Assembly (NCBI GenBank): GCA_020628145.1 | Contig: JAHDFN010000001.1 | Coordinates: 3,278-67,277, forward strand | Source of the DNA: Saprospiraceae bacterium | Lineage (GTDB): Bacteria > Bacteroidota > Bacteroidia > Chitinophagales > Saprospiraceae | Length of the DNA: 64,000 bases | Direction of reading: 5' to 3' | In this document: positions 1 through 64,000 of the stretch, piece after piece | Layout of the letters: the number at the start of each line of letters is the position of its first letter | Position numbering within the stretch: the stretch's first letter is position 1 | Program-made: the position numbers and the translations under genes | The notes under the pieces: model-generated | Database searches by the model: none | Seen by the model: the letters and a program-made list of their open reading frames with translations, nothing else | Told to the model about the DNA's origin: nothing

Positions 1-137
1 AAAGTAAAAAATTTATTCATTACTCTTTGTAATTTATGAGTTCATATAAAAATAGTACCATCAATATAATACCTATCCGATTGACCGTCATCTTATTGAT
101 GCTTTCGTATCTAAAATATGTTGGGTCGAAATTGATT

Positions 138-1382
138 TTAATGGAATGAATTGAAAAGAAACCCCAGTGATTCCAAATCCTTCCAAAAATCAGGGTAGGA
201 TTTTACAACGACTTCCGGTTCTTCGATTTCAATGGGAGACAATAAGGCCAAAGGAGCCAAAGCCATTGCCATACGGTGATCTTCATATGTAGAAAAACAA
301 GGTGCATCAACAATGCATTTTCCATTGATGTCCATGCCTTCTCCCTGTTCCGTTGAATGTGGAGTGATGATGACTTTGGTTTTTGCGAGTTCCTGTTTCA
401 AGGCATCTATACGATCCGTCTCCTTGATTCGAAGGGTTTTCAAACCTTCGAATTTTGCGGATATCCCCAATGCAGCACAAATGACGGCTACGGTTTGTGC
501 GATATCCGGACACTCTGTAAAATCATATTCGAAATGAGATGGAAGCGATATCTTTTTTCCTTTTCGGAGGATGATGTATTTATCATGGAAATCGGTAGTG
601 ACTCCGAATAGTTCGGAGATCTTTGCGATAACCGAATCCCCCTGTAAGCTTTGTTCGAACAACCCATTGATTCGCAATTCCGCTTCATCCGAAATAGCCG
701 CCAAAGCGTAATAATAGGATGCCGCCGACCAGTCTGCTTCCACTCCAAAATCCTTTGCCTGATATTTTTGTGGAAACACTGTAATGGAGTACCTGTTTTC
801 CTCATATCGAATGCCGAAAAATGCCATCATGTTCAAGGTCATACGGATGTAGGGCAGGGAAACCGGCTCGCCTTTGAAATGAATAGTCAATCCTTCTGGA
901 AGTTGGGGAGCAATCATCAACAATGCGGAAATATATTGGCTGGAAATATCGGCGGCGACCGATATTTCATTTTTTTTTCCGATGCTTTCGGATGGATGGA
1001 TTCGTAGTGGCGGATATCCTTCTTTATCCAAATATTCGATATTGGTTCCAAGTTCATTTAGTGCTTCAACCAATACACCGATAGGTCGTTGTTTCATCCG
1101 TTCGGAACCGGTCAATATCTGAGTGCCTACCTGTAGGGAAAGATAAGCGGTCATGAACCGGAATGTCGTACCGGCAGGGCCGGCATCCAAAGTGTTTTCC
1201 GAACTCTCCAACAGTTTGAGAAGTGTTCGGGTATCCTTGGCGGAAGAAAGATTGCTTATTTCGAATGGTTCATCACAAAGGGCTTGTATAATCAATGCCC
1301 GGTTGGCAATGCTTTTGGAACCCGGCAGACTTATTTCCCCCTTGAGAATCCTATCTTTTTTATGGAGTCTAATCCGAGACAT
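138..1382 (-). CDS. aroA: 3-phosphoshikimate 1-carboxyvinyltransferase (EPSP synthase)
   Basis: 414-aa ORF. N-terminal LPGSKSIANRALI motif, and length and architecture typical of AroA. Confidence 0.9.
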   Translation of the reverse strand: MSRIRLHKKDRILKGEISLPGSKSIANRALIIQALCDEPFEISNLSSAKDTRTLLKLLESSENTLDAGPAGTTFRFMTAYLSLQVGTQILTGSERMKQRPIGVLVEALNELGTNIEYLDKEGYPPLRIHPSESIGKKNEISVAADISSQYISALLMIAPQLPEGLTIHFKGEPVSLPYIRMTLNMMAFFGIRYEENRYSITVFPQKYQAKDFGVEADWSAASYYYALAAISDEAELRINGLFEQSLQGDSVIAKISELFGVTTDFHDKYIILRKGKKISLPSHFEYDFTECPDIAQTVAVICAALGISAKFEGLKTLRIKETDRIDALKQELAKTKVIITPHSTEQGEGMDINGKCIVDAPCFSTYEDHRMAMALAPLALLSPIEIEEPEVVVKSYPDFWKDLESLGFLFNSFH

Positions 1383-1397
1383 ATTTGTCGGATATTA

Positions 1398-2801
1398 TTA
1401 TATGTGTAAGGCCCGATCACCCGTCGCTGCCAAAGCCGCCTCTTTGGTGGCTTCGGTAAATGTCGGGTGGGCATGGCTCATTCTGGCAATGTCTTCGGCA
1501 GAACCTCTGAACTCCATGATGGCTACTGCTTCGGCTATCATATCGGCGGTCCGGGGACCGACCATGTGAACACCCAGCACCTCGTCGGTTTCCTTGTGGG
1601 CCAACACCTTGACCATTCCTTCCGTGTCCATGCTGGCCCTTGCCCGACCTAATGCTTTGAAAGGGAATTTTCCAACCTTATAGGGAATACCCGCTTCCTT
1701 GAGTTGTCCCTCCGTCTGACCAACGGCGGCAACTTCAGGCCAAGTATAAACCACGCCCGGTATCAGGTTGTAATTGATATGCGGTTTTTGACCGGCCATA
1801 TATTCGGTTACAAAAACACCTTCTTCTTCGGCCTTGTGTGCCAACATCGCTCCTTGGATTACATCGCCGATGGCGAAAATGCCTTCTACATTCGTTTGTA
1901 GATGAGCATCCACTTTCACCCTTCCCCTATCGTCGGTTTCTATGCCGACATTTTCAAGACCCAGTTTTTCAGTATAAGCGTACCTTCCGATGGCAACCAA
2001 GCAATAATCCGCTTTGATTTCCAATTCGTCTTCGGTGTCTCTTTTTTTGAATTTAACGGTAGCGGAACGGCTGGTTCCTTTTACTTCGGTGACCATATGT
2101 TTCAGGTGGAATTTGATGCCTAGTTTTTTCAGCGAACGCTGTAATTCCTTAGAGCAATCCTTGTCCATTCCACTGATAATCCGATCAGCATATTCGATGA
2201 CTTCTACCTCCGTTCCCAAACGGGCGAAAACCGAACCCAATTCCAAACCAATCACACCGGCACCGATAATGACCATTTTCTTAGGTAATTTTTCGATTTC
2301 CAATGCTTCGGTTGAAGTGATGACTTTTTTCTTGTCGTAATTGAAAGCTGCGGGAACTATAGGCTTGGAGCCGGTAGCGATAATCGTCTTATCGGTTTTT
2401 ATTTCCTGTTTGTTTCCTGTCTTAGGTTGAATAGAAATCGTATTCTTATCTACAAAAGAACCCCAGCCGTGATAAACGTCAATTTTGTTTTTCTTCATCA
2501 GGAATTCGATTCCACCGCTGGTTTGGGAAACGACATCCGCCTTTCTTTTGATCATCTGTTTCAGGTTCACCTTCAGGCCGGTGACGTCTATCCCATGTTC
2601 TTGAAATTTATGAGCAGCATTATGATAATGTTCGGATGAATCCAAAAGGGCCTTGGAGGGAATGCATCCTACATTGAGACATGTGCCTCCCAAGGTGTCA
2701 TACTTTTCGATAATAGCGGTTTTGAATCCCAATTGTGCCGCACGGATGGCAGCTACATATCCTCCGGGGCCGGAGCCGATTACGGTAACGTCGTATTTCA
2801 T
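1398..2801 (-). CDS. lpdA: dihydrolipoyl dehydrogenase (E3 component)
   Basis: 467 aa. N-terminal GSGPGGY FAD site, redox-active GGTCLNVGCIPSK disulfide motif, C-terminal HAHPT interface motif. Confidence 0.92.
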   Translation of the reverse strand: MKYDVTVIGSGPGGYVAAIRAAQLGFKTAIIEKYDTLGGTCLNVGCIPSKALLDSSEHYHNAAHKFQEHGIDVTGLKVNLKQMIKRKADVVSQTSGGIEFLMKKNKIDVYHGWGSFVDKNTISIQPKTGNKQEIKTDKTIIATGSKPIVPAAFNYDKKKVITSTEALEIEKLPKKMVIIGAGVIGLELGSVFARLGTEVEVIEYADRIISGMDKDCSKELQRSLKKLGIKFHLKHMVTEVKGTSRSATVKFKKRDTEDELEIKADYCLVAIGRYAYTEKLGLENVGIETDDRGRVKVDAHLQTNVEGIFAIGDVIQGAMLAHKAEEEGVFVTEYMAGQKPHINYNLIPGVVYTWPEVAAVGQTEGQLKEAGIPYKVGKFPFKALGRARASMDTEGMVKVLAHKETDEVLGVHMVGPRTADMIAEAVAIMEFRGSAEDIARMSHAHPTFTEATKEAALAATGDRALHI

Positions 2802-2913
2802 TGTCGAATGTCCTTTTTGATAAAAACAAAAAAACCTTTGAAAAGGATTTTGTCAAAATGGTTTTTCAGGTCGCAAAAGTACAAAAAGGATATATCATTT
2901 GCCTTGATATCTT

Positions 2914-3792
2914 TTATTGCTTGGAACGATAAATTCCCAAACCTTTTTCGGAGAGGAGAAAAAGGTATTGTTGTTGAATCTCGGCACTGATGATTCGCTG
3001 GGGAGGAATAGGCATGGCGATGACTGATTCGCTGGCTTTTCCTAAAAAGGAATTGACGGTATGGATACCATCTTTTTGAAGGAATATATAATGTCCATCC
3101 AAGACTTGTAGTCGGGCATTGGGGATATTGAATTTTTCGGAACCGATAAAACGGGAAAAATTATCGAAAATAAAAACTTCCCCGTTTTCCTGACTGAGCA
3201 AAACCTCTCCATTGGCTTCGATGATGAAATCAGGGGAATATTTATTGTTGATGGAAAGTGATAAGTCCGGGCTTTCAAAGGCTATTTCTCCTTGGGTATT
3301 TATTTTTTTCAATCTATAGTTGTCCTCATCATAAATCCAGACATTCTGATCGTCGGACATTCCGATGGCCTTGATACGTGGAGATTGGGCTTCGAATAAA
3401 TCAAAGGTGTAGATGGGTTGAAGGGTTCGGTCAAGAATAACGGCTGTCTGGAAATCCCCATAATAAACCAAGATGCTGAAAGGATTGGTTGCATCCAAAT
3501 GTGTAATGGTTCCCAAATCGAAATTAGAGTAGGTATAAAGCTCTTTTCCCTCTTTGGAATATTTACTCAACTCATCATCATTGCCGACCAAATAGATGTT
3601 TTGCAATTTGTCGGTAGCCATGGATTTCCCCTTGAAAGGGATGAGTTTTATCAATTCATAATCCGAAGTATCCTTGAAGGTGGTTGTTTTATCTTCTTCA
3701 ATAACGGTTCGGGAGTCTGATTCCAAATTAGAAACCGAACCACAGGACAAAAGGAAAATTAAAATGCCGAAAAGCAATAAGATTCTATTCAT
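2914..3792 (-). CDS. hypothetical lipoprotein, possibly beta-propeller-like
   Basis: An internal ATG at 3792 gives MNRILLLFGILIFLLSCGS, a signal peptide plus lipobox Cys, and removes the overlap with lpxH. No recognisable catalytic motif. Confidence 0.5.
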   Translation of the reverse strand: MNRILLLFGILIFLLSCGSVSNLESDSRTVIEEDKTTTFKDTSDYELIKLIPFKGKSMATDKLQNIYLVGNDDELSKYSKEGKELYTYSNFDLGTITHLDATNPFSILVYYGDFQTAVILDRTLQPIYTFDLFEAQSPRIKAIGMSDDQNVWIYDEDNYRLKKINTQGEIAFESPDLSLSINNKYSPDFIIEANGEVLLSQENGEVFIFDNFSRFIGSEKFNIPNARLQVLDGHYIFLQKDGIHTVNSFLGKASESVIAMPIPPQRIISAEIQQQYLFLLSEKGLGIYRSKQ

Positions 3793-3796
3793 AGAA

Positions 3797-4576
3797 TTAC
3801 AAATTAGCGATTTTCCCTTCGGGATTTTCAAAGAATTCCACCTTCATTTCCTTGCCATCAAAAACGGCGTAGGAATTATGGGAGAGCCATTCCCCTAGAT
3901 TTATATAACGGGAAGTGCCGTTTGAAAGTGTATAGTCGATGGGAAGATGACGGTGGCCGAATACGAAAAAATCGATCTGTTCGTTCAGTGTTTTTAATTT
4001 TCGTTCGCTGTAGCCGATGAGCCATTCCTTTTTTTCGCCAAGAAAATATTTTTCTTCTTCCTTGTGGTTTTTACGGCTTCGGTTGCTCCATGCATTCGCC
4101 AATCGAATACCGATGTCGGGATGTAACCAACGGAAGAGCCATTGATTGATCGTATTGGAAAAAATCTTTTTCAGCAATTTGTATTTGGAGTCGCCGGGAC
4201 CTTTTCCATCTCCATGATGAATGAAAAAACGTTTTCCGAAATGTTCCCTTATGACATGTTGGCGATGTATGGGAATGCCTAATTCATCATCCAGATAACG
4301 GAACATCCACATATCATGATTACCGATAAAAAACTCTATGGGAATACCCGCATCCCTTAATTCCGCCAATTTGCCCAACAGTCTTACGAAGCCCTTTGGA
4401 ATGACCTTCTTGTATTCGAACCAGAACTCGAACACATCACCTACCAAGTAAATCATTGCGGCGTCTTCCTTGGCCATATCCAGCCAACGGCAGATACGCC
4501 TTTCCCTTTCCTTACTAGGATTCTCCTTCACATCTGCTCCCAGATGGAAATCCGAAATAAAATAGATTTTCTTCAT
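3797..4576 (-). CDS. lpxH: UDP-2,3-diacylglucosamine diphosphatase (LpxH-type metallophosphoesterase)
   Basis: 259 aa. SDFHLG, GDVFEFW, GNHD, HHGD and GHRH calcineurin-like motifs in LpxH order and spacing, ending with LGEW. Confidence 0.8.
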   Translation of the reverse strand: MKKIYFISDFHLGADVKENPSKERERRICRWLDMAKEDAAMIYLVGDVFEFWFEYKKVIPKGFVRLLGKLAELRDAGIPIEFFIGNHDMWMFRYLDDELGIPIHRQHVIREHFGKRFFIHHGDGKGPGDSKYKLLKKIFSNTINQWLFRWLHPDIGIRLANAWSNRSRKNHKEEEKYFLGEKKEWLIGYSERKLKTLNEQIDFFVFGHRHLPIDYTLSNGTSRYINLGEWLSHNSYAVFDGKEMKVEFFENPEGKIANL

Positions 4577-4601
4577 TCAAGCATCGGATAGTGAAACCCG
4601 C

Positions 4602-5120
4602 TTAGACTTTTTCCATTACGCTACCGCATTGATTGCAGGTACGCAATTCTTCCGAATTCATGAAATGATTCATGATGGGTGGCAATTCATTGACGATGTC
4701 GATCATGGCGAATTGGGCTTCGTGCAACTTATGGTTGCAACTTTCGCAGAACCACATCAGTTTATCCGTTTCCCCTTCCTTACGGTAACGTTCGATGACC
4801 AAACCTATGGTATTGGCTGGTCGCTGGGGAGAATGGGGAATACGGGGTGGCAATAGGAACATTTCCCCTTCTTTGATGTCTATGGTTTCCCTTTCTCCAT
4901 TTTCGTTGATGATACCCAACTGGATATCCCCTTCCAATTGATAGAATAACTCTTCTCCATCTTCATAGTGATAATCCTTCCTTCCGTTCGGACCACCTAC
5001 AACCATGACGATGTAATCATCATTTTCAAAATAAACCTGCTTATTACCTACAGGTGGTTTGAGTTCATCCCTATGTTCATCAATCCATTTTTTCAGATTG
5101 AACGGTCTGCCTAATGCCAT
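4602..5120 (-). CDS. nbaC: 3-hydroxyanthranilate 3,4-dioxygenase (cupin; kynurenine pathway)
   Basis: 172 aa. The N-terminus FNLKKWIDEH...LKPPVGNKQV and the cupin core are typical of HAAO. C-terminal CxxC...CxxC (CESCNH...CNQCGS) is a rubredoxin-like site. Confidence 0.85.
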   Translation of the reverse strand: MALGRPFNLKKWIDEHRDELKPPVGNKQVYFENDDYIVMVVGGPNGRKDYHYEDGEELFYQLEGDIQLGIINENGERETIDIKEGEMFLLPPRIPHSPQRPANTIGLVIERYRKEGETDKLMWFCESCNHKLHEAQFAMIDIVNELPPIMNHFMNSEELRTCNQCGSVMEKV

Positions 5121-5179
5121 ACAGCTAGAATTGAAATTAAATAAGGATAAAATTAATAAAACTTGTCAAAGGCAGTACT

Positions 5180-6172
5180 TTAACCCAGAAGCCTTTTCTT
5201 CTGCTCCTGAAATTCTTCTTCGTTGAGGATGCCTTTATCCCTGAGTTCCCCTAATTGCTTCAACTTGCGGAGTACATCTTCCGAAAGGGAGGAAAGGCCG
5301 TCTTTTCCTGAAGGACGAGGAGAAATATCCTTGTTGATTTCCTGTTCAGGCGGCCTGTCTGTCAATAGGATTTTTTCCTTTTCCTTTTGTTGGTTCAACT
5401 GTTCCAACAAATCAAAATCCTCCTCTTCTTCGTCTATTACGAATTCCGTATAGCTATCGGGAATAATGGTGTGTTCTTCTTTTACCAGCTCTTTGTTTTC
5501 TTCCTCTTCTCCTTTCCATCGATAATTGTTTTTCACAAAATCGTCGAACTCGTCATGAGCCCTAAGGTAAGCCAAAGAATCATGACGATGTATTTTGTCA
5601 AAATCCTTGAATCCCAGCCCTACAGAACGGCTGAGATGGTAGAGAGCCTGTTCTATGTCTTCTCCCATAGAATGACAACAGGCCAAATTAAAATGGACGG
5701 CTATATCTTTTTCTGAAATTTCAAGGGCTTTTTCAAAATCGTTTTTAGCCCCTATGAAATCATATTGCCTGAACTTACGGATACCCGATGTCTTGTATGG
5801 GTTCTTAGCGATTTTCCGTTTGATAGCCTGTCGCCTGACCTGTGCAGGATCGGGTTCATAGGCGTGCCTTGGATCAGATTCGGGTTTAACACCCGATTGC
5901 GAGGCAGGAGCAGCCAAGGCTTTTTCATTTTTCATTTTTTGGAGTAGTTGTTCTTCTATTTTCCGAGGATTATATTTAAGATCGAATTGATGATCATCCA
6001 TAGAGAGGATGATGAGGCCATCTATGAGTCCCATCAGGGCAAAAACCCCACATGTGATAAGGGTTAGAAAAATATACAAGACACCCAGCCCACTCTGATT
6101 TAGATAGAAACGGTGAACACCCAAATAACCCAGGAAGATAGCCAGAAGGCCCGCAGTTGTCTTATCTTTCAT
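5180..6172 (-). CDS. TM2 domain membrane protein with TPR-like region and C-terminal SHOCT motif
   Basis: TM2 signature AGLLAIFLGYLGVHRFYL plus a second TM. TPR-like helices lie in the middle. The C-terminus LKQLGELRDKGILNEEEFQEQKKRLL is SHOCT-like. Start placed at the internal ATG 6172 (MKDKTTAG); the ORF extends to 6226. Confidence 0.65.
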   Translation of the reverse strand: MKDKTTAGLLAIFLGYLGVHRFYLNQSGLGVLYIFLTLITCGVFALMGLIDGLIILSMDDHQFDLKYNPRKIEEQLLQKMKNEKALAAPASQSGVKPESDPRHAYEPDPAQVRRQAIKRKIAKNPYKTSGIRKFRQYDFIGAKNDFEKALEISEKDIAVHFNLACCHSMGEDIEQALYHLSRSVGLGFKDFDKIHRHDSLAYLRAHDEFDDFVKNNYRWKGEEEENKELVKEEHTIIPDSYTEFVIDEEEEDFDLLEQLNQQKEKEKILLTDRPPEQEINKDISPRPSGKDGLSSLSEDVLRKLKQLGELRDKGILNEEEFQEQKKRLLG

Positions 6173-6358
6173 AAGAGTCTTATAATTTGACGTAAAAATA
6201 ACATCCTGAATCATAACGTAGTTCATTTATAGACAAAGTATCGATCGAAAACGACTAGGAAAACGTTTGTCATTGGTTTTGGAATAGGATTCTATGGGAA
6301 AACTTGATTAATTTGACGTTTCATTCCATTGGAATGGTTACAGGAATCCGGTTTTTTG

Positions 6359-9300
6359 ATGGAAAAGAAATGGAAAATAAGTGTGGACACCGGCGGGACA
6401 TTTACCGATGGCATCGGTCAACATCCGGACGGCGGGATAAAAAGGATCAAAGTATTGAGCAGTGGCTGCATCAAAGGTTTATTGGTTGCCGGAAAAGGAA
6501 AGTGGTGGGTTTCGGATTTAGTAGAGGAGTATAGCTGTGACATTTTCAAAGGTTATTCCATTTATATCAACGGAGAACAATGTGCTTATAAAGTTGAAGC
6601 ATTTGATTTCGAAAATCATTCGTTTTTATTGGATGGAAATCCAAATATCATTCTACCGGCCCCCTTTGTCCTTACCGCCCATGAAGAATCCCCCATATTA
6701 GCTGTCCGATGTCTTACGGAAACGCCGTTGGATGACAAATTGCCTCCCATCGAATTTCGGCTGGGAACTACCAAAGGCACCAATGCCCTTTTAGAAAAGA
6801 AGGGAGCAAAAACCTGCCTCATCATCACCAAAGGATTCCGCGACTTACTATACATTGGCACACAGCAAAGACCTGATTTATTCTGTTTGGATATTCCTGA
6901 ACCGGAATTATTATATGACTTCGTATTCGAATTAGATGCACGAACAGACAAGGATGGTAATGAAATCATCCCATTGAATGAAATAAAAACAACTACCCTT
7001 ATAAAAAAAATCAAGGATAGCGGATATGATTCTGTCGCTGTAGCATTGCTACACAGTTATCGGAATCCAAGCCATGAACAAACCCTAAAAAAGGCATGTG
7101 AAAAATCAGGAATCCGGCAGGTTTCCATTTCGTCCGAATTGTACAAAGGCATCCACTTATTGCCTAGGGCATCTACTACTGTCGTCAATGCCTACCTGAG
7201 TCCCTTATGGTATAAATATATCGAAGGCATAAAAAAATTGATCCCGAATTTGAAAATCATGTCCAGTTCCGCCGGGTTGGTTGATGCCGATTCTTTCCAC
7301 CCCAAGGATGGATTATTAAGCGGCCCGGCCGGAGGTGTCCTCGGTGCCGCAAGTATCGCTGAAAATTCAGGCATAAAAAAAATCCTGACCTTGGACATGG
7401 GAGGGACAAGTACGGATGTTTCGAGATATGATACACGGATCGATTATAAATACATCACCCAAATTGGTCAACAAAAAATAGCTGTAAATGCCGTAGATGT
7501 CGAAACCGTTGCAGCAGGTGGAGGCTCGATTTGTTATTTCGATGGGTTTAAATTATGTGTAGGGCCTGAGAGTGCCGGAGCCCACCCCGGCCCCGCATGT
7601 TATGGTGCCGGAGGCCCTTTAACCATGACGGATATCAACCTTCTTCTGGGAAGGTTGAATACACACTCTTTTAAGATTCCGATTTTCAAAATTGCAGCCG
7701 AAAATAAATTAACAGAATTAATTCATGAAATAGAATCAGGAACCCAAGAAAAATATTCCAAAACAGAATTACTATTTTCTTTTGAAAAAATAGCCAGCGA
7801 AAAAATGGCAGAGGCCATTCGAAAAATTTCCATTGCCAAAGGGTTCAACCCCAAAGAATATACGCTACTAGCTTTTGGAGGAGCAGGAGGCTTGCATGCT
7901 TGCAGTGTAGCGGAACAATTGGGTATTCGAAAAATCATCATACCATACGACGCCGGGCTTTTAAGTGCAAGGGGAATTCAAGAAGCAAAAGAAGAAAAAT
8001 GGGCGGGCATCCAAATTTTAAAATCATTGAAAGAAACAGAAGAAATACTTCCGGAAATTATCACTACATTAAAAAATAAAATCCTCTTTCAATTTCAAAA
8101 AACAGGTATAGAAAAAGAAAAAATAATATTTCAAAAAAAATACATTTACCTAAGGATTTCAGGCCAAAATAATACGATTGAATTAAATATAGGCAACAAT
8201 ATTGCAAATAGGTTTTATAAAAAATACAATAATTTATTCGGGTATGATCCCATAAAAAAAAGCATCGAAGTAGAAAGCATAAAAATATTGGGAATAATAA
8301 AAACAGCATTCAATAATAAAAACAACACCATTCCAAAAATCAACAAATTAAAAACCCATCCAGAAGAAAATAAATTAATTTGGTCAAAATTAAATCCCGG
8401 TGATTCTTTTCAAGGCGAATCCATAATATCCAATTCATTCGGCACTGTTTACACTCCTTCAAACTGGGAAACAACCATTCAGAAAGACAAGAATATCTTC
8501 CTGAATAAAATCGGAACAAAAAAAGAAATCATAGGAAATAAAACCTCCTTGGAACTAGAATTATTTTCTAGAAAATTCATGACGATAGCAGAGCAATCGG
8601 GGTTACAATTACAACGCACGGCTTCGTCAGTAAACATAAAAGAACGATTGGATTTTTCATGTGCAATATTGGACACCAAAGCAGAATTATTGGCCAATGC
8701 CCCACACATTCCTGTCCACTTAGGAAGTCTTGGTTTATGTGCTAGATTAATTTTAAAAAAATTAAAATTAGAAAAAGGGGATGTTGTTATTACAAACCAT
8801 CCAAAATACGGTGGCTCCCACTTACCCGATGTTACATTAATGAGTGCAGCTTTTGATCCACAAGGTCGATTAATCGGTTATTTGATTAATCGTGCCCACC
8901 ATGCCGAAATCGGAGGAACAAGACCCGGCTCCATGCCACCTGACGCCACTTGCCTTGAAGAGGAAGGTGTCGTTATTCCTCCGATGTATCTGATGAAACA
9001 AGGGAAACTGAACACAGAAATTCTTCACAATTTAATGACTCAAGGAAAACATCCCACAAGAGCCTATGCAGAAAACAGAGCAGACATCAACGCAGCATTG
9101 GCTGCATTAAAATTCGGTGAAAAAGAATTGGAAAAACTATCCGGAGAATACCGCCTCGAAAAAATCCATTTCTACATGGCTGAATTAAAAAAAACTTCTT
9201 CTAAAATATTATGGCAATCCTTACAAAAATTAAATAAAAATAATTTTTCGGCTACCGAATTCTTAGATGATGGCAATCGCCTACAAGTCGATATAAAAAT

Positions 9301-10093
9301 CATAGATAAAAAAATAGTTATTAATTTCAAAGGCTCTTCGGATGTACACCCCAACAACCTGAATGCTAACCCTGCAATTGTCAATAGTGTAATAATTTAT
9401 GTTCTCCAATTAATCACCAACGACAACAGATTACCGCTAAATGAAGGCTTGATGAAAAACGTGGAAATCATCCTCCCTAAGAACTCCCTACTCCATCCTG
9501 ATTTTGACGACAACCCCGAAAAGTGTCCCGCAGTCGTGGGAGGAAATACAGAAGTCAGTCAACGCTTAACAGACTTACTCTTAAAAGCATTCGGCATTGC
9601 CGCCTGTTCTCAGGGAACAATGAATAATTTATTATTCGGAAATCAGACATTCGGATATTACGAAACCATTGGTGGTGGCGTAGGAGCAGGAAAAGGATTC
9701 AACGGACGTTCTGCTGTCCACCAACACATGACCAACACCAAAATAACGGATCCCGAAGAACTCGAATTCCGTTATCCCGTTCGTTTATGGCAATTCGGCA
9801 AAAGGAATAATTCGGGCGGTGATGGAAAATTCAAAGGAGGGAATGGTATTGTTCGGGAAATTGAATTTTTAGAAAAAATGGATGTGACTTTATTGAGTCA
9901 ACACAGAAAAGAATTACCTTACGGCTTGGAAGGAGGGGAACCCGGAAAAATAGGAGAACAATATATTATCCGTAAAAACGGCGACAAAGAAAAACTCGAA
10001 CACATAGACAAGGCCCAAGTCAAAAAAGGAGATCGGATAATCATATTGACTCCCGGCGGCGGCGGATATGGCAAAAAGAACAAACTGGAATAA
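6359..10093 (+). CDS. fused hydantoinase A/B family protein (5-oxoprolinase-like, ATP-hydrolysing)
   Basis: About 1244 aa. N-terminal VDTGGTFTD (HyuA/ASKHA fold), a second LDMGGTSTD site, and a C-terminal HyuB-type half (NIKERLDFSCAILD, HPKYGGSHLPD, GGGG-YG end). The ORF opens at TTG 6329; the ATG at 6359 is the likelier start. Confidence 0.85.
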   Translation: MEKKWKISVDTGGTFTDGIGQHPDGGIKRIKVLSSGCIKGLLVAGKGKWWVSDLVEEYSCDIFKGYSIYINGEQCAYKVEAFDFENHSFLLDGNPNIILPAPFVLTAHEESPILAVRCLTETPLDDKLPPIEFRLGTTKGTNALLEKKGAKTCLIITKGFRDLLYIGTQQRPDLFCLDIPEPELLYDFVFELDARTDKDGNEIIPLNEIKTTTLIKKIKDSGYDSVAVALLHSYRNPSHEQTLKKACEKSGIRQVSISSELYKGIHLLPRASTTVVNAYLSPLWYKYIEGIKKLIPNLKIMSSSAGLVDADSFHPKDGLLSGPAGGVLGAASIAENSGIKKILTLDMGGTSTDVSRYDTRIDYKYITQIGQQKIAVNAVDVETVAAGGGSICYFDGFKLCVGPESAGAHPGPACYGAGGPLTMTDINLLLGRLNTHSFKIPIFKIAAENKLTELIHEIESGTQEKYSKTELLFSFEKIASEKMAEAIRKISIAKGFNPKEYTLLAFGGAGGLHACSVAEQLGIRKIIIPYDAGLLSARGIQEAKEEKWAGIQILKSLKETEEILPEIITTLKNKILFQFQKTGIEKEKIIFQKKYIYLRISGQNNTIELNIGNNIANRFYKKYNNLFGYDPIKKSIEVESIKILGIIKTAFNNKNNTIPKINKLKTHPEENKLIWSKLNPGDSFQGESIISNSFGTVYTPSNWETTIQKDKNIFLNKIGTKKEIIGNKTSLELELFSRKFMTIAEQSGLQLQRTASSVNIKERLDFSCAILDTKAELLANAPHIPVHLGSLGLCARLILKKLKLEKGDVVITNHPKYGGSHLPDVTLMSAAFDPQGRLIGYLINRAHHAEIGGTRPGSMPPDATCLEEEGVVIPPMYLMKQGKLNTEILHNLMTQGKHPTRAYAENRADINAALAALKFGEKELEKLSGEYRLEKIHFYMAELKKTSSKILWQSLQKLNKNNFSATEFLDDGNRLQVDIKIIDKKIVINFKGSSDVHPNNLNANPAIVNSVIIYVLQLITNDNRLPLNEGLMKNVEIILPKNSLLHPDFDDNPEKCPAVVGGNTEVSQRLTDLLLKAFGIAACSQGTMNNLLFGNQTFGYYETIGGGVGAGKGFNGRSAVHQHMTNTKITDPEELEFRYPVRLWQFGKRNNSGGDGKFKGGNGIVREIEFLEKMDVTLLSQHRKELPYGLEGGEPGKIGEQYIIRKNGDKEKLEHIDKAQVKKGDRIIILTPGGGGYGKKNKLE

Positions 10094-10435
10094 ATGAAAA
10101 TTTCAACAACAGAAGCATTGGCCAAATTGGCAGAAACAGACAAGGAATTCACCAAACTATTTAGCTATCAAAGCCTGAAAGTTGAAATATACAAACCCGT
10201 AGGTGAAGACAAACAACAACCCCATGATCAGGATGAAATCTATGTCATCGCCAATGGTACGGCCACTTTTTTCCATGAAGGAGAAACCACTGATATAAAG
10301 GCCGGGGATTTTTTATTCGTCAAGGCCGGAGATGAACATCGTTTCCTCGATTTTTCAGAAGATTTTTCTACTTGGGTATTTTTCTATGGAGCTATCGGAG
10401 GAGAAGCCGAAAACGCTAAAAAGTATAAAGAATAA
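10094..10435 (+). CDS. cupin domain protein
   Basis: 113 aa. Cupin_2-like core (DEIYVIANGTATFFHEG...GDFLFVKAGDEHRF). Its ATG directly follows the TAA of the upstream gene. Confidence 0.7.
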   Translation: MKISTTEALAKLAETDKEFTKLFSYQSLKVEIYKPVGEDKQQPHDQDEIYVIANGTATFFHEGETTDIKAGDFLFVKAGDEHRFLDFSEDFSTWVFFYGAIGGEAENAKKYKE

Positions 10436-10440
10436 GCTTT

Positions 10441-11184
10441 TTATTTTTGCTTTTTAGGACGGGAGGAACTCCCATCCGGAATCAGGTATCCCGCATAGAT
10501 AATAAATCCGCTATTGTACATCCTGCCTGTATTTTCAGGACGGACATCATGGTATTTCCGCCAAGGAGTCAAATCCAACATATAACGACCGCCTGCGATG
10601 AACGTACCAATCCCTGTTTCTGTCGGCAGTGACAAATCAAAAACCCATGAAAAATCCCAGCGCCTCAGAGAATACATCGGGCGATGGAGTATCGCATCCA
10701 AATCCTGTGTACGGATGACATCTATACCATTTAAACTTCCCGAATAAGTCGTGATTTTCCCTTGTAGCAAATAGGCCGTATCGAATCCCGTTGCAATACC
10801 GAACCCCCGATTCCTTATCGGGATATTCCTTTTCAGTAATAAACCCGAACCGATGTAATCCATCCGATATTCCTTATGTTGGAACTGATAACTTGAAGGA
10901 TTGGATAAATTACCCTCACTCCAATGGGCAACCACTCCCTTACGGATGAACGAAGGTTCGATTTGTAAAAAAGTGTTTTTCCTTATACGGTAAGCGATAG
11001 GTAATGCTATGTAAACACCATCTTTCAACAATACCTTTTCGGTGTCATCTTCATCATTATAATTCAAAAAGGTAAAATAACTGATTCCGCCCTGGAATCC
11101 GGCGGTGATCTGTGCTTCAGACAGATGAAAAAACAATACGAAGGGAAGGAAGATAGTGAATCGGATAAATGATGTTTTCTTCAT
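10441..11184 (-). CDS. outer-membrane beta-barrel protein (porin-family-like)
   Basis: Signal peptide ending SEAQ, alternating aromatic/Gly-rich strands, and an aromatic-rich C-terminal region. Confidence 0.55.
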   Translation of the reverse strand: MKKTSFIRFTIFLPFVLFFHLSEAQITAGFQGGISYFTFLNYNDEDDTEKVLLKDGVYIALPIAYRIRKNTFLQIEPSFIRKGVVAHWSEGNLSNPSSYQFQHKEYRMDYIGSGLLLKRNIPIRNRGFGIATGFDTAYLLQGKITTYSGSLNGIDVIRTQDLDAILHRPMYSLRRWDFSWVFDLSLPTETGIGTFIAGGRYMLDLTPWRKYHDVRPENTGRMYNSGFIIYAGYLIPDGSSSRPKKQK

Positions 11185-11372
11185 GGATTAATTTAAGCAT
11201 CTTGAATGAAGGGGTTGCATGGTTCGTCCGGAAAAGAGACTAGGGCTGGAGTTTGGAATTCAAACTGCAAAAAATATTCCCTTTTGCCTCGAATCGAACA
11301 GAAACCAAATAATTAACGATTCTACACCGATACTTTATTATATTTATCATTCCATGTTAAAACTAATCGGAT

Positions 11373-12527
11373 ATGAAAAGACATTTAATTTGGTTTATCG
11401 TTATTTTCTTTTGGGCATCCTGCAAGGATGACAAGGACAACGGCTGCAACTACGATGGACAAACCGTCAATAGCCTGCAATACTTGGGAAGTCATAATTC
11501 CTACCGAACCAAAACCTACCAACCCATCTTCGATGCGGCGATCAATTTACATAATACGGGCGTTCTCCCCGACGATCTCAATCCCAATGAATGGGATTAT
11601 ACCCACGTCCCTCTGGTTGAACAATTAGAACAATACAATATGCGTTCCTTTGAATTGGATGTCTATTATGATCCGGACGGTGGGCGTTACTACGACAGGG
11701 CAGGTAATCTTATTGTTTTTGAGCCTACTGCTTCCGAAATTCCGGAACTACAGGAACCGGGTTATAAGATTATCCACATCCCCGATTTGGATTACAACAC
11801 ACACCATTACACCTTCAAAGATGCACTACAAACCCTCAAGGGATGGTCGGACACCCATCCGGATCACGAACCGATTTTCATTTTGGTGGAATTGAAGGAT
11901 GCCGCCGCCGGCGATTATGTTTCGGGGTTCAATTTTGCCGAAGCCCTCCCCTATACAGAACAAGCCATGGAGGATTTGGATACGGAAATGAAAGATGTCT
12001 TTGGTGCCAATTTGGATAAGATTATCACGCCTGATGATTTCCGAAGAGGATTTTCCAGTATTGAAGAGGCCGCCCTTGCCGGACAATGGCCGACCCTCGG
12101 TGATTCCAAAGGGAAATTCTATTTCATTTTCATGGGTAACAATGACAGTAAAACCAATTATACCGCCAATCATCCCAACCTGGAAGGAAGGGCCATGTTC
12201 TATTTTACTGATCCCGGCGATCCGAATTGTGCCTTCATCAAATACGACAATCCTTTGGATGCAGGACAACAGATCAGCGAAGCCGTCAGCAAAGGATATA
12301 TGGTTCGTACCCGGGCAGATGCCGGCACATGGGAAGCCCGTTCAGGTGACACCGCTAAAAGGGAGGCTGCTTTCAACAGCGGCGCCCAGATTATTTCTAC
12401 GGACTACTACCTACCCGATTCCCGTCATGTGAACAGTGCAGGGTGGACAGACTATTCCGTACAATTTCCGGAGGGGGGTGCTTTCCAAGTCAATACCGTA
12501 ATCAGTAGTTTCGATTGCCCCGAATAA
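11373..12527 (+). CDS. Ca2+-dependent phosphoinositide-specific phospholipase C-like lipoprotein (PI-PLC-C1-like)
   Basis: Lipoprotein signal (FFWASCKDD). The LQYLGSHNSYR motif and overall length match the bacterial PI-PLC X-domain-like family. Confidence 0.6.
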   Translation: MKRHLIWFIVIFFWASCKDDKDNGCNYDGQTVNSLQYLGSHNSYRTKTYQPIFDAAINLHNTGVLPDDLNPNEWDYTHVPLVEQLEQYNMRSFELDVYYDPDGGRYYDRAGNLIVFEPTASEIPELQEPGYKIIHIPDLDYNTHHYTFKDALQTLKGWSDTHPDHEPIFILVELKDAAAGDYVSGFNFAEALPYTEQAMEDLDTEMKDVFGANLDKIITPDDFRRGFSSIEEAALAGQWPTLGDSKGKFYFIFMGNNDSKTNYTANHPNLEGRAMFYFTDPGDPNCAFIKYDNPLDAGQQISEAVSKGYMVRTRADAGTWEARSGDTAKREAAFNSGAQIISTDYYLPDSRHVNSAGWTDYSVQFPEGGAFQVNTVISSFDCPE

Positions 12528-12624
12528 TAAAATCAAACATCGTCATTAAAGGGAAAGGCCGCCCTGTAAATACTTACAGGAACGGCCACCCCATCATCAA
12601 AAATATTATTACGGTTTTTTTTAA

Positions 12625-12656
12625 TGAAGGAGGAAGTCGGGTTACTTCCTCCTTCA
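12625..12656. other. perfect 13-bp-stem hairpin in a 428-bp gene-free spacer
   Basis: tgaaggaggaagt (12625-12637) and acttcctccttca (12644-12656) flank a 6-nt loop. The purine arm is also a mirror repeat. T8 lies immediately upstream, not downstream. Confidence 0.8.
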
Positions 12657-12955
12657 ACTTGGTTATTCAAGGTTTTACAGGGCGTTTTTCATAGCTGTGG
12701 GTTGCTTTTGCATGTTTATGAATCGGTTTTGTTTTTCGATGCTTTGTAATGTATTATACGGGAGTAAATCAAGCGGGTTACGTTAAGTATATCCTACTTC
12801 GACCAATCCTTGGGAATATCCGATTTCTGCTTGTAATACTCGCCGAAAAACTTTTGAAAATGTACCTTAGAGTTGTTGGAACCAATGTAACAACAGAAGT
12901 GTTTCTTACGTTACAATAATAACCGCCCTCCTGATTTGCAGACCATAAGACTTGA

Positions 12956-13318
12956 ATGAAAAAAATAATTACATATTCCACCATCCTGACATTCCTCATT
13001 TTGTCCGGCTGTAAGGAACGACAACTGAAAGGGGCCTTCCAGGGAGCCTGGTATAAGGATGGTTTCGACATGGAGGCATTCACGGTAAGGGGAGACTCTA
13101 TATATTTCCCCGGATTGGATAAGGGATATTTATATGAATTGGATAATGATACGCTTTTTATCCATTTTTCTGAAAAGAAAACCCAGAGCAAAATCCTTAA
13201 ATTCAGCAGTCGGCGTATGACGGTCTGGGACATGAGCATCACAGACGACACTATTCTTTTACAAAGAGAACCTAGTCCGTTTTTAGATTCTATTCCGGCA
13301 GGTGTTGTAGAACGATGA
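12956..13318 (+). CDS. small hypothetical lipoprotein
   Basis: MKKIITYSTILTFLILSGCKE is a signal peptide plus lipobox. Preferred over the overlapping antisense ORF 12778-13251. Confidence 0.55.
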   Translation: MKKIITYSTILTFLILSGCKERQLKGAFQGAWYKDGFDMEAFTVRGDSIYFPGLDKGYLYELDNDTLFIHFSEKKTQSKILKFSSRRMTVWDMSITDDTILLQREPSPFLDSIPAGVVER

Positions 13319-13374
13319 CTTTTATAATCATTTCAACAGCCGTTTGAATTGGGCTATGGCAAAATGGATAATGT

Positions 13375-14175
13375 CTAATGTACAATCCATTTCAAAAAAT
13401 ACAGTTCACGTTCATCTATTAGGATTCTTACAAAATAAACTCCACTTTTTTCAGGCAATGGGAGTTTGGTTCTTTGGCAACCTTCTTCAATATTAATGGT
13501 TTGTTTTTCAAAACAAACCCTACCATCAAGTGAAATGATTGACAATTCCATACGGGATGCATCTGAGATTGAGATATTCGAATACATGAATGTCTCTCTA
13601 CCGGAAGGATTAGGATATAATTCGAACACCCTACTATCTGATTGGAGGCTATGTGTAGCCGTCGTAATTTGGGGAAACACCTGTATGATACTAGGTTCTT
13701 CCAAAGTCCCATCTATCTCGACAATATGAAGGGAATCCAATGGCCCCGTATTCGCCCCTTCGAATACTTCATATATGAATGTATAGTTTTGTGTCAGGGG
13801 TGTTTCCGCATCCTTTACCTCGACAAATAAAGTATCAACATGAAAATTCCATAAAAACGTATCCGGGAGAAAACCCAAACCCAACGCCATTGCTTCCGGA
13901 AATTTTTCCGGCAATAGTTCTCCTGAAGACATCCAACGGCTTCCTTCAAGATTCACACCATTGTAAGAATCATTTAATTCCACATAAGTATAGATATAAT
14001 CTTCTCCAAAAGCACCTCCATCTGCACTTCCCCATCCGTCAAGGGTATTGGGGGAAGTGACCAAGGGGATACCTAGGAAAACCACACCGTTTTCACGTCT
14101 CAGGGTATCCTGTCCAACAACAAAGGAACTTAAAAAAAATCCGAGGATAAGGAGGCAAACAATCTTTTTCATCAT
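13375..14175 (-). CDS. secreted protein with T9SS (Por) C-terminal sorting domain
   Basis: N-terminal signal peptide from MMKKIVCLLILGFF. The C-terminus ELYPNPSG...GVYFVRI... is typical of a type A T9SS CTD. Confidence 0.7.
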   Translation of the reverse strand: MMKKIVCLLILGFFLSSFVVGQDTLRRENGVVFLGIPLVTSPNTLDGWGSADGGAFGEDYIYTYVELNDSYNGVNLEGSRWMSSGELLPEKFPEAMALGLGFLPDTFLWNFHVDTLFVEVKDAETPLTQNYTFIYEVFEGANTGPLDSLHIVEIDGTLEEPSIIQVFPQITTATHSLQSDSRVFELYPNPSGRETFMYSNISISDASRMELSIISLDGRVCFEKQTINIEEGCQRTKLPLPEKSGVYFVRILIDERELYFLKWIVH

Positions 14176-14185
14176 ATGGAAATGA

Positions 14186-15781
14186 TTAAACCAGAATATC
14201 TTCATTCAGTATGGTTTCTATATTTTTTTCAGCCAACCCCGCTATCGTTAAGGATGGATTCGCACAAGCTGTGGAACCGGGAATCAATGCTCCATCCATC
14301 ACATAAAGATTGTCATAGCCCTTAACCCTGCCTATCCAGTCACATGTTTCACCCATAACGGCTCCTCCTAGAGGATGGTAAGTCAGATCATCTTTGGTTT
14401 CAGGTAAAATAAAGATACTGCCGCTTTGGCCTCCATTGACCACATTCATCCTGTCCAATAGGTTGTCAATTGCCGATTTCGGAATATTGTTATTATTCCA
14501 AACCAAATCTATATCCTCTCTTGAAGGATTATAATCGAAATATCCCCTATTGGAATCCAAGGTCAAACCCAAATAAATAAGACAATTGCATTCTGTTCCC
14601 AATGGATAATTCGCCATATCCAAAACCGTGGGAGAGATGTCATTATTAAAATCATAGGCGGCAGAAGAGGAAGGACTGCTTTGTCTCGCCCCCGTATTTG
14701 TGGGAAGAAGTGAACGGACAGACATAGTAGCACCGTTCGAACCCCACCCTTTACCCAGGGTATCATTGATATTCGGCAGATAACCTTTTCCTTTTGAACG
14801 CATGAGTATTTTAGTCGTTCCAATAGAGCCGGCCCCCATGAACAGGTATTTGCAATGAAAGGCGGATTCGGCCAATACGGTTCCATCGACATCAATCATT
14901 TCCACATTAATACGATAATAACCATCATCTACCTGCTCTATATCCTTTACCTGATGTAATGGTTTTATGGTAACATTCCCCGTAGCCTCTGCCTGGGGAA
15001 GATAATTGTGATCCAAGCTTTTCTTAGCACCACTATTGACTCCATATATGATATCTCCGTTGATTGCAGAAGCCGGTATCGTTCCTGCAATTTCCTCCTT
15101 TATTATGTCCCAATTGTAAGCTGAAGCAAAGTATTCGATAGGAAGTCCGACATTTTGGGCATGTTCCACATGGACTCTCACAAATTCAAAATATTCACTG
15201 TCATTCAATAAATCATCCGGAATAGGTGAAGCCCCCAACATCTGGATGACCCTCGGAAAATATACCGATGCCAGTTCATCGTAATCGATTTCGGATGGAA
15301 AAACCTGTGTGAATAACGGCTTTTCAGGAGCGATGGTAATTCCACCATAAACAAGGGAGCCACCCCCTACTCCTGCTCCGGCATATACATCCATGCCGCT
15401 ATAACGAACCCGCTCCAATACCCCTGCATATCGTTCAAACGTAGGTGAAATACCAAAAGGGTTGAGGGGAGCGATGTTTTCAGTTTCAAACCATGCTGAT
15501 CGCTTATCCGGAAAAGCCAAAGGAGAGAATGTATTTCCTTCCGGAGTCAAGACCCAGCGCTGGCCTCTTTCCAACATGGTAGTCTTTATTCCGGCTTCTC
15601 CCAATCTCAATGCAGTAACGGCTCCTCCGAATCCTGTTCCGATAACCAATGCTTCCGTGTAGTTCTCGAACCTTGATTCCGGGTTGTTATCATCCTTACA
15701 TCCGGTAGATAAAATAATCCCCGCACTCGCTAGGGCTGTAGTTTTAATAAAATTTCGACGATCAAATATTTTTTTGGACAT
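14186..15781 (-). CDS. GMC-family FAD oxidoreductase (cholesterol-oxidase-like), Tat-exported lipoprotein
   Basis: The twin-arginine signal DRRNFIKTTALASAGIILSTGC also contains a lipobox Cys. GTGFGGAVTALRLGEAG is a Rossmann FAD site. GMC C-terminal region with HPLGG. Confidence 0.8.
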   Translation of the reverse strand: MSKKIFDRRNFIKTTALASAGIILSTGCKDDNNPESRFENYTEALVIGTGFGGAVTALRLGEAGIKTTMLERGQRWVLTPEGNTFSPLAFPDKRSAWFETENIAPLNPFGISPTFERYAGVLERVRYSGMDVYAGAGVGGGSLVYGGITIAPEKPLFTQVFPSEIDYDELASVYFPRVIQMLGASPIPDDLLNDSEYFEFVRVHVEHAQNVGLPIEYFASAYNWDIIKEEIAGTIPASAINGDIIYGVNSGAKKSLDHNYLPQAEATGNVTIKPLHQVKDIEQVDDGYYRINVEMIDVDGTVLAESAFHCKYLFMGAGSIGTTKILMRSKGKGYLPNINDTLGKGWGSNGATMSVRSLLPTNTGARQSSPSSSAAYDFNNDISPTVLDMANYPLGTECNCLIYLGLTLDSNRGYFDYNPSREDIDLVWNNNNIPKSAIDNLLDRMNVVNGGQSGSIFILPETKDDLTYHPLGGAVMGETCDWIGRVKGYDNLYVMDGALIPGSTACANPSLTIAGLAEKNIETILNEDILV

Positions 15782-15893
15782 GAAAATAGATTGGGTTGTT
15801 GTTAAGTTTCTTACTACCCCAAATTTACATCATCTCTGCCACAAAATAGGGCGTTAACAGAATTAGGTAAGCTAGTTTACAGATTGCTCAAAA

Positions 15894-16589
15894 CTAATTA
15901 TTCAACCACTCATTCCAATCACCTAAACGTGTTTCTTCTTTTTCGTTTTTTCTCAGGAGTTCAAGGAAATCCTTACGGGGAATGCCCCTCGCCCCCAAAC
16001 TGATGAGGTGATCCGTCGGTTGTTGGCAATCGATCAACCAAAAATCCTTTTCCCTGAGTTTCCGAACCAAGGTAATGAATCCGAATTTAGAAGCATTGGA
16101 TTCCGTAGCGAACATGGATTCACCAAAAAAGCATTTCCCCATAGAAATACCATACAAGCCCCCTACGAGTTCATCTTCCTTCCAGACTTCTACAGAATGG
16201 CAAAGCCCCTGTTCATGTAATTCGGTGTAGGAAGTTTTCATCTCTTCAGTCAGCCAGGTACTTCCGGTCTGCCCCTTCCGTGGAGTACGCTGACAACCGG
16301 TTATCACACCTTCGAAATCCTGATCGAATGTTACCTTAAATTTTTTCTGATTGAAATAGGGTCGCATACTCTTACTCACTTTGACCTCATCAGGAAAAAC
16401 AACGAATCTCGGATCGGGACACCACCACAGAACCGGATCCTCCGGATTAAACCAGGGATACAAACCCATTTTATAAGCCAGTAGTAATCGTTCGATGCTC
16501 AAATCTCCTCCGACAGCCAATATCCCTTCTTTTCCGGTCATGTGCGGATCGGGAAATTGAAGTTCCTGCGTAAGCCAGAAAATAGGCAT
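15894..16589 (-). CDS. aat: leucyl/phenylalanyl-tRNA--protein transferase
   Basis: 231 aa. LLLAYKMGLYPWF, HSVEVW and FFGESMF motifs characteristic of Aat. Confidence 0.9.
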   Translation of the reverse strand: MPIFWLTQELQFPDPHMTGKEGILAVGGDLSIERLLLAYKMGLYPWFNPEDPVLWWCPDPRFVVFPDEVKVSKSMRPYFNQKKFKVTFDQDFEGVITGCQRTPRKGQTGSTWLTEEMKTSYTELHEQGLCHSVEVWKEDELVGGLYGISMGKCFFGESMFATESNASKFGFITLVRKLREKDFWLIDCQQPTDHLISLGARGIPRKDFLELLRKNEKEETRLGDWNEWLNN

Positions 16590-16698
16590 GGATGGAATTG
16601 GTTTACTTTTTTTGACAAGAAGATTCTTAGTGTCCGTTGAGGGTTCCGGTTGGATTCAAATAATACGGTCGGCTGTGGATTTACAACCGACCGTATCA

Positions 16699-16739
16699 AG
16701 AGTATGTTTAAAATTTAAACATACTCTAGGTTTTTTTTT
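16699..16739 (+). terminator. intrinsic-terminator-like hairpin with T9, oriented for the + strand
   Basis: Perfect 14-bp arms: agagtatgtttaaa at 16699-16712 and tttaaacatactct at 16714-16727. These are followed by agg and T9 (16731-16739). A second 10-bp-stem hairpin lies at 16663-16696. Confidence 0.5.
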
Positions 16740-16760
16740 GAATTCCAAAGATCCAAAGGA

Positions 16761-17060
16761 TTAGAATTCGATTTTTTCCTCTTCGATAATAGCAGATAAT
16801 CCTCTATCGACAAGTGCATCCTTCAAGGGTTTCAAATCCTTTTTGGAGCCGTTTTTAACTGTAGCCTTTCCCTTAAAATGGATGATAAGCGACAACTGCT
16901 CTGCTTGCTCCTGTGTATGGTCCAGGATTTCGGTAAAACATTTAATTACCCAATCGAATGTATTGAAATCATCATTATAAACAATGATAAAGGCGGTTGT
17001 CCCCGCAGTGGTTTCTTCGGCGACCAATACATCTTCCTGACTTTGTGTATGGAAAATCAT
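16761..17060 (-). CDS. clpS: ATP-dependent Clp protease adaptor ClpS
   Basis: 99 aa. The core VYNDDFNTFDWVIKCF...QAEQLSLIIHFKGKA is typical of ClpS. Confidence 0.9.
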   Translation of the reverse strand: MIFHTQSQEDVLVAEETTAGTTAFIIVYNDDFNTFDWVIKCFTEILDHTQEQAEQLSLIIHFKGKATVKNGSKKDLKPLKDALVDRGLSAIIEEEKIEF

Positions 17061-17128
17061 TTTTAATAAAGTTGGAACGATTCAAAAAATATAAAGTACG
17101 GAATCAATATTCCGCACCATAAATATAA

Positions 17129-17605
17129 CTATTTTAATGTTGATAAGGTTCCTTTTACTGCATCAAAATCCGGTAGTTCTCCGGCATTATCCAATACTTC
17201 GGCATATCTGATGATTCCTTCCTTGTCCACGACGAAGGCGGAACGCTTGGAAACCTGTTTCATTCCCAATACGAAATCCTCATACATTGCCCCATAGGAC
17301 TTTGAGGCATCACGGTTAAAATCCGACAATAAAGGGAAATTCAGATTCTGTTCGGTTTTGAATTTTTCCAAGACGAATGGCGAGTCTATGGATATCGCCA
17401 ATACTTGGGCATCCATATTCTGATAAAAAGAAATGTCATCTCTTGTATTGCACAACTCGGTAGTACATACACCGGTAAATGCCAATGGAAAAAACAAAAC
17501 GACTACGTTTTTACCTTTGTAATCAGAAAGCGAAACTGTTGATTTATCATCGGCTGTCAGGGTGAAATCCGGAGCAGCATCTCCTATTTTTACAGACATC
17601 TTCAT
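17129..17605 (-). CDS. peroxiredoxin (AhpC/TSA family, AhpE-like)
   Basis: FFPLAFTGVCTTELC peroxidatic-Cys motif. Start placed at ATG 17605 (MKMSVKIGDAAPDF); the ORF extends to 17659. Confidence 0.8.
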   Translation of the reverse strand: MKMSVKIGDAAPDFTLTADDKSTVSLSDYKGKNVVVLFFPLAFTGVCTTELCNTRDDISFYQNMDAQVLAISIDSPFVLEKFKTEQNLNFPLLSDFNRDASKSYGAMYEDFVLGMKQVSKRSAFVVDKEGIIRYAEVLDNAGELPDFDAVKGTLSTLK

Positions 17606-17730
17606 ATAGATTTTCTTGATTGAATGAAGGCAAAAATAAAACATCAAAACAAAAACCACCTGTTCATTGTAATCTTTATTTACATCTTTGTGTTATAATC
17701 CCTCTCCTTACCATCATCAAAATATCAAAC

Positions 17731-18369
17731 ATGCAACTTTCACCTGTTGAATTCAGAAAGGAGATTGCCAATAGTATCACACATGGTTTTGGCGTCCTAT
17801 TCGGCATTGTTTCCATTCCCATCCTCGTTGCCTACTCTACATTTGCCGGCAATGTGCCGGCCATAGTAGGAACAAGTATATTCGGATTTTCATTTCTGAT
17901 GGTTTATGCCTTTTCAACCTTATACCACAGCATCAGCCACCCTAAGGTAAAACTGGCCATGAGAACTATGGACCACATCAGTATTTATTTCATGATTGCG
18001 GGCAGTTATACTCCTTTCCTACTTCTATTCTCCTATAATACGACGGGCTTCGCCATGCTTTCCATTTTATGGGGGCTTACTTTGGCCGGTATTATTTTCA
18101 AAATCTATTTCGTTAAGCGATTCAGAATTTTTTCGACCTTGGTGTATATTGCCATGGGTGCCCTGATCCTGGTTTCCCCCCAAGAGTTCAGGATGGCCAT
18201 TCCGGCCGATGCCTTCATGATGTTGGCGATAGGTGGCGCGGCTTATATTTTCGGTGTCATATTCTACCTTTGGGAAAAATTCACCTATCACCATGCCATT
18301 TGGCATTTGTTTGTTTTGGGCGGAAGCATCTGTCACTATGTTGCCGTTTTATTAGCCATTATCGAATAG
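17731..18369 (+). CDS. hemolysin III / PAQR family channel protein
   Basis: Seven predicted TM segments. ANSITHG, YHS, DHISIY and HAIWHLFVL motifs of the HlyIII/YqfA family. Start at ATG 17731. Confidence 0.85.
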   Translation: MQLSPVEFRKEIANSITHGFGVLFGIVSIPILVAYSTFAGNVPAIVGTSIFGFSFLMVYAFSTLYHSISHPKVKLAMRTMDHISIYFMIAGSYTPFLLLFSYNTTGFAMLSILWGLTLAGIIFKIYFVKRFRIFSTLVYIAMGALILVSPQEFRMAIPADAFMMLAIGGAAYIFGVIFYLWEKFTYHHAIWHLFVLGGSICHYVAVLLAIIE

Positions 18370-18390
18370 GGGAATTCAAATATAAAGTCT

Positions 18391-19107
18391 TTGGAAAAAA
18401 TCAAAAATTACGGAGTACGAATCGCTGTTTTCGGAGGTGTCCAGTTTATCATTTTGACACTTCTAGCAATGTTTCTTTTTCCGGGTGGCACTATTCAAAA
18501 TCCGGAAGCAGGCTATTATTTGTTTTTTGAAAACTTTTTTTCCGATTTGGGACGGACGGAGGACTTCCAGGGTAATTCCAATTGGATTTCCATGTCTTTA
18601 TTTTCATTTGCTTTGGCTGTCCTCGGCACCAGTCTTATTATTTTTTTCATAGCCATTCCGAATTTATTTTCAAAAAACGACAACCGCATTAAATTAATTG
18701 TTTATTCTATTTCTCTTATCGGTATGCTAGCCGGACTATGCTTTATCGGTGTGGCATTCACCCCTTGGGATATTTTATTTGAAGCACATGTTTTTTTTGT
18801 CAGAATCGGTTTCAGGTTATTATTGCTAACCTGCATACTGATAGCCATCCTCATTCATAAAACCTCTTATTTCCCTAGTCGCTATGCATACGCTATCGTA
18901 TTTGTTTCAATTATCCTTACGGCATACATCATACTCCTCACCTATGGTCCGAAACCCGGAGAATCATTAGAGGGTTTGATGATTCAGGTCGCCGGTCAGA
19001 AAATCGTCGTTTACCTTTTAATCTCCGGAATCATGTACTTGGCTATCGGTGCGGATAAGGTTCGGAAACACTTGAAGGAAAAAGGTGGAAATCATCCGTC
19101 TGTTTAA
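18391..19107 (+). CDS. hypothetical polytopic membrane protein (DUF998-like?)
   Basis: 238 aa with about six hydrophobic segments. TTG start, with no in-frame ATG near it. Confidence 0.45.
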   Translation: MEKIKNYGVRIAVFGGVQFIILTLLAMFLFPGGTIQNPEAGYYLFFENFFSDLGRTEDFQGNSNWISMSLFSFALAVLGTSLIIFFIAIPNLFSKNDNRIKLIVYSISLIGMLAGLCFIGVAFTPWDILFEAHVFFVRIGFRLLLLTCILIAILIHKTSYFPSRYAYAIVFVSIILTAYIILLTYGPKPGESLEGLMIQVAGQKIVVYLLISGIMYLAIGADKVRKHLKEKGGNHPSV

Positions 19108-19382
19108 AAAACACACCCATACATTTTCCTTCATAATAATATGAAGCCCAAAAAGTTATTTAATTTCCACAAATCCCTTGTTTTCGAAATAAAACCTTGT
19201 ATGATTCTTTCTTTTATACGAAAAATTAATTTCCTTTGTAGTTGACTGGAATGCATTCCCTCCCTAAGCAAATCCATTGAGTACAATTTCACTCTTTTAT
19301 CCAATTCTTATTTGGATTTGTCAGGGAGATGTTCCATGTCTTGAGAAAACTATTTTGCAGCAAAACAAGGATAATCACTTCT

Positions 19383-20414
19383 ATGAAGCTTTTTAACTTA
19401 TTCAAGAAGGAAATCGCTATCGATTTGGGTACGGCCAATACCCTAATCATCGAAGACGGTAAAGTAATCGTGGACGAGCCATCGATTGTAGCGATAGATC
19501 GAAGAACTAACGAGGTGATAGCCGTAGGGAGAAAAGCCATGCAGATGCACGGCAAGACCCATGAAAATATAAAAACGATAAGACCTTTAAGGGATGGAGT
19601 CATTGCTGACTTCCAAGCGGCAGAGAGTATGATCGAGGGGATGATCAACATGATGGACAATAAGAAAAAGATGTTCAGCTATATGAAGATGGTGATCTGT
19701 ATTCCATCCGGTATTACGGAAGTGGAAAAAAGAGCCGTTTTCGATTCTGCCGATCATGTGGATTCCAAAGAAACCTACCTTATACATGAGCCTATGGCTG
19801 CGGCCCTGGGTATCGGTTTGGATGTGGAAGAACCTGTTGGAAATATGATTATCGATATCGGGGGAGGTACGACCGAAATTGCGGTTATCGCCCTTTCCGG
19901 TATCGTATGTGACCAATCCATCCGTATTGCGGGAGACGAATTCACTATGGATATCATGAATTACATGAAACGTCAACATAATATCCTTATCGGTGAACGG
20001 ACTGCCGAACAGATAAAGATCAATGCCGGTTCGGCTTTGCACGATTTGGAATCCCCCCCGGACGACTTCCCTGTTAACGGGCGGGATTTGATGACGGGTA
20101 TTCCCAAGCAGATCAAAGTATCGTATGGAGAGATTGCCCATGCTTTGGACAAGTCCATTTCCAAAATCGAAGATGCGATTTTAAAAGCATTGGAAAACAC
20201 ACCTCCTGAATTGGCATCCGACATTTATAAAACCGGCCTTTATCTGACCGGAGGAGGAGCATTACTCAGAGGATTGGACAAAAGGGTGAGCCAGAAAACC
20301 AAACTTCCGGTTCATGTTGCGGAAGATCCGTTAAGGGCTGTTGTTAGAGGAACAGGTATCGCCCTGAAAAACACCAATAAATTCTCTTTCCTTATCGATA
20401 GGAAGAGCATTTAA
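19383..20414 (+). CDS. mreB: rod shape-determining protein MreB
   Basis: Actin-fold motifs IAIDLGTANTLI, DIGGGTTE and LTGGGALLRGLD. Start at ATG 19383. Confidence 0.95.
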   Translation: MKLFNLFKKEIAIDLGTANTLIIEDGKVIVDEPSIVAIDRRTNEVIAVGRKAMQMHGKTHENIKTIRPLRDGVIADFQAAESMIEGMINMMDNKKKMFSYMKMVICIPSGITEVEKRAVFDSADHVDSKETYLIHEPMAAALGIGLDVEEPVGNMIIDIGGGTTEIAVIALSGIVCDQSIRIAGDEFTMDIMNYMKRQHNILIGERTAEQIKINAGSALHDLESPPDDFPVNGRDLMTGIPKQIKVSYGEIAHALDKSISKIEDAILKALENTPPELASDIYKTGLYLTGGGALLRGLDKRVSQKTKLPVHVAEDPLRAVVRGTGIALKNTNKFSFLIDRKSI

Positions 20415-20519
20415 ACCGGCCACTCGTCACGACTTGATTTTTATTTGCCAGGATACCCCCGAATAATCGGTTGGAATCCTATATTTGTATTTCACGAAAT
20501 TAGAATCTTCGGTGGAGAT

Positions 20520-21338
20520 ATGCGGAATCTGTTCCAACTGCTATTAAAGTACAATGCTGTTTTTATTTTTATCTTTTTGGAAATATTCTGTTTCTATCTG
20601 ATTATTAAATTCAATGAGGAACAGGCCGGTATTTTTTCGGCGACTACTACCGCCTTCAACGGCATCTTCTACAATGTCAAAGATGATGTTTCCAAACATT
20701 TTTCATTGGAAGAGGAAAACGACAAACTTGCAGAAGACAATACCCTCCTTTTTGCCCGTTTGGAAGAGTCCAAATTCAACAATATCATAGAATCCGATAC
20801 ATCGTACCAACAGCAATATACCTATACCTCTGCAAGAGTTGTCAACAATTCCACCAACCGCTCCAACAACTACCTAACCATTAACAGGGGGAAAAAACAT
20901 GGTATAAAAAAACATACCGGCGTTATTGGTGGAAATGGGTTGGTCGGCATCGTATTGGCAACATCAGAGCATTTTTCAACCATCATGTCCTTGTTGCACC
21001 AACAAACTAAGATTTCCGTTGCCATTAAGAATAAAAATTATTTCGGATCTTTGGTATGGAATGGGAAAAATTCCCGGCACATGGAACTGGAAGCGATTTC
21101 AAGGGATGCTGAAATCCTTGTTGGTGACACTATTGTCACCAGTGGATATTCCAGTATTTTTCCCGGAGGTATAATGGTAGGACTTGTTAATGAAGTAGAT
21201 AACGTGGAAGGTTCATCCTTTCATGAAATCAATGTGGAATTATCCCAAAATCTGAATAATATCAGATATTGTTATGTTGTCAGCAATCTCCTACAGGAAG
21301 AACAAACAGCACTAGAAGCCGAATTGAAGAATGAATAG
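20520..21338 (+). CDS. mreC: rod shape-determining protein MreC
   Basis: It follows mreB. One N-terminal TM, a coiled-coil, then a GD.IVTSG..S.FP.G..VG beta-barrel motif. Start at ATG 20520. Confidence 0.85.
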   Translation: MRNLFQLLLKYNAVFIFIFLEIFCFYLIIKFNEEQAGIFSATTTAFNGIFYNVKDDVSKHFSLEEENDKLAEDNTLLFARLEESKFNNIIESDTSYQQQYTYTSARVVNNSTNRSNNYLTINRGKKHGIKKHTGVIGGNGLVGIVLATSEHFSTIMSLLHQQTKISVAIKNKNYFGSLVWNGKNSRHMELEAISRDAEILVGDTIVTSGYSSIFPGGIMVGLVNEVDNVEGSSFHEINVELSQNLNNIRYCYVVSNLLQEEQTALEAELKNE

Positions 21339-21855
21339 GTTGGTTTTTGTAAATATTCTCCGATTTCTCGGATTGGTCGTCTTACAGGTTTTCATCCTAC
21401 AAGGACTGAATTTCGGCGGCAATTCCATTCTAGGATATTTCCATATCATTATCTATCCGTTATTCATCCTCCTTCTTCCACATGACATTCCCAATTGGGC
21501 CTTAATCCTATTAGGTTTCCTTATTGGAATTACCATTGATTTATTTTACAATTCGATTGGTGTACACGCCGCCGCATCTGTTCTCACAGCAACACTGAGG
21601 CCGATAATCCTCAAAATGCAGGAACCCAACGGAGGCTACACATCAGGTCAAAGCCCTACGAGATACCGACTAGGCACAGGGCCTTTTATCCGATATACAT
21701 CGATTCTTTACGGCATCCATCTAATTTGGTATTTTTCCATGGAATTGTTCACCATCGCCTATATCGATCAGATTCTGGTTAGATCCATTATCAGTTTCTT
21801 TATTTCCATGCCATTGGTCATCCTTTACTCTTTCCTGCTCAATCCTAAAAACTAA
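21331..21855 (+). CDS. mreD: rod shape-determining protein MreD
   Basis: 174-aa polytopic membrane protein overlapping the mreC stop by 8 nt, at the canonical mreBCD position. Confidence 0.75.
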   Translation: MNRLVFVNILRFLGLVVLQVFILQGLNFGGNSILGYFHIIIYPLFILLLPHDIPNWALILLGFLIGITIDLFYNSIGVHAAASVLTATLRPIILKMQEPNGGYTSGQSPTRYRLGTGPFIRYTSILYGIHLIWYFSMELFTIAYIDQILVRSIISFFISMPLVILYSFLLNPKN

Positions 21856-21861
21856 TTTCCG

Positions 21862-23712
21862 ATGGCTCAGGATAGCTACAATAATAGGCAACATATCATC
21901 CGAGGCTTTTTCATATTAATTGGCATTGCCCTTATTGCCAAAAGTTTCCAATTACAAGTTATTGATACCTCTTATGCAGAAACCGCCCGGGCAGTCGTTG
22001 TTTCGGATTTGACCTTATACCCTTCCCGGGGCTTGATCTATGATAGGAACAAGGAATTACTGGTTACTAATCGGGCGATGTATGACCTGATGGTGATTTA
22101 TGATTTGGTAGGTGAAATGGATACGGCCAAGTTTTGCCAATTGTTAGACATCGATAAACCTGATTTTGAAAAACGATTGGGCAAGGATTTTTCCGATGAC
22201 CGATTCGATAAAAAAGTACCTTTCCCCTTTTTGAAAAAAATATCCGCAGAACAATATGCCCGATTCCAGGAAAGCCTTTATCAGTTCCCTGGTTTTTTCG
22301 TACAAATGAGAAATGTAAGAAGTTATCCCAATAAGGTAGGGGCACATATTTTGGGATATATCAACGAGGTTACCCAGAATCAGATAGACAAGTCCGAAGG
22401 AAAATACAAAAGGGGGGATTATATCGGTGCAAAAGGATTAGAAGCCGAATATGAAGGCATCCTGCGGGGTAGAAAAGGGCTGAAAAAAGTCATGAAAGAT
22501 AATTTTGGAAGGATTGAGGGCAGTTGGCTTGGAGGGGTACAGGATATTTCACCACAATCGGGAAAGGACCTCATTACTACCATAGATATTGACCTCCAGA
22601 AATATGCTGAGAAACTCATGGCCAATAAAAGGGGAGGCTTGGTTGCCATAGATCCGAATAGTGGAGAAATCCTTGCCATGCTGAGTAGCCCTGCCTATGA
22701 CCCCAACATCCTAGCCATAAACCGAAAAAGGAGCGAAACCTTCAACCTACTGGTTAGAGATTCCTTACGGCCTTTTTATGACCGTTCGTTAATGGCCCAA
22801 TATCCTCCGGGTTCCATTTTCAAATCCTTAACCAATTTGGCGGCTCTACAAATGGGGACTTGGGACAATGGGAGAGGAATCAGTTGTTCTGGAGGATATG
22901 ATTATGGAGGTAAACGGCCTCTGGGATGCCATAGCCATCAATATGTTTCAAACGGAAAAGAGGCATTGCAGCATTCTTGCAATTCCTATTATTGTCAACT
23001 CTTCAGGGAGACTGTAGATCAGTTTGGTTTCAAAAATGCAGGAAAGGGCTTGGATAGCCTAATGGCACAAATCAGACTATTCGGATTAGGGGATACCCTA
23101 GGTATAGATTTGCCTAGCGAGAAAAAAGGACTCATCCCCGATTCCAAGTATTACAATAGAATGTATCCCAAAAACAAAGGAGGGTGGAAATCCCCCACTA
23201 TAATATCACTGGCTATCGGTCAGGGAGAAATCCAGATGACCACTTTACAGATGGCCAACGCTGCAGCAACCATTGCAAACGGGGGTTGGTATATTACGCC
23301 CCATCTAGGCAAAGCCATTATCAATGGTGATGAAATAAAAAAACTTGACTACCCTAAGCGAAGTACCGGTATAAATCCTTCATATTTCCAACCGATAAAA
23401 GACGGTATGGAACTGGCCGTCAATCAAGGGACTGCTCCACTTGCCCGAATTCCATCCATTACAATCTGTGGAAAAACAGGTACTTCGGAGAATGTCGGGA
23501 CAGATCATTCTGTATTTTTCTCTTTCGCCCCCAAGGAAAATCCTGAGATTGCCATTGCCGTTTTCATCGAAAATGCAGGGTGGGGAGGATCATATGCCGC
23601 ACCTATTGCCAGCCTTGTCACAGAATATTATCTTAATGATGGAGAAATAGATCCCTCTAGATCGTGGATTGAAGACCGAATGATCAATAAAAACTTGTTA
23701 CATGCCAAGTAA
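21862..23712 (+). CDS. mrdA: penicillin-binding protein 2 (elongasome transpeptidase)
   Basis: 616 aa with an N-terminal TM. SxxK (GSIFK), SxN (SCNSYY) and KTG(T) (GKTGTS) transpeptidase motifs. It follows mreD. Confidence 0.9.
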   Translation: MAQDSYNNRQHIIRGFFILIGIALIAKSFQLQVIDTSYAETARAVVVSDLTLYPSRGLIYDRNKELLVTNRAMYDLMVIYDLVGEMDTAKFCQLLDIDKPDFEKRLGKDFSDDRFDKKVPFPFLKKISAEQYARFQESLYQFPGFFVQMRNVRSYPNKVGAHILGYINEVTQNQIDKSEGKYKRGDYIGAKGLEAEYEGILRGRKGLKKVMKDNFGRIEGSWLGGVQDISPQSGKDLITTIDIDLQKYAEKLMANKRGGLVAIDPNSGEILAMLSSPAYDPNILAINRKRSETFNLLVRDSLRPFYDRSLMAQYPPGSIFKSLTNLAALQMGTWDNGRGISCSGGYDYGGKRPLGCHSHQYVSNGKEALQHSCNSYYCQLFRETVDQFGFKNAGKGLDSLMAQIRLFGLGDTLGIDLPSEKKGLIPDSKYYNRMYPKNKGGWKSPTIISLAIGQGEIQMTTLQMANAAATIANGGWYITPHLGKAIINGDEIKKLDYPKRSTGINPSYFQPIKDGMELAVNQGTAPLARIPSITICGKTGTSENVGTDHSVFFSFAPKENPEIAIAVFIENAGWGGSYAAPIASLVTEYYLNDGEIDPSRSWIEDRMINKNLLHAK

Positions 23713-23982
23713 ATTCCTGTGACCTCCTTTGTTTACACATCTACCCCCATCTCACATAGTACCGCATCAAACATTACAAAACAACACCATACATATATAA
23801 ATAATTATTAATTGGCATAGTTATTGTATTTTTTTCATTGATATAAAATTTAATATCAAAAAAAATTTCCTGTCACATTTTCTTCCCCCCTCGTGATTGT
23901 TTTGGTATCATTCTTGTCTCATATTGGACAGAAGCACAAACAGAAACGATTTACAAACGCACAACCATTAAAACTTTTAGTC

Positions 23983-24639
23983 ATGAGGAATTTATCATTA
24001 ATATTTTTTGTTTCCCTCCTTTCCCTCCCATTCATAAAAGCAGACTGCACATTCGAATCTTTTGCAGTAGGTGAAGAATTTGCCATCGGTAATATGCTAC
24101 AGTGGGTCACTTCTACCGAAGTGGACAATCAACACTTTGTCGTAGAGCGTTCTATTGATGGAATCACATATGACGTCATTGGAGAGGTAAAAGGTTCCGG
24201 TACTTCCAGTGATGAGCAGGAATATCGTTTCTTGGATTTGGATGCCAGAAAAGGCCGTTCCTTCTACAGGTTGAAACAAGTTGATTTCGATGAGGATTTC
24301 AGCTATTCCAAAATAGTTATCGTAGATAAAACCACCAATAACAATTTCATGATTTCCGGTATGAATAACAACCAGAACAATGAGATGGTAGAATTGACCA
24401 TCGATGCTGTGGAAGAAATGGAAATCACCTGTTCCATTAAGGATATGAAAGGAGATTTATTGGAAGAGCATAAGTCCTATGCCAAAATGGGTTTGAACAA
24501 CATCACTTTCAATCTAACTTCCTACCCTAATGGTTCATATAGATTGTTCTTGGAGTCCGGTGATGAATCCGAAATGATTACTATCAGGAAAACAATCTCT
24601 AGTGAAGAAATCAAGTTGCCCGTGGCCAATAAAGAATAA
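23983..24639 (+). CDS. secreted hypothetical protein, possible T9SS cargo
   Basis: Signal peptide MRNLSLIFFVSLLSLPFIKA. An Ig-like W.T..E.....F.VERS.DG..Y motif common in Bacteroidota surface proteins. The C-terminal beta-rich region (NGSYRLFL) is CTD-like. Confidence 0.45.
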   Translation: MRNLSLIFFVSLLSLPFIKADCTFESFAVGEEFAIGNMLQWVTSTEVDNQHFVVERSIDGITYDVIGEVKGSGTSSDEQEYRFLDLDARKGRSFYRLKQVDFDEDFSYSKIVIVDKTTNNNFMISGMNNNQNNEMVELTIDAVEEMEITCSIKDMKGDLLEEHKSYAKMGLNNITFNLTSYPNGSYRLFLESGDESEMITIRKTISSEEIKLPVANKE

Positions 24640-24670
24640 CAATAACTGTCTTTAAAATCCCGTATATTGA

Positions 24671-24706
24671 AAATCGGTTCTCCTTTCGGGAGGCCGATTT
24701 TTTTAT
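24671..24706 (+). terminator. rho-independent terminator
   Basis: aaatcggttctcc-tttc-gggaggccgattt stem (with G-U pairs) followed by a T-run, 32 nt after the stop at 24639. Confidence 0.6.
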
Positions 24707-24726
24707 TGGTCTTATATTCCTTAATC

Positions 24727-25482
24727 ATGAAAAAAAGCCTCCTTTTTCCTTTATTGTTGATATCCGTTTTTCTTTATTCCCAAGGACAGATAGATAAAAG
24801 ATCCAATCCTGTAGTTGAATTTATTGAAGCTATCCAAACTGCCGATAAGGAAAAAATAGCCCAACATGTTTCCTATCCATTGAAAAGAAAATATCCCTTA
24901 CCTGCCGTAGAGCATGAAGCCGATTTCGTCCTACGATTTGATGAAATATTCGATAAGGAACTTATGGATAAGATAATAAATTCCGATCCTCAAAATGATT
25001 GGTCCAAAGTCGGATGGAGGGGCATAATGCTTTCCGGCGGTGTCCTTTGGTTAGATACGGAAGGTCGATTACTTGCCATTAACCGCCTGTCTCAAAAAGA
25101 AAAAGAAAGGAGGGAGGCTATGATTGAGGAAAATCGCTTGAACCTTCATGTTTCGATACTGAGATACAAAGCACCCATTCTACAACTGGAAACCGAAAAA
25201 TTCAGGGTAAGGATAGATGACTTGGGAGACGGTAATTATCGATATGTTTCCTGGCCTATTGACAAAACCATGAGAGACCAGCCCAGTTTGGTTTTGAAAA
25301 AAGGAGAAGTTTTTTTTGAAGGAACCGGAAGTAACCATCGGTATGAATTCAAAAGCGGGCCTTACACCTATATCATAGCCATCCATCATATGGCAGAAGA
25401 CGGTTTCCCACCTGCTCACCTTAGGGTATTAAAAAAAGAAGAACGGATACTCAATCAAGCAGCAATACGCTTGGAGCGTTAG
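24727..25482 (+). CDS. hypothetical secreted protein
   Basis: Signal peptide MKKSLLFPLLLISVFLYSQ from the internal ATG 24727. No recognisable domain. Confidence 0.45.
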   Translation: MKKSLLFPLLLISVFLYSQGQIDKRSNPVVEFIEAIQTADKEKIAQHVSYPLKRKYPLPAVEHEADFVLRFDEIFDKELMDKIINSDPQNDWSKVGWRGIMLSGGVLWLDTEGRLLAINRLSQKEKERREAMIEENRLNLHVSILRYKAPILQLETEKFRVRIDDLGDGNYRYVSWPIDKTMRDQPSLVLKKGEVFFEGTGSNHRYEFKSGPYTYIIAIHHMAEDGFPPAHLRVLKKEERILNQAAIRLER

Positions 25483-25494
25483 TGTCCGATCTGA

Positions 25495-26304
25495 TCAGAA
25501 TATTTTGGATTCGGCTGCCTGGAGTACATTCCAACCATTGAGGTAAGTGTGGATGAAAACGACGGCAGAACAATTGTTTTCATTCCATTCCGCAGGTAAA
25601 ATCATGCTGTATGTTTCCGATCCTGTTGCTCCCTGGGTTCTATTTCCGGTATAATCATTCCCATCGAAATTGGTCATCATTCCTCTCAACACATGCTTAT
25701 GTGTATAATTTTCATTCTTCCCCTCAGGGGTTAATTGTGGATCAACAATATTATTTTCGGTGACCATAACCGAAATTCTTAATTCATCCGAAACCGTTTC
25801 CAAAAAAGAAAAATCGGCTGTAACGGATAATTCACGAGTTGAACTATCGTAATCGTTTTCCAAAGAAATATCGACCATCAAAGGTTCTGCTTTTTCCTGA
25901 TCGATATATCCTGCCCATTTACTACGGTTCAAAAGAGCTTCACCTTCACTTGGGAAAACCCTACGGTTGATGGTCGCAATAGGATAACCGATTGCGGGCC
26001 CCAGTAGGTTTTCGATGGCTGCACCCTCATCCGTCCTGAAATCATATTGACTATCCATATATGGATTGGCAAAGAAACCCGAATGAATCGAAACGGCTAT
26101 CAAATTATCACCGTGAATACCTAGAAGCAATTCAATCTGTTCGCTTCCTTCCGGGCAATTCACACATTGGACTCCTGTAAATTCTTCTACCAATACTACT
26201 CTATTCGTTCCTTCGGGATTTACCGAAGGCCCCAACTCAGAACAGGACGTCATTAATAATGTATAAGTAATGGACACCCAGAAAAACACCTTAAAATATC
26301 TCAT
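25495..26304 (-). CDS. Omp28-related outer-membrane lipoprotein (thioredoxin-like fold)
   Basis: Lipoprotein signal (LLMTSCSE). VLVEEFTGVQCVNCPEG resembles the EEFTG.C..CP motif of the Omp28 family. Confidence 0.5.
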   Translation of the reverse strand: MRYFKVFFWVSITYTLLMTSCSELGPSVNPEGTNRVVLVEEFTGVQCVNCPEGSEQIELLLGIHGDNLIAVSIHSGFFANPYMDSQYDFRTDEGAAIENLLGPAIGYPIATINRRVFPSEGEALLNRSKWAGYIDQEKAEPLMVDISLENDYDSSTRELSVTADFSFLETVSDELRISVMVTENNIVDPQLTPEGKNENYTHKHVLRGMMTNFDGNDYTGNRTQGATGSETYSMILPAEWNENNCSAVVFIHTYLNGWNVLQAAESKIF

Positions 26305-26450
26305 ATTGTTTGATTATCAACATTGGAATGGATAACAATCGTATCCTTTGGACATAAAATTAAAAAATCGGATCGAATCAAACAGGACAAAGCCGAATAT
26401 TAGCTAAGCACAAGACTAAATTAATTATAAAATGGGTATGTTTTTCAGCA

Positions 26451-26903
26451 TCATGCTTCCTGGGACGATGCATTCACACTCGATTCATATATGTTTTCAT
26501 AGAATGAATATTTACCCAATGCTTCAATCCCTACGGTAATAGCCGGAGTTGCCGTTTCATCCATACGGCCGAAATAATCTTCCATATAATGGATGACAAT
26601 ACGTAAATCATACACCAAATCCTTTAGACGCATAACACTTCTAAGGGAGGAAGGAAGTGGGCTTGTCCTTTCCAAGAGAACCCTTTCTTCCGCTAGGATG
26701 CCAACGATATAATCAGTTACTTCGATTTCCGGTAATTCCACCAAGTGTTCCACAACGGACAAAGCAACATTCAAACCTTCCTTTGGAATCATGGAACGGC
26801 TTTGCGACCACTGAAGATATACTTCATATAATAAATCGCAGCAGGCTGTGAAATCTTTGGCGGTAAATGCTTCTTGTGATAATTTCAATTGATTGTAGAT
26901 CAT
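26451..26903 (-). CDS. hypothetical cytoplasmic protein
   Basis: About 150 aa, acidic, helical, with no signal peptide and no recognised motif. ATG at 26903 preferred over TTG at 26939. Confidence 0.4.
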   Translation of the reverse strand: MIYNQLKLSQEAFTAKDFTACCDLLYEVYLQWSQSRSMIPKEGLNVALSVVEHLVELPEIEVTDYIVGILAEERVLLERTSPLPSSLRSVMRLKDLVYDLRIVIHYMEDYFGRMDETATPAITVGIEALGKYSFYENIYESSVNASSQEA

Positions 26904-27101
26904 TTCAATTCTGATTTCATAAGTTGAAGAATACCACAAATTAAAACAAATAATTTGTTTAAAACAATTTGATTTATAAATTGTTTTTCACATTAACAAA
27001 AATACCTATGAATCATCCGTGTCCTTTTGGCTCTCTTTGCGTCACAAAATCAATTCGAACCTATTTTTTAACGTTAAATACAAAATTTTTAGAAAACCAA
27101 C

Positions 27102-27923
27102 ATGGAAGATTTATTAGCAAAAATTCCTGAAAGTTTACAAGGAGACATATTCGGCATGGCCAAGACCCTACTGATGGCCATTGGAGCACTTGTCATCGGT
27201 TTCATGGTGATCAATTGGGTGGTCAAACTTGTGAAAAACATCATGTCCAAAAACAATGTGGACAAGGATTTACAACCGTTTTTGGCTTCTATCGTCAGTG
27301 TAGGCTTGAAAGTCTGCCTACTTGTGGCAGTAGCCGGAATGTTCGGGGTAGAAACCACATCTTTTGTTGCCGTTTTGGGTGCTATGGCATTTGCCGTAGG
27401 TATGGCTTTGCAGGGAAGTTTGGGGCATTTTGCTTCGGGTGTACTTATCCTTTTATTCAAACCTTACCGCACCGGAGATTTGGTTGATATACAAGGGAAT
27501 GTAGGCGTGGTGGATGAAATCCAGATTTTCAACACCGTCTTATTGACACCCGACAACAAAAAAATCATTATTCCCAATGGAAATATCACCAATGGTTCCA
27601 TAACCAATATTTCCGGACAGGGAGAAATCAAAGTGGTGATGTCCTATGGTATCGGATATGCCGATGACATCGACAAAGCCAGACAGGTTATCCAAACCGT
27701 TGCGGATAGTTGTCCCCATGTCCTTCATGACAAGGAAGTGGACATCTTCGTTGAAGCATTGGGTGACAGTTCGGTCAACTTTGCCGTAAGGCCTTGGTGT
27801 AAAAGTGAACACTATTGGGATGTTTTCTTCTATATGCATGAAAACATCAAGAAAGCATTCGACAAGGAAGGTATCGGCATACCTTATCCAACTATGGATT
27901 TGAATGTTGTCACCCAGAACTAA
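27102..27923 (+). CDS. mscS: small-conductance mechanosensitive channel (MscS family)
   Basis: Three N-terminal TMs. Pore helix with a GALQGSLG-like motif (MALQGSLGHFASG). Beta-domain YRTGDLVDI.G..G.V.EI.I..T. Confidence 0.85.
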   Translation: MEDLLAKIPESLQGDIFGMAKTLLMAIGALVIGFMVINWVVKLVKNIMSKNNVDKDLQPFLASIVSVGLKVCLLVAVAGMFGVETTSFVAVLGAMAFAVGMALQGSLGHFASGVLILLFKPYRTGDLVDIQGNVGVVDEIQIFNTVLLTPDNKKIIIPNGNITNGSITNISGQGEIKVVMSYGIGYADDIDKARQVIQTVADSCPHVLHDKEVDIFVEALGDSSVNFAVRPWCKSEHYWDVFFYMHENIKKAFDKEGIGIPYPTMDLNVVTQN

Positions 27924-27987
27924 CATGATTATATCGACTCGATATTAAAGAGTTCCCTTATAGTTTTTTGTTTCTCGTGACTTGATA

Positions 27988-28017
27988 GGCGGCCATCATC
28001 CGATGGCTGCCTTTTTT
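27988..28017 (+). terminator. rho-independent terminator of mscS
   Basis: ggcggccatc-atcc-gatggctgcc stem (one G-U pair) followed by T6. Confidence 0.7.
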
Positions 28018-28052
28018 CATGCCTCCACAAAAGCATAGTACGGATGTCCTAA

Positions 28053-28072
28053 GTAAGAAATCGATTTCTTAC
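28053..28072. promoter_or_regulatory. perfect 20-bp palindrome, probable TetR operator
   Basis: gtaagaaatcgatttcttac is its own reverse complement. It ends 10 nt before the TetR ATG and overlaps the -7 box. Confidence 0.55.
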
Positions 28073-28077
28073 ATTTG
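28070..28077 (+). promoter_or_regulatory. Bacteroidota-type -7 promoter element (TAnnTTTG)
   Basis: tacatttg matches TAnnTTTG. It sits only 5 nt upstream of ATG 28082, implying a very short or absent leader. Confidence 0.4.
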
Positions 28078-28081
28078 TATT

Positions 28082-28711
28082 ATGCGTTCCACCAAGGAAA
28101 AAATACTGGATACTTCCATTGCCTTGTTCAATGAGCGAGGGCTCGTCAATGTCTCCATACGGGATATTGCCAATGAATTAGGCATCAGCCCGGGCAATCT
28201 CACCTATCATTTCAAGAACAAGTCCAATATCATCAATGATATTTACGAACGGATAGTAGGAGAAAGAATAAGCTTGGCCTCCCAAGTAAAACTGATTCCT
28301 TCCTTTGCCAACATCAACGCCATGTTGGAACCGTTATTGGAACTGTTTGAAAAATACCGGTTCTTCTATTTGGACATTTTGGAAGTCCGCCGAGCCTATC
28401 CTGAAATTGCGGGGAAGCATCAATCCCATATCAATTTCCAAATTGATTTCATCAAGGCCCAAATCGATTATTCCGTAGAAAGCGGCAATATGGTTCCGGA
28501 ACCGAGTCGGGGATTCTATGCCCGTATGGCCCACACCGTCTGGCTCATCCTTTCTTTTTGGATGAACCAACAAATCATCCGAGGAAAAGAGGATGCCGAT
28601 TTCAATACGGCACGGACTTCCATGTGGGATATGGTTACTCCATTATTAACCGAAAAGGGCAAAGCCAACTTCGGGATTACACCTTTGAATCAAAAAATTG
28701 ATAAACCATGA
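28082..28711 (+). CDS. TetR/AcrR family transcriptional regulator
   Basis: N-terminal HTH ILDTSIALFNERGLVNVSIRDIANELGISPGNLTYHF. Start at ATG 28082. Confidence 0.9.
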   Translation: MRSTKEKILDTSIALFNERGLVNVSIRDIANELGISPGNLTYHFKNKSNIINDIYERIVGERISLASQVKLIPSFANINAMLEPLLELFEKYRFFYLDILEVRRAYPEIAGKHQSHINFQIDFIKAQIDYSVESGNMVPEPSRGFYARMAHTVWLILSFWMNQQIIRGKEDADFNTARTSMWDMVTPLLTEKGKANFGITPLNQKIDKP

Positions 28712-29352
28712 CAAAGGACAAAAGAAATAAGCTGTTTCTTTCGAACAAGGACATGCCTGAAAACATCATGGACACAAAAGTCTTTCCGGGCTTTTATGTG
28801 ACCAATCCCCATTTGCCTTTTTACATCTATACGCCGATTACCATTGCTATGCTCCTAATTGCCGTTTTATATGTAGAAATGGAATATGCCCAAATATTCA
28901 TTGGCTTGGGTACTTCTCTTTTATTCTGGCCGGTCTTTGAATATTTCATGCATCGTTATCTTTTCCATTGGGAACCCAAGGGGGAATTCGGGAAAAAATT
29001 CATTTATACAATCCATCAGGGACATCATGATTATCCGAATGACGGACGGCTGATGCTAGTGGGGCCGATAGTGAGTCTTCCCGCTTTTCTTTTATTCTGG
29101 GGATTGGGTTATCTCATCGCCGGACATTATACCCATCCATTCATGGCGGGTGTGGCGACCTGTTATATGTTTTATGATTGGCTGCACTTCGCATCCCATC
29201 ATTATAATTATGAGAATCAACTTTTCAGGAAGCTGAAATCCCATCATATGCGTCATCACTATGAGGATAATGATAAGAATTTTGCCTTTACGACATTGAT
29301 TTGGGATATTATCATGCAAACGTTAATCAAGGAAAAGAAAAACAATGGCTGA
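28708..29352 (+). CDS. fatty acid hydroxylase superfamily (sterol-desaturase-like) membrane di-iron oxidase
   Basis: His boxes HRYLFH, HQGHHDY, HFASHH and HHMRHHY between hydrophobic segments. ATGA overlap with the TetR stop. Confidence 0.75.
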   Translation: MTKDKRNKLFLSNKDMPENIMDTKVFPGFYVTNPHLPFYIYTPITIAMLLIAVLYVEMEYAQIFIGLGTSLLFWPVFEYFMHRYLFHWEPKGEFGKKFIYTIHQGHHDYPNDGRLMLVGPIVSLPAFLLFWGLGYLIAGHYTHPFMAGVATCYMFYDWLHFASHHYNYENQLFRKLKSHHMRHHYEDNDKNFAFTTLIWDIIMQTLIKEKKNNG

Positions 29353-31030
29353 AGAATTACAACGTAACCTGAGAACGATTCTGGATTATTTTTATCAATG
29401 GGAACAAGAGAAGGCCGATGAGGTTTTCCTTCGTCAGCCCATTGCCGGCATCTGGCACGAACTGACTTGGAGGGAAGTTGGGGATCAAGCCCGTAGGATG
29501 TGTAGTGCATTACAGCAAATGGGATTCCGAAAAGGCGATCATATCGGTATTTTTTCCAAAAACTGTTGCCATTGGTTCATGGCTGATTTGGCTCTGACGA
29601 TGGGCGGATTTGTGAGTACGCCTTTTTATCCCAATCTGAATGCGGAACAACTCGGAGAGGTTTTGAAACTGAGTGATGCCAAGGCACTTTTTGTCGGAAA
29701 ACTGGATGACTGGGCCGGTTCGAAAGATGGTGTTCCGGAGTATCTCCAAATTATAAAGTTCCCACATTACGAAGGAAACGCATTAGTGGATCGAGGGAAG
29801 GAATGGGATGAATTGATCGGCAAGCATGAACCCATCCAAGGAAATCCGGATATGGATTTGGAGGATTTATTTTCCGTTATTTTCACTTCCGGGACAACGG
29901 GTACGCCCAAGGGTGTGATGTTGAAATATAAATGTCCTGCCCTCCTGATGGAAAATGAAAGGATTCACAATACCCTGGGGATTTTTGATGGTAAGCCGCA
30001 TCATTTCCTATCCTATCTTCCCTTGAATCATATTGCCGAAAGGGTAATCGTAGAGGCGGCAAGTATTCTGACAGGTGCGACGGTTTCCTTTGCACAATCC
30101 TTGGATACGTTTGCCAAAAACCTACAAGAAGTGCAACCGACTATTTTCATGTCGGTTCCCCGATTGTGGTCTAAATTCCGTTTGGGTATTTTGGATAAGT
30201 TACCACAAAAAAGATTGGATTTATTATTAAAGGTTCCGTTTATCAATTCCATTATAAAAAATAAAGTGAGGCAGGGTATCGGATTGAGCCGTGCGAGGGT
30301 CGTGCTGACCGGTGCGGCTCCTACGCCGGACATCCTGAAAGATTGGTATAAGCAATTCGACATTATCCTACAGGAAGTGTATGGGATGACGGAAAATTGT
30401 GCGGGTTGTACACTGATGCCCAAAAATGCGGTCAGGGCCGGAACGGTAGGCAAGCCCTTGCCGAACGTGGAAATAAAAACCGATCCGGAGACGGAGGAAA
30501 TCATTATGCGGAATCCGTGGATGATGGAAGGTTATTATAATGCACCTGAAAAGACGAAAGAAGTAATCCAAGATGGTTGGATCCATACCGGCGATCAGGG
30601 ACATCTGGATGAGGATGGGTATTTACACATTACCGGTCGGGTGAAGGATACTTTCAAATCGGCGAAGGGGAAATATATTATTCCGGCTCCATTGGAATGG
30701 AAATTCGCCAAAAATCCTTTTATCGAAAATATTGCCGTTGTGGGTCTTGGAATTCCACAACCGTTGGCCTTAATTAATTTATCCGAAATCGGAACGGCCT
30801 GCGATAAAACAGAAGTGATTAATAATTTAAAGGAACAATTAAACGAAGTCAATAATCAGCTCGTTGCTTATCAGAAAATCAATTCGATTATTGTCGTGGA
30901 AGAACCGTGGACCATTGAGAATAAAATCCTTACACCGACGATGAAAATCAAAAGGAATGAATTGAATAAAAAATACAGTCAACAATATGAAGACTGGTAC
31001 GAAAAAAAGGAGAATGTAATCTGGGTTTGA
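29345..31030 (+). CDS. AMP-dependent synthetase/ligase (long-chain acyl-CoA synthetase-like)
   Basis: 561 aa. AMP-binding motif FTSGTTGTPKGV, plus YGMTE, TGD and a C-terminal PTMKIKR lysine motif. 8-nt overlap with the upstream gene. Confidence 0.85.
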   Translation: MAEELQRNLRTILDYFYQWEQEKADEVFLRQPIAGIWHELTWREVGDQARRMCSALQQMGFRKGDHIGIFSKNCCHWFMADLALTMGGFVSTPFYPNLNAEQLGEVLKLSDAKALFVGKLDDWAGSKDGVPEYLQIIKFPHYEGNALVDRGKEWDELIGKHEPIQGNPDMDLEDLFSVIFTSGTTGTPKGVMLKYKCPALLMENERIHNTLGIFDGKPHHFLSYLPLNHIAERVIVEAASILTGATVSFAQSLDTFAKNLQEVQPTIFMSVPRLWSKFRLGILDKLPQKRLDLLLKVPFINSIIKNKVRQGIGLSRARVVLTGAAPTPDILKDWYKQFDIILQEVYGMTENCAGCTLMPKNAVRAGTVGKPLPNVEIKTDPETEEIIMRNPWMMEGYYNAPEKTKEVIQDGWIHTGDQGHLDEDGYLHITGRVKDTFKSAKGKYIIPAPLEWKFAKNPFIENIAVVGLGIPQPLALINLSEIGTACDKTEVINNLKEQLNEVNNQLVAYQKINSIIVVEEPWTIENKILTPTMKIKRNELNKKYSQQYEDWYEKKENVIWV

Positions 31031-31036
31031 TTATTA

Positions 31037-31843
31037 TCACATCCTATACCCGAAAATATTGACTTGCATATCCATTGCATATTTTCCGGTTTTATCCATA
31101 AATGGTATTCTTCGAGAAGATTCGTTTTCGGTGTAATATCGGAATCCGTTTTTATTGAGTACGGCTAGGATTTTTTCCAAATGTTGTTTTCCTCCATTAA
31201 AGGAATGATATTCGATAAAGATATTTTCCACATGTCCCAATGCATCTTCACAATCCGCAATGACTTCCACTTCGGCCCCTTCTATATCTATTTTCAATAA
31301 ATCGATTTTATTTTCTTTTAAAAGCATTTCCTTTAGGCGGATCGTTTTGACGGTTACGGTATTTTTTCCTTCACTGCCGATTGCTCCTCCGTCTGCTCCT
31401 TCGGATGAAAAATCAAGTGTTCCATTTTCTTTCCAAACCGCAGCATTATGCAAGATGATATCCTCTATTTTATTTTTTGTAATATTTTTCTCCAAATATT
31501 CAAAAACATTTGGATCCGGCTCGAAGGCATGTACTGTAGAACCCGGATATTCTTCCTTGAAAAAAATACAACTTGTCCCTACGTTGGCTCCGCAATCGAA
31601 AATTATAGGTTTTTTATTTTGAGTAGAAAAACGATAACTGTATTTACAGAAAATCTCATGGAACTGCCACACGAATGAAGGCCCGTCAGGTAATTGGAAT
31701 AAATAACCTTTTGCTTTTGTTTTCAAGGGAACATATCTTTTTTTGTCGCCATATTGCAACATCAAACGAATAAATGTCCGATAATTCCGATCTGTCAGAA
31801 AATAATACAAGCCTTTGAAAGTGTGATCCAAAAATGTTTTCAT
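31037..31843 (-). CDS. FkbM family methyltransferase
   Basis: FDCGANVGTS SAM-binding motif, FEP, and LLKIDIEGAEVEV, which is typical of FkbM-type methyltransferases. Confidence 0.8.
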   Translation of the reverse strand: MKTFLDHTFKGLYYFLTDRNYRTFIRLMLQYGDKKRYVPLKTKAKGYLFQLPDGPSFVWQFHEIFCKYSYRFSTQNKKPIIFDCGANVGTSCIFFKEEYPGSTVHAFEPDPNVFEYLEKNITKNKIEDIILHNAAVWKENGTLDFSSEGADGGAIGSEGKNTVTVKTIRLKEMLLKENKIDLLKIDIEGAEVEVIADCEDALGHVENIFIEYHSFNGGKQHLEKILAVLNKNGFRYYTENESSRRIPFMDKTGKYAMDMQVNIFGYRM

Positions 31844-33066
31844 TTTTCCTTTCTTGTATATTTTAATTGATAATGATTATCGGTAACATAATTAAATGCC
31901 TTAATATAGCCTTCCATTACGGTATGGACATTTATTTTTTCTTCTATCCATTTTTCAGCGTTTCGTCCCATTTCCTTTGTCCGTTCCGGATCAGATAACA
32001 TATAATCTATTTTCAGGATCAAATCATTCAAATCACCCTCCTTAAAAAATAAACCATTATGCCCATCTTTAATCAAATGTTTTTCAGTTCCATCACAAAC
32101 CGAACAAATTACCGGTAAACCCCAGGCCATTGTTTCATTTAGTGATAGTCCTCCCATCCCTGCCAATACATACACTGAACAGGATTTGAAGTAACGCCCT
32201 AATAATTCGGGATCGTAAATTGCTCCTAGGAATTTCACATTGGAGTCTAACTTTAAATCGGTTGCCATTTTTTTATACTGTTCCAGTAAGGGGCCTTTTC
32301 CTATGATTAATAATTCAATATCGGAATATTTTTCTTTTAATTGATGAACAGCATTAATTAATAGATCCACTCTTTTCCATTCTACCAAGCGTCCAACATG
32401 AAAAATACGCCTAGGGTTTTCAGGAAGAATCTTCGAGAGATCTTTAATTTTATTCTTTTGTTCTTTAATTAATTCCGTATCTATCGAATTATAGGTGATG
32501 AATATTTTATCCTTCCGTACACCATAGCTCCCAAAAACATCATATGCCTCTTCTACGTAATTGACATGTGCATCGAAAGAACGATACAAGTATCCACTAA
32601 TTCTCTTATAAATATGTGCCGCGATGGTTAAGATAGTTTTTTTTAAAAACCCTCCATCACTTTCTCCTACATAATAACCGACAGCATTTTCGTATTTGGG
32701 TAAGCGGAAAGGAATATCCTTGTAGATTAGTTTTATGTTATGCTCCTTTATTTTTTTTCTTACTCTAAAATCATATAGGAAAGAAAAAGCATAGTAAAAA
32801 ATTGTAACAACAATATCGGGTTTTTCTTTCTCTAATACTTCTTCAAATCCTTCGAAACTGAATTTATACAATGATTTTTTTTGAGGCAAAAAATGACAAC
32901 GGAAATTAATTCCATCTCTAGTTTGATGAACACCTTGCCCGATGGAAGATCCGTCGTTTTGTTTAGGGGCAACGACTACGATTTCCAAGCCTTTAATATT
33001 ATTTAATCTGCTCAAGATTAAATTGTAGTAATGTGGTAATCCGGAAAACATAAACAATACTTTCAT
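31840..33066 (-). CDS. glycosyltransferase family 4 (GT-B, Glycos_transf_1)
   Basis: C-terminal GRLVEWKRVDLL...GGLSLNETMAWGLPVICS...G..G motif set (EX7E region). Confidence 0.8.
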   Translation of the reverse strand: MKVLFMFSGLPHYYNLILSRLNNIKGLEIVVVAPKQNDGSSIGQGVHQTRDGINFRCHFLPQKKSLYKFSFEGFEEVLEKEKPDIVVTIFYYAFSFLYDFRVRKKIKEHNIKLIYKDIPFRLPKYENAVGYYVGESDGGFLKKTILTIAAHIYKRISGYLYRSFDAHVNYVEEAYDVFGSYGVRKDKIFITYNSIDTELIKEQKNKIKDLSKILPENPRRIFHVGRLVEWKRVDLLINAVHQLKEKYSDIELLIIGKGPLLEQYKKMATDLKLDSNVKFLGAIYDPELLGRYFKSCSVYVLAGMGGLSLNETMAWGLPVICSVCDGTEKHLIKDGHNGLFFKEGDLNDLILKIDYMLSDPERTKEMGRNAEKWIEEKINVHTVMEGYIKAFNYVTDNHYQLKYTRKEK

Positions 33067-33741
33067 TTATTTTTCGGATTTTGCAAGTGCATCAATAAAC
33101 GCCAAAGGGTCTTTTACCAAGTGACTGTTTTTTCGTAACGTAATGTCATTGTAATTCCACCATTTACTATTCAATAATTTTTCGATTGTTTTTTCATCGA
33201 ATCGATATTTGATTATTGTCGCCGGTATGCCGGCCACAACAGCATAAGGAGGAACGTCTTTCGTCACAATACTACCCGACGCAATAATGGAGCCATGACC
33301 GACTTTCACTCCTGCCATCACCATTGCAGAACTTCCAATTAAAACATCATGACCAATTATTGTTTTCCCCTTATCCTTAACTTCATCATACATATTTTCT
33401 TTTACTATACCCCGACCTTCCCCATATAATGCAGAATTAGTAGAAATAAAATCATGCGGATGAGGACCTAATCCGATTTTCACATAATGTGAAATAGAAC
33501 AGAATTTACCTATGGATTCTGTAAATGGATCAATCCTGACATGATGATTAAACGAGGTATAATCTCCTATTTTTATTGGAGCAAGAATTTCACAACCTTT
33601 GTTAATTATTATTTTTCTTCCCAACTCTGAAGAACGTGGCACGAAGGAATTAATTTGAGATCCGGGATATTTAAACGGAATGATTAAGATCGTATAAATC
33701 TTTTTCATTAATTCTTTAATATGGAAAATCCAGTATTTCAT
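33067..33741 (-). CDS. hexapeptide-repeat O-acetyltransferase (CatB/xenobiotic acyltransferase-like)
   Basis: Left-handed beta-helix repeats IGHDVLIGSSAMVMAGVKVGHGSIIASGSIV followed by PPYAVVAGIPA. Confidence 0.8.
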   Translation of the reverse strand: MKYWIFHIKELMKKIYTILIIPFKYPGSQINSFVPRSSELGRKIIINKGCEILAPIKIGDYTSFNHHVRIDPFTESIGKFCSISHYVKIGLGPHPHDFISTNSALYGEGRGIVKENMYDEVKDKGKTIIGHDVLIGSSAMVMAGVKVGHGSIIASGSIVTKDVPPYAVVAGIPATIIKYRFDEKTIEKLLNSKWWNYNDITLRKNSHLVKDPLAFIDALAKSEK

Positions 33742-35234
33742 TGAACAACATTTTCCAATTCCAAAATAGATTCCAACTGCCCTTTAATTATTACGTCATC
33801 GGTTTCTATGAATTTTTCCTTTTCCTTTTCAAAGTCAGAAGCAATAATCATAGAAATAATCTCACTAGGTTCCAAAGTATATTTAAAGTGCTTTTTATCA
33901 ATATAATCCCTTAGCGTTTCTTCTCCGTATGGATGAACGATAATCGTATGAATATCGAACAACAATGCCTCATAAGCTACAGTGGACCAAAAAGTAATTT
34001 GGATATCCACTACTTCAAAAAGCTTATACAAATTCAAATCATTCGCCCATCGCAAATCAAAATTACTGCAACCTTTATTTTTCAACAAGGCATCCACTTT
34101 AGATTTATCTGCCATTAATTTAGGATGTAGCCGAATGAACCAAATAAAGTCATCATCCGATAAACGAATCGCTTCAGGCAAAGGGCTTTTTTCGAAATCA
34201 TCGAAATACTGAAGCGAAACCAATATTTTATGTTTTTTATTTTTTATTTTTTCTATAAGAGAACTATCCATTGGAGATTTCTTAAAAATATTTTTCAAGT
34301 AAAAATTCATCCAAGGATTCCCTCCCAAAACAGGGGTATGATTATCCGTCTTGTCCGACCACTTAGCAATCTCCCTTAAATTAGACATACCCCACAACCA
34401 AAAATGAGATGGCAATAGTTCATACCCTTCTTTTGAAACATTTGTCCATCCATTATATTTATAATTGAAGATACTCTGTTCTCCATGTTGCACCTCTATA
34501 CTTTTTATATTTAAGTCCCGACAAGCTAGTATTAATCCCATATGTACTTTTGTATAGTAGCAAATGAAAAAAATCGCCTTTGGGCGTATTTCGGAAAAAC
34601 ATTTTTTAAAATATTTCTTATAAGAAAGAATTAGATTTAAATCCTTGGTTAATTTTTTTAAGGAAGCATTAGTTGAAATGTCTTCTTCTTTTAAGAACGA
34701 TAAGAAGTTAGGCCATTTTTTTATCTTTTTCCTTTCAAATGAAAGGGTGTTTTTTATTCTATTTTGAATTAAAATAGAATAAATAGGTGAATTAATTAGT
34801 CGGGAACGATTGTGTCTAGGGTAGAAAAAAACATCGAAAACAGAATATTCCAAAATGGAATATTTTATTCCTTTCGGAATGTGTACGGAAAGACCATCGG
34901 CATATTTACTAAAATATTTTTCATTGTATTTTTCTCTTCGATTGTATCCTCTAGCGACAAAAAGAATGTCTGCTGATATGTATTGATTGAGATTCCCTTT
35001 GCTGTCCTCCCGCTCCATTTTTCGGGAATTCAATATTTGTTGTATAGGGAATAGGATATTCGATTTGGGTTTAGTCTCGATAGGGGAAGTATTTTCTTTT
35101 TTTATTGATGACGTAGTGAAAGAATAAAGTAATCGCAATAAAGGCCAAATGGAAATTCCTTTATATTCGAGTTCGTGAACAGCGAAGCCGGATTCTATTC
35201 TTTGTAATATTCCTATTCTTTCTTTTTCTGTCAT
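33738..35234 (-). CDS. unknown 498-aa protein; candidate CMP-sugar-dependent glycosyltransferase
   Basis: No TM and no signal peptide. Contains IEVQHGE and FIRLHPK motifs. Placed between the sugar-activation genes and the GT/modification genes, with 4-nt overlaps on both sides. Confidence 0.3.
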   Translation of the reverse strand: MTEKERIGILQRIESGFAVHELEYKGISIWPLLRLLYSFTTSSIKKENTSPIETKPKSNILFPIQQILNSRKMEREDSKGNLNQYISADILFVARGYNRREKYNEKYFSKYADGLSVHIPKGIKYSILEYSVFDVFFYPRHNRSRLINSPIYSILIQNRIKNTLSFERKKIKKWPNFLSFLKEEDISTNASLKKLTKDLNLILSYKKYFKKCFSEIRPKAIFFICYYTKVHMGLILACRDLNIKSIEVQHGEQSIFNYKYNGWTNVSKEGYELLPSHFWLWGMSNLREIAKWSDKTDNHTPVLGGNPWMNFYLKNIFKKSPMDSSLIEKIKNKKHKILVSLQYFDDFEKSPLPEAIRLSDDDFIWFIRLHPKLMADKSKVDALLKNKGCSNFDLRWANDLNLYKLFEVVDIQITFWSTVAYEALLFDIHTIIVHPYGEETLRDYIDKKHFKYTLEPSEIISMIIASDFEKEKEKFIETDDVIIKGQLESILELENVVQ

Positions 35235-35857
35235 AAATATTGGTAAGCTTCTTTAAATCGATCCAAATACTGTTCTCCTTTTCCTTTTAGTCTAGAATTA
35301 TTATAACCCCAAAAAAGCAATCCGTTATCTACCGCACTATCATAATCATTGATTGAATCCCCAATCAGAACACATTCATTCGGATTATAATTATATTTCT
35401 CAAGAATTCCGGCAACCAGTTCTGTTTTCGGAGTAGGCGACCCTTGTACGGTAATAAAATATTTAGCCAAGTCTAATTCCTTACATAAAAAATTCAATTC
35501 CTTCCCATCGGAACCAGAGACAATATGCATCGGAAAATTCCGATATTCTTTTTGGATAAAATCGACGGTTTCCAAAATAAGATTTTTCTTATCCGGCAAT
35601 GCCTTTCGCATAATTACCGAATATTTATCTGCCCATTCATTCACTTCTTTATCCGAAATCGATTCCCCTAAAACATTTTCGTAAAAAAAACGAATTTTCA
35701 CATAGCGGGATAATCCACCATTGATTAAGTGGAAACGAATTAACTCCTCTATTTTTTCTTGAGGAAAGTCTTCGAATATTTTTCTAAATCCTAATTCCCG
35801 AACATCGTTAGAATCTAGAATTACTCCATCGAAATCAAAAAAAATATTTTTTATCAT
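35231..35857 (-). CDS. HAD-IA family phosphatase
   Basis: Motif I FFDFDGVILDS, motif II SGS, and motif IV GDSINDYDSA. Confidence 0.8.
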   Translation of the reverse strand: MIKNIFFDFDGVILDSNDVRELGFRKIFEDFPQEKIEELIRFHLINGGLSRYVKIRFFYENVLGESISDKEVNEWADKYSVIMRKALPDKKNLILETVDFIQKEYRNFPMHIVSGSDGKELNFLCKELDLAKYFITVQGSPTPKTELVAGILEKYNYNPNECVLIGDSINDYDSAVDNGLLFWGYNNSRLKGKGEQYLDRFKEAYQYL

Positions 35858-36597
35858 TTCATTTCTTTTTTCAAAGCATCTTCCACTTTCTGAACATCAG
35901 GTGGGTTATCTACCGCCAAAGAGACCTTGGACATCATCACCATTTTCACCGGTATTTCCAAATCGAAAAAACGCAATATTTCAATATCTTCGAATTCTTC
36001 GAATTCTGCTTTAGTCTGCGTCTCTCCATATGCTTTTAATTCATCATAATTAAATGCATAAATACAAACCTGTTTGAGGTATTCGGGATTTTCATTTTTC
36101 TGTGACTTAATTCCGGGTATGGCCAAACGAGACATATAAATCAGATCATCATTCTTATTCACCAATACTTTTGGAATATTCACATCACCCGGGTTTTCTT
36201 CTTCCGTCAAGGGATACATTCCATTAATGACTTTTCCCGGATATTTTTTTTTCAGTTCCGCTACTCTAATAATATCATCAGGACTGACCATCGGTTCATC
36301 TCCTTGAACATTCACATAAATATCAGCTTCAATTTTTTGTGCTGCCTCCCAAAGCCTATCCGTCCCTGTCAATGCAGAAGATGATGTCATGACAACTTGG
36401 TATCCCGCATTTTCAACAATCGTTGCAATTCTATCATCATCGGTGGCAACAAAAGTATTTCCTTTCCCTAATGCCGCTTCCACTTTTTCACAAACGTGAA
36501 CAACCAAAGGTTTTCCTAAAATATGAACCAAGGGTTTTCCGGGAAACCGGGAAGATTGATAACGGGCAGGAATAATTCCGATAATTTTCATATACAA
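35854..36597 (-). CDS. KdsB-family cytidylyltransferase (CMP-3-deoxy-ulosonate synthetase-like)
   Basis: 247 aa. IIPARYQSSRFPGKPL, VATDD, GTDRL and VNVQGDEPM line up with E. coli KdsB motifs. Confidence 0.8.
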   Translation of the reverse strand: MYMKIIGIIPARYQSSRFPGKPLVHILGKPLVVHVCEKVEAALGKGNTFVATDDDRIATIVENAGYQVVMTSSSALTGTDRLWEAAQKIEADIYVNVQGDEPMVSPDDIIRVAELKKKYPGKVINGMYPLTEEENPGDVNIPKVLVNKNDDLIYMSRLAIPGIKSQKNENPEYLKQVCIYAFNYDELKAYGETQTKAEFEEFEDIEILRFFDLEIPVKMVMMSKVSLAVDNPPDVQKVEDALKKEMK

Positions 36598-38214
36598 TTA
36601 AATTAGGGCATAAATTGATGTTTCTTTCAAGTCTCGGTAACGGGTAGGCGTAATGGAACGGAAACGAACCCCATAACCTTCCAATATTTTTTCCAGCGAT
36701 TCGAAAAATGCATCCATTCTTGAATTCATTCCGGCATTTTCAAAACCATCGAAGCCGGCAAGGAAAATATTTTTCGACCCTTTTTTCAATGCATAGGCTA
36801 TCGAAAACATCCCGGCATCATAATCCGGCAAAGAAACATTCTCTTTTTCCAGTTTTAATTCTCCTAAAGAAAAAGGCATTCTATAAATATTTTTTCTTTC
36901 AGAAAAATCATTCGCTATATTTACCTCCCCCGTAATAATCGTAGGATGATCAGAAAAACGATTTAAATAATTTTCCAATTTCATCCGATTGAGAATGACG
37001 ATTTCACGATCTTTCATGTTATCGAAAAAACCGGTATGGTTGCACTCTATAAGAGTAGATTTGTTTTCAATCAGAAATTGCGGAACAATGTCCGAAATTT
37101 TTCGAAGGCTCGGCCCACCTGCTACAATTAAAACCGATTTAATCTTTTCATCCGAATGATAAATAGGAATATTATTAGTCGGATCATCATCATCGGAAAC
37201 AAGAATTTTAAGAATCGTTTCGTCCAGAGCTTCCTTGTCGAATTTAGATCTTTTATCTTCCGGAATACCCGAAAGTATTTCAGAAATCTGAGGAATATTA
37301 AATCTGTTTTCTTGACTTAAGTACTGGCAATAGGATTGATGGATGTTGTTGATACCACTGAGCATGTAAGTATAATTGAATCCCCAATTATATTTTTCCA
37401 TCAAGGGTCGGAAGTAATTATCGATAGAAGGAAGCAATTCATCCGGACGAATATGGGAAGCCTTATATTTTTCACGATACCCTAAGAGAAACTGCTCCAA
37501 AATCAGGTTTCCCGCACCACGTCCCATTCCCATAACCGTTGCATCTACGACATCCACGCCTTCTTCTATCGCAGCAATGGCATTAGCATAAGCTAAACCT
37601 TGATTGTCATGTAAATGAACGCCTGTCAAGCCAGTGAAGTGTTTTCGGATCAGCTTCATTTTCCGTCTCACATCCGAAGGGTAAAATGAGCCATATGAAT
37701 CGGCGATATAAAAAACATCCAATCCTTTTCCTTCCAATAATTCCAATACCCGAACCAGTTCCTCATCGGGTACCATGGAGCCACCCATCAGATTAAAACA
37801 AATCCGGTACCCTTTTTCCTTGAAATAGCGGATAAAACCGGGTGCTGCTCCGGCATGTATGGCCCGGCTGGCTATCCGTACCCAAGAAAAAACAGATTCT
37901 GATTCCGGAAGGACATGTTCATCCAGTAATTCGTAATCCGGTTCTTCGCCATCAATAAATTCCTTGGCATCAATCATGAATGCATACTCACATTGTGAAT
38001 ATTCCCTTACAAAGGAAAGCAACTTTTCATTGGAATATTTGAAAAGCCCATAGAAACGATTGCGATCAGGAGATTTATATCCTAACTCGATTAAATCCAC
38101 ACCGGACTTATTGAGGGAGGCAACCAAATCCTTTGCGGCATCCAAGTCGAAATCCCATTTGTTGTAAAACCCCCCATCCCTGAGGGTACAATCCAATATT
38201 TTTATTTTTTTCAT
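36598..38214 (-). CDS. DRE-TIM metallolyase (HMGL-like aldolase/synthase domain) fused to a DUF115/Maf-like C-terminal domain
   Basis: The N-terminal half has ILDCTLRDGG, DLIELGY and HLHDNQGLAYANAIAAIEEGVDVVDATVMGMGRGAGN. The C-terminal half has VLIVAGGPSL and LAGFDG, as in DUF115 (MAF_flag10/MptE-like). Confidence 0.7.
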   Translation of the reverse strand: MKKIKILDCTLRDGGFYNKWDFDLDAAKDLVASLNKSGVDLIELGYKSPDRNRFYGLFKYSNEKLLSFVREYSQCEYAFMIDAKEFIDGEEPDYELLDEHVLPESESVFSWVRIASRAIHAGAAPGFIRYFKEKGYRICFNLMGGSMVPDEELVRVLELLEGKGLDVFYIADSYGSFYPSDVRRKMKLIRKHFTGLTGVHLHDNQGLAYANAIAAIEEGVDVVDATVMGMGRGAGNLILEQFLLGYREKYKASHIRPDELLPSIDNYFRPLMEKYNWGFNYTYMLSGINNIHQSYCQYLSQENRFNIPQISEILSGIPEDKRSKFDKEALDETILKILVSDDDDPTNNIPIYHSDEKIKSVLIVAGGPSLRKISDIVPQFLIENKSTLIECNHTGFFDNMKDREIVILNRMKLENYLNRFSDHPTIITGEVNIANDFSERKNIYRMPFSLGELKLEKENVSLPDYDAGMFSIAYALKKGSKNIFLAGFDGFENAGMNSRMDAFFESLEKILEGYGVRFRSITPTRYRDLKETSIYALI

Positions 38215-38306
38215 TTGCCGTTCTACTTACAATCACAATATACGGATGCCACTCCTTAATATGGGGACTCTCTTGCACCTAAAATTGAAATAAGAAATAA
38301 AACTAA

Positions 38307-38314
38307 TACTTTTG
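38307..38314 (+). promoter_or_regulatory. candidate -7 promoter element (TAnnTTTG) for the flippase gene
   Basis: tacttttg lies 92 nt upstream of the GTG start, in the divergent spacer. Confidence 0.3.
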
Positions 38315-38405
38315 CAATTGATGTGCCTAAAACTCGTTTTTAACGGAAAAGTATATTTCCATCCATTTCTTTCACTAGGAGACATCAACAACATCAACTT
38401 TTGTA

Positions 38406-39899
38406 GTGGGAATCATCAAACGACAAAGCATCAAGCAATCTCTGGTCACCTACCTGGCAGTAGCCGTAGGTACCTTGAGTTATCTTTTTGTATATACTTT
38501 ATACCTTTCAAAAGAGCAAATAGGATTTATCCGTTTTTTTCAAGATACCGGAATGCTGGTTGTGCCATTTGTTCTGTTGGGTACTAATTATCTAAGTGTA
38601 CGTTTCTTTCCTACTTTCAAGAATGAAGAAAACCAACATAACGGGTTTCTTTCCTTTTTGTTATTCATCCCCCTAATAGGGTACACCATATTCGCCTTCT
38701 GTTTTCTTTTGTCCTACAACTGGATTCTTGAATATTATCGACCTCGTTTTGGGAATTTCGTCCAATACCTGATCTTCATCCTACCGCTTACTTTTTTCAT
38801 AGCTTACTGGACTTTACTATCCAGCTATTGTCTGAATTTCAAAAGGATCGTTGTCCCTGCCATTTTCAACAACCTCTTCATTAAATTGATAATACCCACC
38901 CTGATTTTGATCTATGCTTCCGATCATATCGGTTTCGATGGTGTGGTCTATGGTATTTTGGCCATGCATTTCACCGTATTTCTTGCACTTATAGGTTATT
39001 TAATTTCCTTAGGGCAATGGAGCATGAAAAGTAATCGGAAGATGTTCAAAAAACCTCTGATTAACAAAATGAGGGTTTATGCTACATACAGTTTAATCGG
39101 AGGTCTAGGAAGTATCATAGCCACAAGGATAGATACGTTTATGGTCGGCTCATTATTGGATTTGGATTATACGGGCATCTTCACAATTGCACTAACAATA
39201 GGTGCAGCGATAGAAATTCCCAAAAAAGCCATAACCGGAATAGCTACTCCTATAGTTTCCCAAGCATGGAAAGATAATGATATACCTCAGATTGAAGAAC
39301 TATATAAAAAGACATCACTGGTTCAGTTTATCATCGGTTCCTTATTATTAGTATGTATCTGGTCCTCAATAGATGATTTGTTTTCTATTCTTCCGAATGG
39401 TGAGCAGTATGCCGTAGGAAAGTATGTTGTGTTGATTCTCGGTTTGGCTAAAGTGATAGATATGGTAACAGGAATCAATAACGAAATCATTAGTTATTCC
39501 AAGTACTTCCGCTTTAATTTTTATGCAATCCTGTGCCTAGCTGCATTCAATATTATTACCAACCTTTTATTGATACCTACATTCCTTATCAATGGTGCGG
39601 CTTTGGCGACCTTCAGTTCCTTACTCCTTTATAATCTCTTAAAATTCGGATTTCTATATTTCAAATTGAAAATGCACCCTTTTGGGATGGGAACACTTTG
39701 GGTGCTGGCTTTCGCCCTTATCAGCTATGGTGTAGGGTTTATCATTCCTACCACAGGTTCTGCGTTTCTGGATATTATAATCCGTTCAACAGCCATCATC
39801 ATGGCATTTTCAACAATGATATTAACATCAAGGGTCTCTCCCGATGCAAATGAATTATTCAATCAGATAAAACGGATGTTCCTACCTAATAAGAAATAG
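38406..39899 (+). CDS. MOP-superfamily polysaccharide flippase (Wzx-like)
   Basis: 497 aa with about 12-14 TM segments. GTG start giving MGIIKRQSIKQSL, an N-terminus typical of Bacteroidota polysaccharide biosynthesis proteins. Confidence 0.75.
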   Translation: MGIIKRQSIKQSLVTYLAVAVGTLSYLFVYTLYLSKEQIGFIRFFQDTGMLVVPFVLLGTNYLSVRFFPTFKNEENQHNGFLSFLLFIPLIGYTIFAFCFLLSYNWILEYYRPRFGNFVQYLIFILPLTFFIAYWTLLSSYCLNFKRIVVPAIFNNLFIKLIIPTLILIYASDHIGFDGVVYGILAMHFTVFLALIGYLISLGQWSMKSNRKMFKKPLINKMRVYATYSLIGGLGSIIATRIDTFMVGSLLDLDYTGIFTIALTIGAAIEIPKKAITGIATPIVSQAWKDNDIPQIEELYKKTSLVQFIIGSLLLVCIWSSIDDLFSILPNGEQYAVGKYVVLILGLAKVIDMVTGINNEIISYSKYFRFNFYAILCLAAFNIITNLLLIPTFLINGAALATFSSLLLYNLLKFGFLYFKLKMHPFGMGTLWVLAFALISYGVGFIIPTTGSAFLDIIIRSTAIIMAFSTMILTSRVSPDANELFNQIKRMFLPNKK

Positions 39900-40061
39900 A
39901 TGTTATCACGAGATGTTTTTTATGTAAGACAACTGAGGAATTTTGGAAATAGGCAAGGCATTCGTCGAAAAGCGTAGCCATAGCTACGGTTGAGAGGAAT
40001 AACGCAGGCATATTTTCAAAAGAACCGGTTGGCTATAATCAATCTTTCGTGATAACATCTA
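39897..40061. repeat. 15-bp perfect inverted repeat bracketing a 135-bp spacer
   Basis: tagatgttatcacga (39897-39911, includes the flippase TAG) and tcgtgataacatcta (40047-40061). There is an internal 6-bp hairpin, cgtagc-cata-gctacg. Confidence 0.8.
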
Positions 40062-40066
40062 ATAAA

Positions 40067-42637
40067 TCACTTCCTTTTTTTCTTCTTTCGGGAATCCTTA
40101 TTTTCCTTTTTGGCTGTTTTGGCTACCGTCTTTTTCAAAGGAACTTCTTTTTTCTTTACTTCCGTATCATCAATGGATTCTATTTCAGGCAAACCATTGT
40201 TTTTGAAAAACAAAACCAACCCACCGAAGAAAAGTAAAAGCGTCAACGCAGAAGCCCCCCTCGAAATATTCTCACCCAAATAAAAAGACCGAGGTTCAAA
40301 ACGCATCTCCAACTTATGTTGCCCCGCCGGCAAACGTGCAGCCCTCAAAAGAAAATCCGCTTTGAAGAAAGGATCATAGGGCTTATCATCCAAATACAAA
40401 CTCCATCCTTTTTCAGGCGGATAATATACCTCCGAAAAGACAGCCAGTTTTTCGTTTGAAGCCGAGTATTCATAAACCATTTTATCGGGATGATAGGATG
40501 TCAGTTTGATATAGGCACTGGAATCGGGCTGTAAACGCAAACCTTCCAAAACTCCGGCATGACTCTTTTGTACCAACGCTTTAACTGAAGGATTCAAATT
40601 GGCCAAACCATTCATTTCCGCATCACCATCCGCTACTATTTCATAGCTGTCCACAAACCAGGCATTCCCCAAAGCTTTTGGATTCTTACTGGCTTTTGCC
40701 TGGTTCCCTTCACCTTGAATGATATACTTCGTATTGAACATTCCCAAGATATGCATATTCTGCCCTGGATTGGATAAATATCTTTCAAACAAATCCTGAT
40801 AACGCATCAATTTAGCTGCATGATACCCCCCCATGCTCTTATGGAAAAACGAAGTATTCGCATTGGTAGCAAAATTCCCTGAAGACAAGTCCAACACTCG
40901 ATAATGCAAATCGGCATCCTTTTGAATCTGGGTATCTACCGGCCGGAGGTTGGTTTCTGCCTTCTTCACAATTGAAGGGTCTTCGAATTTATCAGATGTC
41001 AGATATCTTGTATTGAATAACCAGATATCGGCAACTATTAACAAGCCAACACACAGCACAGCCATTAAGGCTTTGATTTTCCCCTTCAGGTATGCCCACA
41101 AGAATCCCGCAGATAATAAGATTAAAACCAATGACCGAATCGCATCTGACCGCAAGAGGCTCGCCCTATCTTCTTTAAAGATTCTTGCCAGTTCCGGCCC
41201 GGCTTTACCATCGTTCTTACCTGTGAAATCCATTCCATAACTTCCCAACAAAATCAACAAGCACAAGCCTCCTACAATTCCGGCAGCATACATCAAGGCT
41301 TTTTGCTTGATTGCCTCATCAATCTCCTTATCAACAAATTTCTGCAACCCCAAAACCGCCAGAATCACAAATGCCAATTGGGCCAGTCCCAATGCCATGG
41401 ATACAGCCCTGAACTTATTGAACATAGGAAAATAATCCACAAGGAAATGATTGAGGAAAAAGTTGCTTCCCCAAGCAATCATTATCGCCAACATCGCAGA
41501 AAGCAATAGCCATATTTTCATCTCACCCTTAACCAAAAACGCTCCCAACACAAAAAGAAAACAGATAATCGCCCCGAAATAAATCCCCATTCCGACAAAG
41601 GGCTGGTTCCCTGTGTACATCATGACTCCTGCCTGCCGATTCGCAGTCCTTCTTGCTTGTTCCTTCGGCATTCCTTGTTGCCTGAACAGGCCTTCCAGTT
41701 TTTCATGGGATTTTGTACCTTCATAGGATTGGGAAGCTCCTCCTCCCATGAATTGAGGAACGAGCAATGTAAATGTTTCACCAATTCCATAACTCCACCC
41801 CCATATATAATCCTTATCCAATCCATCTCCTTTGGAAGCTTTGGCTTTCAACTCGGAACGCCCCCGAATCGTTTCGGAGGTGTATTCATATGTCGGCCAT
41901 AATTTCGAAGTATTACAAAGCACACCTAACAAGGCGGCAATCACCAATCCTCCGGATGCCTTGGCGAAATGAGACCATTTACCCGAACGCACGGCCTTGA
42001 CCAATTCGATAATTCCTAAAACAGCCAAAAGCAGATATGCATAATATGTGATTTGAATGTGATTGGCATAGATATGTAAACAGGTTGCCAATGCAAAAAT
42101 TCCGGCACCCAATAGATATTTTCCCCTGTATGCCAATATCGGCCCTAAATACAATAGGGGCAACAAAGCAAATGTTACCAATTTTGTTGAGTGTCCAGCT
42201 TCCGCTAAATCTATATGATACGATGATATACCATAGGCTATTGCTCCGAATATCGCAATCCTCCAATCCACCTTCATTCCTATAAATAACAAATAACAAC
42301 TGAACATGGCCAACAATATCACATAATGGGACTCGGTAATACTATGCCACAAGAACAAGGCATAGTAAATCGGCTTGGCAAAATTTCCATGTAGTGGATG
42401 ATATATCTGATAAACGGGCATTCCTCCAAAAGCGGAATTCGTCCACTGAGGCGCCTCTCCTGTTTCCTCTTGCACCTTTAGTATTTCAGCTGACATACCA
42501 CGCCCCTTACTATTATCTGACTGAGAGAGAACCTTTCCATCTATAACCGCCGGTTTGAATAAAATAAAACTAACGGCAACAAATAATATATAGGCAATAA
42601 AATGAGGTAAAACCTTTTTCAATAACCCGTTATCCAT
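40067..42637 (-). CDS. YfhO-family polytopic membrane protein (putative lipid-linked-sugar glycosyltransferase) with polybasic tail
   Basis: 856 aa. Many TM segments in the first ~530 aa plus a late TM. Size and topology match Bacteroidota YfhO proteins. C-terminal KKKEVPLKKTVAKTAKKENKDSRKKKKRK. Confidence 0.6.
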   Translation of the reverse strand: MDNGLLKKVLPHFIAYILFVAVSFILFKPAVIDGKVLSQSDNSKGRGMSAEILKVQEETGEAPQWTNSAFGGMPVYQIYHPLHGNFAKPIYYALFLWHSITESHYVILLAMFSCYLLFIGMKVDWRIAIFGAIAYGISSYHIDLAEAGHSTKLVTFALLPLLYLGPILAYRGKYLLGAGIFALATCLHIYANHIQITYYAYLLLAVLGIIELVKAVRSGKWSHFAKASGGLVIAALLGVLCNTSKLWPTYEYTSETIRGRSELKAKASKGDGLDKDYIWGWSYGIGETFTLLVPQFMGGGASQSYEGTKSHEKLEGLFRQQGMPKEQARRTANRQAGVMMYTGNQPFVGMGIYFGAIICFLFVLGAFLVKGEMKIWLLLSAMLAIMIAWGSNFFLNHFLVDYFPMFNKFRAVSMALGLAQLAFVILAVLGLQKFVDKEIDEAIKQKALMYAAGIVGGLCLLILLGSYGMDFTGKNDGKAGPELARIFKEDRASLLRSDAIRSLVLILLSAGFLWAYLKGKIKALMAVLCVGLLIVADIWLFNTRYLTSDKFEDPSIVKKAETNLRPVDTQIQKDADLHYRVLDLSSGNFATNANTSFFHKSMGGYHAAKLMRYQDLFERYLSNPGQNMHILGMFNTKYIIQGEGNQAKASKNPKALGNAWFVDSYEIVADGDAEMNGLANLNPSVKALVQKSHAGVLEGLRLQPDSSAYIKLTSYHPDKMVYEYSASNEKLAVFSEVYYPPEKGWSLYLDDKPYDPFFKADFLLRAARLPAGQHKLEMRFEPRSFYLGENISRGASALTLLLFFGGLVLFFKNNGLPEIESIDDTEVKKKEVPLKKTVAKTAKKENKDSRKKKKRK

Positions 42638-42812
42638 CGGAATTCGTTTTGATAATTTTTACAAATCATTCTTATGGTTCCGGTGATGGCCGGATACCGC
42701 ATCCAAAGGTACATATTTTTATAAATTTGATATTTCATCCATCCTTCTCTATTTGACTCAAATTTTCTTTTGAACTTTTAAAGACCAATGAATATTTATT
42801 ACATTAGCACCA

Positions 42813-42834
42813 AATTAGTACAGTCATACTAATT
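42813..42834. promoter_or_regulatory. 8-6-8 palindrome upstream of the SDR/ACAD operon, candidate operator
   Basis: aattagta-cagtca-tactaatt, ending 17 nt before ATG 42852. Confidence 0.35.
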
Positions 42835-42851
42835 CAAATAACACATTGGCT

Positions 42852-43631
42852 ATGAAAACAGCATTGATTACAGGAGGAAGTAGCGGTATCGGTTTGGAAT
42901 TATCCAAATTATTCGCCAATGACGGCTATGATTTAGTGATCGTTTCAAAATTCGAAGAAGAATTGAACGCCGCCCAAACACTGTTTAAGGAAAAACATCC
43001 GCAACAGAAGGTAATCACATTCCAACAGGATTTGACAACTGAAAATGCCGCTCGAAACGTCTATGAATGGAGCAAATCAAAAGGCGTGGTTGTAGATGTA
43101 TTGGTTAATAATGCCGGTTTCGGCTCTTATGGCTATATCAACGAGATGGATATCGAAAAGGAAACGGATATGATCCGACTCAATGTCCTTTGTGTATATC
43201 AAATGACCCGGTTTTTCCTCAATGACATGGTACAAAGGGATGCTGGAAAAATCCTTAACATCTCATCCATTGTCGCCTTCCAACCCTCTCCGTTCTTTTC
43301 TACTTATGCTGCGACCAAAGCATTTGTCAAGAATTTCAGCCAAGCGATTAATTATGAATTGAAATCAAAAAAAAGCAATGTCAGTGTTACCGTTGCTTGC
43401 CCCACTTCTGTAAAAACACAATTCCAACAGCAAGCAAATATGGGAGGTATGAAACTCTTTGATAGCTGGATGGCGGTTTCTCCTGAAACAGTTGCCAAGG
43501 ATGCTTACGTTGCAATGAATTCCAATAAGGATTTGGTGATCCCCAAAAAATTCTTCCACTATTTAAATGAGTTAACCCAAAGGTTGCCCACCGGTTTGTT
43601 GATGAAAATTTCTGAAAACCAATTAAAATAA
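42852..43631 (+). CDS. short-chain dehydrogenase/reductase (classical SDR)
   Basis: TGGSSGIG cofactor motif, NNAG, and a catalytic S...YxxxK (YAATK). Confidence 0.85.
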   Translation: MKTALITGGSSGIGLELSKLFANDGYDLVIVSKFEEELNAAQTLFKEKHPQQKVITFQQDLTTENAARNVYEWSKSKGVVVDVLVNNAGFGSYGYINEMDIEKETDMIRLNVLCVYQMTRFFLNDMVQRDAGKILNISSIVAFQPSPFFSTYAATKAFVKNFSQAINYELKSKKSNVSVTVACPTSVKTQFQQQANMGGMKLFDSWMAVSPETVAKDAYVAMNSNKDLVIPKKFFHYLNELTQRLPTGLLMKISENQLK

Positions 43632-43640
43632 ATATACCAT

Positions 43641-45161
43641 ATGAATATCTACGGCAAATACTTCAGCCAAGAACATGAGATGTTCAGGCAGGGATTAAAA
43701 GATTTCCTAGCTAAAGAAGTCATTCCCCATATCGATCAATGGGAAGAAGAACGTAAAACGCCCAGAGAGATTTGGAAGAAAATGGGAGAGATGGGATACC
43801 TAGGACTCAACTACCCTGAGGAATACGGAGGCATGGATGCCGATTTCTTTTATTCCGTAGTCTTCATGGAAGAAATTGCCAAATGCTATTCCGGCGGATT
43901 CACTATTGCCCCTCTCGTTATGCAATACATGTCAACGCCATATATTTTCAAATACGGTTCCGAACACCTGAAGAAAAAATATCTGAGTAAAACCATTTCC
44001 GGGGAATGGGTAAGTTGTATTGCCATAACAGAACCCGGAGCCGGGTCCGATGCGGCCAATATCCAAACCAAAGCCATCCGACAGGGGGATCATTATATCG
44101 TCAATGGTTCCAAAACATTTATTACGAATGCCTTTTATGGCGATTATTTGGTAACTGTCGTAAAAACCAACCCCGAAGCCGGTGTCAATGGTGTAAGTTT
44201 GTTAGTTATTGATAGAAATGCCGAGGGCGTTTCCGCCCGTAAACTGAAAAAACTGGGATGGCATGCTTCCGATACTGCCGAATTGAATTTCGATGATGTA
44301 AAAGTTCCTGTAGAAAATCTCATCGGTGAAGAAGGGCAAGGCTTTTATTATCTGATGGGAGGGTTGCAATTGGAGCGTTTGGCCGGGGCGGTTTCCGGAG
44401 TTGCGGGTTGCGAATCGGCATTGGATTATGCATTGAAATACATGGGGGAAAGAAAAGCTTTCGGTCGCACCATTAATAAATTCCAGGTATTGAGGCATCG
44501 GGTGGCTCAACTGGCAACCGAAATCGAAAGTGCCAAGGCATTTACTTATCATTTATGCGAACTACATGGCAACGGAGACTATTGCGTCAAGGAATGTTCA
44601 ATGGCCAAACTACTCGTCAGTGAATTATCGGACAAGGTGATGTATCAATGTCTTCAATTCTTCGGTGGTTATGGATACATGGAAGAATATAAAATCGCCA
44701 GGATGTTCCGGGATTCCCGAATCCTGACCATCGGCGGTGGGTCATCTGAAATCATGAGGGAAATCATTTCAAAAATGGTTATCGATGAAAAACAATATGA
44801 AGCGGCAAGGCTTTCGGAAGAAATGCCTGTAAGTGCAAACGGCAATGGTCATTCGAATGATGAAGGACAATTTGATAAAATCTATCACATTATAGAAAAG
44901 AATGCAACCAAGGCACGGGCTTTGGGCAACACCTTAAAATTCAATCTTGACGGACAATACATTCATGTCAATGGAAAAGGAGATGCCAATTCGGTAGCCA
45001 AGATGAATGAGGATGCAGAATGCACCATTACCGTTTCAGAAGATGATTTCATGGCTTTACTCAAAGGGCAACTCAATCCGATGACGGCCATGATGTCCGG
45101 TAAGATTAAAATAGACGGCAATATGGGGGTTGCCATGAAATTGCAAACACTCATGAGTTAG
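43641..45161 (+). CDS. acyl-CoA dehydrogenase fused to a C-terminal SCP2 sterol/lipid-carrier domain
   Basis: The first ~385 aa form an ACAD fold (CIAITEPGAGSD, GGYGY, RILTIGGGSSEI). After a ~30-aa linker the last ~100 aa carry an SCP2 signature (DDFMALLKGQLNPMTAMMSGKIKIDGNMGVAMKL). Confidence 0.8.
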   Translation: MNIYGKYFSQEHEMFRQGLKDFLAKEVIPHIDQWEEERKTPREIWKKMGEMGYLGLNYPEEYGGMDADFFYSVVFMEEIAKCYSGGFTIAPLVMQYMSTPYIFKYGSEHLKKKYLSKTISGEWVSCIAITEPGAGSDAANIQTKAIRQGDHYIVNGSKTFITNAFYGDYLVTVVKTNPEAGVNGVSLLVIDRNAEGVSARKLKKLGWHASDTAELNFDDVKVPVENLIGEEGQGFYYLMGGLQLERLAGAVSGVAGCESALDYALKYMGERKAFGRTINKFQVLRHRVAQLATEIESAKAFTYHLCELHGNGDYCVKECSMAKLLVSELSDKVMYQCLQFFGGYGYMEEYKIARMFRDSRILTIGGGSSEIMREIISKMVIDEKQYEAARLSEEMPVSANGNGHSNDEGQFDKIYHIIEKNATKARALGNTLKFNLDGQYIHVNGKGDANSVAKMNEDAECTITVSEDDFMALLKGQLNPMTAMMSGKIKIDGNMGVAMKLQTLMS

Positions 45162-45188
45162 TAAAATATCCGACTTGATTAACCTGAC

Positions 45189-45218
45189 CGGTCATTGGAT
45201 TCCCGATGGCCGTTTTTT
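45189..45218 (+). terminator. rho-independent terminator after the ACAD-SCP2 gene
   Basis: cggtcat...atggccg 7-bp stem (one G-U pair) followed by T6 (45213-45218). Confidence 0.55.
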
Positions 45219-45225
45219 AGATAGT

Positions 45226-45504
45226 ATGACATTCTTTAAATGGATATTGATTTTAATGGGAACCATGATTCTTTTCGGGGGCTTGCTTATTGCTACCATG
45301 AGTATCCAAACGCCGATTGACGGCTGCGACACCTTCGGTTTTCCTTATACTTTCCTGAGTCGTTGTAGTGGCAAAACAACTCTATCCGATTCGGATAATG
45401 ATTGGATATCATATTCCCATTTGATGTTGGATTTTCTATTTTCTTTTATTCTTGTTTTTTTATTCGTTTTTTTGATGGATAGAATTAAAAAATCCATCCG
45501 GTAA
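45226..45504 (+). CDS. small hypothetical membrane protein
   Basis: 92 aa from ATG 45226, with two hydrophobic segments (N- and C-terminal). No known motif. Confidence 0.4.
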   Translation: MTFFKWILILMGTMILFGGLLIATMSIQTPIDGCDTFGFPYTFLSRCSGKTTLSDSDNDWISYSHLMLDFLFSFILVFLFVFLMDRIKKSIR

Positions 45505-45519
45505 AATTAAAATGGAAAC

Positions 45520-46362
45520 ATGCTGGCACTGACAAAAAAATATGGTGAAAAAAGGGCGTTCGTTACAGGAGCAGCCATGGGCTTGGGAAAATCCTTCTGC
45601 AAACATTTAGCCCGGGATGGTTGGACCATTGGAATGTCGGATGTAAATACCGAACAATTGGAACAGGCCGCAGATGAAATTAGAACGCTTGGAGGAACTC
45701 CCATTCTTTTTTCCCTTGATGTTTCCGACAGGCAAAGATATGAGGAAGTCGCAGACATTTTTCTGGAACGGGTAGGAGGCATCGACTTGCTCGTTAACAA
45801 TGCCGGAGTCGGTGACGGTGCCGCATTCCACGAATACAGTTTGGAAAACTGGGATTGGATGATCGGCATCAATCAGATGGGAGTATTGTATGGATGCCAT
45901 TTTTTCGTACCTACTTTCATGAAACAGAAATTCGGACATATCATCAACATCGCCAGTGCCGCAGGTTATGCCAATGCCCCTCGGATGAGTCCCTACAATA
46001 TGACCAAGGCCGCAGTCATCTCTCTTTCGGAATCGCTTTATTATGAATTGAAGCCTTTAGGTATCAATGTCTCCGTCGTTATGCCGACCTTCATCCGAAC
46101 GGATATCATGCAACATGCCAGAGGCTCGGAAGAAGCGATCAAGGCCGGTAGGAAATTACTACAAAAGACAAAACTCCTTCCGGATGACGCCGTCAAGGAA
46201 ATGTTGGTCAAAGCCGGCAAAGGTAAATTGGAAATCGTCCTACCCCGACAATCCAGAGTGAGTTACTGGGTCAAACGACACTTCCCCTGGCTGTTCAGGA
46301 GAACGCTAAGCAATTTGGCGGCACAACAAATAGAAAGGGCCGAAAAACGGAATAAGGCATAA
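45520..46362 (+). CDS. short-chain dehydrogenase/reductase (classical SDR)
   Basis: TGAAMGLG, NNAG and S...YNMTK catalytic motifs. Confidence 0.85.
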   Translation: MLALTKKYGEKRAFVTGAAMGLGKSFCKHLARDGWTIGMSDVNTEQLEQAADEIRTLGGTPILFSLDVSDRQRYEEVADIFLERVGGIDLLVNNAGVGDGAAFHEYSLENWDWMIGINQMGVLYGCHFFVPTFMKQKFGHIINIASAAGYANAPRMSPYNMTKAAVISLSESLYYELKPLGINVSVVMPTFIRTDIMQHARGSEEAIKAGRKLLQKTKLLPDDAVKEMLVKAGKGKLEIVLPRQSRVSYWVKRHFPWLFRRTLSNLAAQQIERAEKRNKA

Positions 46363-46445
46363 GTGTAATTTTCGTATCTTTTGCCCATTGTTGCCAATCA
46401 AGCTTGAAGTGCTTTTTCAAATCATTAAACCTTTATACTTAGCCT

Positions 46446-48089
46446 ATGGAATCCCGCTTGCACATTTCAGGAGATACGCATGATGTTTTCAATCAGGCAA
46501 GTCCGTTTTCAAATAGGAACCTTTACGATAATGATATTCCCTTACGGGAATTGCTTTCTCCCAAAATCGGCACGATAGCATCCAGATTATCCGAATTGGG
46601 AAAAACCCTATCCCAACCCGAATGGATAAAAAAGGGATTCCAAGCCAATGAAAACACTCCGGTTTTCCACTCTCATAATCGGTTCGGGCAAAGAACGGAT
46701 ACCATAGAATTCCACCCGGCGTATCATGAATTAATGGCATTGGCCATCACTAATGAAATACATGCCTACCCTTGGACACATCCAAACGAAAAACACCGTC
46801 ACTTCGTCAGAATGGGAATGTTTTATATGCATTCACAAAATGAAGCCGGAACAGGTTGCCCCATATCGATGACTTTTGCCTGTATTCCGGCCATTAGCAA
46901 AACGCCAAAAATCGCCAAGGAATGGTTGCCCCGTATATTGGGAAATCAATATGATCCCAACAATATGGTTTTCTCGGAAAAGAAAGGGCTGACCATCGGC
47001 ATGGCTATGACTGAAAAACAAGGAGGAACCGATGTTAGGGCCAATACGACCCAAGCAGTCGATATGGGTAACGGTTGTTATGAATTGACGGGACATAAGT
47101 GGTTTTGTTCCGCTCCGATGTCGGATGCTTTCCTGACCTTGGCACAAACGGATGAAGGACTGACTTGTTTTCTGGTTCCTCGTTGGAAACCCGATGGGAC
47201 TAAGAACAACATTCATATCCAAAGGATAAAAAACAAACTAGGAAATAAATCCAATGCCTCTGCCGAAATAGAATACAGAAAGGCATTTGCGGAAATCCTA
47301 GGAGAAAAAGGCCGGGGTGTTCCGACTATCATAGAAATGGTAGGACTGACCCGCTATGATTGCATGATTGGCTCTTCCGCATTGATGAGGCGGGCGGTTT
47401 CCGAAGTCATCCATCATATCTCACAACGAAAAGTCATGGGACGGCTACTGCTCGAACAACCATTAATGCAGAATGTCGTTGCCGATATGTGTCTGGAATC
47501 GGAAGCGGCCTTGGTCATGACAGCCCGTGCAGCCCAATGTTTGGAGTCTGAAGATGATATTGCCGAACAATTACTGATGCGGTTGCTGATGCCTGTCGGC
47601 AAATATTGGATTTGCAAACGGGCTATGCAATTGGCAGGAGAGGCCATGGAATGCTGGGGAGGCAATGGCTATGTGGAGGAATCCATTCTTCCTCGTATAT
47701 ATCGGGAAGTACCTGTGAATTCCATATGGGAGGGAAGCGGGAATGTACAGTGTCTGGATATTCTACGTGCATTGGGCAAACATCCGGACATATTGGCTGT
47801 ATTTTTCAGTGAAATGGATAAGGCCAAGGGCATGAATTCGATTTTTGACAAATACCTTAGAAAGTTGAAAATCGAAATCCCACATACCCTTCACCAACCA
47901 TTTCTAGCTCGGAGATTGGCTGAACAATTGGCTAAAGGTTTCCAAGCGGCCCAATTATTACTGGCCGATAAAAGCCTTGTTGCCGATGCCTTTTGTGAAG
48001 CTAGATTGAAACACCAGGGTTTACAATTCGGTAATCTGCCCGATGGTATTTTTACGGAAAAGATCATCCAACGGCATCACATGGGTTAA
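46446..48089 (+). CDS. aidB: AidB-like acyl-CoA dehydrogenase family protein
   Basis: 547 aa, colinear with E. coli AidB: THDVFNQ, FHPAYHELM, GMAMTEKQGGTDV, KLGNKSNASAEIE, YREVPVNSIWEGSGN. Confidence 0.85.
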   Translation: MESRLHISGDTHDVFNQASPFSNRNLYDNDIPLRELLSPKIGTIASRLSELGKTLSQPEWIKKGFQANENTPVFHSHNRFGQRTDTIEFHPAYHELMALAITNEIHAYPWTHPNEKHRHFVRMGMFYMHSQNEAGTGCPISMTFACIPAISKTPKIAKEWLPRILGNQYDPNNMVFSEKKGLTIGMAMTEKQGGTDVRANTTQAVDMGNGCYELTGHKWFCSAPMSDAFLTLAQTDEGLTCFLVPRWKPDGTKNNIHIQRIKNKLGNKSNASAEIEYRKAFAEILGEKGRGVPTIIEMVGLTRYDCMIGSSALMRRAVSEVIHHISQRKVMGRLLLEQPLMQNVVADMCLESEAALVMTARAAQCLESEDDIAEQLLMRLLMPVGKYWICKRAMQLAGEAMECWGGNGYVEESILPRIYREVPVNSIWEGSGNVQCLDILRALGKHPDILAVFFSEMDKAKGMNSIFDKYLRKLKIEIPHTLHQPFLARRLAEQLAKGFQAAQLLLADKSLVADAFCEARLKHQGLQFGNLPDGIFTEKIIQRHHMG

Positions 48090-48833
48090 TCAGAAATCAC
48101 AATCCTTTCCATTTTCCTTGAGCCATTTTTCCTTGTCCTTATAATCCGGCATGGCATTGGAGACCCAATTCCAAAAACGGGCGGAGTGGTTCATTTCCTT
48201 CCTGTGTGCCAATTCGTGGATAATGACATAATCCATGACATCTTCCGGAGCAAACAACAAACGGGTCGAAAGGTTGATATTGCCCTTGGATGAGCAACTA
48301 CCCCAGCGTGTTCCGGTATATTTCAAATTGACCTTCCCTATCGGAACTTGGAAATATATCCGATTCAACTCCCTGACTTTCCTTTCTATTTCGGCATGTT
48401 GGTCTGCGGCAATGAGTCTGGAGAGCAAGGTTTTCATGGCCTGTTCATATCCCACATTTTCCTTATTGATTTTCAAGTGTATGATCCCGTTTTTCAGATT
48501 ACCCGAATGGGATTTGTTCGTTGTTTCTTCTAACGATAATTCATATGCTTTCAAACGGGTCTTAATGTAATCTCCACTTTCGTAAGCTTTTACTTCAAAT
48601 CGGGTTTTGATATAATCTTCGTTTTTGAGCAGGAACTTTTCAAACCACTGCCAGTGTTTTTTCTTTTCTCCCGGCAATAGGTATCGAGGCAATCTCAGTA
48701 TAGCCGACTTTTTACCAATGGAACATCTGACATTCCTCCTGTTTTCATAATATACATCCACAGGAAGAGTAAAGCCGTTCAACTCATGAGTAAAACTTTC
48801 CTTTTTATAGTTTTTTTTCCGCTTCATAAACAT
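48090..48833 (-). CDS. YgjP-like M48/SprT-type metal-dependent hydrolase (DUF45)
   Basis: The C-terminal motif YVIIHELAHRKEMNHSARFW and the WGSCS motif are typical of YgjP/DUF45. Confidence 0.8.
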   Translation of the reverse strand: MFMKRKKNYKKESFTHELNGFTLPVDVYYENRRNVRCSIGKKSAILRLPRYLLPGEKKKHWQWFEKFLLKNEDYIKTRFEVKAYESGDYIKTRLKAYELSLEETTNKSHSGNLKNGIIHLKINKENVGYEQAMKTLLSRLIAADQHAEIERKVRELNRIYFQVPIGKVNLKYTGTRWGSCSSKGNINLSTRLLFAPEDVMDYVIIHELAHRKEMNHSARFWNWVSNAMPDYKDKEKWLKENGKDCDF

Positions 48834-48897
48834 CCCAATAAAAAATGCATCCTATTATAAAACAGAATGCATTGATATATGGTTTATCCTAATTCGG

Positions 48898-50265
48898 TTA
48901 CGGTTCCTTTTTACTTTTCAGCCACGGTTCCAAAGCTTCACAGCCTTCATAATCGCTGTCTAGTTTAATGTAGGTATTCGAAATTTTATCTTCGACCCAC
49001 TCCACCGTTCTCCGACTCTTTTTTTCTTCAATGGCAGCCGTTTTGATTTTGGAATAATCTTCTTCCAGACTTGCTTTATGCGGCTCTGTCATTGAAACCA
49101 ATTTGAACATCCTGAAGGCTGCCTCCTGCCTGTCGGAAACTATTTTTATAGGTTGGCTTACATTTCCGACTTGCATCGTATCTATTGTAAAATATACATC
49201 GACATCCAATTCTCCTGTTTCAAAATAAGTGCTGCCTGTCGCCGGGTTAAGCATCAGGCCATCATTGTAATAGCTCTGTGCTTTATCGGAAGAATAGTCC
49301 TTAACAGCCTTTGAGAAAGAGATAGAATCAATCAGGATCAGGTCACGTACCTCCTGCAATTCATTTTGGGATTTCCGCATGTCATCTGCCGTAATGACCG
49401 GTTGCACCAATATATGCCGGGTATGGATGCGGTTTCCTAATCGTTCCAACAATTGTATAATGTGGAAGCCGAATTCCGTTTCCACAACTTCTGATATTTC
49501 TCCTTTTTCCAGGGTATAGGCCGCAGCTTCGAACTCAGGAACAAACTGCCCTCTTTTCTGCCATCCCAAGTCACCACCCAATCTACCTGAGCCGAAATCA
49601 TCGGAATGGGATTTGGCCAGTTCCGCAAAATTAGCTCCTTGATCCACAATCATGGTACGGAGTTCAAGGGCCTTATCTTTGGCTTTTTTCTTTTCGTCCG
49701 GATTGGGTTCGGGATAATATACGATTTCTCCAATTTCCACTTCAGAATTGAAATATGGAAGGCTATCTACCGGAATGGCATTAAAAAACCCAATGACTTC
49801 TGCCGGTGTGATTTTAACATCGGAGATGACTTGTTGTTGCATTCTTTGGGCCAGGAGTTGATCTTTCATGTCTGTTCTGAATTTCTCCTTTGCCTCTCCG
49901 ATTGTCATCCCATAATAATCGGAAAATTGTTGGGGGTCATTATTCATCATGACCAATATCTGTTCGAAACGGGCATTCATTTGTCCTTCCACTTCTTCAT
50001 CCAAAACAATAAGGCTGTCCAAGCGAGCCTGATTGACCAAGAGTTTCTGGCTAAGGAGCTGGTTGAGGATAAGGCATTCCGCATCGGGAGGAAGAACGCC
50101 TCCCTGGCTTCTGGCCATCGCTATATTTTCATCCAATTCCGATTTCAGCAGGATTTCACTTCCGACGATGGCAATGATCTTATCCAATACTTCTCCTTGT
50201 GACCAAAGATTAGGGAGTATCATTCCCGTACACATCAATATGATAAATAACTTTCTCATTTTCAA
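48898..50265 (-). CDS. SurA-like peptidylprolyl isomerase (one parvulin domain)
   Basis: Signal peptide, SurA_N-like region, and a parvulin motif GGDLGW...FGFHIIQL. Confidence 0.8.
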   Translation of the reverse strand: MKMRKLFIILMCTGMILPNLWSQGEVLDKIIAIVGSEILLKSELDENIAMARSQGGVLPPDAECLILNQLLSQKLLVNQARLDSLIVLDEEVEGQMNARFEQILVMMNNDPQQFSDYYGMTIGEAKEKFRTDMKDQLLAQRMQQQVISDVKITPAEVIGFFNAIPVDSLPYFNSEVEIGEIVYYPEPNPDEKKKAKDKALELRTMIVDQGANFAELAKSHSDDFGSGRLGGDLGWQKRGQFVPEFEAAAYTLEKGEISEVVETEFGFHIIQLLERLGNRIHTRHILVQPVITADDMRKSQNELQEVRDLILIDSISFSKAVKDYSSDKAQSYYNDGLMLNPATGSTYFETGELDVDVYFTIDTMQVGNVSQPIKIVSDRQEAAFRMFKLVSMTEPHKASLEEDYSKIKTAAIEEKKSRRTVEWVEDKISNTYIKLDSDYEGCEALEPWLKSKKEP

Positions 50266-51113
50266 TTAAAATATTTTACGTGTCCCTTCCGCTCTGCTTT
50301 CTGATACAACTCCTCACGTGTTCTTTCCACTAATTCCAATTTCCTATTATGAAGGATGAATTTGATGGCATGATTACGAATATAGCTCATCGGGGGTTCA
50401 CTGTTTTTGGATTGGACTTCCATCACCTTTACGTAGTATTTGAAGCCATCCTTTGTCTGTTCGAATTCCTTTCCTTCTTTCATCGAAGAAATTACATCTT
50501 TCGGAAATTCCTCGACCAATTCATCTTTATTGATCCAAATGCTATCCTCCAATTGATAAATCAATGCACTTTCTTCACAGGATTTGGATAACTTTTTCAA
50601 ATCCGATTTTTCATCACTCTTCCACCATTTTTCAATTTTATCCAAATTAGGTGTATCAGCATCCCATTTCATGAATTTGCACCTCATGATACTGGTTTCC
50701 AACTGGAAATGGCTTTTGTATTTTTCATAATAATCCAAAAGCTGGTTTTCGGTGATTGTAGAATCCAATGAAGATTCGGCAATCTTTTTTTCATAATTAT
50801 GCAAAATCAGGGAAGCTCTATAATCCCTTACCAATTTATCAATATTCAGATCTTTACTCACGTTTCTTTCCGCTTCATACAACATTAGGTTTTCACGAAC
50901 CCATCTTTCTACATATGCATTCACGATCAAGGAACTATCGGTTGGTGTCGCAGAACGAGGAATCATTCCCTCCAATTCAGATAGATAAAGTGGTTTATTA
51001 TACACTTTAGCCAATAATATGTCTTCATCGCTCCGATCTTCATCAGGAGGCATACATGCTACTATCCAAATGGAAGCAGCTAGGAATAAGATTATTTTCA
51101 ATTGGTCTCCCAT
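50262..51113 (-). CDS. SurA_N-like periplasmic chaperone paralog without a parvulin domain
   Basis: Lipoprotein-like N-terminus (AASIWIVAC). 4-nt overlap with the downstream PPIase. No G.LG....G.H parvulin signature. Confidence 0.5.
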   Translation of the reverse strand: MGDQLKIILFLAASIWIVACMPPDEDRSDEDILLAKVYNKPLYLSELEGMIPRSATPTDSSLIVNAYVERWVRENLMLYEAERNVSKDLNIDKLVRDYRASLILHNYEKKIAESSLDSTITENQLLDYYEKYKSHFQLETSIMRCKFMKWDADTPNLDKIEKWWKSDEKSDLKKLSKSCEESALIYQLEDSIWINKDELVEEFPKDVISSMKEGKEFEQTKDGFKYYVKVMEVQSKNSEPPMSYIRNHAIKFILHNRKLELVERTREELYQKAERKGHVKYFN

Positions 51114-51132
51114 TCGTTACAATAGTCAAAAA

Positions 51133-53103
51133 TCACCTGATGAGGTTGCTTAGCGTCTCTTGATTAATTTTGACAGCATATTCTTTTTTAAGTTGTTCAA
51201 TCCATTGTCTTTCCAATTCATCCTGATAATCGGCAATAACATAACCTCTGGCTTCCTTGAGGGACTTTTTCTCCTTAGGTAGGATTTTTTCCAATTTCAC
51301 AAAGGTAGAAGAATCATCATTATTTGTTTCGGTTGGGGTCATTAAACCTTTCACCCATTTTGTCTTACTATCATTAAGATATTCATACTTGGTCTTTCCT
51401 TTTTCCATCTTACTGGTCGTCACCGTCAGGAGATTTCCATTTTTGTTGATTTTTTTCAGAACATCTTCTGATGATTTCTTTCCGGCCAGTTTCCTAGTCT
51501 TACCCAATATTTTTTCACTTTGGGATTTCAATGTATATGTGCTGGCCTCTGCCCGAGCATTCCACGTATAGTTGTCGGAATTGGAGTTATAATAATTTTC
51601 CAAACCGACCGTATCTTGTGATGCCTTGTCCCAAACTTCTTTTTTAGTGACTTCGAAAAGCAGGATTCCCTCTTCGTACTCTCTCATTAGCGACTTGAAA
51701 TCCGGATATTTTTCAGCTAATTGTGATTTTTCATATTCCAATGCCTTTTCATCGGAATAATGCTCCAATAAAACATCCACCAATGTTTTCAAGTCGGTCG
51801 TTCTTCCTATTGTACTTCTCTTCCGTCCCATTCGTAGGAGAGCATCAGTAAAATCACCTAAAGTATAATCCGCACTTTCTCCGAATGAAAATAATGTTTC
51901 ATTGCTTTTCTTGGGAGCCCTCCATTTTGTTGTTAGAAATTGCTTATCCAGTGATGCCGTGAAGCGACTCAGGACCTTTTCATCGACCTTGTAATTCCCG
52001 TTCTTCTTTATTTTATGGATAATAGCCGTCCTCGCTTCCTTAAATCTGGAATCCTGTTCTATTTTGACTTGTAATCGGTTTTTCTCTTCTTCAAACCTAC
52101 CCAATTCGGCCTTGCTTATTCGTTTGAGAATATGCCATCCCGCCGAAGTTTTAATCGGTTCTGAATAGTCTCCATCCTTTTTCAATGCGAATGCAGCATC
52201 TTCAAAAGAAGGCTCGTTCACTCCTATCCCGAAGAATCCGAGATAACCGCCCTTTGCAGCACTTTTCTTATCATCGGAAAACTCTCTTGCCGCATTTTCA
52301 AAATCCTTTCCGGATTTTAAAGCCTGGTAAGCTGTTTGGATTAGTGCCTTGGGATCTTTAGCAGGATTTTTTTCATCCTTTCGGATCAGTATGTGTGCCA
52401 ATTCCATACTCCCCCGTGCTTTTCTGGTTTCATTCACCTTTATGATATGATAGCCCATTGAAGTTCTTACAGGCTTGGAATATTTACCTTTTGCCGTATT
52501 ATATGCTGCGGATTCCATATGGTAGAATCCATTGGGTAGCAAAGCGGTAATCCAGCCCAATCGTCCCCCTGTCTTCCCCGAATAGGGATCTTCAGACAAG
52601 GTTTTGGCTGCATCTTCAAAGCCCTTTCCTTTATCCAACTGTTCTTTTATATCGCTTATTTTTTTAAATGCCTCTAATGTATCTTTAGGTGTCTGTCGGC
52701 CTTTTATCGCTACCATAATATGGCTGATATTCACATCTTTCTTTATTCTATCATATGCTTCCCTTAATAATCTCTCCTTGACTTCCTTATCGATTAGATA
52801 TGAATCGGAAAGTTGTCTGCGATATCCATCCAACTCTTGTTGAAGCGAGGGAATCGTATCGATTTTCATTTCCTTTGCCTTTTCAACCTTTAATTTGAAT
52901 TTTATATATAAATCCAAATACTCATTTACGGATCCTTTAGAATAATCGGCTTTTTGACCATTAGTCTTTTCATAAATGTATTTAAACTCGGATTCATATA
53001 CTTTGGTATTGCCAACAGAAAACAGAACAGGATCATTTTGGGCATCTGCCACCAAAGAGGATGTCAATATAATCAGTGTGATTATTAATAATCTTATTTG
53101 CAT
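51133..53103 (-). CDS. PpiD/SurA-like peptidylprolyl isomerase (two parvulin domains)
   Basis: Signal peptide. Two parvulin signatures: GGRLGW...MGYHIIKV and GGYLGFF...AGWHILKR. Confidence 0.8.
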   Translation of the reverse strand: MQIRLLIITLIILTSSLVADAQNDPVLFSVGNTKVYESEFKYIYEKTNGQKADYSKGSVNEYLDLYIKFKLKVEKAKEMKIDTIPSLQQELDGYRRQLSDSYLIDKEVKERLLREAYDRIKKDVNISHIMVAIKGRQTPKDTLEAFKKISDIKEQLDKGKGFEDAAKTLSEDPYSGKTGGRLGWITALLPNGFYHMESAAYNTAKGKYSKPVRTSMGYHIIKVNETRKARGSMELAHILIRKDEKNPAKDPKALIQTAYQALKSGKDFENAAREFSDDKKSAAKGGYLGFFGIGVNEPSFEDAAFALKKDGDYSEPIKTSAGWHILKRISKAELGRFEEEKNRLQVKIEQDSRFKEARTAIIHKIKKNGNYKVDEKVLSRFTASLDKQFLTTKWRAPKKSNETLFSFGESADYTLGDFTDALLRMGRKRSTIGRTTDLKTLVDVLLEHYSDEKALEYEKSQLAEKYPDFKSLMREYEEGILLFEVTKKEVWDKASQDTVGLENYYNSNSDNYTWNARAEASTYTLKSQSEKILGKTRKLAGKKSSEDVLKKINKNGNLLTVTTSKMEKGKTKYEYLNDSKTKWVKGLMTPTETNNDDSSTFVKLEKILPKEKKSLKEARGYVIADYQDELERQWIEQLKKEYAVKINQETLSNLIR

Positions 53104-53292
53104 GGAACGTTATTTTAATCAATGCTTAATCAAGGGGTTTGAAAAACAATACAAAATTAACAACTTCAACCTATAAGCCAAACATCTGTATAGGGTATAA
53201 CGATTTCTTCACAGGGATGTCCTGTTTATTTAACCTAAAAATGAATGTAAATCGTTTTGAATTATATAAATTCGGCAGAAAACAGTGGAGCA

Positions 53293-53829
53293 TCAATAAT
53301 ATTTACTGATGGTAAACCCAATCAATTCACCTTCGGAAGTCGTTTTCATTCCTATGTCATCACAGGTACCATCACCAAAATCTACGGTAGCCGTCCATTC
53401 ATCTCCCTTAAAGTATTTAATGACTCCCGATACCAAATAAGGGCAATCATCTGCCTTGACGATAGGCTCGACTATGACTTTTTCATAATCGAAATCCTTA
53501 TTACCGTCCTTCTCCTTAGTCAGATAAACGACTTCCTTTTCATCTCCTTTGTCCAGTTCTGCCTGTTCATCTTTTTCACCGCTACCAAAATTTATGGTCG
53601 CTAATACAATTCCACCTTTTTCATATTCCAAAACTCCCCGGGTATAATATTCCGAATTATCAGTATTGAGTAAAGGACTCATCGTAATAATTTCGAAACC
53701 GGATTCAGGCAATCTCAACTGCATTTCCTCAGAAGAGACATAATCTTCGAATGATTTTTTAATATCGAATTTTTCACAGGAAAAAAACAATGTTGACAGT
53801 AGTATTACAGCAAAAAATAATGTTCTCAT
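53293..53829 (-). CDS. hypothetical lipoprotein with an internal duplication
   Basis: MRTLFFAVILLSTLFFSCE lipobox from ATG 53829. Repeated module GVLEYEKGGIVLATINFGSGEKD / GVIKYFKGDEWTATVDFGDGTCD. Confidence 0.5.
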   Translation of the reverse strand: MRTLFFAVILLSTLFFSCEKFDIKKSFEDYVSSEEMQLRLPESGFEIITMSPLLNTDNSEYYTRGVLEYEKGGIVLATINFGSGEKDEQAELDKGDEKEVVYLTKEKDGNKDFDYEKVIVEPIVKADDCPYLVSGVIKYFKGDEWTATVDFGDGTCDDIGMKTTSEGELIGFTISKYY

Positions 53830-53857
53830 TTTTATAGCTTCTACAAGGTTATCATAA

Positions 53858-55012
53858 TTAAGACAACCAACTCTGGTAATAGGTATGATCTTCAATCTCC
53901 AGCGTATGTTCTGTTAATTGAAGCGGTTTAAAGGTGTCCACCATCACTGCCAATTCTTGAGTCGCTTTTTTTCCGATACTTTTCTCTACAGTACCGGGAT
54001 GTGGCCCATGTGGAATACCTCCGGGATGCAAGGTGATCATTCCCTTTTCAACATGCTTCCTAGACATAAAATCTCCATCTACATAATAAAGTACCTCGTC
54101 ACTATCGATATTGGAATGGTTGTAGGGTGCCGGTATTGCCTGAGGATGATAATCATATAATCTAGGGCAGAAGGAGCAAATTACAAATCCTTTGGCCGCA
54201 AACGTCTGATGAACCGGTGGTGGTTGGTGGACTCTTCCGGTAATCGGCTCGAAATTATGGATTGAAAACGCATAAGGATAACAATAACCGTCCCATCCGA
54301 TTAAATCGAATGGATGATTCAGGTAAGTATAAGGATAAATCACATCCTGTTTTTTAATATAGAACAGGAAATCCCCTTTTTCATTATGGGTTTCCAGGTT
54401 TTCAGGCTTTCGAATATCCCGTTCACAGTAAGGAGAATGTTCTAATAATTGTCCGAATTGTCCCCGGTAACGTTTTGGAGGCACAATCGGGCTGGAACTT
54501 TCAACAATGAAAAGACGATTATCTTCGTCTTTGAAATGCAATTGGTAAATCGTCCCCCTCGGAATAACCAAGTAGTCTCCATATTCGAAATCGATATTAC
54601 CATACATCGTCTTAAGCACTCCCGTTCCCTTGTGAACAAAAATCACTTCGTCAGCATCAGCATTTTTGAAAAAATAATCCGTCATGGACTTTTTGGGTGC
54701 TGACAATACGATTTTACAGTCGTCATTCACTAAAACCGGTTTACGGCTTTTGATATAATCATCCTCTGCGGGAATACCGAATCCATTGAGGCTACGATGT
54801 TTCAATTGCCTATCGGAAACCAATTTAGGTACAACAGAAAAAGGCTCTCCCACCTGCTTGATTTGGGTGGGTGGATTGACATGATACAATAAGGAATACA
54901 TATCATCAAAACCAATGGTGGAAAATAGTTCTTCATGATAAAGACTCCCATCAGGTTGTCTAAATTGGGTGTGCCGCTTACTCGGTATCTGACCGATTTT
55001 ATGATAATGCAT
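53858..55012 (-). CDS. hmgA: homogentisate 1,2-dioxygenase
   Basis: 384 aa. N-terminus MHYHKIGQIPSKRHTQF and cupin-type His/Glu iron-site regions match the short bacterial HGO type. Confidence 0.85.
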   Translation of the reverse strand: MHYHKIGQIPSKRHTQFRQPDGSLYHEELFSTIGFDDMYSLLYHVNPPTQIKQVGEPFSVVPKLVSDRQLKHRSLNGFGIPAEDDYIKSRKPVLVNDDCKIVLSAPKKSMTDYFFKNADADEVIFVHKGTGVLKTMYGNIDFEYGDYLVIPRGTIYQLHFKDEDNRLFIVESSSPIVPPKRYRGQFGQLLEHSPYCERDIRKPENLETHNEKGDFLFYIKKQDVIYPYTYLNHPFDLIGWDGYCYPYAFSIHNFEPITGRVHQPPPVHQTFAAKGFVICSFCPRLYDYHPQAIPAPYNHSNIDSDEVLYYVDGDFMSRKHVEKGMITLHPGGIPHGPHPGTVEKSIGKKATQELAVMVDTFKPLQLTEHTLEIEDHTYYQSWLS

Positions 55013-55102
55013 TGAACTCCGCTTTTAATTCCTGTGAAAATAGTCGAAATGGAAGTAAGTTCAAAGAGAAGGAGTTGCTTTTATTTTTCAAAAATTCGAA
55101 AC

Positions 55103-56095
55103 TCAACCATTCAATTGTGTCCAAAGCATATCCTTAAGGGTCGTTAATCCTTCCTGTGTAACCGCAGAAATAAAAACCACAGGAATGCCTTCCGGCAAAT
55201 CCGGCTGGAGCATTTCCTTCAGTTCTTCATCCAACAAATCGCTTTTCGTAATGGCCAATAAGCGGGGTTTATCCAATAGTTCGGGGTTGAATTGTTCCAA
55301 TTCATTTAATAAGATGTCATATTCTTTTTGAATATCATCCGTATCCCCCGGGATCATGAATAATAAGGTTGCATTCCTTTCTATATGGCGAAGGAAGCGA
55401 TGTCCGATACCCTTCCCTTCATGAGCGTTTTCTATAATCCCCGGAATATCTGCCATGATAAAAGAACGGCTATCCCGATAGCTGACTATCCCTAGGTTGG
55501 GTGTCAATGTTGTAAAGGGGTAGCTTCCGATTTTCGGTTTGGCCGCAGTAATGGTAGAAAGTAAGGTTGATTTTCCGGCATTGGGAAAGCCGACAAGCCC
55601 TACATCTGCCAAAACCTTCAATTCTAAAATTTTCCATTCCTCTTTCCCTTCTTCACCCGGTTGTGCATAGCGTGGAGCTTGATTGGTAGGAGATTTGAAA
55701 TGATCATTCCCTAGTCCCCCCCGGCCACCCGAAACAAGGATATGGGTTTCCCCATCTTCAAGAATTTCCATATGGACTTCTCCAGTTTCTGCATCTTTGG
55801 CAACAGTACCTAAGGGTACTTCCAAAATGACATCTTCTCCATCGGAACCGTGTTTGAGGCTTCCCGAACCATTTTCTCCCGGTTTAGCAATAACATGCTT
55901 ACGGTATTTCAAATGTAGCAGTGTCCACATCTGGGCATTCCCCCTGATAATAATATGTCCGCCACGACCACCATCCCCACCATCCGGCCCTCCTTTGGCC
56001 GTTAAACGACTTCGATGGAAATGGGAAGACCCCGCTCCTCCTTTACCGGAACGACAGCAAATCCTTACATAATCCACAAAATTCTGCTCTGCCAT
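55103..56095 (-). CDS. obg: GTPase Obg/CgtA
   Basis: Gly-rich Obg fold ([13 protein letters not shown]). G1 [10 protein letters not shown]3 DIPG, G4 TKSD. Start at ATG 56095. Confidence 0.95.
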
Positions 56096-56178
56096 GATTC
56101 TGAGAATGTCCTGTAAAAAGAATGTCATCATATCCCATCAGGATACGATGACATTCGGTGATAATGATTTAATTTCGA

Positions 56179-56763
56179 TTATACGGTCTGGGATTGTTCT
56201 TCTATCCTATTACAAATCCTATCGAATACTTCTTCAATAGAACCTACCCCATCCACTATGAAAGCCTTATCCACCTGTGCATAATGTAATGCAACAGGAA
56301 TAGTTTCATTTTTATATACTTGGATTCTATTAGCAATAACATCAGAATTCTGGTCATCTGCCCTTCCTGATGTTTTTCCTCTTTCCAGCAAACGATTGGT
56401 CAACTCTCCATCTCCTACCCTCAGCTCAATCAGACAGGTAATGGATTGTTCCATTTCAGACATCAATTTATCCAAAGCATCTGCTTGGGGAACTGTTCTT
56501 GGAAATCCGTCGAAAATAAATCCTTTAGCGTCCGGGTGGGCTTCCACTTCTTTTCTTAATATACCGATGGTTACACTATCCGGCACCAATTGACCTTTAC
56601 TGGAATAACTCACAGCTTCCAAGCCCAAGGCCGTCTTATTCTTGATCTCCCTTCGGAATAAGTCTCCCGTAGAGATATGGTGAAGATTGTATTTCTCCAC
56701 AATCTTTTCAGCTTGTGTTCCTTTCCCCGAACCCGGAGGGCCGAACAATATTAGATTGATCAT
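56179..56763 (-). CDS. adk: adenylate kinase
   Basis: P-loop GPPGSGKGTQ, ISTGDLFR and DGFPRT motifs. Confidence 0.95.
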   Translation of the reverse strand: MINLILFGPPGSGKGTQAEKIVEKYNLHHISTGDLFRREIKNKTALGLEAVSYSSKGQLVPDSVTIGILRKEVEAHPDAKGFIFDGFPRTVPQADALDKLMSEMEQSITCLIELRVGDGELTNRLLERGKTSGRADDQNSDVIANRIQVYKNETIPVALHYAQVDKAFIVDGVGSIEEVFDRICNRIEEQSQTV

Positions 56764-56841
56764 TAACTATAAATGTTTATTGTTTTCGTTTTCAAAACGC
56801 CCTGCAAATTTATAACATTCTAATGAGAAAATTAGTTGGAA

Positions 56842-56874
56842 ATAAAAACGGCCTTCTTTTAAGGAAGGCCGTTT
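56842..56874 (-). terminator. rho-independent terminator of the orphan membrane-protein gene
   Basis: aaacggccttc / gaaggccgttt 11-bp stem (56846-56856 / 56864-56874). On the minus strand it is followed by TTTTATTT. Confidence 0.7.
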
Positions 56875-56905
56875 CGGATATATTCAGTTCCTGACTAATA
56901 GAAAA

Positions 56906-58237
56906 TTAATCATAACTGGTCGGAATATCTTTGGGCATGTCTTGTGGAGTATCCAAGATCTTCACCAAGTCTTCTTCGTTTTTAATTTCGACAGGAGGTT
57001 TAGACGAATCATTTATAATGGAATTGGGATCTACCTCATCATTCTCATAGAGTATCGCCACATTTTTCTTTCCATTGAGCTTATCCATAAAGCCTTTAAG
57101 GGACTTTGCTCCCACATCCTCATTAACCAACTCGGCAACAACGGCAAGGATAGGTGTTCTCAAACCGGAGGCCATACCCAATTCCTGCAAGGCATTCATA
57201 TTGTCTTTTCCTTTTTTAGTATAGGTTTCTTTTAATGAAATCAGATCAAATACGGAACGGATGCCCACATCATGTGCCTTATCGATATCGTCTTTCATAT
57301 GGCAGAGTAATTTGGCCTGTCCAATCCAATCCAATAATTGTCTAGCCTCGAATGGTGTTTTCAAGATAAGTTGGATAATGCTCGTTTGTGCAAGATTCTG
57401 AGCATTATCGATCCCTTCTTCCCAAAGCCTTTCACGGTGGGAGACACTCAACCCTCCGATATGCTTCAGATGGAGTTCCTTATTATTGATATCCGTTCCA
57501 CTGAAAATGGATTTCATCAGTTCCATCAGGTAATTGAAAAACCTTTCCGGTAGGAAACCGGCCATAAATGCCAATCCGGGAATGAATGCATTATTGAATT
57601 GCAAGGTACCGAAAATATTGACCTCTGTTGAAATGAATGAAAATATCAATGCTATCGCACAGGCAAACAACATCCTAAATGCTGCCTTATAATACAGGAT
57701 AGGTGTAATATCTGCATTGGATAAACGTCGAACCATGTTGAAGGAGGCCCAAAGGAAAGCTCCCATAAAACCCCAGGCAATGGTAGCAATGCTTCTTCTT
57801 TGCAAACCATGGGTAGTTAGCTGTGTGAAATCGGTATTTTCTATACTGAGATTACCGAAATACATTCCCATAAAAAACGGGTTATGGCTGAATGTTTTGG
57901 CCGTTTCAATAATATTGCCTTGTGCATCTTTGGTTTCCATGAATAAATGTTCAAAAAACTCAGTAGGAAAAAGAAAGATAGCACTCAACACCGAACTCGT
58001 AATGGTGTAGAAAGCCAAGGGGAGGAGGTAGTTGGAAGTCTTCATAACAGTACTGGGCTTCCGTTCCACTTTTTTCCCTCGGATGTCCTCGTACTTTTTC
58101 TTGAGGCCGAAAGTTTCCATGACTTTCGAATACTCGTTATCTTTTTTTCCTATTTTGAAAAAACGGTACGACCAGAATACGACAAGGCCGAAGCCATTAA
58201 CGATAAAAGCGAAGAGGATTTTGGTAATGAATTCCAT
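56906..58237 (-). CDS. orphan membrane protein with C-terminal soluble region containing a helix-hairpin-helix-like motif
   Basis: 443 aa. About six hydrophobic segments in the first ~250 aa, then HIGGLSVSHRERLWEEGIDNAQNLA (HhH/DUF4332-like), then an acidic tail. It has its own terminator and a divergent promoter region. Confidence 0.4.
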   Translation of the reverse strand: MEFITKILFAFIVNGFGLVVFWSYRFFKIGKKDNEYSKVMETFGLKKKYEDIRGKKVERKPSTVMKTSNYLLPLAFYTITSSVLSAIFLFPTEFFEHLFMETKDAQGNIIETAKTFSHNPFFMGMYFGNLSIENTDFTQLTTHGLQRRSIATIAWGFMGAFLWASFNMVRRLSNADITPILYYKAAFRMLFACAIALIFSFISTEVNIFGTLQFNNAFIPGLAFMAGFLPERFFNYLMELMKSIFSGTDINNKELHLKHIGGLSVSHRERLWEEGIDNAQNLAQTSIIQLILKTPFEARQLLDWIGQAKLLCHMKDDIDKAHDVGIRSVFDLISLKETYTKKGKDNMNALQELGMASGLRTPILAVVAELVNEDVGAKSLKGFMDKLNGKKNVAILYENDEVDPNSIINDSSKPPVEIKNEEDLVKILDTPQDMPKDIPTSYD

Positions 58238-58499
58238 AGTATGGTTTGTTTAATTCTGAATTTCTCCGGAAAAGCCGGTATGTTTTATCAAAGTAGCTAG
58301 CATTGTGCCAATTTATAAACAGGTCTTATTCATGCCAATTATATTAAAATTAATGGAAATGTATGGAGAATGAAAGCCCTAATAGTGATTTTACATGTGT
58401 CTTTAGGTCAAATAACCGTGTTTTTCTGTTTCAGTTTATTCAGATTCTGTCATGATTGATTAGTTTAGGGTTTTAATATCAAAAAAATTCTATTATCAA

Positions 58500-59954
58500 A
58501 TGAAGAGGATTATTACTTGTTTTATTTTTTTGACGGCGACGTTGATAGTTAATGCTCAAATGATTCAGTATGAATTATTACAGACTTATACGCCTGCCGA
58601 TTTGGATCAGTTGGTCATTGATTTTGGTTTAGAAGAGATCAACCTACCTGCCTTCGAGCACAATGTGGAAGCCTATAAGGTTTTATACAATACACCATAT
58701 AAACACATAGATTCGCTTGTGCAGGCCAGTGGGGCAGTATTCATTCCCCGTGGAGCTTCTTGCCCCTTACCTATTGCCAATTATGGCCATGGTACACAAA
58801 CGAAAAGAGAAAATGCATCAAGTAGTTTAAATGGGGGGCAATGGGAAGTTAGCTTAATGATCGCCGGAGCATATGGTTATATGGTTACCAGTCCGGATTA
58901 TCTAGGCTTGGGAGATGCAGACCCCAGGGTTAAAATCCATCCTTATACACATGCATTCAGTCAAGGACATACGTCTTTGAATATGATGCGGTCGGCAAGG
59001 GAGTTGGCAAGCATCCTGGAAGAGGACTTGAATGGTGAAATATTCCTTTATGGTTATTCTCATGGGGGATTCACAACGGTTGCCACGCATCGTATGATCG
59101 AAGAAGAAGGCTTAACCGATGAATTCCATATCGCTGCTTCGGCTCCGATGTCCGGGCCTTATGACTTGATCGATGCTCAAGTGGAACTGATGATTTCCGA
59201 AGAAGAGTATGCCACTCCCGGTTATCTACCGTATATCATACTGTCCTATAAGGAAATGTTTCCGGAACTATTAGCTGACATTAGCATAGATGATGTTTTC
59301 GTTCCTCCTTATGATACATTGTTACCTCCTTTGTTCTATTCAGGTGACTATGGTATCGGTTATATCAATGGTGTTTGCGAGCCTGTTCCAAGAGACATGA
59401 TAAATCCACAAATCATGGCCGATTTTGAAAATGATCCCAATCATCCACTGAGGCAGGCATTAGCAGAAAGCCATATGTTGGACTGGGCGCCTCAGGCACC
59501 TATAAAATTATTCTATTGTAGTGGTGATGAACAAGTAACCTATCTGAATTCGGAATTGGCCTATGATTCCTGGGTTGCAAATGGAGCTCCAAATGTTGAA
59601 AAAGCAAATCTTGGTGCTGAATTAGATCATAACGGATGTGCCGAACAGGCATTCTTCTGGGGATTGTTTTATTTCCAAAATCATAGAACTTGTTTTGGTG
59701 TAAATAATAATGACCTCGTTCGTGAACGCATAGACGTATTTCCCAATCCTGCTAACAATGAAATCAGATTTGAAGGTTTGACAAACCAGGCCGAAATTCG
59801 AATTAGCAATGTTACAGGACAAAGAATCTTATCAGTACGATTGCCTGACGGGGTATTGGATGTTTCTTCTCTTGAAAACGGAATCTACTTTTTTGAATTG
59901 AAGCAGCAAAATGAGGATAAAATCCGAATAGGAAAATTCAGTATTATCAAATAA
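58500..59954 (+). CDS. secreted alpha/beta-hydrolase (lipase-like) with T9SS C-terminal sorting domain
   Basis: Signal peptide. GxSxG nucleophile elbow (YGYSHGG). C-terminus VFPNPANNEIRF...NGIYFFEL is typical of a T9SS CTD. Confidence 0.75.
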   Translation: MKRIITCFIFLTATLIVNAQMIQYELLQTYTPADLDQLVIDFGLEEINLPAFEHNVEAYKVLYNTPYKHIDSLVQASGAVFIPRGASCPLPIANYGHGTQTKRENASSSLNGGQWEVSLMIAGAYGYMVTSPDYLGLGDADPRVKIHPYTHAFSQGHTSLNMMRSARELASILEEDLNGEIFLYGYSHGGFTTVATHRMIEEEGLTDEFHIAASAPMSGPYDLIDAQVELMISEEEYATPGYLPYIILSYKEMFPELLADISIDDVFVPPYDTLLPPLFYSGDYGIGYINGVCEPVPRDMINPQIMADFENDPNHPLRQALAESHMLDWAPQAPIKLFYCSGDEQVTYLNSELAYDSWVANGAPNVEKANLGAELDHNGCAEQAFFWGLFYFQNHRTCFGVNNNDLVRERIDVFPNPANNEIRFEGLTNQAEIRISNVTGQRILSVRLPDGVLDVSSLENGIYFFELKQQNEDKIRIGKFSIIK

Positions 59955-60015
59955 AATCATGTTCAGATTTTACACTTTAGGCTATACTTTCATCTGAAAA
60001 TACTAAGCTCCCAAC

Positions 60016-60052
60016 AAAAAAACGGGGTGGTTCATGAGCCACCCCGTTTTTT
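60016..60052. terminator. bidirectional rho-independent terminator between the lipase gene and ftsH
   Basis: Perfect 14-nt arms aaaaaacggggtgg / ccaccccgtttttt with an 8-nt loop. This gives an A-tract/T-tract in both orientations between convergent genes. Confidence 0.8.
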
Positions 60053-60072
60053 GTTTATATCAGTACTTTGTC

Positions 60073-62082
60073 TTATTTAATTTCTTCCTTCCGATCAAAG
60101 TCTTCCGTATTCTCATGTTCATCTTTTTTCTCGGCAGATGGTTTAGACTCCTCGGTCTTTTCAGCATCCCATGGCCTCAATCCTATCAATTTCACCACAT
60201 CGGATTTCAAAAGCACTTCTTTTTCCAAGAGTTTTTCAGCCAAGGCGACGACTTCTTTCTGTTTGTCCCTCAATAATTGCCGAGCTCTTTTATATTGCTC
60301 ATCAATCATCTTACGAACTTCATCGTCAATTAAAGATGCTGTCTCATCGGAATAAGGCTTGGCAAACTGGTTCTGATTTTGCATATCATAGAAAGAAACA
60401 TTACCGACTTTATCGTTCATTCCATAAACTGCGACCATTCCGTAAGCCATTTTGGTTACCTGATCTAAATCATTTTGGGCACCTGTGGATATTTTACCAA
60501 AGAAAACCGACTCTGCCGCCCGGCCGCCCAAAGTCATGCACATTCTATCCTTGAGTTGTTCTGTTGTCGTTAGGTACTGTTCTTTCGGAAGATATTGGGC
60601 ATAACCCAAAGTACCAATACCCCGAGGAACGATAGTTACCTTCACCAAAGGTGATGCATGCTCCAAAAACCATCCACAGATAGCATGTCCCGCTTCATGA
60701 TATGCAATAACCTTCTTTTCATCCGGTAGGATGACCTTGCTCTTTTTTTCCAAGCCACCAATCACCCTGTCCAAAGCATAATTGAAATCATCCATTTGAA
60801 CACTGGTCTTATTCCGTCTTGCGGCAACCAAAGCAGCCTCATTACATACATTGGCAATATCCGCTCCCGCAAATCCCGGTGTCATTTCAGCTAATACCTC
60901 CGGTTTTACATCTTCCTTATCTATCTTGATATTTTTCAGATGGACTTTGAATATAGCTTCCCTTCCCTTCAAGTCCGGACGGCCAATCCCAATTTGGCGG
61001 TCAAAACGCCCCGGACGCATCAAGGCACTGTCCAAAACATCCGATCGATTGGTCGCTGCCATTAAGATAACGCCCTTGTCCGTACCGAAACCATCCATTT
61101 CAACCAAAAGTTGGTTCAGTGTATTTTCACGCTCATCATTCCCTGAAAAATTGGAACGCCCCCTTGCTCGTCCTATTGCATCGATTTCATCAATGAAAAT
61201 GATACAGGGTGCTTTTTCCCTAGCCTGCTTGAACAAATCTCTTACCCTGGAAGCACCAACTCCTACAAACATTTCAACAAAATCGGAACCTGAAATGGAG
61301 AAAAAAGGAACTTCTGCTTCACCGGCGACAGCCTTTGCCAAAAGGGTTTTACCTGTTCCCGGAGGGCCTACCAAAAGAACACCTTTGGGTATTTTCCCTC
61401 CTAAGGAAATATATTTATCCTTATTCTTTAGGAAGTCCACTACTTCCATAACTTCTTCTTTAGCTTCATCCAAACCAGCTACATCAGCAAAGTTCACATC
61501 TACCTTCGAACCCGAATGTAATGTTGCTTTAGATTTTCCGATATTGAATATTTGTGACCCCGGGCCACTGCCACCTGTACTTACTCGTTTCATAATATAC
61601 ACCCAAAGGAGTATGATAAGGGCAAAAGGCAATACCCAACTCAGTATTGATGCCAGATAATTATATCTCTCATCATGTTCAACCATGAAAAGCTTGTCTT
61701 CGGGTAATTCATTCCGCAGGTCCTTTATATCGTCCAGGAAAGATTCTATGGGGCCTGTCTTGAAAGTATAATGGGGATAAATTCCTAATTTATTTTTTGC
61801 GGCATCCTTATACTCTTCCGGTTTATTTTCCAGACTTTCCTTTTTGAGTTTGACTTCGGCATACGTCTGGTTATCTATGATAAGGATTTTTTCAACATCT
61901 CCTGCCCGGGCAATTTCCTTGAACCTATCGAAATTGATCTTGCTATTGCTCCTGTCTTTCATCAGATAGAAATTGAGCATGAGCAGAACAATGGCGATAA
62001 GGGCATAAATCCAATAGGGACTCATCCCCCCTAATGGATTCTTAGGAATATTGTTCCCGTTATTCTTATCTTCTGTATTCAT
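60073..62082 (-). CDS. ftsH: ATP-dependent zinc metalloprotease FtsH
   Basis: Two N-terminal TMs. AAA+ Walker A GPPGTGKT, Walker B IIFIDEID, SRH region, and HEAGH zinc site. Confidence 0.97.
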   Translation of the reverse strand: MNTEDKNNGNNIPKNPLGGMSPYWIYALIAIVLLMLNFYLMKDRSNSKINFDRFKEIARAGDVEKILIIDNQTYAEVKLKKESLENKPEEYKDAAKNKLGIYPHYTFKTGPIESFLDDIKDLRNELPEDKLFMVEHDERYNYLASILSWVLPFALIILLWVYIMKRVSTGGSGPGSQIFNIGKSKATLHSGSKVDVNFADVAGLDEAKEEVMEVVDFLKNKDKYISLGGKIPKGVLLVGPPGTGKTLLAKAVAGEAEVPFFSISGSDFVEMFVGVGASRVRDLFKQAREKAPCIIFIDEIDAIGRARGRSNFSGNDERENTLNQLLVEMDGFGTDKGVILMAATNRSDVLDSALMRPGRFDRQIGIGRPDLKGREAIFKVHLKNIKIDKEDVKPEVLAEMTPGFAGADIANVCNEAALVAARRNKTSVQMDDFNYALDRVIGGLEKKSKVILPDEKKVIAYHEAGHAICGWFLEHASPLVKVTIVPRGIGTLGYAQYLPKEQYLTTTEQLKDRMCMTLGGRAAESVFFGKISTGAQNDLDQVTKMAYGMVAVYGMNDKVGNVSFYDMQNQNQFAKPYSDETASLIDDEVRKMIDEQYKRARQLLRDKQKEVVALAEKLLEKEVLLKSDVVKLIGLRPWDAEKTEESKPSAEKKDEHENTEDFDRKEEIK

Positions 62083-62169
62083 TAATTTCCTTTTTCGGTA
62101 GTGATTCTTCTATCTATACTCTACTAACGTTTGAAAAGTTCATTGGTTATCGCCGGATGGTATTTATTT

Positions 62170-62559
62170 TCAATCCAGATCTTTATATTCGGTAATAATC
62201 GCATCGCTCCATAATTCTTCCAATTGGTAGAACTCACGTGCTTCCGGATGAAAAACATGTACTACAATATTGAAATAATCGACCAATACCCATCTTGCTC
62301 CGGCAGTTCCTTCGAAATGAGAGGGCAGATTATCTGTTTCCTTTTTCATCCTCAAATAGATGTTATCCGCAATGGATTTGACCTGCACGGTGGATTCACC
62401 TTCACAAATAATGAAAAAGTCGGTAGGAGCATCATCCAAATGACGCAAATCCAATTTCATGATCTTTTTTCCCTTGATATCCCGTATGCTGTCTATGATG
62501 AGGTCATTGAGTGCTTCAATGCTGAATTGTTCTGTTTGTCTTCCTTTATCTATACTCAA
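62170..62559 (-). CDS. rsfS: ribosome silencing factor RsfS (IojAP family)
   Basis: 129 aa. DFFIICEG.S..Q...I and WVLVDY..IVVHVF motifs. Confidence 0.85.
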   Translation of the reverse strand: MSIDKGRQTEQFSIEALNDLIIDSIRDIKGKKIMKLDLRHLDDAPTDFFIICEGESTVQVKSIADNIYLRMKKETDNLPSHFEGTAGARWVLVDYFNIVVHVFHPEAREFYQLEELWSDAIITEYKDLD

Positions 62560-62734
62560 AATGTATCAATGGATTTTTAATTAAGAATATTTTATTTCAA
62601 ATGGCAAAAATAAATAATGGCATATTATAAAATGCCTATTTTTAATCCATATGAAATATAAGTGAGAAAGGAATATTTCCTTCCTTCGGTTTTCTTTATA
62701 ACATTATATCCTTTAAAAATAGGGAATTCTGCCA

Positions 62735-63496
62735 ATGGATGCTCGATATAACACATTATTTCTAGGGAAAGTTCTAAAAGAATACGATATTTTGGATTCT
62801 ACGAACAGTGAGGCAGAACGACTCCTACGAAAAAACAAATTGCCCGAAGGGGCCGTTATCCTTGCCCACAAGCAGGAACAGGGACGGGGCCAGATGGGTA
62901 ACCGGTGGTATAGTGAAGCAGGTAAAAACCTTACGATGACCGTAGTTTTATATCCTCGGTTGGATTTTCCCAAAGAACAATTCTTATTGAACCAAATGGC
63001 TTCCCTGGCAATAAAAGATGTTTTGGATGAGTTGGGGTTGGAGAACGTAATGATCAAGTGGCCTAATGATATCTGGGTAGGAAGTCGAAAGATTGCAGGT
63101 ATTCTAATTCAGAATTCTATTTCACAAAAAAGCATTTCCCAATCCATCATAGGTATTGGATTGAACATCAACCAAAGCCACTTTCCCGAGGGTAGCGGCA
63201 AACCTACATCGCTCCTATCGGAAGGTCTGAAGGTGAATGTAAAAGAGGTATTGGCCCAATTATGTTATTCGTTGGAAAAAAGATATCTCATGCTGAAAGC
63301 CAACCGGAAGGAAGAACTGTCATCGGATTACCACCATCATCTTTTCAGAAAGGACAAGTGGCATATCTATTTGGGAAAAGACGGAATGCCGTTTAACGGA
63401 AGAATTCTCGGAGTAGATGAAATGGGCCGATTATTGATGGATAGCAATGAAGGAAAAAAAGCATTCAACTTCAAGGAAATAACATTCACATCATGA
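62735..63496 (+). CDS. birA: biotin--[acetyl-CoA-carboxylase] ligase (group I, no HTH domain)
   Basis: QEQGRGQMGNRW (GRGRxGRxW-type biotin loop) and KWPNDI..G.RKIAGIL motifs. Confidence 0.85.
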   Translation: MDARYNTLFLGKVLKEYDILDSTNSEAERLLRKNKLPEGAVILAHKQEQGRGQMGNRWYSEAGKNLTMTVVLYPRLDFPKEQFLLNQMASLAIKDVLDELGLENVMIKWPNDIWVGSRKIAGILIQNSISQKSISQSIIGIGLNINQSHFPEGSGKPTSLLSEGLKVNVKEVLAQLCYSLEKRYLMLKANRKEELSSDYHHHLFRKDKWHIYLGKDGMPFNGRILGVDEMGRLLMDSNEGKKAFNFKEITFTS

Positions 63497-64000
63497 AGTT
63501 CAGGACAGAAATAACACCCGACCGCCTCCCCGCAATAGATATCAGATATGGAGATGGGATCTTCTGTATCGGTTCCTGTTTTGCTGAAAATATCGGAGCA
63601 AAACTCAGGCACACGAAATTCAATGTAGATATTAATCCTTTCGGAATCATCTACAACCCTATTTCCATTTCGGAGGGCATATCCCGAATCTTGTCAAGAA
63701 AACCATTTTCTAAAAAAGATATTTTCAAGTATGGCGACCTTTGGCATAGTTGGATGCACCACGGTAGTTTTTCATCATCAAATGAAGAAGAATCTCTCCA
63801 TGTAATGAATCAGAGGCTGAAACAATCCGCCGAAGTATTGGAAAACGCAGGTACATTATTGCTAACCCCGGGTACAGCCCATGTATATAAAAACAAAGAC
63901 TCTGGAAAAATCGTGGCCAACTGCCACAAAGTTCCTTCTGAAAGATTCACAAAGGAAAAGCTAACCATAAAAGCAGTAGTCGATTCTTTGGAAACAGCCA
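63493..64000 (+). CDS. GSCFA family protein (5' partial, runs off the window)
   Basis: Hand translation from ATG 63493 (ATGA overlap with the birA stop) is open to the window end and contains the IGSCFAENIG motif. It is absent from the ORF track because no stop falls inside the window. Confidence 0.7.
   Translation, partial: MKFRTEITPDRLPAIDIRYGDGIFCIGSCFAENIGAKLRHTKFNVDINPFGIIYNPISISEGISRILSRKPFSKKDIFKYGDLWHSWMHHGSFSSSNEEESLHVMNQRLKQSAEVLENAGTLLLTPGTAHVYKNKDSGKIVANCHKVPSERFTKEKLTIKAVVDSLETA

Follow-up and report, generated by a model that had tools for sequence, protein, structure and literature searches.

Which enzyme forms the carbon skeleton of the sugar handled by an operon that pairs a CMP-forming cytidylyltransferase and a phosphatase with a DRE-TIM aldolase? 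To our knowledge, every known pathway for sialic-acid- and Kdo-like sugars uses a NeuB/KdsA synthase. We addressed this question for a locus in a 64-kb stretch of a Saprospiraceae genome (the window). The operon encodes no other candidate synthase, and no kdsA, kdsD, or PEP mutase gene occurs among the annotated ORFs of the 64-kb window.

A compact operon with a divergent flippase gene

The locus is most likely a small surface-glycan island of Bacteroidota, built around a compact operon. An earlier note, made from the DNA letters alone, had described a run of seven minus-strand genes at 31037-38214, and the ORF table contains exactly those ORFs. Its domain calls also proved essentially right against Pfam and NCBIfam, except that a DUF115 call is sub-threshold and an "orphan" label was wrong. 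The genes it named stand, but its boundary does not, since a Wzx-type flippase gene and a YfhO-like gene also belong to the locus. The features are as follows.

36598..38214, minus strand: p1, with the two domains below
37195..38214, minus strand: p1 N-terminal domain (residues 1-340), DmpG-like DRE-TIM class II aldolase
36598..37152, minus strand: p1 C-terminal domain (residues ~355-538 plus stop), remotely DUF115/MptE-like, GT42-like
35854..36597, minus strand: p2, KdsB/KpsU-like CMP-forming cytidylyltransferase
35231..35857, minus strand: p3, HAD-IA (C1-capped) hydrolase, proposed sugar-acid phosphate phosphatase
33738..35234, minus strand: p4, GT-B glycosyltransferase with a sialyltransferase-type HP motif, proposed CMP-ulosonic-acid transferase
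33067..33741, minus strand: p5, left-handed beta-helix (hexapeptide) acetyltransferase, Vat/CatB-like
31840..33066, minus strand: p6, GT4 retaining glycosyltransferase
31037..31843, minus strand: p7, FkbM-family SAM methyltransferase
38215..38405, no strand: divergent intergenic region of 191 nt between p1 and the flippase gene
38406..39899, plus strand: Wzx-type polysaccharide flippase (MOP superfamily), divergent from the operon
40067..42637, minus strand: YfhO-like large polytopic membrane protein (Pfam YfhO and hydrophobic segments)

All six junctions of the operon overlap or abut, with gaps of -4, 0, -4, -4, -4, and 0 nt from p7 to p1. Of the 31 same-strand pairs in the rest of the window, only 7 have junctions of 0 nt or less (naive p about 1e-4). 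That p1 and p2 abut rests on a TTG start for p2; if translation began at the ATG two codons further on (36591), 6 nt would separate them. A terminator scan of the minus strand turned up nothing convincing inside the operon; its 8 terminator-like sites compare with 7.3 expected by chance.

The flippase passes the Polysacc_synt cut-off (33.6 versus 28.2 bits) and has about 11 hydrophobic segments. Its divergent arrangement with p1 recurs in the two closest relatives, locus L090 and the ERR4592245 contig, and locus L087 likewise keeps the flippase position. The YfhO-like protein passes its cut-off in its C-terminal part only (30.1 versus 28.5 bits), has about 12 hydrophobic segments (12-TM), and is probably a transferase or polymerase of GT-C type whose activity lies outside the cytoplasmic membrane. 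YfhO-like genes also border the related loci L001, L087 (faint), and L028 (36% identity over 772 amino acids). The intergenic region is presumably the promoter region of both transcription units. It contains TACTTTTG at 38307-38314 on the plus strand, which fits what we take to be the Bacteroidota -7 consensus, TAnnTTTG; a sigma-70 scan of the same region was uninformative.

The N-terminal domain of p1 is closest to pyruvate aldolases

The N-terminal domain of p1 resembles DmpG in both sequence and predicted fold. The protein matches HMGL-like in Pfam (103.7 bits), and its top NCBIfam models are HOA-aldolases, both under cut-off (126 versus 229 and 114 versus 286 bits). Its PDB matches include 3dxi (E 2e-49) and DmpG, 1nvm (E 2e-25). 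The AF2 model (pLDDT 91) is a TIM barrel followed by a helical communication domain; Foldseek aligns it to 3dxi with a TMt of 0.90 and to 1nvm with a TMt of 0.78 over 344 columns, a match that covers the communication domain of DmpG. Residues R12, D13, H200, and H202 are invariant among 42 homologues, and the motif GMGRGAGN resembles GMGAGAGN of DmpG. By sequence and fold, this is an intact aldolase-type DRE-TIM domain, nearest to DmpG-type pyruvate aldolases rather than to the acyl-CoA condensing members. We propose that this domain is the C-C bond-forming ulosonate synthase; a literature search found no published characterisation of the p1 family.

The catalytic mechanism may differ from that of DmpG, since the positions that we take to be its acid/base pair (His21 and the Tyr of GVY) are not conserved in kind. 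Position 16 of the p1 family, which aligns with His21, is Tyr or Phe (Phe in the window protein), and an invariant His292 aligns with the Tyr.

It is very unlikely, in our estimation, that p1 forms no sugar and acts instead as a Claisen-type acyl-CoA synthase (like IPMS, citramalate, or homocitrate synthase) or in a nucleotide-activated phosphonate or hydroxy-acid route analogous to FrbC/FrbH. The HMGL-like superfamily does contain such enzymes, the one paper found to mention HMGL-like proteins together with a cytidylyltransferase deals with phosphonate biosynthesis, and the top NCBIfam match of p5 is a phosphonate-associated hexapeptide family, under cut-off. However, the aldolase models outscore the synthase models (126 and 114 versus 88 bits or less), the fold match takes in the communication domain, and GRGAGN lacks the Glu of the synthases' GERAGN, which is presumably catalytic. 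PEP mutase was seen neither among the annotated window ORFs nor as a recurrent neighbor, and the partner transferases are sialyltransferase-like. Of the products that the earlier note considered, an acyl-CoA-derived sugar bearing a hydroxy acid is the less likely.

The C-terminal domain of p1 may sense the end product

A second domain is present in p1, as the earlier note had claimed, but its assignment to DUF115 is remote. The window protein scores 16.5-20.4 bits against PF01973 (DUF115/MptE-like), under the cut-off of 34.6, and 12 of 20 family members match this model (best E 8.5e-7). A profile search of the PDB returned only five matches, all GT42 sialyltransferases (E 0.1-0.5), in alignments centered on the motif GMFA..AL..IYLAGFDG. 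Residues G367, E390, C391, N392, N409, G487, and G490 are invariant. The sequence points to a Rossmann-type nucleotide-binding domain, with CMP-sugar sensing, transfer, and kinase activity as candidate roles. The most probable ligand of the domain is a cytidine nucleotide or the CMP-sugar, although this is the weakest step of our reading. Our preferred guess, drawn from the regulatory C-terminal domains of other DRE-TIM synthases and the feedback of CMP-Neu5Ac on GNE as parallels, is an end-product sensor.

Alternatively, p1 could be bifunctional, a synthase whose C-terminal domain is a Maf/Cst-type transferase for the CMP-sugar, with p4 adding a second copy or a different residue. The exclusively GT42 profile matches and the DUF115 matches of the family are consistent with this, as PF01973 presumably includes the Maf flagellin NulO transferases. 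GGPSL, ECN, and AGFDG also parallel what we take to be Cst-II motifs, and a recognisable p4-like gene is lacking at many triad loci. We nevertheless consider a transferase role for this domain unlikely. No match reaches its threshold (E 0.1-0.5; the window protein scores 16-20 bits), GT42 enzymes are longer than this domain of about 185 amino acids, no invariant His or Asp was seen as a catalytic base (the Asp of GFDG varies), and many loci have dedicated sialyltransferase-type genes beside the triad.

The cytidylyltransferases linked to p1 differ from CMP-Kdo synthetases

The p2 protein belongs to the CTP_transf_3 family (142.8 bits) and passes the cut-off of the NCBIfam KdsB subfamily model NF009905 (280 versus 255 bits). 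It could therefore simply make CMP-Kdo. Its score against the kdsB equivalog TIGR00466 falls short of the cut-off (141.9 versus 155.2 bits), and its best solved relative is the capsule enzyme K-CKS (1gq9, 150 bits), with LPS KdsB at about 108 bits. The pocket motifs LKQVCIY and IEILR are unlike those of CMP-Kdo synthetases. Among 45 p1-linked KdsB-like enzymes, the His aligned with KdsB H181 is kept in two and the Gln of EQLR in none. The documented Kdo O5 contacts are retained in p2, as Q98 and Y185, the latter also in 27 of the 45. A different, not KdsB-like CTP_transf_3 subtype occupies another 27 p1 loci. By sequence, p1-linked cytidylyltransferases differ systematically from CMP-Kdo synthetases.

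The p3 protein is an apparently intact HAD hydrolase (Hydrolase 57 bits, HAD_2 54 bits; TIGR01549 cut-off passed), with motif I (FDFDGV) and motif IV (GDSINDYD) in place.

The triad recurs in several bacterial phyla and in archaea

The earlier note had called for a neighborhood comparison within Bacteroidota; the triad of p1, cytidylyltransferase, and HAD is conserved well outside that phylum. We counted neighbors in 85 loci with p1 relatives. A CTP_transf_3 gene accompanies p1 in 74 of them, typically directly downstream, and 91 of the 92 copies lie on the p1 strand. The orders P1>CYT>HAD or P1>HAD>CYT occur in Bacteroidota, Alpha-, Gamma-, and Deltaproteobacteria, Omnitrophota, Clostridia, Helicobacter, Methanomicrobiaceae, and Thermoplasmata. 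The phosphatase is frequent (about 60 of 85 loci) but not universal; it is missing from a 55%-identical close relative with the same P1>CYT>p4 order. A phosphorylated intermediate is not certain, since about a quarter of loci lack the HAD.

This distribution bears on whether p2 draws on a known sugar supply. It might be a capsule-type (KpsU-like) CMP-Kdo synthetase using an ordinary KdsA/KdsC pool, with p4 as a Kdo transferase and with p1 and p3 unrelated to the sugar backbone (e.g., supplying a small hydroxy-acid substituent or recovering an intermediate). A Kdo pathway is to be expected in Bacteroidota, and the kinship of p2 to E. coli K-CKS/KpsU, its NF009905 score, and its O5 contacts all fit. 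Yet the adjacency extends to a methanogen, a Thermoplasmata archaeon, and Clostridia, where an LPS Kdo pool is not expected. The 27 loci with a different partner, the replacement almost throughout the p1-linked group of the His and Gln of E. coli/H. influenzae KdsB and KpsU, and the missed equivalog cut-off also argue against a conventional supply, which we regard as improbable.

In some loci, genes beside the triad belong to sialyltransferase-type families. GT29-like proteins follow it in some loci (7/7 cluster members match, best E 2e-13), polysialyltransferase-like proteins lie beside it elsewhere (5/5 cluster members), and a triad-linked family, c14, is homologous to p4, HP motif included (hhalign 97%, E 3e-11). 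Some loci add a second aldolase (HpcH/HpaI or DHDPS), an Fe-S protein, and B12-radical SAM enzymes; the triad chemistry may thus be more complex than one aldol step.

The p4 family follows NeuB modules in other genomes

The 498-aa p4 protein, which the earlier note took for an orphan, belongs to a large family of 9,573 representative clusters that Pfam does not model; it matches no Pfam family. Its AF2 model (pLDDT 86, pTM 0.87) has a GT-B fold, and Q249-H250-G251, R368-x-H370-P371, S417, and E422 are invariant or nearly so. NF046086 (BFO_1060), which models a genetically proven Tannerella CMP-Pse/Leg transferase, is matched by 34 of 50 family members (best E 3e-16), all under cut-off, indicating a remote relationship.

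In all four other genomes sampled, p4 homologues directly follow a NeuB and CTP_transf_3 module: CTP_transf_3, NeuB, and a small HAD in L088, a NeuB fusion with CTP_transf_3 and DHDPS in L086 and L087, and a legionaminic-type locus in L089. The triad therefore fills the slot of the classical ulosonic-acid supply module. On sequence and model, we propose that p4 is a CMP-ulosonic-acid transferase.

The tailoring genes recur as well. A hexapeptide gene lies downstream of the p4 homologue in L086, L088, and the ERR4592245 contig, GT4 genes in L086-L088, and an FkbM gene in L086, giving the full set in L086 and subsets in L087 and L088. In the window, p5 (Hexapep 50.6 bits; CatB, Vat, and phn_thr-fam NCBIfam models all under their cut-offs) probably O-acetylates the glycan, p7 (Methyltransf_21 86 bits; TIGR01444 115 bits, cut-off 37.7 passed) probably O-methylates, and p6 matches Glycos_transf_1 (122 bits) and Glyco_trans_1_4 (92 bits).

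A proposed route to a CMP-activated ulosonic acid

We consider it on balance probable that p1, p2, and p3 make up a self-contained module that supplies a CMP-activated 3-deoxy-2-ulosonic (sialic-acid/Kdo-like) sugar, with a pyruvate aldolase as the synthase. The idea of a DRE-TIM enzyme in the place of KdsA/NeuB came from the earlier note; although not proven, it gains from the conserved triad, the NeuB-slot transferase, the sialyltransferase-type partners, and the kinship to DmpG.

What we observed are the genes present, the folds of their products, and the conservation of catalytic residues and neighborhoods; from these we infer each reaction and which sugar is made. The DmpG-like domain of p1 would bind pyruvate on a divalent metal and convert it to the enolate, which would attack a phosphorylated aldose from central metabolism to give a 3-deoxy-2-ulosonate phosphate. 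The p3 phosphatase would strip the phosphate, which would make the reversible aldol step effectively irreversible. CMP would then be coupled to the anomeric hydroxyl by p2, and p4 would move the sugar onto a lipid-linked acceptor, to which p6 would also add a residue. The glycan would be O-acetylated by p5, O-methylated by p7, flipped by Wzx, and used outside the membrane by the YfhO-like protein.

The triad may instead be a pyruvate-dependent bypass of KdsA/NeuB that yields no new monosaccharide: Kdo from arabinose-5-P, Kdn from mannose-6-P, or Neu5Ac from ManNAc-6-P. The KdsB-like p2 with its O5-contact residues, the downstream partners from families acting on sialic acids, NulOs, or Kdo, the UDP-GlcNAc 2-epimerase and PfkB-kinase genes near some triads (fitting a ManNAc-6-P route), and the lack of sugar-nucleotide tailoring genes in the window operon are all consistent with a familiar product. 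Against this, the pockets deviate systematically from those of true CMP-Kdo synthetases, Bacteroidota would duplicate a pathway already expected there, and CMP-ulosonic acids of unknown structure occur naturally, for example in Magnetospirillum, a genus with the module. We regard a bypass to an old sugar as possible but doubtful.

The triad is a widespread module. If our reading of p1, p2, and p3 as a supply module is true, a pyruvate aldolase replaces NeuB/KdsA.

Results

The operon and its genomic setting

The locus is built around a tightly packed operon. Seven minus-strand genes, here called p1 to p7 in transcription order, follow one another from the 38214 end, and our ORF table reproduces these genes and every junction coordinate given for them in an earlier note on this DNA. 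Across the block, the gaps between genes are −4, 0, −4, −4, −4, and 0 nt. All six same-strand junctions are therefore ≤0 nt, compared with 7 of 31 elsewhere in the window (naive p ~1e-4), a background at which six consecutive cases are unlikely by chance. One 0-nt junction depends on the TTG listed as the p2 start; an ATG two codons on would turn it into a 6-nt gap. The TTG-started p2 sequence (window 36591–36597) is absent from the protein collection, in which p1, p4, and the YfhO-like protein are present, and the public p2 gene call probably starts at that downstream ATG. No convincing minus-strand terminator was found inside the seven-gene block, where 8 terminator-like sites compare with 7.3 expected from shuffles.

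The block is set in the core chromosome. Its neighbors include genes for MreB/MreC, PBP2, Obg, FtsH, and EPSP synthase, and an Omp28 lipoprotein and a T9SS-tailed protein, also encoded nearby, indicate Bacteroidota DNA, as do the closest relatives. As expected of a variable glycan island, G+C falls to 0.33–0.34 at 32000–36000 (p3–p6), against ~0.40–0.45 in the rest of the window and ~0.41 overall. This low-G+C stretch amid core genes suggests a horizontally exchanged glycan island. The earlier note had closed the locus with p1–p7; its seven genes stand, but the locus continues further:

31037–38214, minus strand: operon p1–p7
38406–39899, divergent from the operon: Wzx-type flippase, placed in the same way in the two closest relatives
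40067–42637, beyond the flippase: YfhO-like protein with 12 TM segments

Large polytopic YfhO-like proteins recur beside these Bacteroidota ulosonic-acid loci, in the window and in other genomes (comparison loci L001, 21203–end; L087, 19076–end; L028, 14078–16489). They measure 825–856 aa where the full length is known, and the one in L028 is 36% identical over 772 aa. Here, the protein may be a GT-C transferase, a polymerase, or a ligase.

On the other side, three overlapping plus-strand genes at window 28019–31030 (junctions −4 and −8 nt) encode a TetR regulator, a membrane protein of the fatty-acid-hydroxylase family, and an acyl-CoA ligase. This trio and the glycan operon converge, and only 6 nt separate their stop codons (31030, 31037). 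Two further genes of the window are unrelated to the glycan finding: a 1,254-aa fused hydantoinase/oxoprolinase A+B protein (6329–10093) and a Ca2+-dependent PI-PLC-like protein (11373–12527).

Pfam and NCBIfam agree overall with the earlier domain calls. Domain searches identify p5 as a hexapeptide acetyltransferase, p6 as a GT4, and p7 as an FkbM methyltransferase. Two calls required revision: the DUF115 match of p1 is far below threshold, and p4 is no orphan.

p1 is a DRE-TIM protein outside the DmpG group

p1 belongs to the DRE-TIM superfamily but lies outside the DmpG orthologous group. An HMGL-like match spans residues 1–300 (Pfam, 103.7 bits against a cut-off of 29). The AlphaFold model, computed from 42 homologues (pLDDT 91), superposes over residues 1–340 on PDB 3DXI, the closest solved relative (TM 0.90 [TMt], 35% identity, E 2e-49), and the two share the signature ‘DCTLRDGGYY.NWDF’. 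3DXI is a structural-genomics entry for Bacteroides vulgatus BVU_2661 in which the aldolase domain alone was solved, under a title that gives a putative aldolase and no function. It is the sole structure of the p1 family, and we found no publication on it in the full-text literature.

p1 resembles DmpG and BphI in fold, metal ligands, enolate-stabilizing Arg, and a ‘GxGxGAGN’ motif. Foldseek matches the p1 model to DmpG-type aldolases over ~345 columns, which comprise the barrel and the helical C-terminal communication domain (1nvm, 4jn6, 4lrs, and 8ih7: 340–350 columns, TMt 0.76–0.80). The residues expected of a DRE-TIM metallolyase, R12, D13, H200, and H202, are invariant in 42 p1 homologues and align with DmpG R17, D18, H200, and H202. 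The p1 sequence ‘GMGRGAGN’ matches DmpG ‘GMGAGAGN’. Condensing synthases carry ‘GERAGN’, with a catalytic Glu, at the position of p1 ‘GRGAGN’. Aldolase models also outscore isopropylmalate, homocitrate, and citramalate synthase models on p1. We rejected phosphonate or Claisen-type chemistry as the main reading.

Three features argue that p1 is no DmpG orthologue. It misses the curated DmpG/BphI cut-offs (TIGR03217, 113.9 vs 286; NF006049, 126.1 vs 229); a gene for a DmpF-like acylating aldehyde dehydrogenase is absent from the locus; and the acid/base residues are swapped in type. The acid/base pair of DmpG is His21 and Tyr291. His21 aligns with p1 Phe16 (Tyr in at least 90% of homologues), and the Tyr of DmpG ‘GVY’ aligns with the invariant p1 His292. 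Furthermore, p1 is fused to a predicted nucleotide-binding domain and sits in a glycan biosynthesis context, whereas DmpG belongs to aromatic catabolism.

The C-terminal domain of p1 may bind a nucleotide or CMP-sugar

Residues ~355–538 of p1 form a separate alpha/beta domain. The DUF115 assignment in the earlier note was right in kind, although the relationship is remote and sub-threshold: the DUF115/MptE-like model PF01973 gives 16.5 bits with full p1 and 20.4 bits with the domain alone, against a cut-off of 34.6, and it is matched by 12 of 20 homologues at E≤0.1 (best 8.5e-7). In a Foldseek search with the full p1 model, TIM-barrel matches fill the list, so that the C-terminal domain is not represented. 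A PDB profile search with 20 homologues returned five matches, all of them GT42 CMP-sialic-acid sialyltransferases, at weak E values (0.1–0.5); they fall on the motif ‘GMFA..AL..IYLAGFDG’ in an alignment of ~27 residues. The catalytic base of GT42 sialyltransferases is His188 of Cst-II. No invariant His or Asp occurs downstream of ‘AGFDG’ among 42 homologues; the alignment to GT42 spans those ~27 residues only. The remote DUF115 and GT42 matches suggest a putative nucleotide or CMP-sugar binding site.

p2 and p3 are a KdsB/KpsU-family cytidylyltransferase and a capped HAD hydrolase, a proposed phosphatase

p2 has the fold of a CTP_transf_3 enzyme (PF02348, 142.8 bits) and carries the metal/CTP motifs ‘PARxxSxRxPGK’, ‘QGDEP’, and ‘VD’. 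It passes the NCBIfam KdsB subfamily model NF009905 (280 > 255) but fails the kdsB equivalog TIGR00466 (141.9 < 155.2); by these profile scores, it is in the KdsB/KpsU family at subfamily level only. p2 (CYTIDYLYLTRANSFERASE) is nearer to capsule KpsU (150 bits) than to LPS KdsB (~108 bits). Among 72 cytidylyltransferases adjacent to p1 relatives, 45 are KdsB-like (median identity 44% to p2 and 34% to E. coli KdsB) and 27 are of a different CTP_transf_3 subtype.

Motifs of the putative sugar pocket in the p2 group depart from those of characterized enzymes. E. coli KdsB, H. influenzae KdsB, and KpsU have ‘R/K-H-(L/V/I)-G-I-Y’ and ‘LEQLR’ in common; where these have ‘RH(L/V)GIY’ and ‘LEQLR’, p2 carries ‘KQVCIY’ and ‘IEILR’. 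Only 2 of the 45 p1-linked KdsB-like enzymes retain the His and none retains the Gln, although the neighboring Glu is present in 43 and the Arg in all 45. Q98 and Y185, named as Kdo O5 contacts in a modeling study on PDB 3K8D (PMC12199768), are conserved in p2. We found no literature source for contact of KdsB His181 or the ‘EQLR’ Gln with Kdo, which makes the pocket argument suggestive; the substitutions hint at altered sugar specificity. The module may thus offer a new route to a known sugar, or its product may itself be new. We saw no kdsA and no second kdsB within the 64-kb window.

In p3, a HAD-IA hydrolase, the catalytic motifs expected of a HAD phosphatase are intact (‘FDFDGV’, ‘GDSINDYD’). 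It scores above the PF00702 and PF13419 cut-offs and belongs to subfamily IA, not to the KdsC-type IIIA (TIGR01670, 23.5 vs 106.95).

p4 represents a large family of putative CMP-sugar transferases

The 498-aa p4 has no Pfam family in the domain search, and the earlier note had taken it for an orphan. This view does not hold. A word-indexed search finds 12 relatives, and an exhaustive HMM search matches 9,573 representative clusters at E≤1e-3, of which 2,455 reach E≤1e-30, with members mostly of ~500 aa. According to the AlphaFold model (pLDDT 86, pTM 0.87), p4 adopts a GT-B fold. Its best matches among solved structures, UDP-GlcNAc 2-epimerases and GT-B transferases, reach TM 0.5–0.67, so p4 has no close structure. 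Invariant or near-invariant residues among 12 and 50 homologues include Q-H-G (249–251), R368-x-H370-P371, S417, and E422. p4 thus combines a GT-B fold with an HP motif (as defined in PMC5420450) in the nucleotide-binding half, as GT-B sialyltransferase-like proteins do.

The NCBIfam model NF046086 is matched over the HP-motif region by 9 of 12 close and 34 of 50 wider p4 homologues (best E 3e-16). p4 itself scores 20.7 bits against a cut-off of 200, and all family members are far under that cut-off. BFO_1060, which gives the model its name, is the orthologue of Tannerella forsythia Tanf_01245. Experiments with a knock-out and its complementation have shown that Tanf_01245, which has the sialyltransferase HP and D/E-D/E-G motifs, is required for adding a CMP-activated Pse/Leg derivative (PMC5420450). 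p4 is likewise a predicted GT-B protein with an HP motif, beside a CMP-ulosonic-acid supply module. However, the similarity is remote and confined to the nucleotide-binding half, and p4 has a different N-terminal half and a different family; judged by these alignments, it is a remote relative of the BFO_1060 family, not a member. A proposed link between an aldolase and the N-glyceroyl group of Tannerella pseudaminic acid was dropped, as the description of that locus names neither an aldolase nor a phosphatase.

In other genomes, p4 homologues directly follow a classical ulosonic-acid supply module in four of four loci:

Gene content of comparison loci with a p4 homologue
L088 (Flavobacterium): CTP_transf_3, NeuB, 248-aa protein, small HAD phosphatase, p4 homologue, hexapeptide acetyltransferase, GT2, GT4
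L086 (Flammeovirgaceae): NeuB fusion, methyltransferase, CTP_transf_3, DHDPS-type aldolase, p4 homologue, hexapeptide acetyltransferase, FkbM, GT4
L087: same core as L086, preceded by Wzx and followed by a gene with a faint YfhO likeness
L089: legionaminic-acid-type locus with a p4 homologue

In the window, p1-p2-p3 fills the position of the supply module and is followed, after p4, by the tailoring set of L086 (hexapeptide acetyltransferase, GT4, and FkbM). With the triad at the supply-module position before p4, the arrangement is a module swap, and no other available evidence argues as strongly that the triad supplies p4 with a CMP-ulosonic acid.

The NeuB fusions of L086 (5054–7324) and L087 (6001–8250) are ~750-aa proteins that join CBS, NeuB, and AP_endonuc_2 (xylose-isomerase-like TIM) domains, with SAF too in L087. 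Both loci place a DHDPS-type pyruvate aldolase after the cytidylyltransferase and before the p4 homologue, in a supply module that likewise seems to be uncharacterized. Downstream of the L088 glycan locus (17832–18441), five tiny ORFs in a row, 46 aa long in four cases and 37 aa in the other, at 124-nt spacing, have the look of a tandem repeat array and not of genes.

Other lineages place different CMP-sialic-acid transferase families after the triad. All seven members of one neighbor cluster (c17) match GT29 (best E 2e-13), and all five of another (c29) match the alpha-2,8-polysialyltransferase family over the full length of that family. A ~610-aa family (c14) is homologous to p4 over 235 columns that include ‘QH’ and ‘(R/K)xHP’ (hhalign 97%, E 3e-11). 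The match of p4 to ~600-aa proteins of clusters c35 and c36 (hhalign 85%) is weak and is not relied on.

The triad is a conserved module in Bacteria and Archaea

p1 relatives are numerous. A word-indexed search at E≤1e-10 yields >4,500 proteins, although other HMGL-like proteins may be among them. The best 120 of these extend down to 38% identity, are ~540 aa long, align over nearly the full query, and come from Bacteroidota, Gammaproteobacteria, Omnitrophota, and methanogenic archaea. Their usual annotation is ‘4-hydroxy 2-oxovalerate aldolase’ or ‘aldolase catalytic domain-containing protein’. When each species was represented by one genome, a scan confirmed at least 595 relatives among 600 candidate stretches, with carriers that include Pelagibacteraceae, Magnetospirillum, Shewanella, Colwellia, many Flavobacteriia, Helicobacter, Clostridia, Bacillus, and Thermoplasmata.

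We called and clustered ORFs in 85 loci with a p1 relative. The neighborhood conservation of aldolase, cytidylyltransferase, and HAD hydrolase, raised in the earlier note as a check, is borne out: a CTP_transf_3 gene is found beside the p1 relative in 74 of 85 loci, and HAD hydrolases from three sequence clusters in ~60 of 85. Nearly all CTP_transf_3 copies (91 of 92) lie on the same strand as the p1 relative, at a median of 3 nt downstream. The basic gene orders are P1>CYT>HAD and P1>HAD>CYT (P1, p1 relative; CYT, cytidylyltransferase), extended ones are P1>HpcH>CYT>HAD and P1>Fer4>HAD>HpcH>CYT with B12-radical SAM genes, and some Clostridia have P1>CYT with a PfkB kinase. HAD is missing in about a quarter of loci, among them a 55%-identical relative with the order P1>CYT>p4>Hexapep. 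In loci that also have NeuB, NeuB is accompanied by its own NeuA/PseF-type cytidylyltransferase, which argues that p1 is no accessory of NeuB.

Extended modules occur in Omnitrophota, archaea, and other lineages (L004/L005, L013, L015, L017, L019, L020, L026, L030, L069, and L080; ~10 kb around position 10001). They add an HpcH/HpaI aldolase (not in L026 or L069), an Fe-S/LdpA-like protein, and a second HAD type. Several of these loci also encode B12-binding radical SAM enzymes, and some a ~610-aa p4-related transferase. Two aldolases within one module hint at more elaborate chemistry. A Colwellia MAG (L035, ~10001–15500) has two p1-family genes in one operon, P1>HAD>CYT>P1, possibly a duplication with divergence of the synthase. 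The module is also present around position 10001 in Magnetospirillum sp. UT-4 (L008, ordered P1>B12-rSAM>CYT>DHDPS>HAD) and in a Magnetospirillum MAG (L043). A 2026 preprint on Magnetospirillum gryphiswaldense describes CMP-linked alpha-keto-acid sugars whose backbone is elongated (C10) and gives no gene assignment for these sugars. The modules in these two other Magnetospirillum genomes are a possible lead to the C10 CMP-keto-acids, not a link.

Discussion

In its predicted working, the locus parallels the Kdo and Neu5Ac/Kdn-9-phosphate pathways, but it lacks the KdsA/NeuB synthase that defines them. The Kdo pathway consists of the synthase KdsA, the phosphatase KdsC, and the cytidylyltransferase KdsB, which has the capsule paralogue KpsU. 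The triad is organized along the same lines, with a predicted synthase, a phosphatase, and a cytidylyltransferase that forms the CMP-sugar, and p2 is a clear KdsB/KpsU homologue. However, the aldolase-like p1 stands where Kdo has PEP-dependent KdsA, the phosphatase is a capped HAD-IA enzyme instead of HAD-IIIA KdsC, the pocket motifs of p2 differ, and the module extends to archaea and Gram-positive lineages.

The animal Neu5Ac/Kdn 9-phosphate pathway runs through NANS, NANP, and CMAS, and Bacteroides thetaiotaomicron reportedly has a Kdn-9-P synthase and phosphatase. The likeness to these and to other NeuB pathways lies in joining an aldose(-phosphate) to a C3 unit, dephosphorylation, CMP activation, and transfer by HP-motif, GT29, or GT38-type enzymes. 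A CMP-forming cytidylyltransferase (p2) and a putative sialyl/Kdo-type transferase (p4, by fold and HP motif) are found together in this one locus. The predicted C3 donor of the triad is pyruvate on a metal-dependent class II aldolase, whereas NeuB uses PEP; p1 and NeuB-fold enzymes are unrelated in sequence, and p1 has an extra DUF115-like domain. Neither the seven operon proteins nor the flanking genes match NeuB or DAHP_synth_1. To our knowledge, the first enzyme of every known Kdo, Kdn, neuraminic, pseudaminic, or legionaminic acid route is a KdsA or NeuB synthase that depends on PEP. We found no characterization of the p1 family in any glycan context in the full-text literature, and two papers on flagellin glycosylation islands do not mention a p1-family gene.

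We propose that the aldolase domain of p1 would join a metal-bound pyruvate enolate to an aldose phosphate. The latter would come from central metabolism; the operon has no sugar-nucleotide tailoring genes. p3 would remove the phosphate from the aldol product and so pull the reversible aldol reaction forward, p2 would form the CMP-sugar, and p4 would transfer it. p6 would then add a second residue, p5 would acetylate, p7 would methylate, and Wzx and the YfhO-like protein would export and deploy the glycan. Caution on this mechanism comes from the catalytic pair of p1, which is remodeled relative to DmpG, from the loci without HAD, and from the second aldolases and radical SAM enzymes of extended modules.

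It is likely that p1-p2-p3 makes a CMP-ulosonic acid used by p4, and we lean, with less assurance, toward p1 as a pyruvate-dependent synthase. More speculative, and on balance doubtful, is that the triad constitutes a third, evolutionarily independent CMP-ulosonic-acid route with an undescribed product. This reading would require jointly a pyruvate-dependent DRE-TIM aldolase with a HAD-phosphatase pull and a built-in CMP-nucleotide-binding domain; an undescribed monosaccharide that is not Kdo, Kdn, Neu5Ac, Pse, or Leg; and extended modules (HpcH/DHDPS, Fe-S, B12-radical SAM) that lead to elaborated or longer-chain sugars, which could include the Magnetospirillum C10 CMP-keto-acids. Comparative genomics and structure prediction indicate that the triad is probably a widespread, unannotated, NeuB/KdsA-independent CMP-ulosonic-acid route.

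Sialic-acid-like sugars (Kdo and Kdn as well as neuraminic, pseudaminic, and legionaminic acids) shape recognition by the host, susceptibility to phages, and the antigenicity of vaccines, and genome mining for them uses the KdsA/NeuB synthase as a marker. If the p1 module is NeuB-independent, a large set of glycan loci across many bacterial phyla and archaea would have been missed by such mining or mis-annotated as ‘4-hydroxy-2-oxovalerate aldolase’ plus ‘KdsB’. The module would then be a testable candidate for CMP-ulosonic acids that have been detected by MS and lack a gene assignment, and it would also supply a biocatalyst with which ulosonic acids could be synthesized from pyruvate. The p4 family, with >9,500 clusters and no Pfam model, would also gain a label as CMP-ulosonic-acid transferases.
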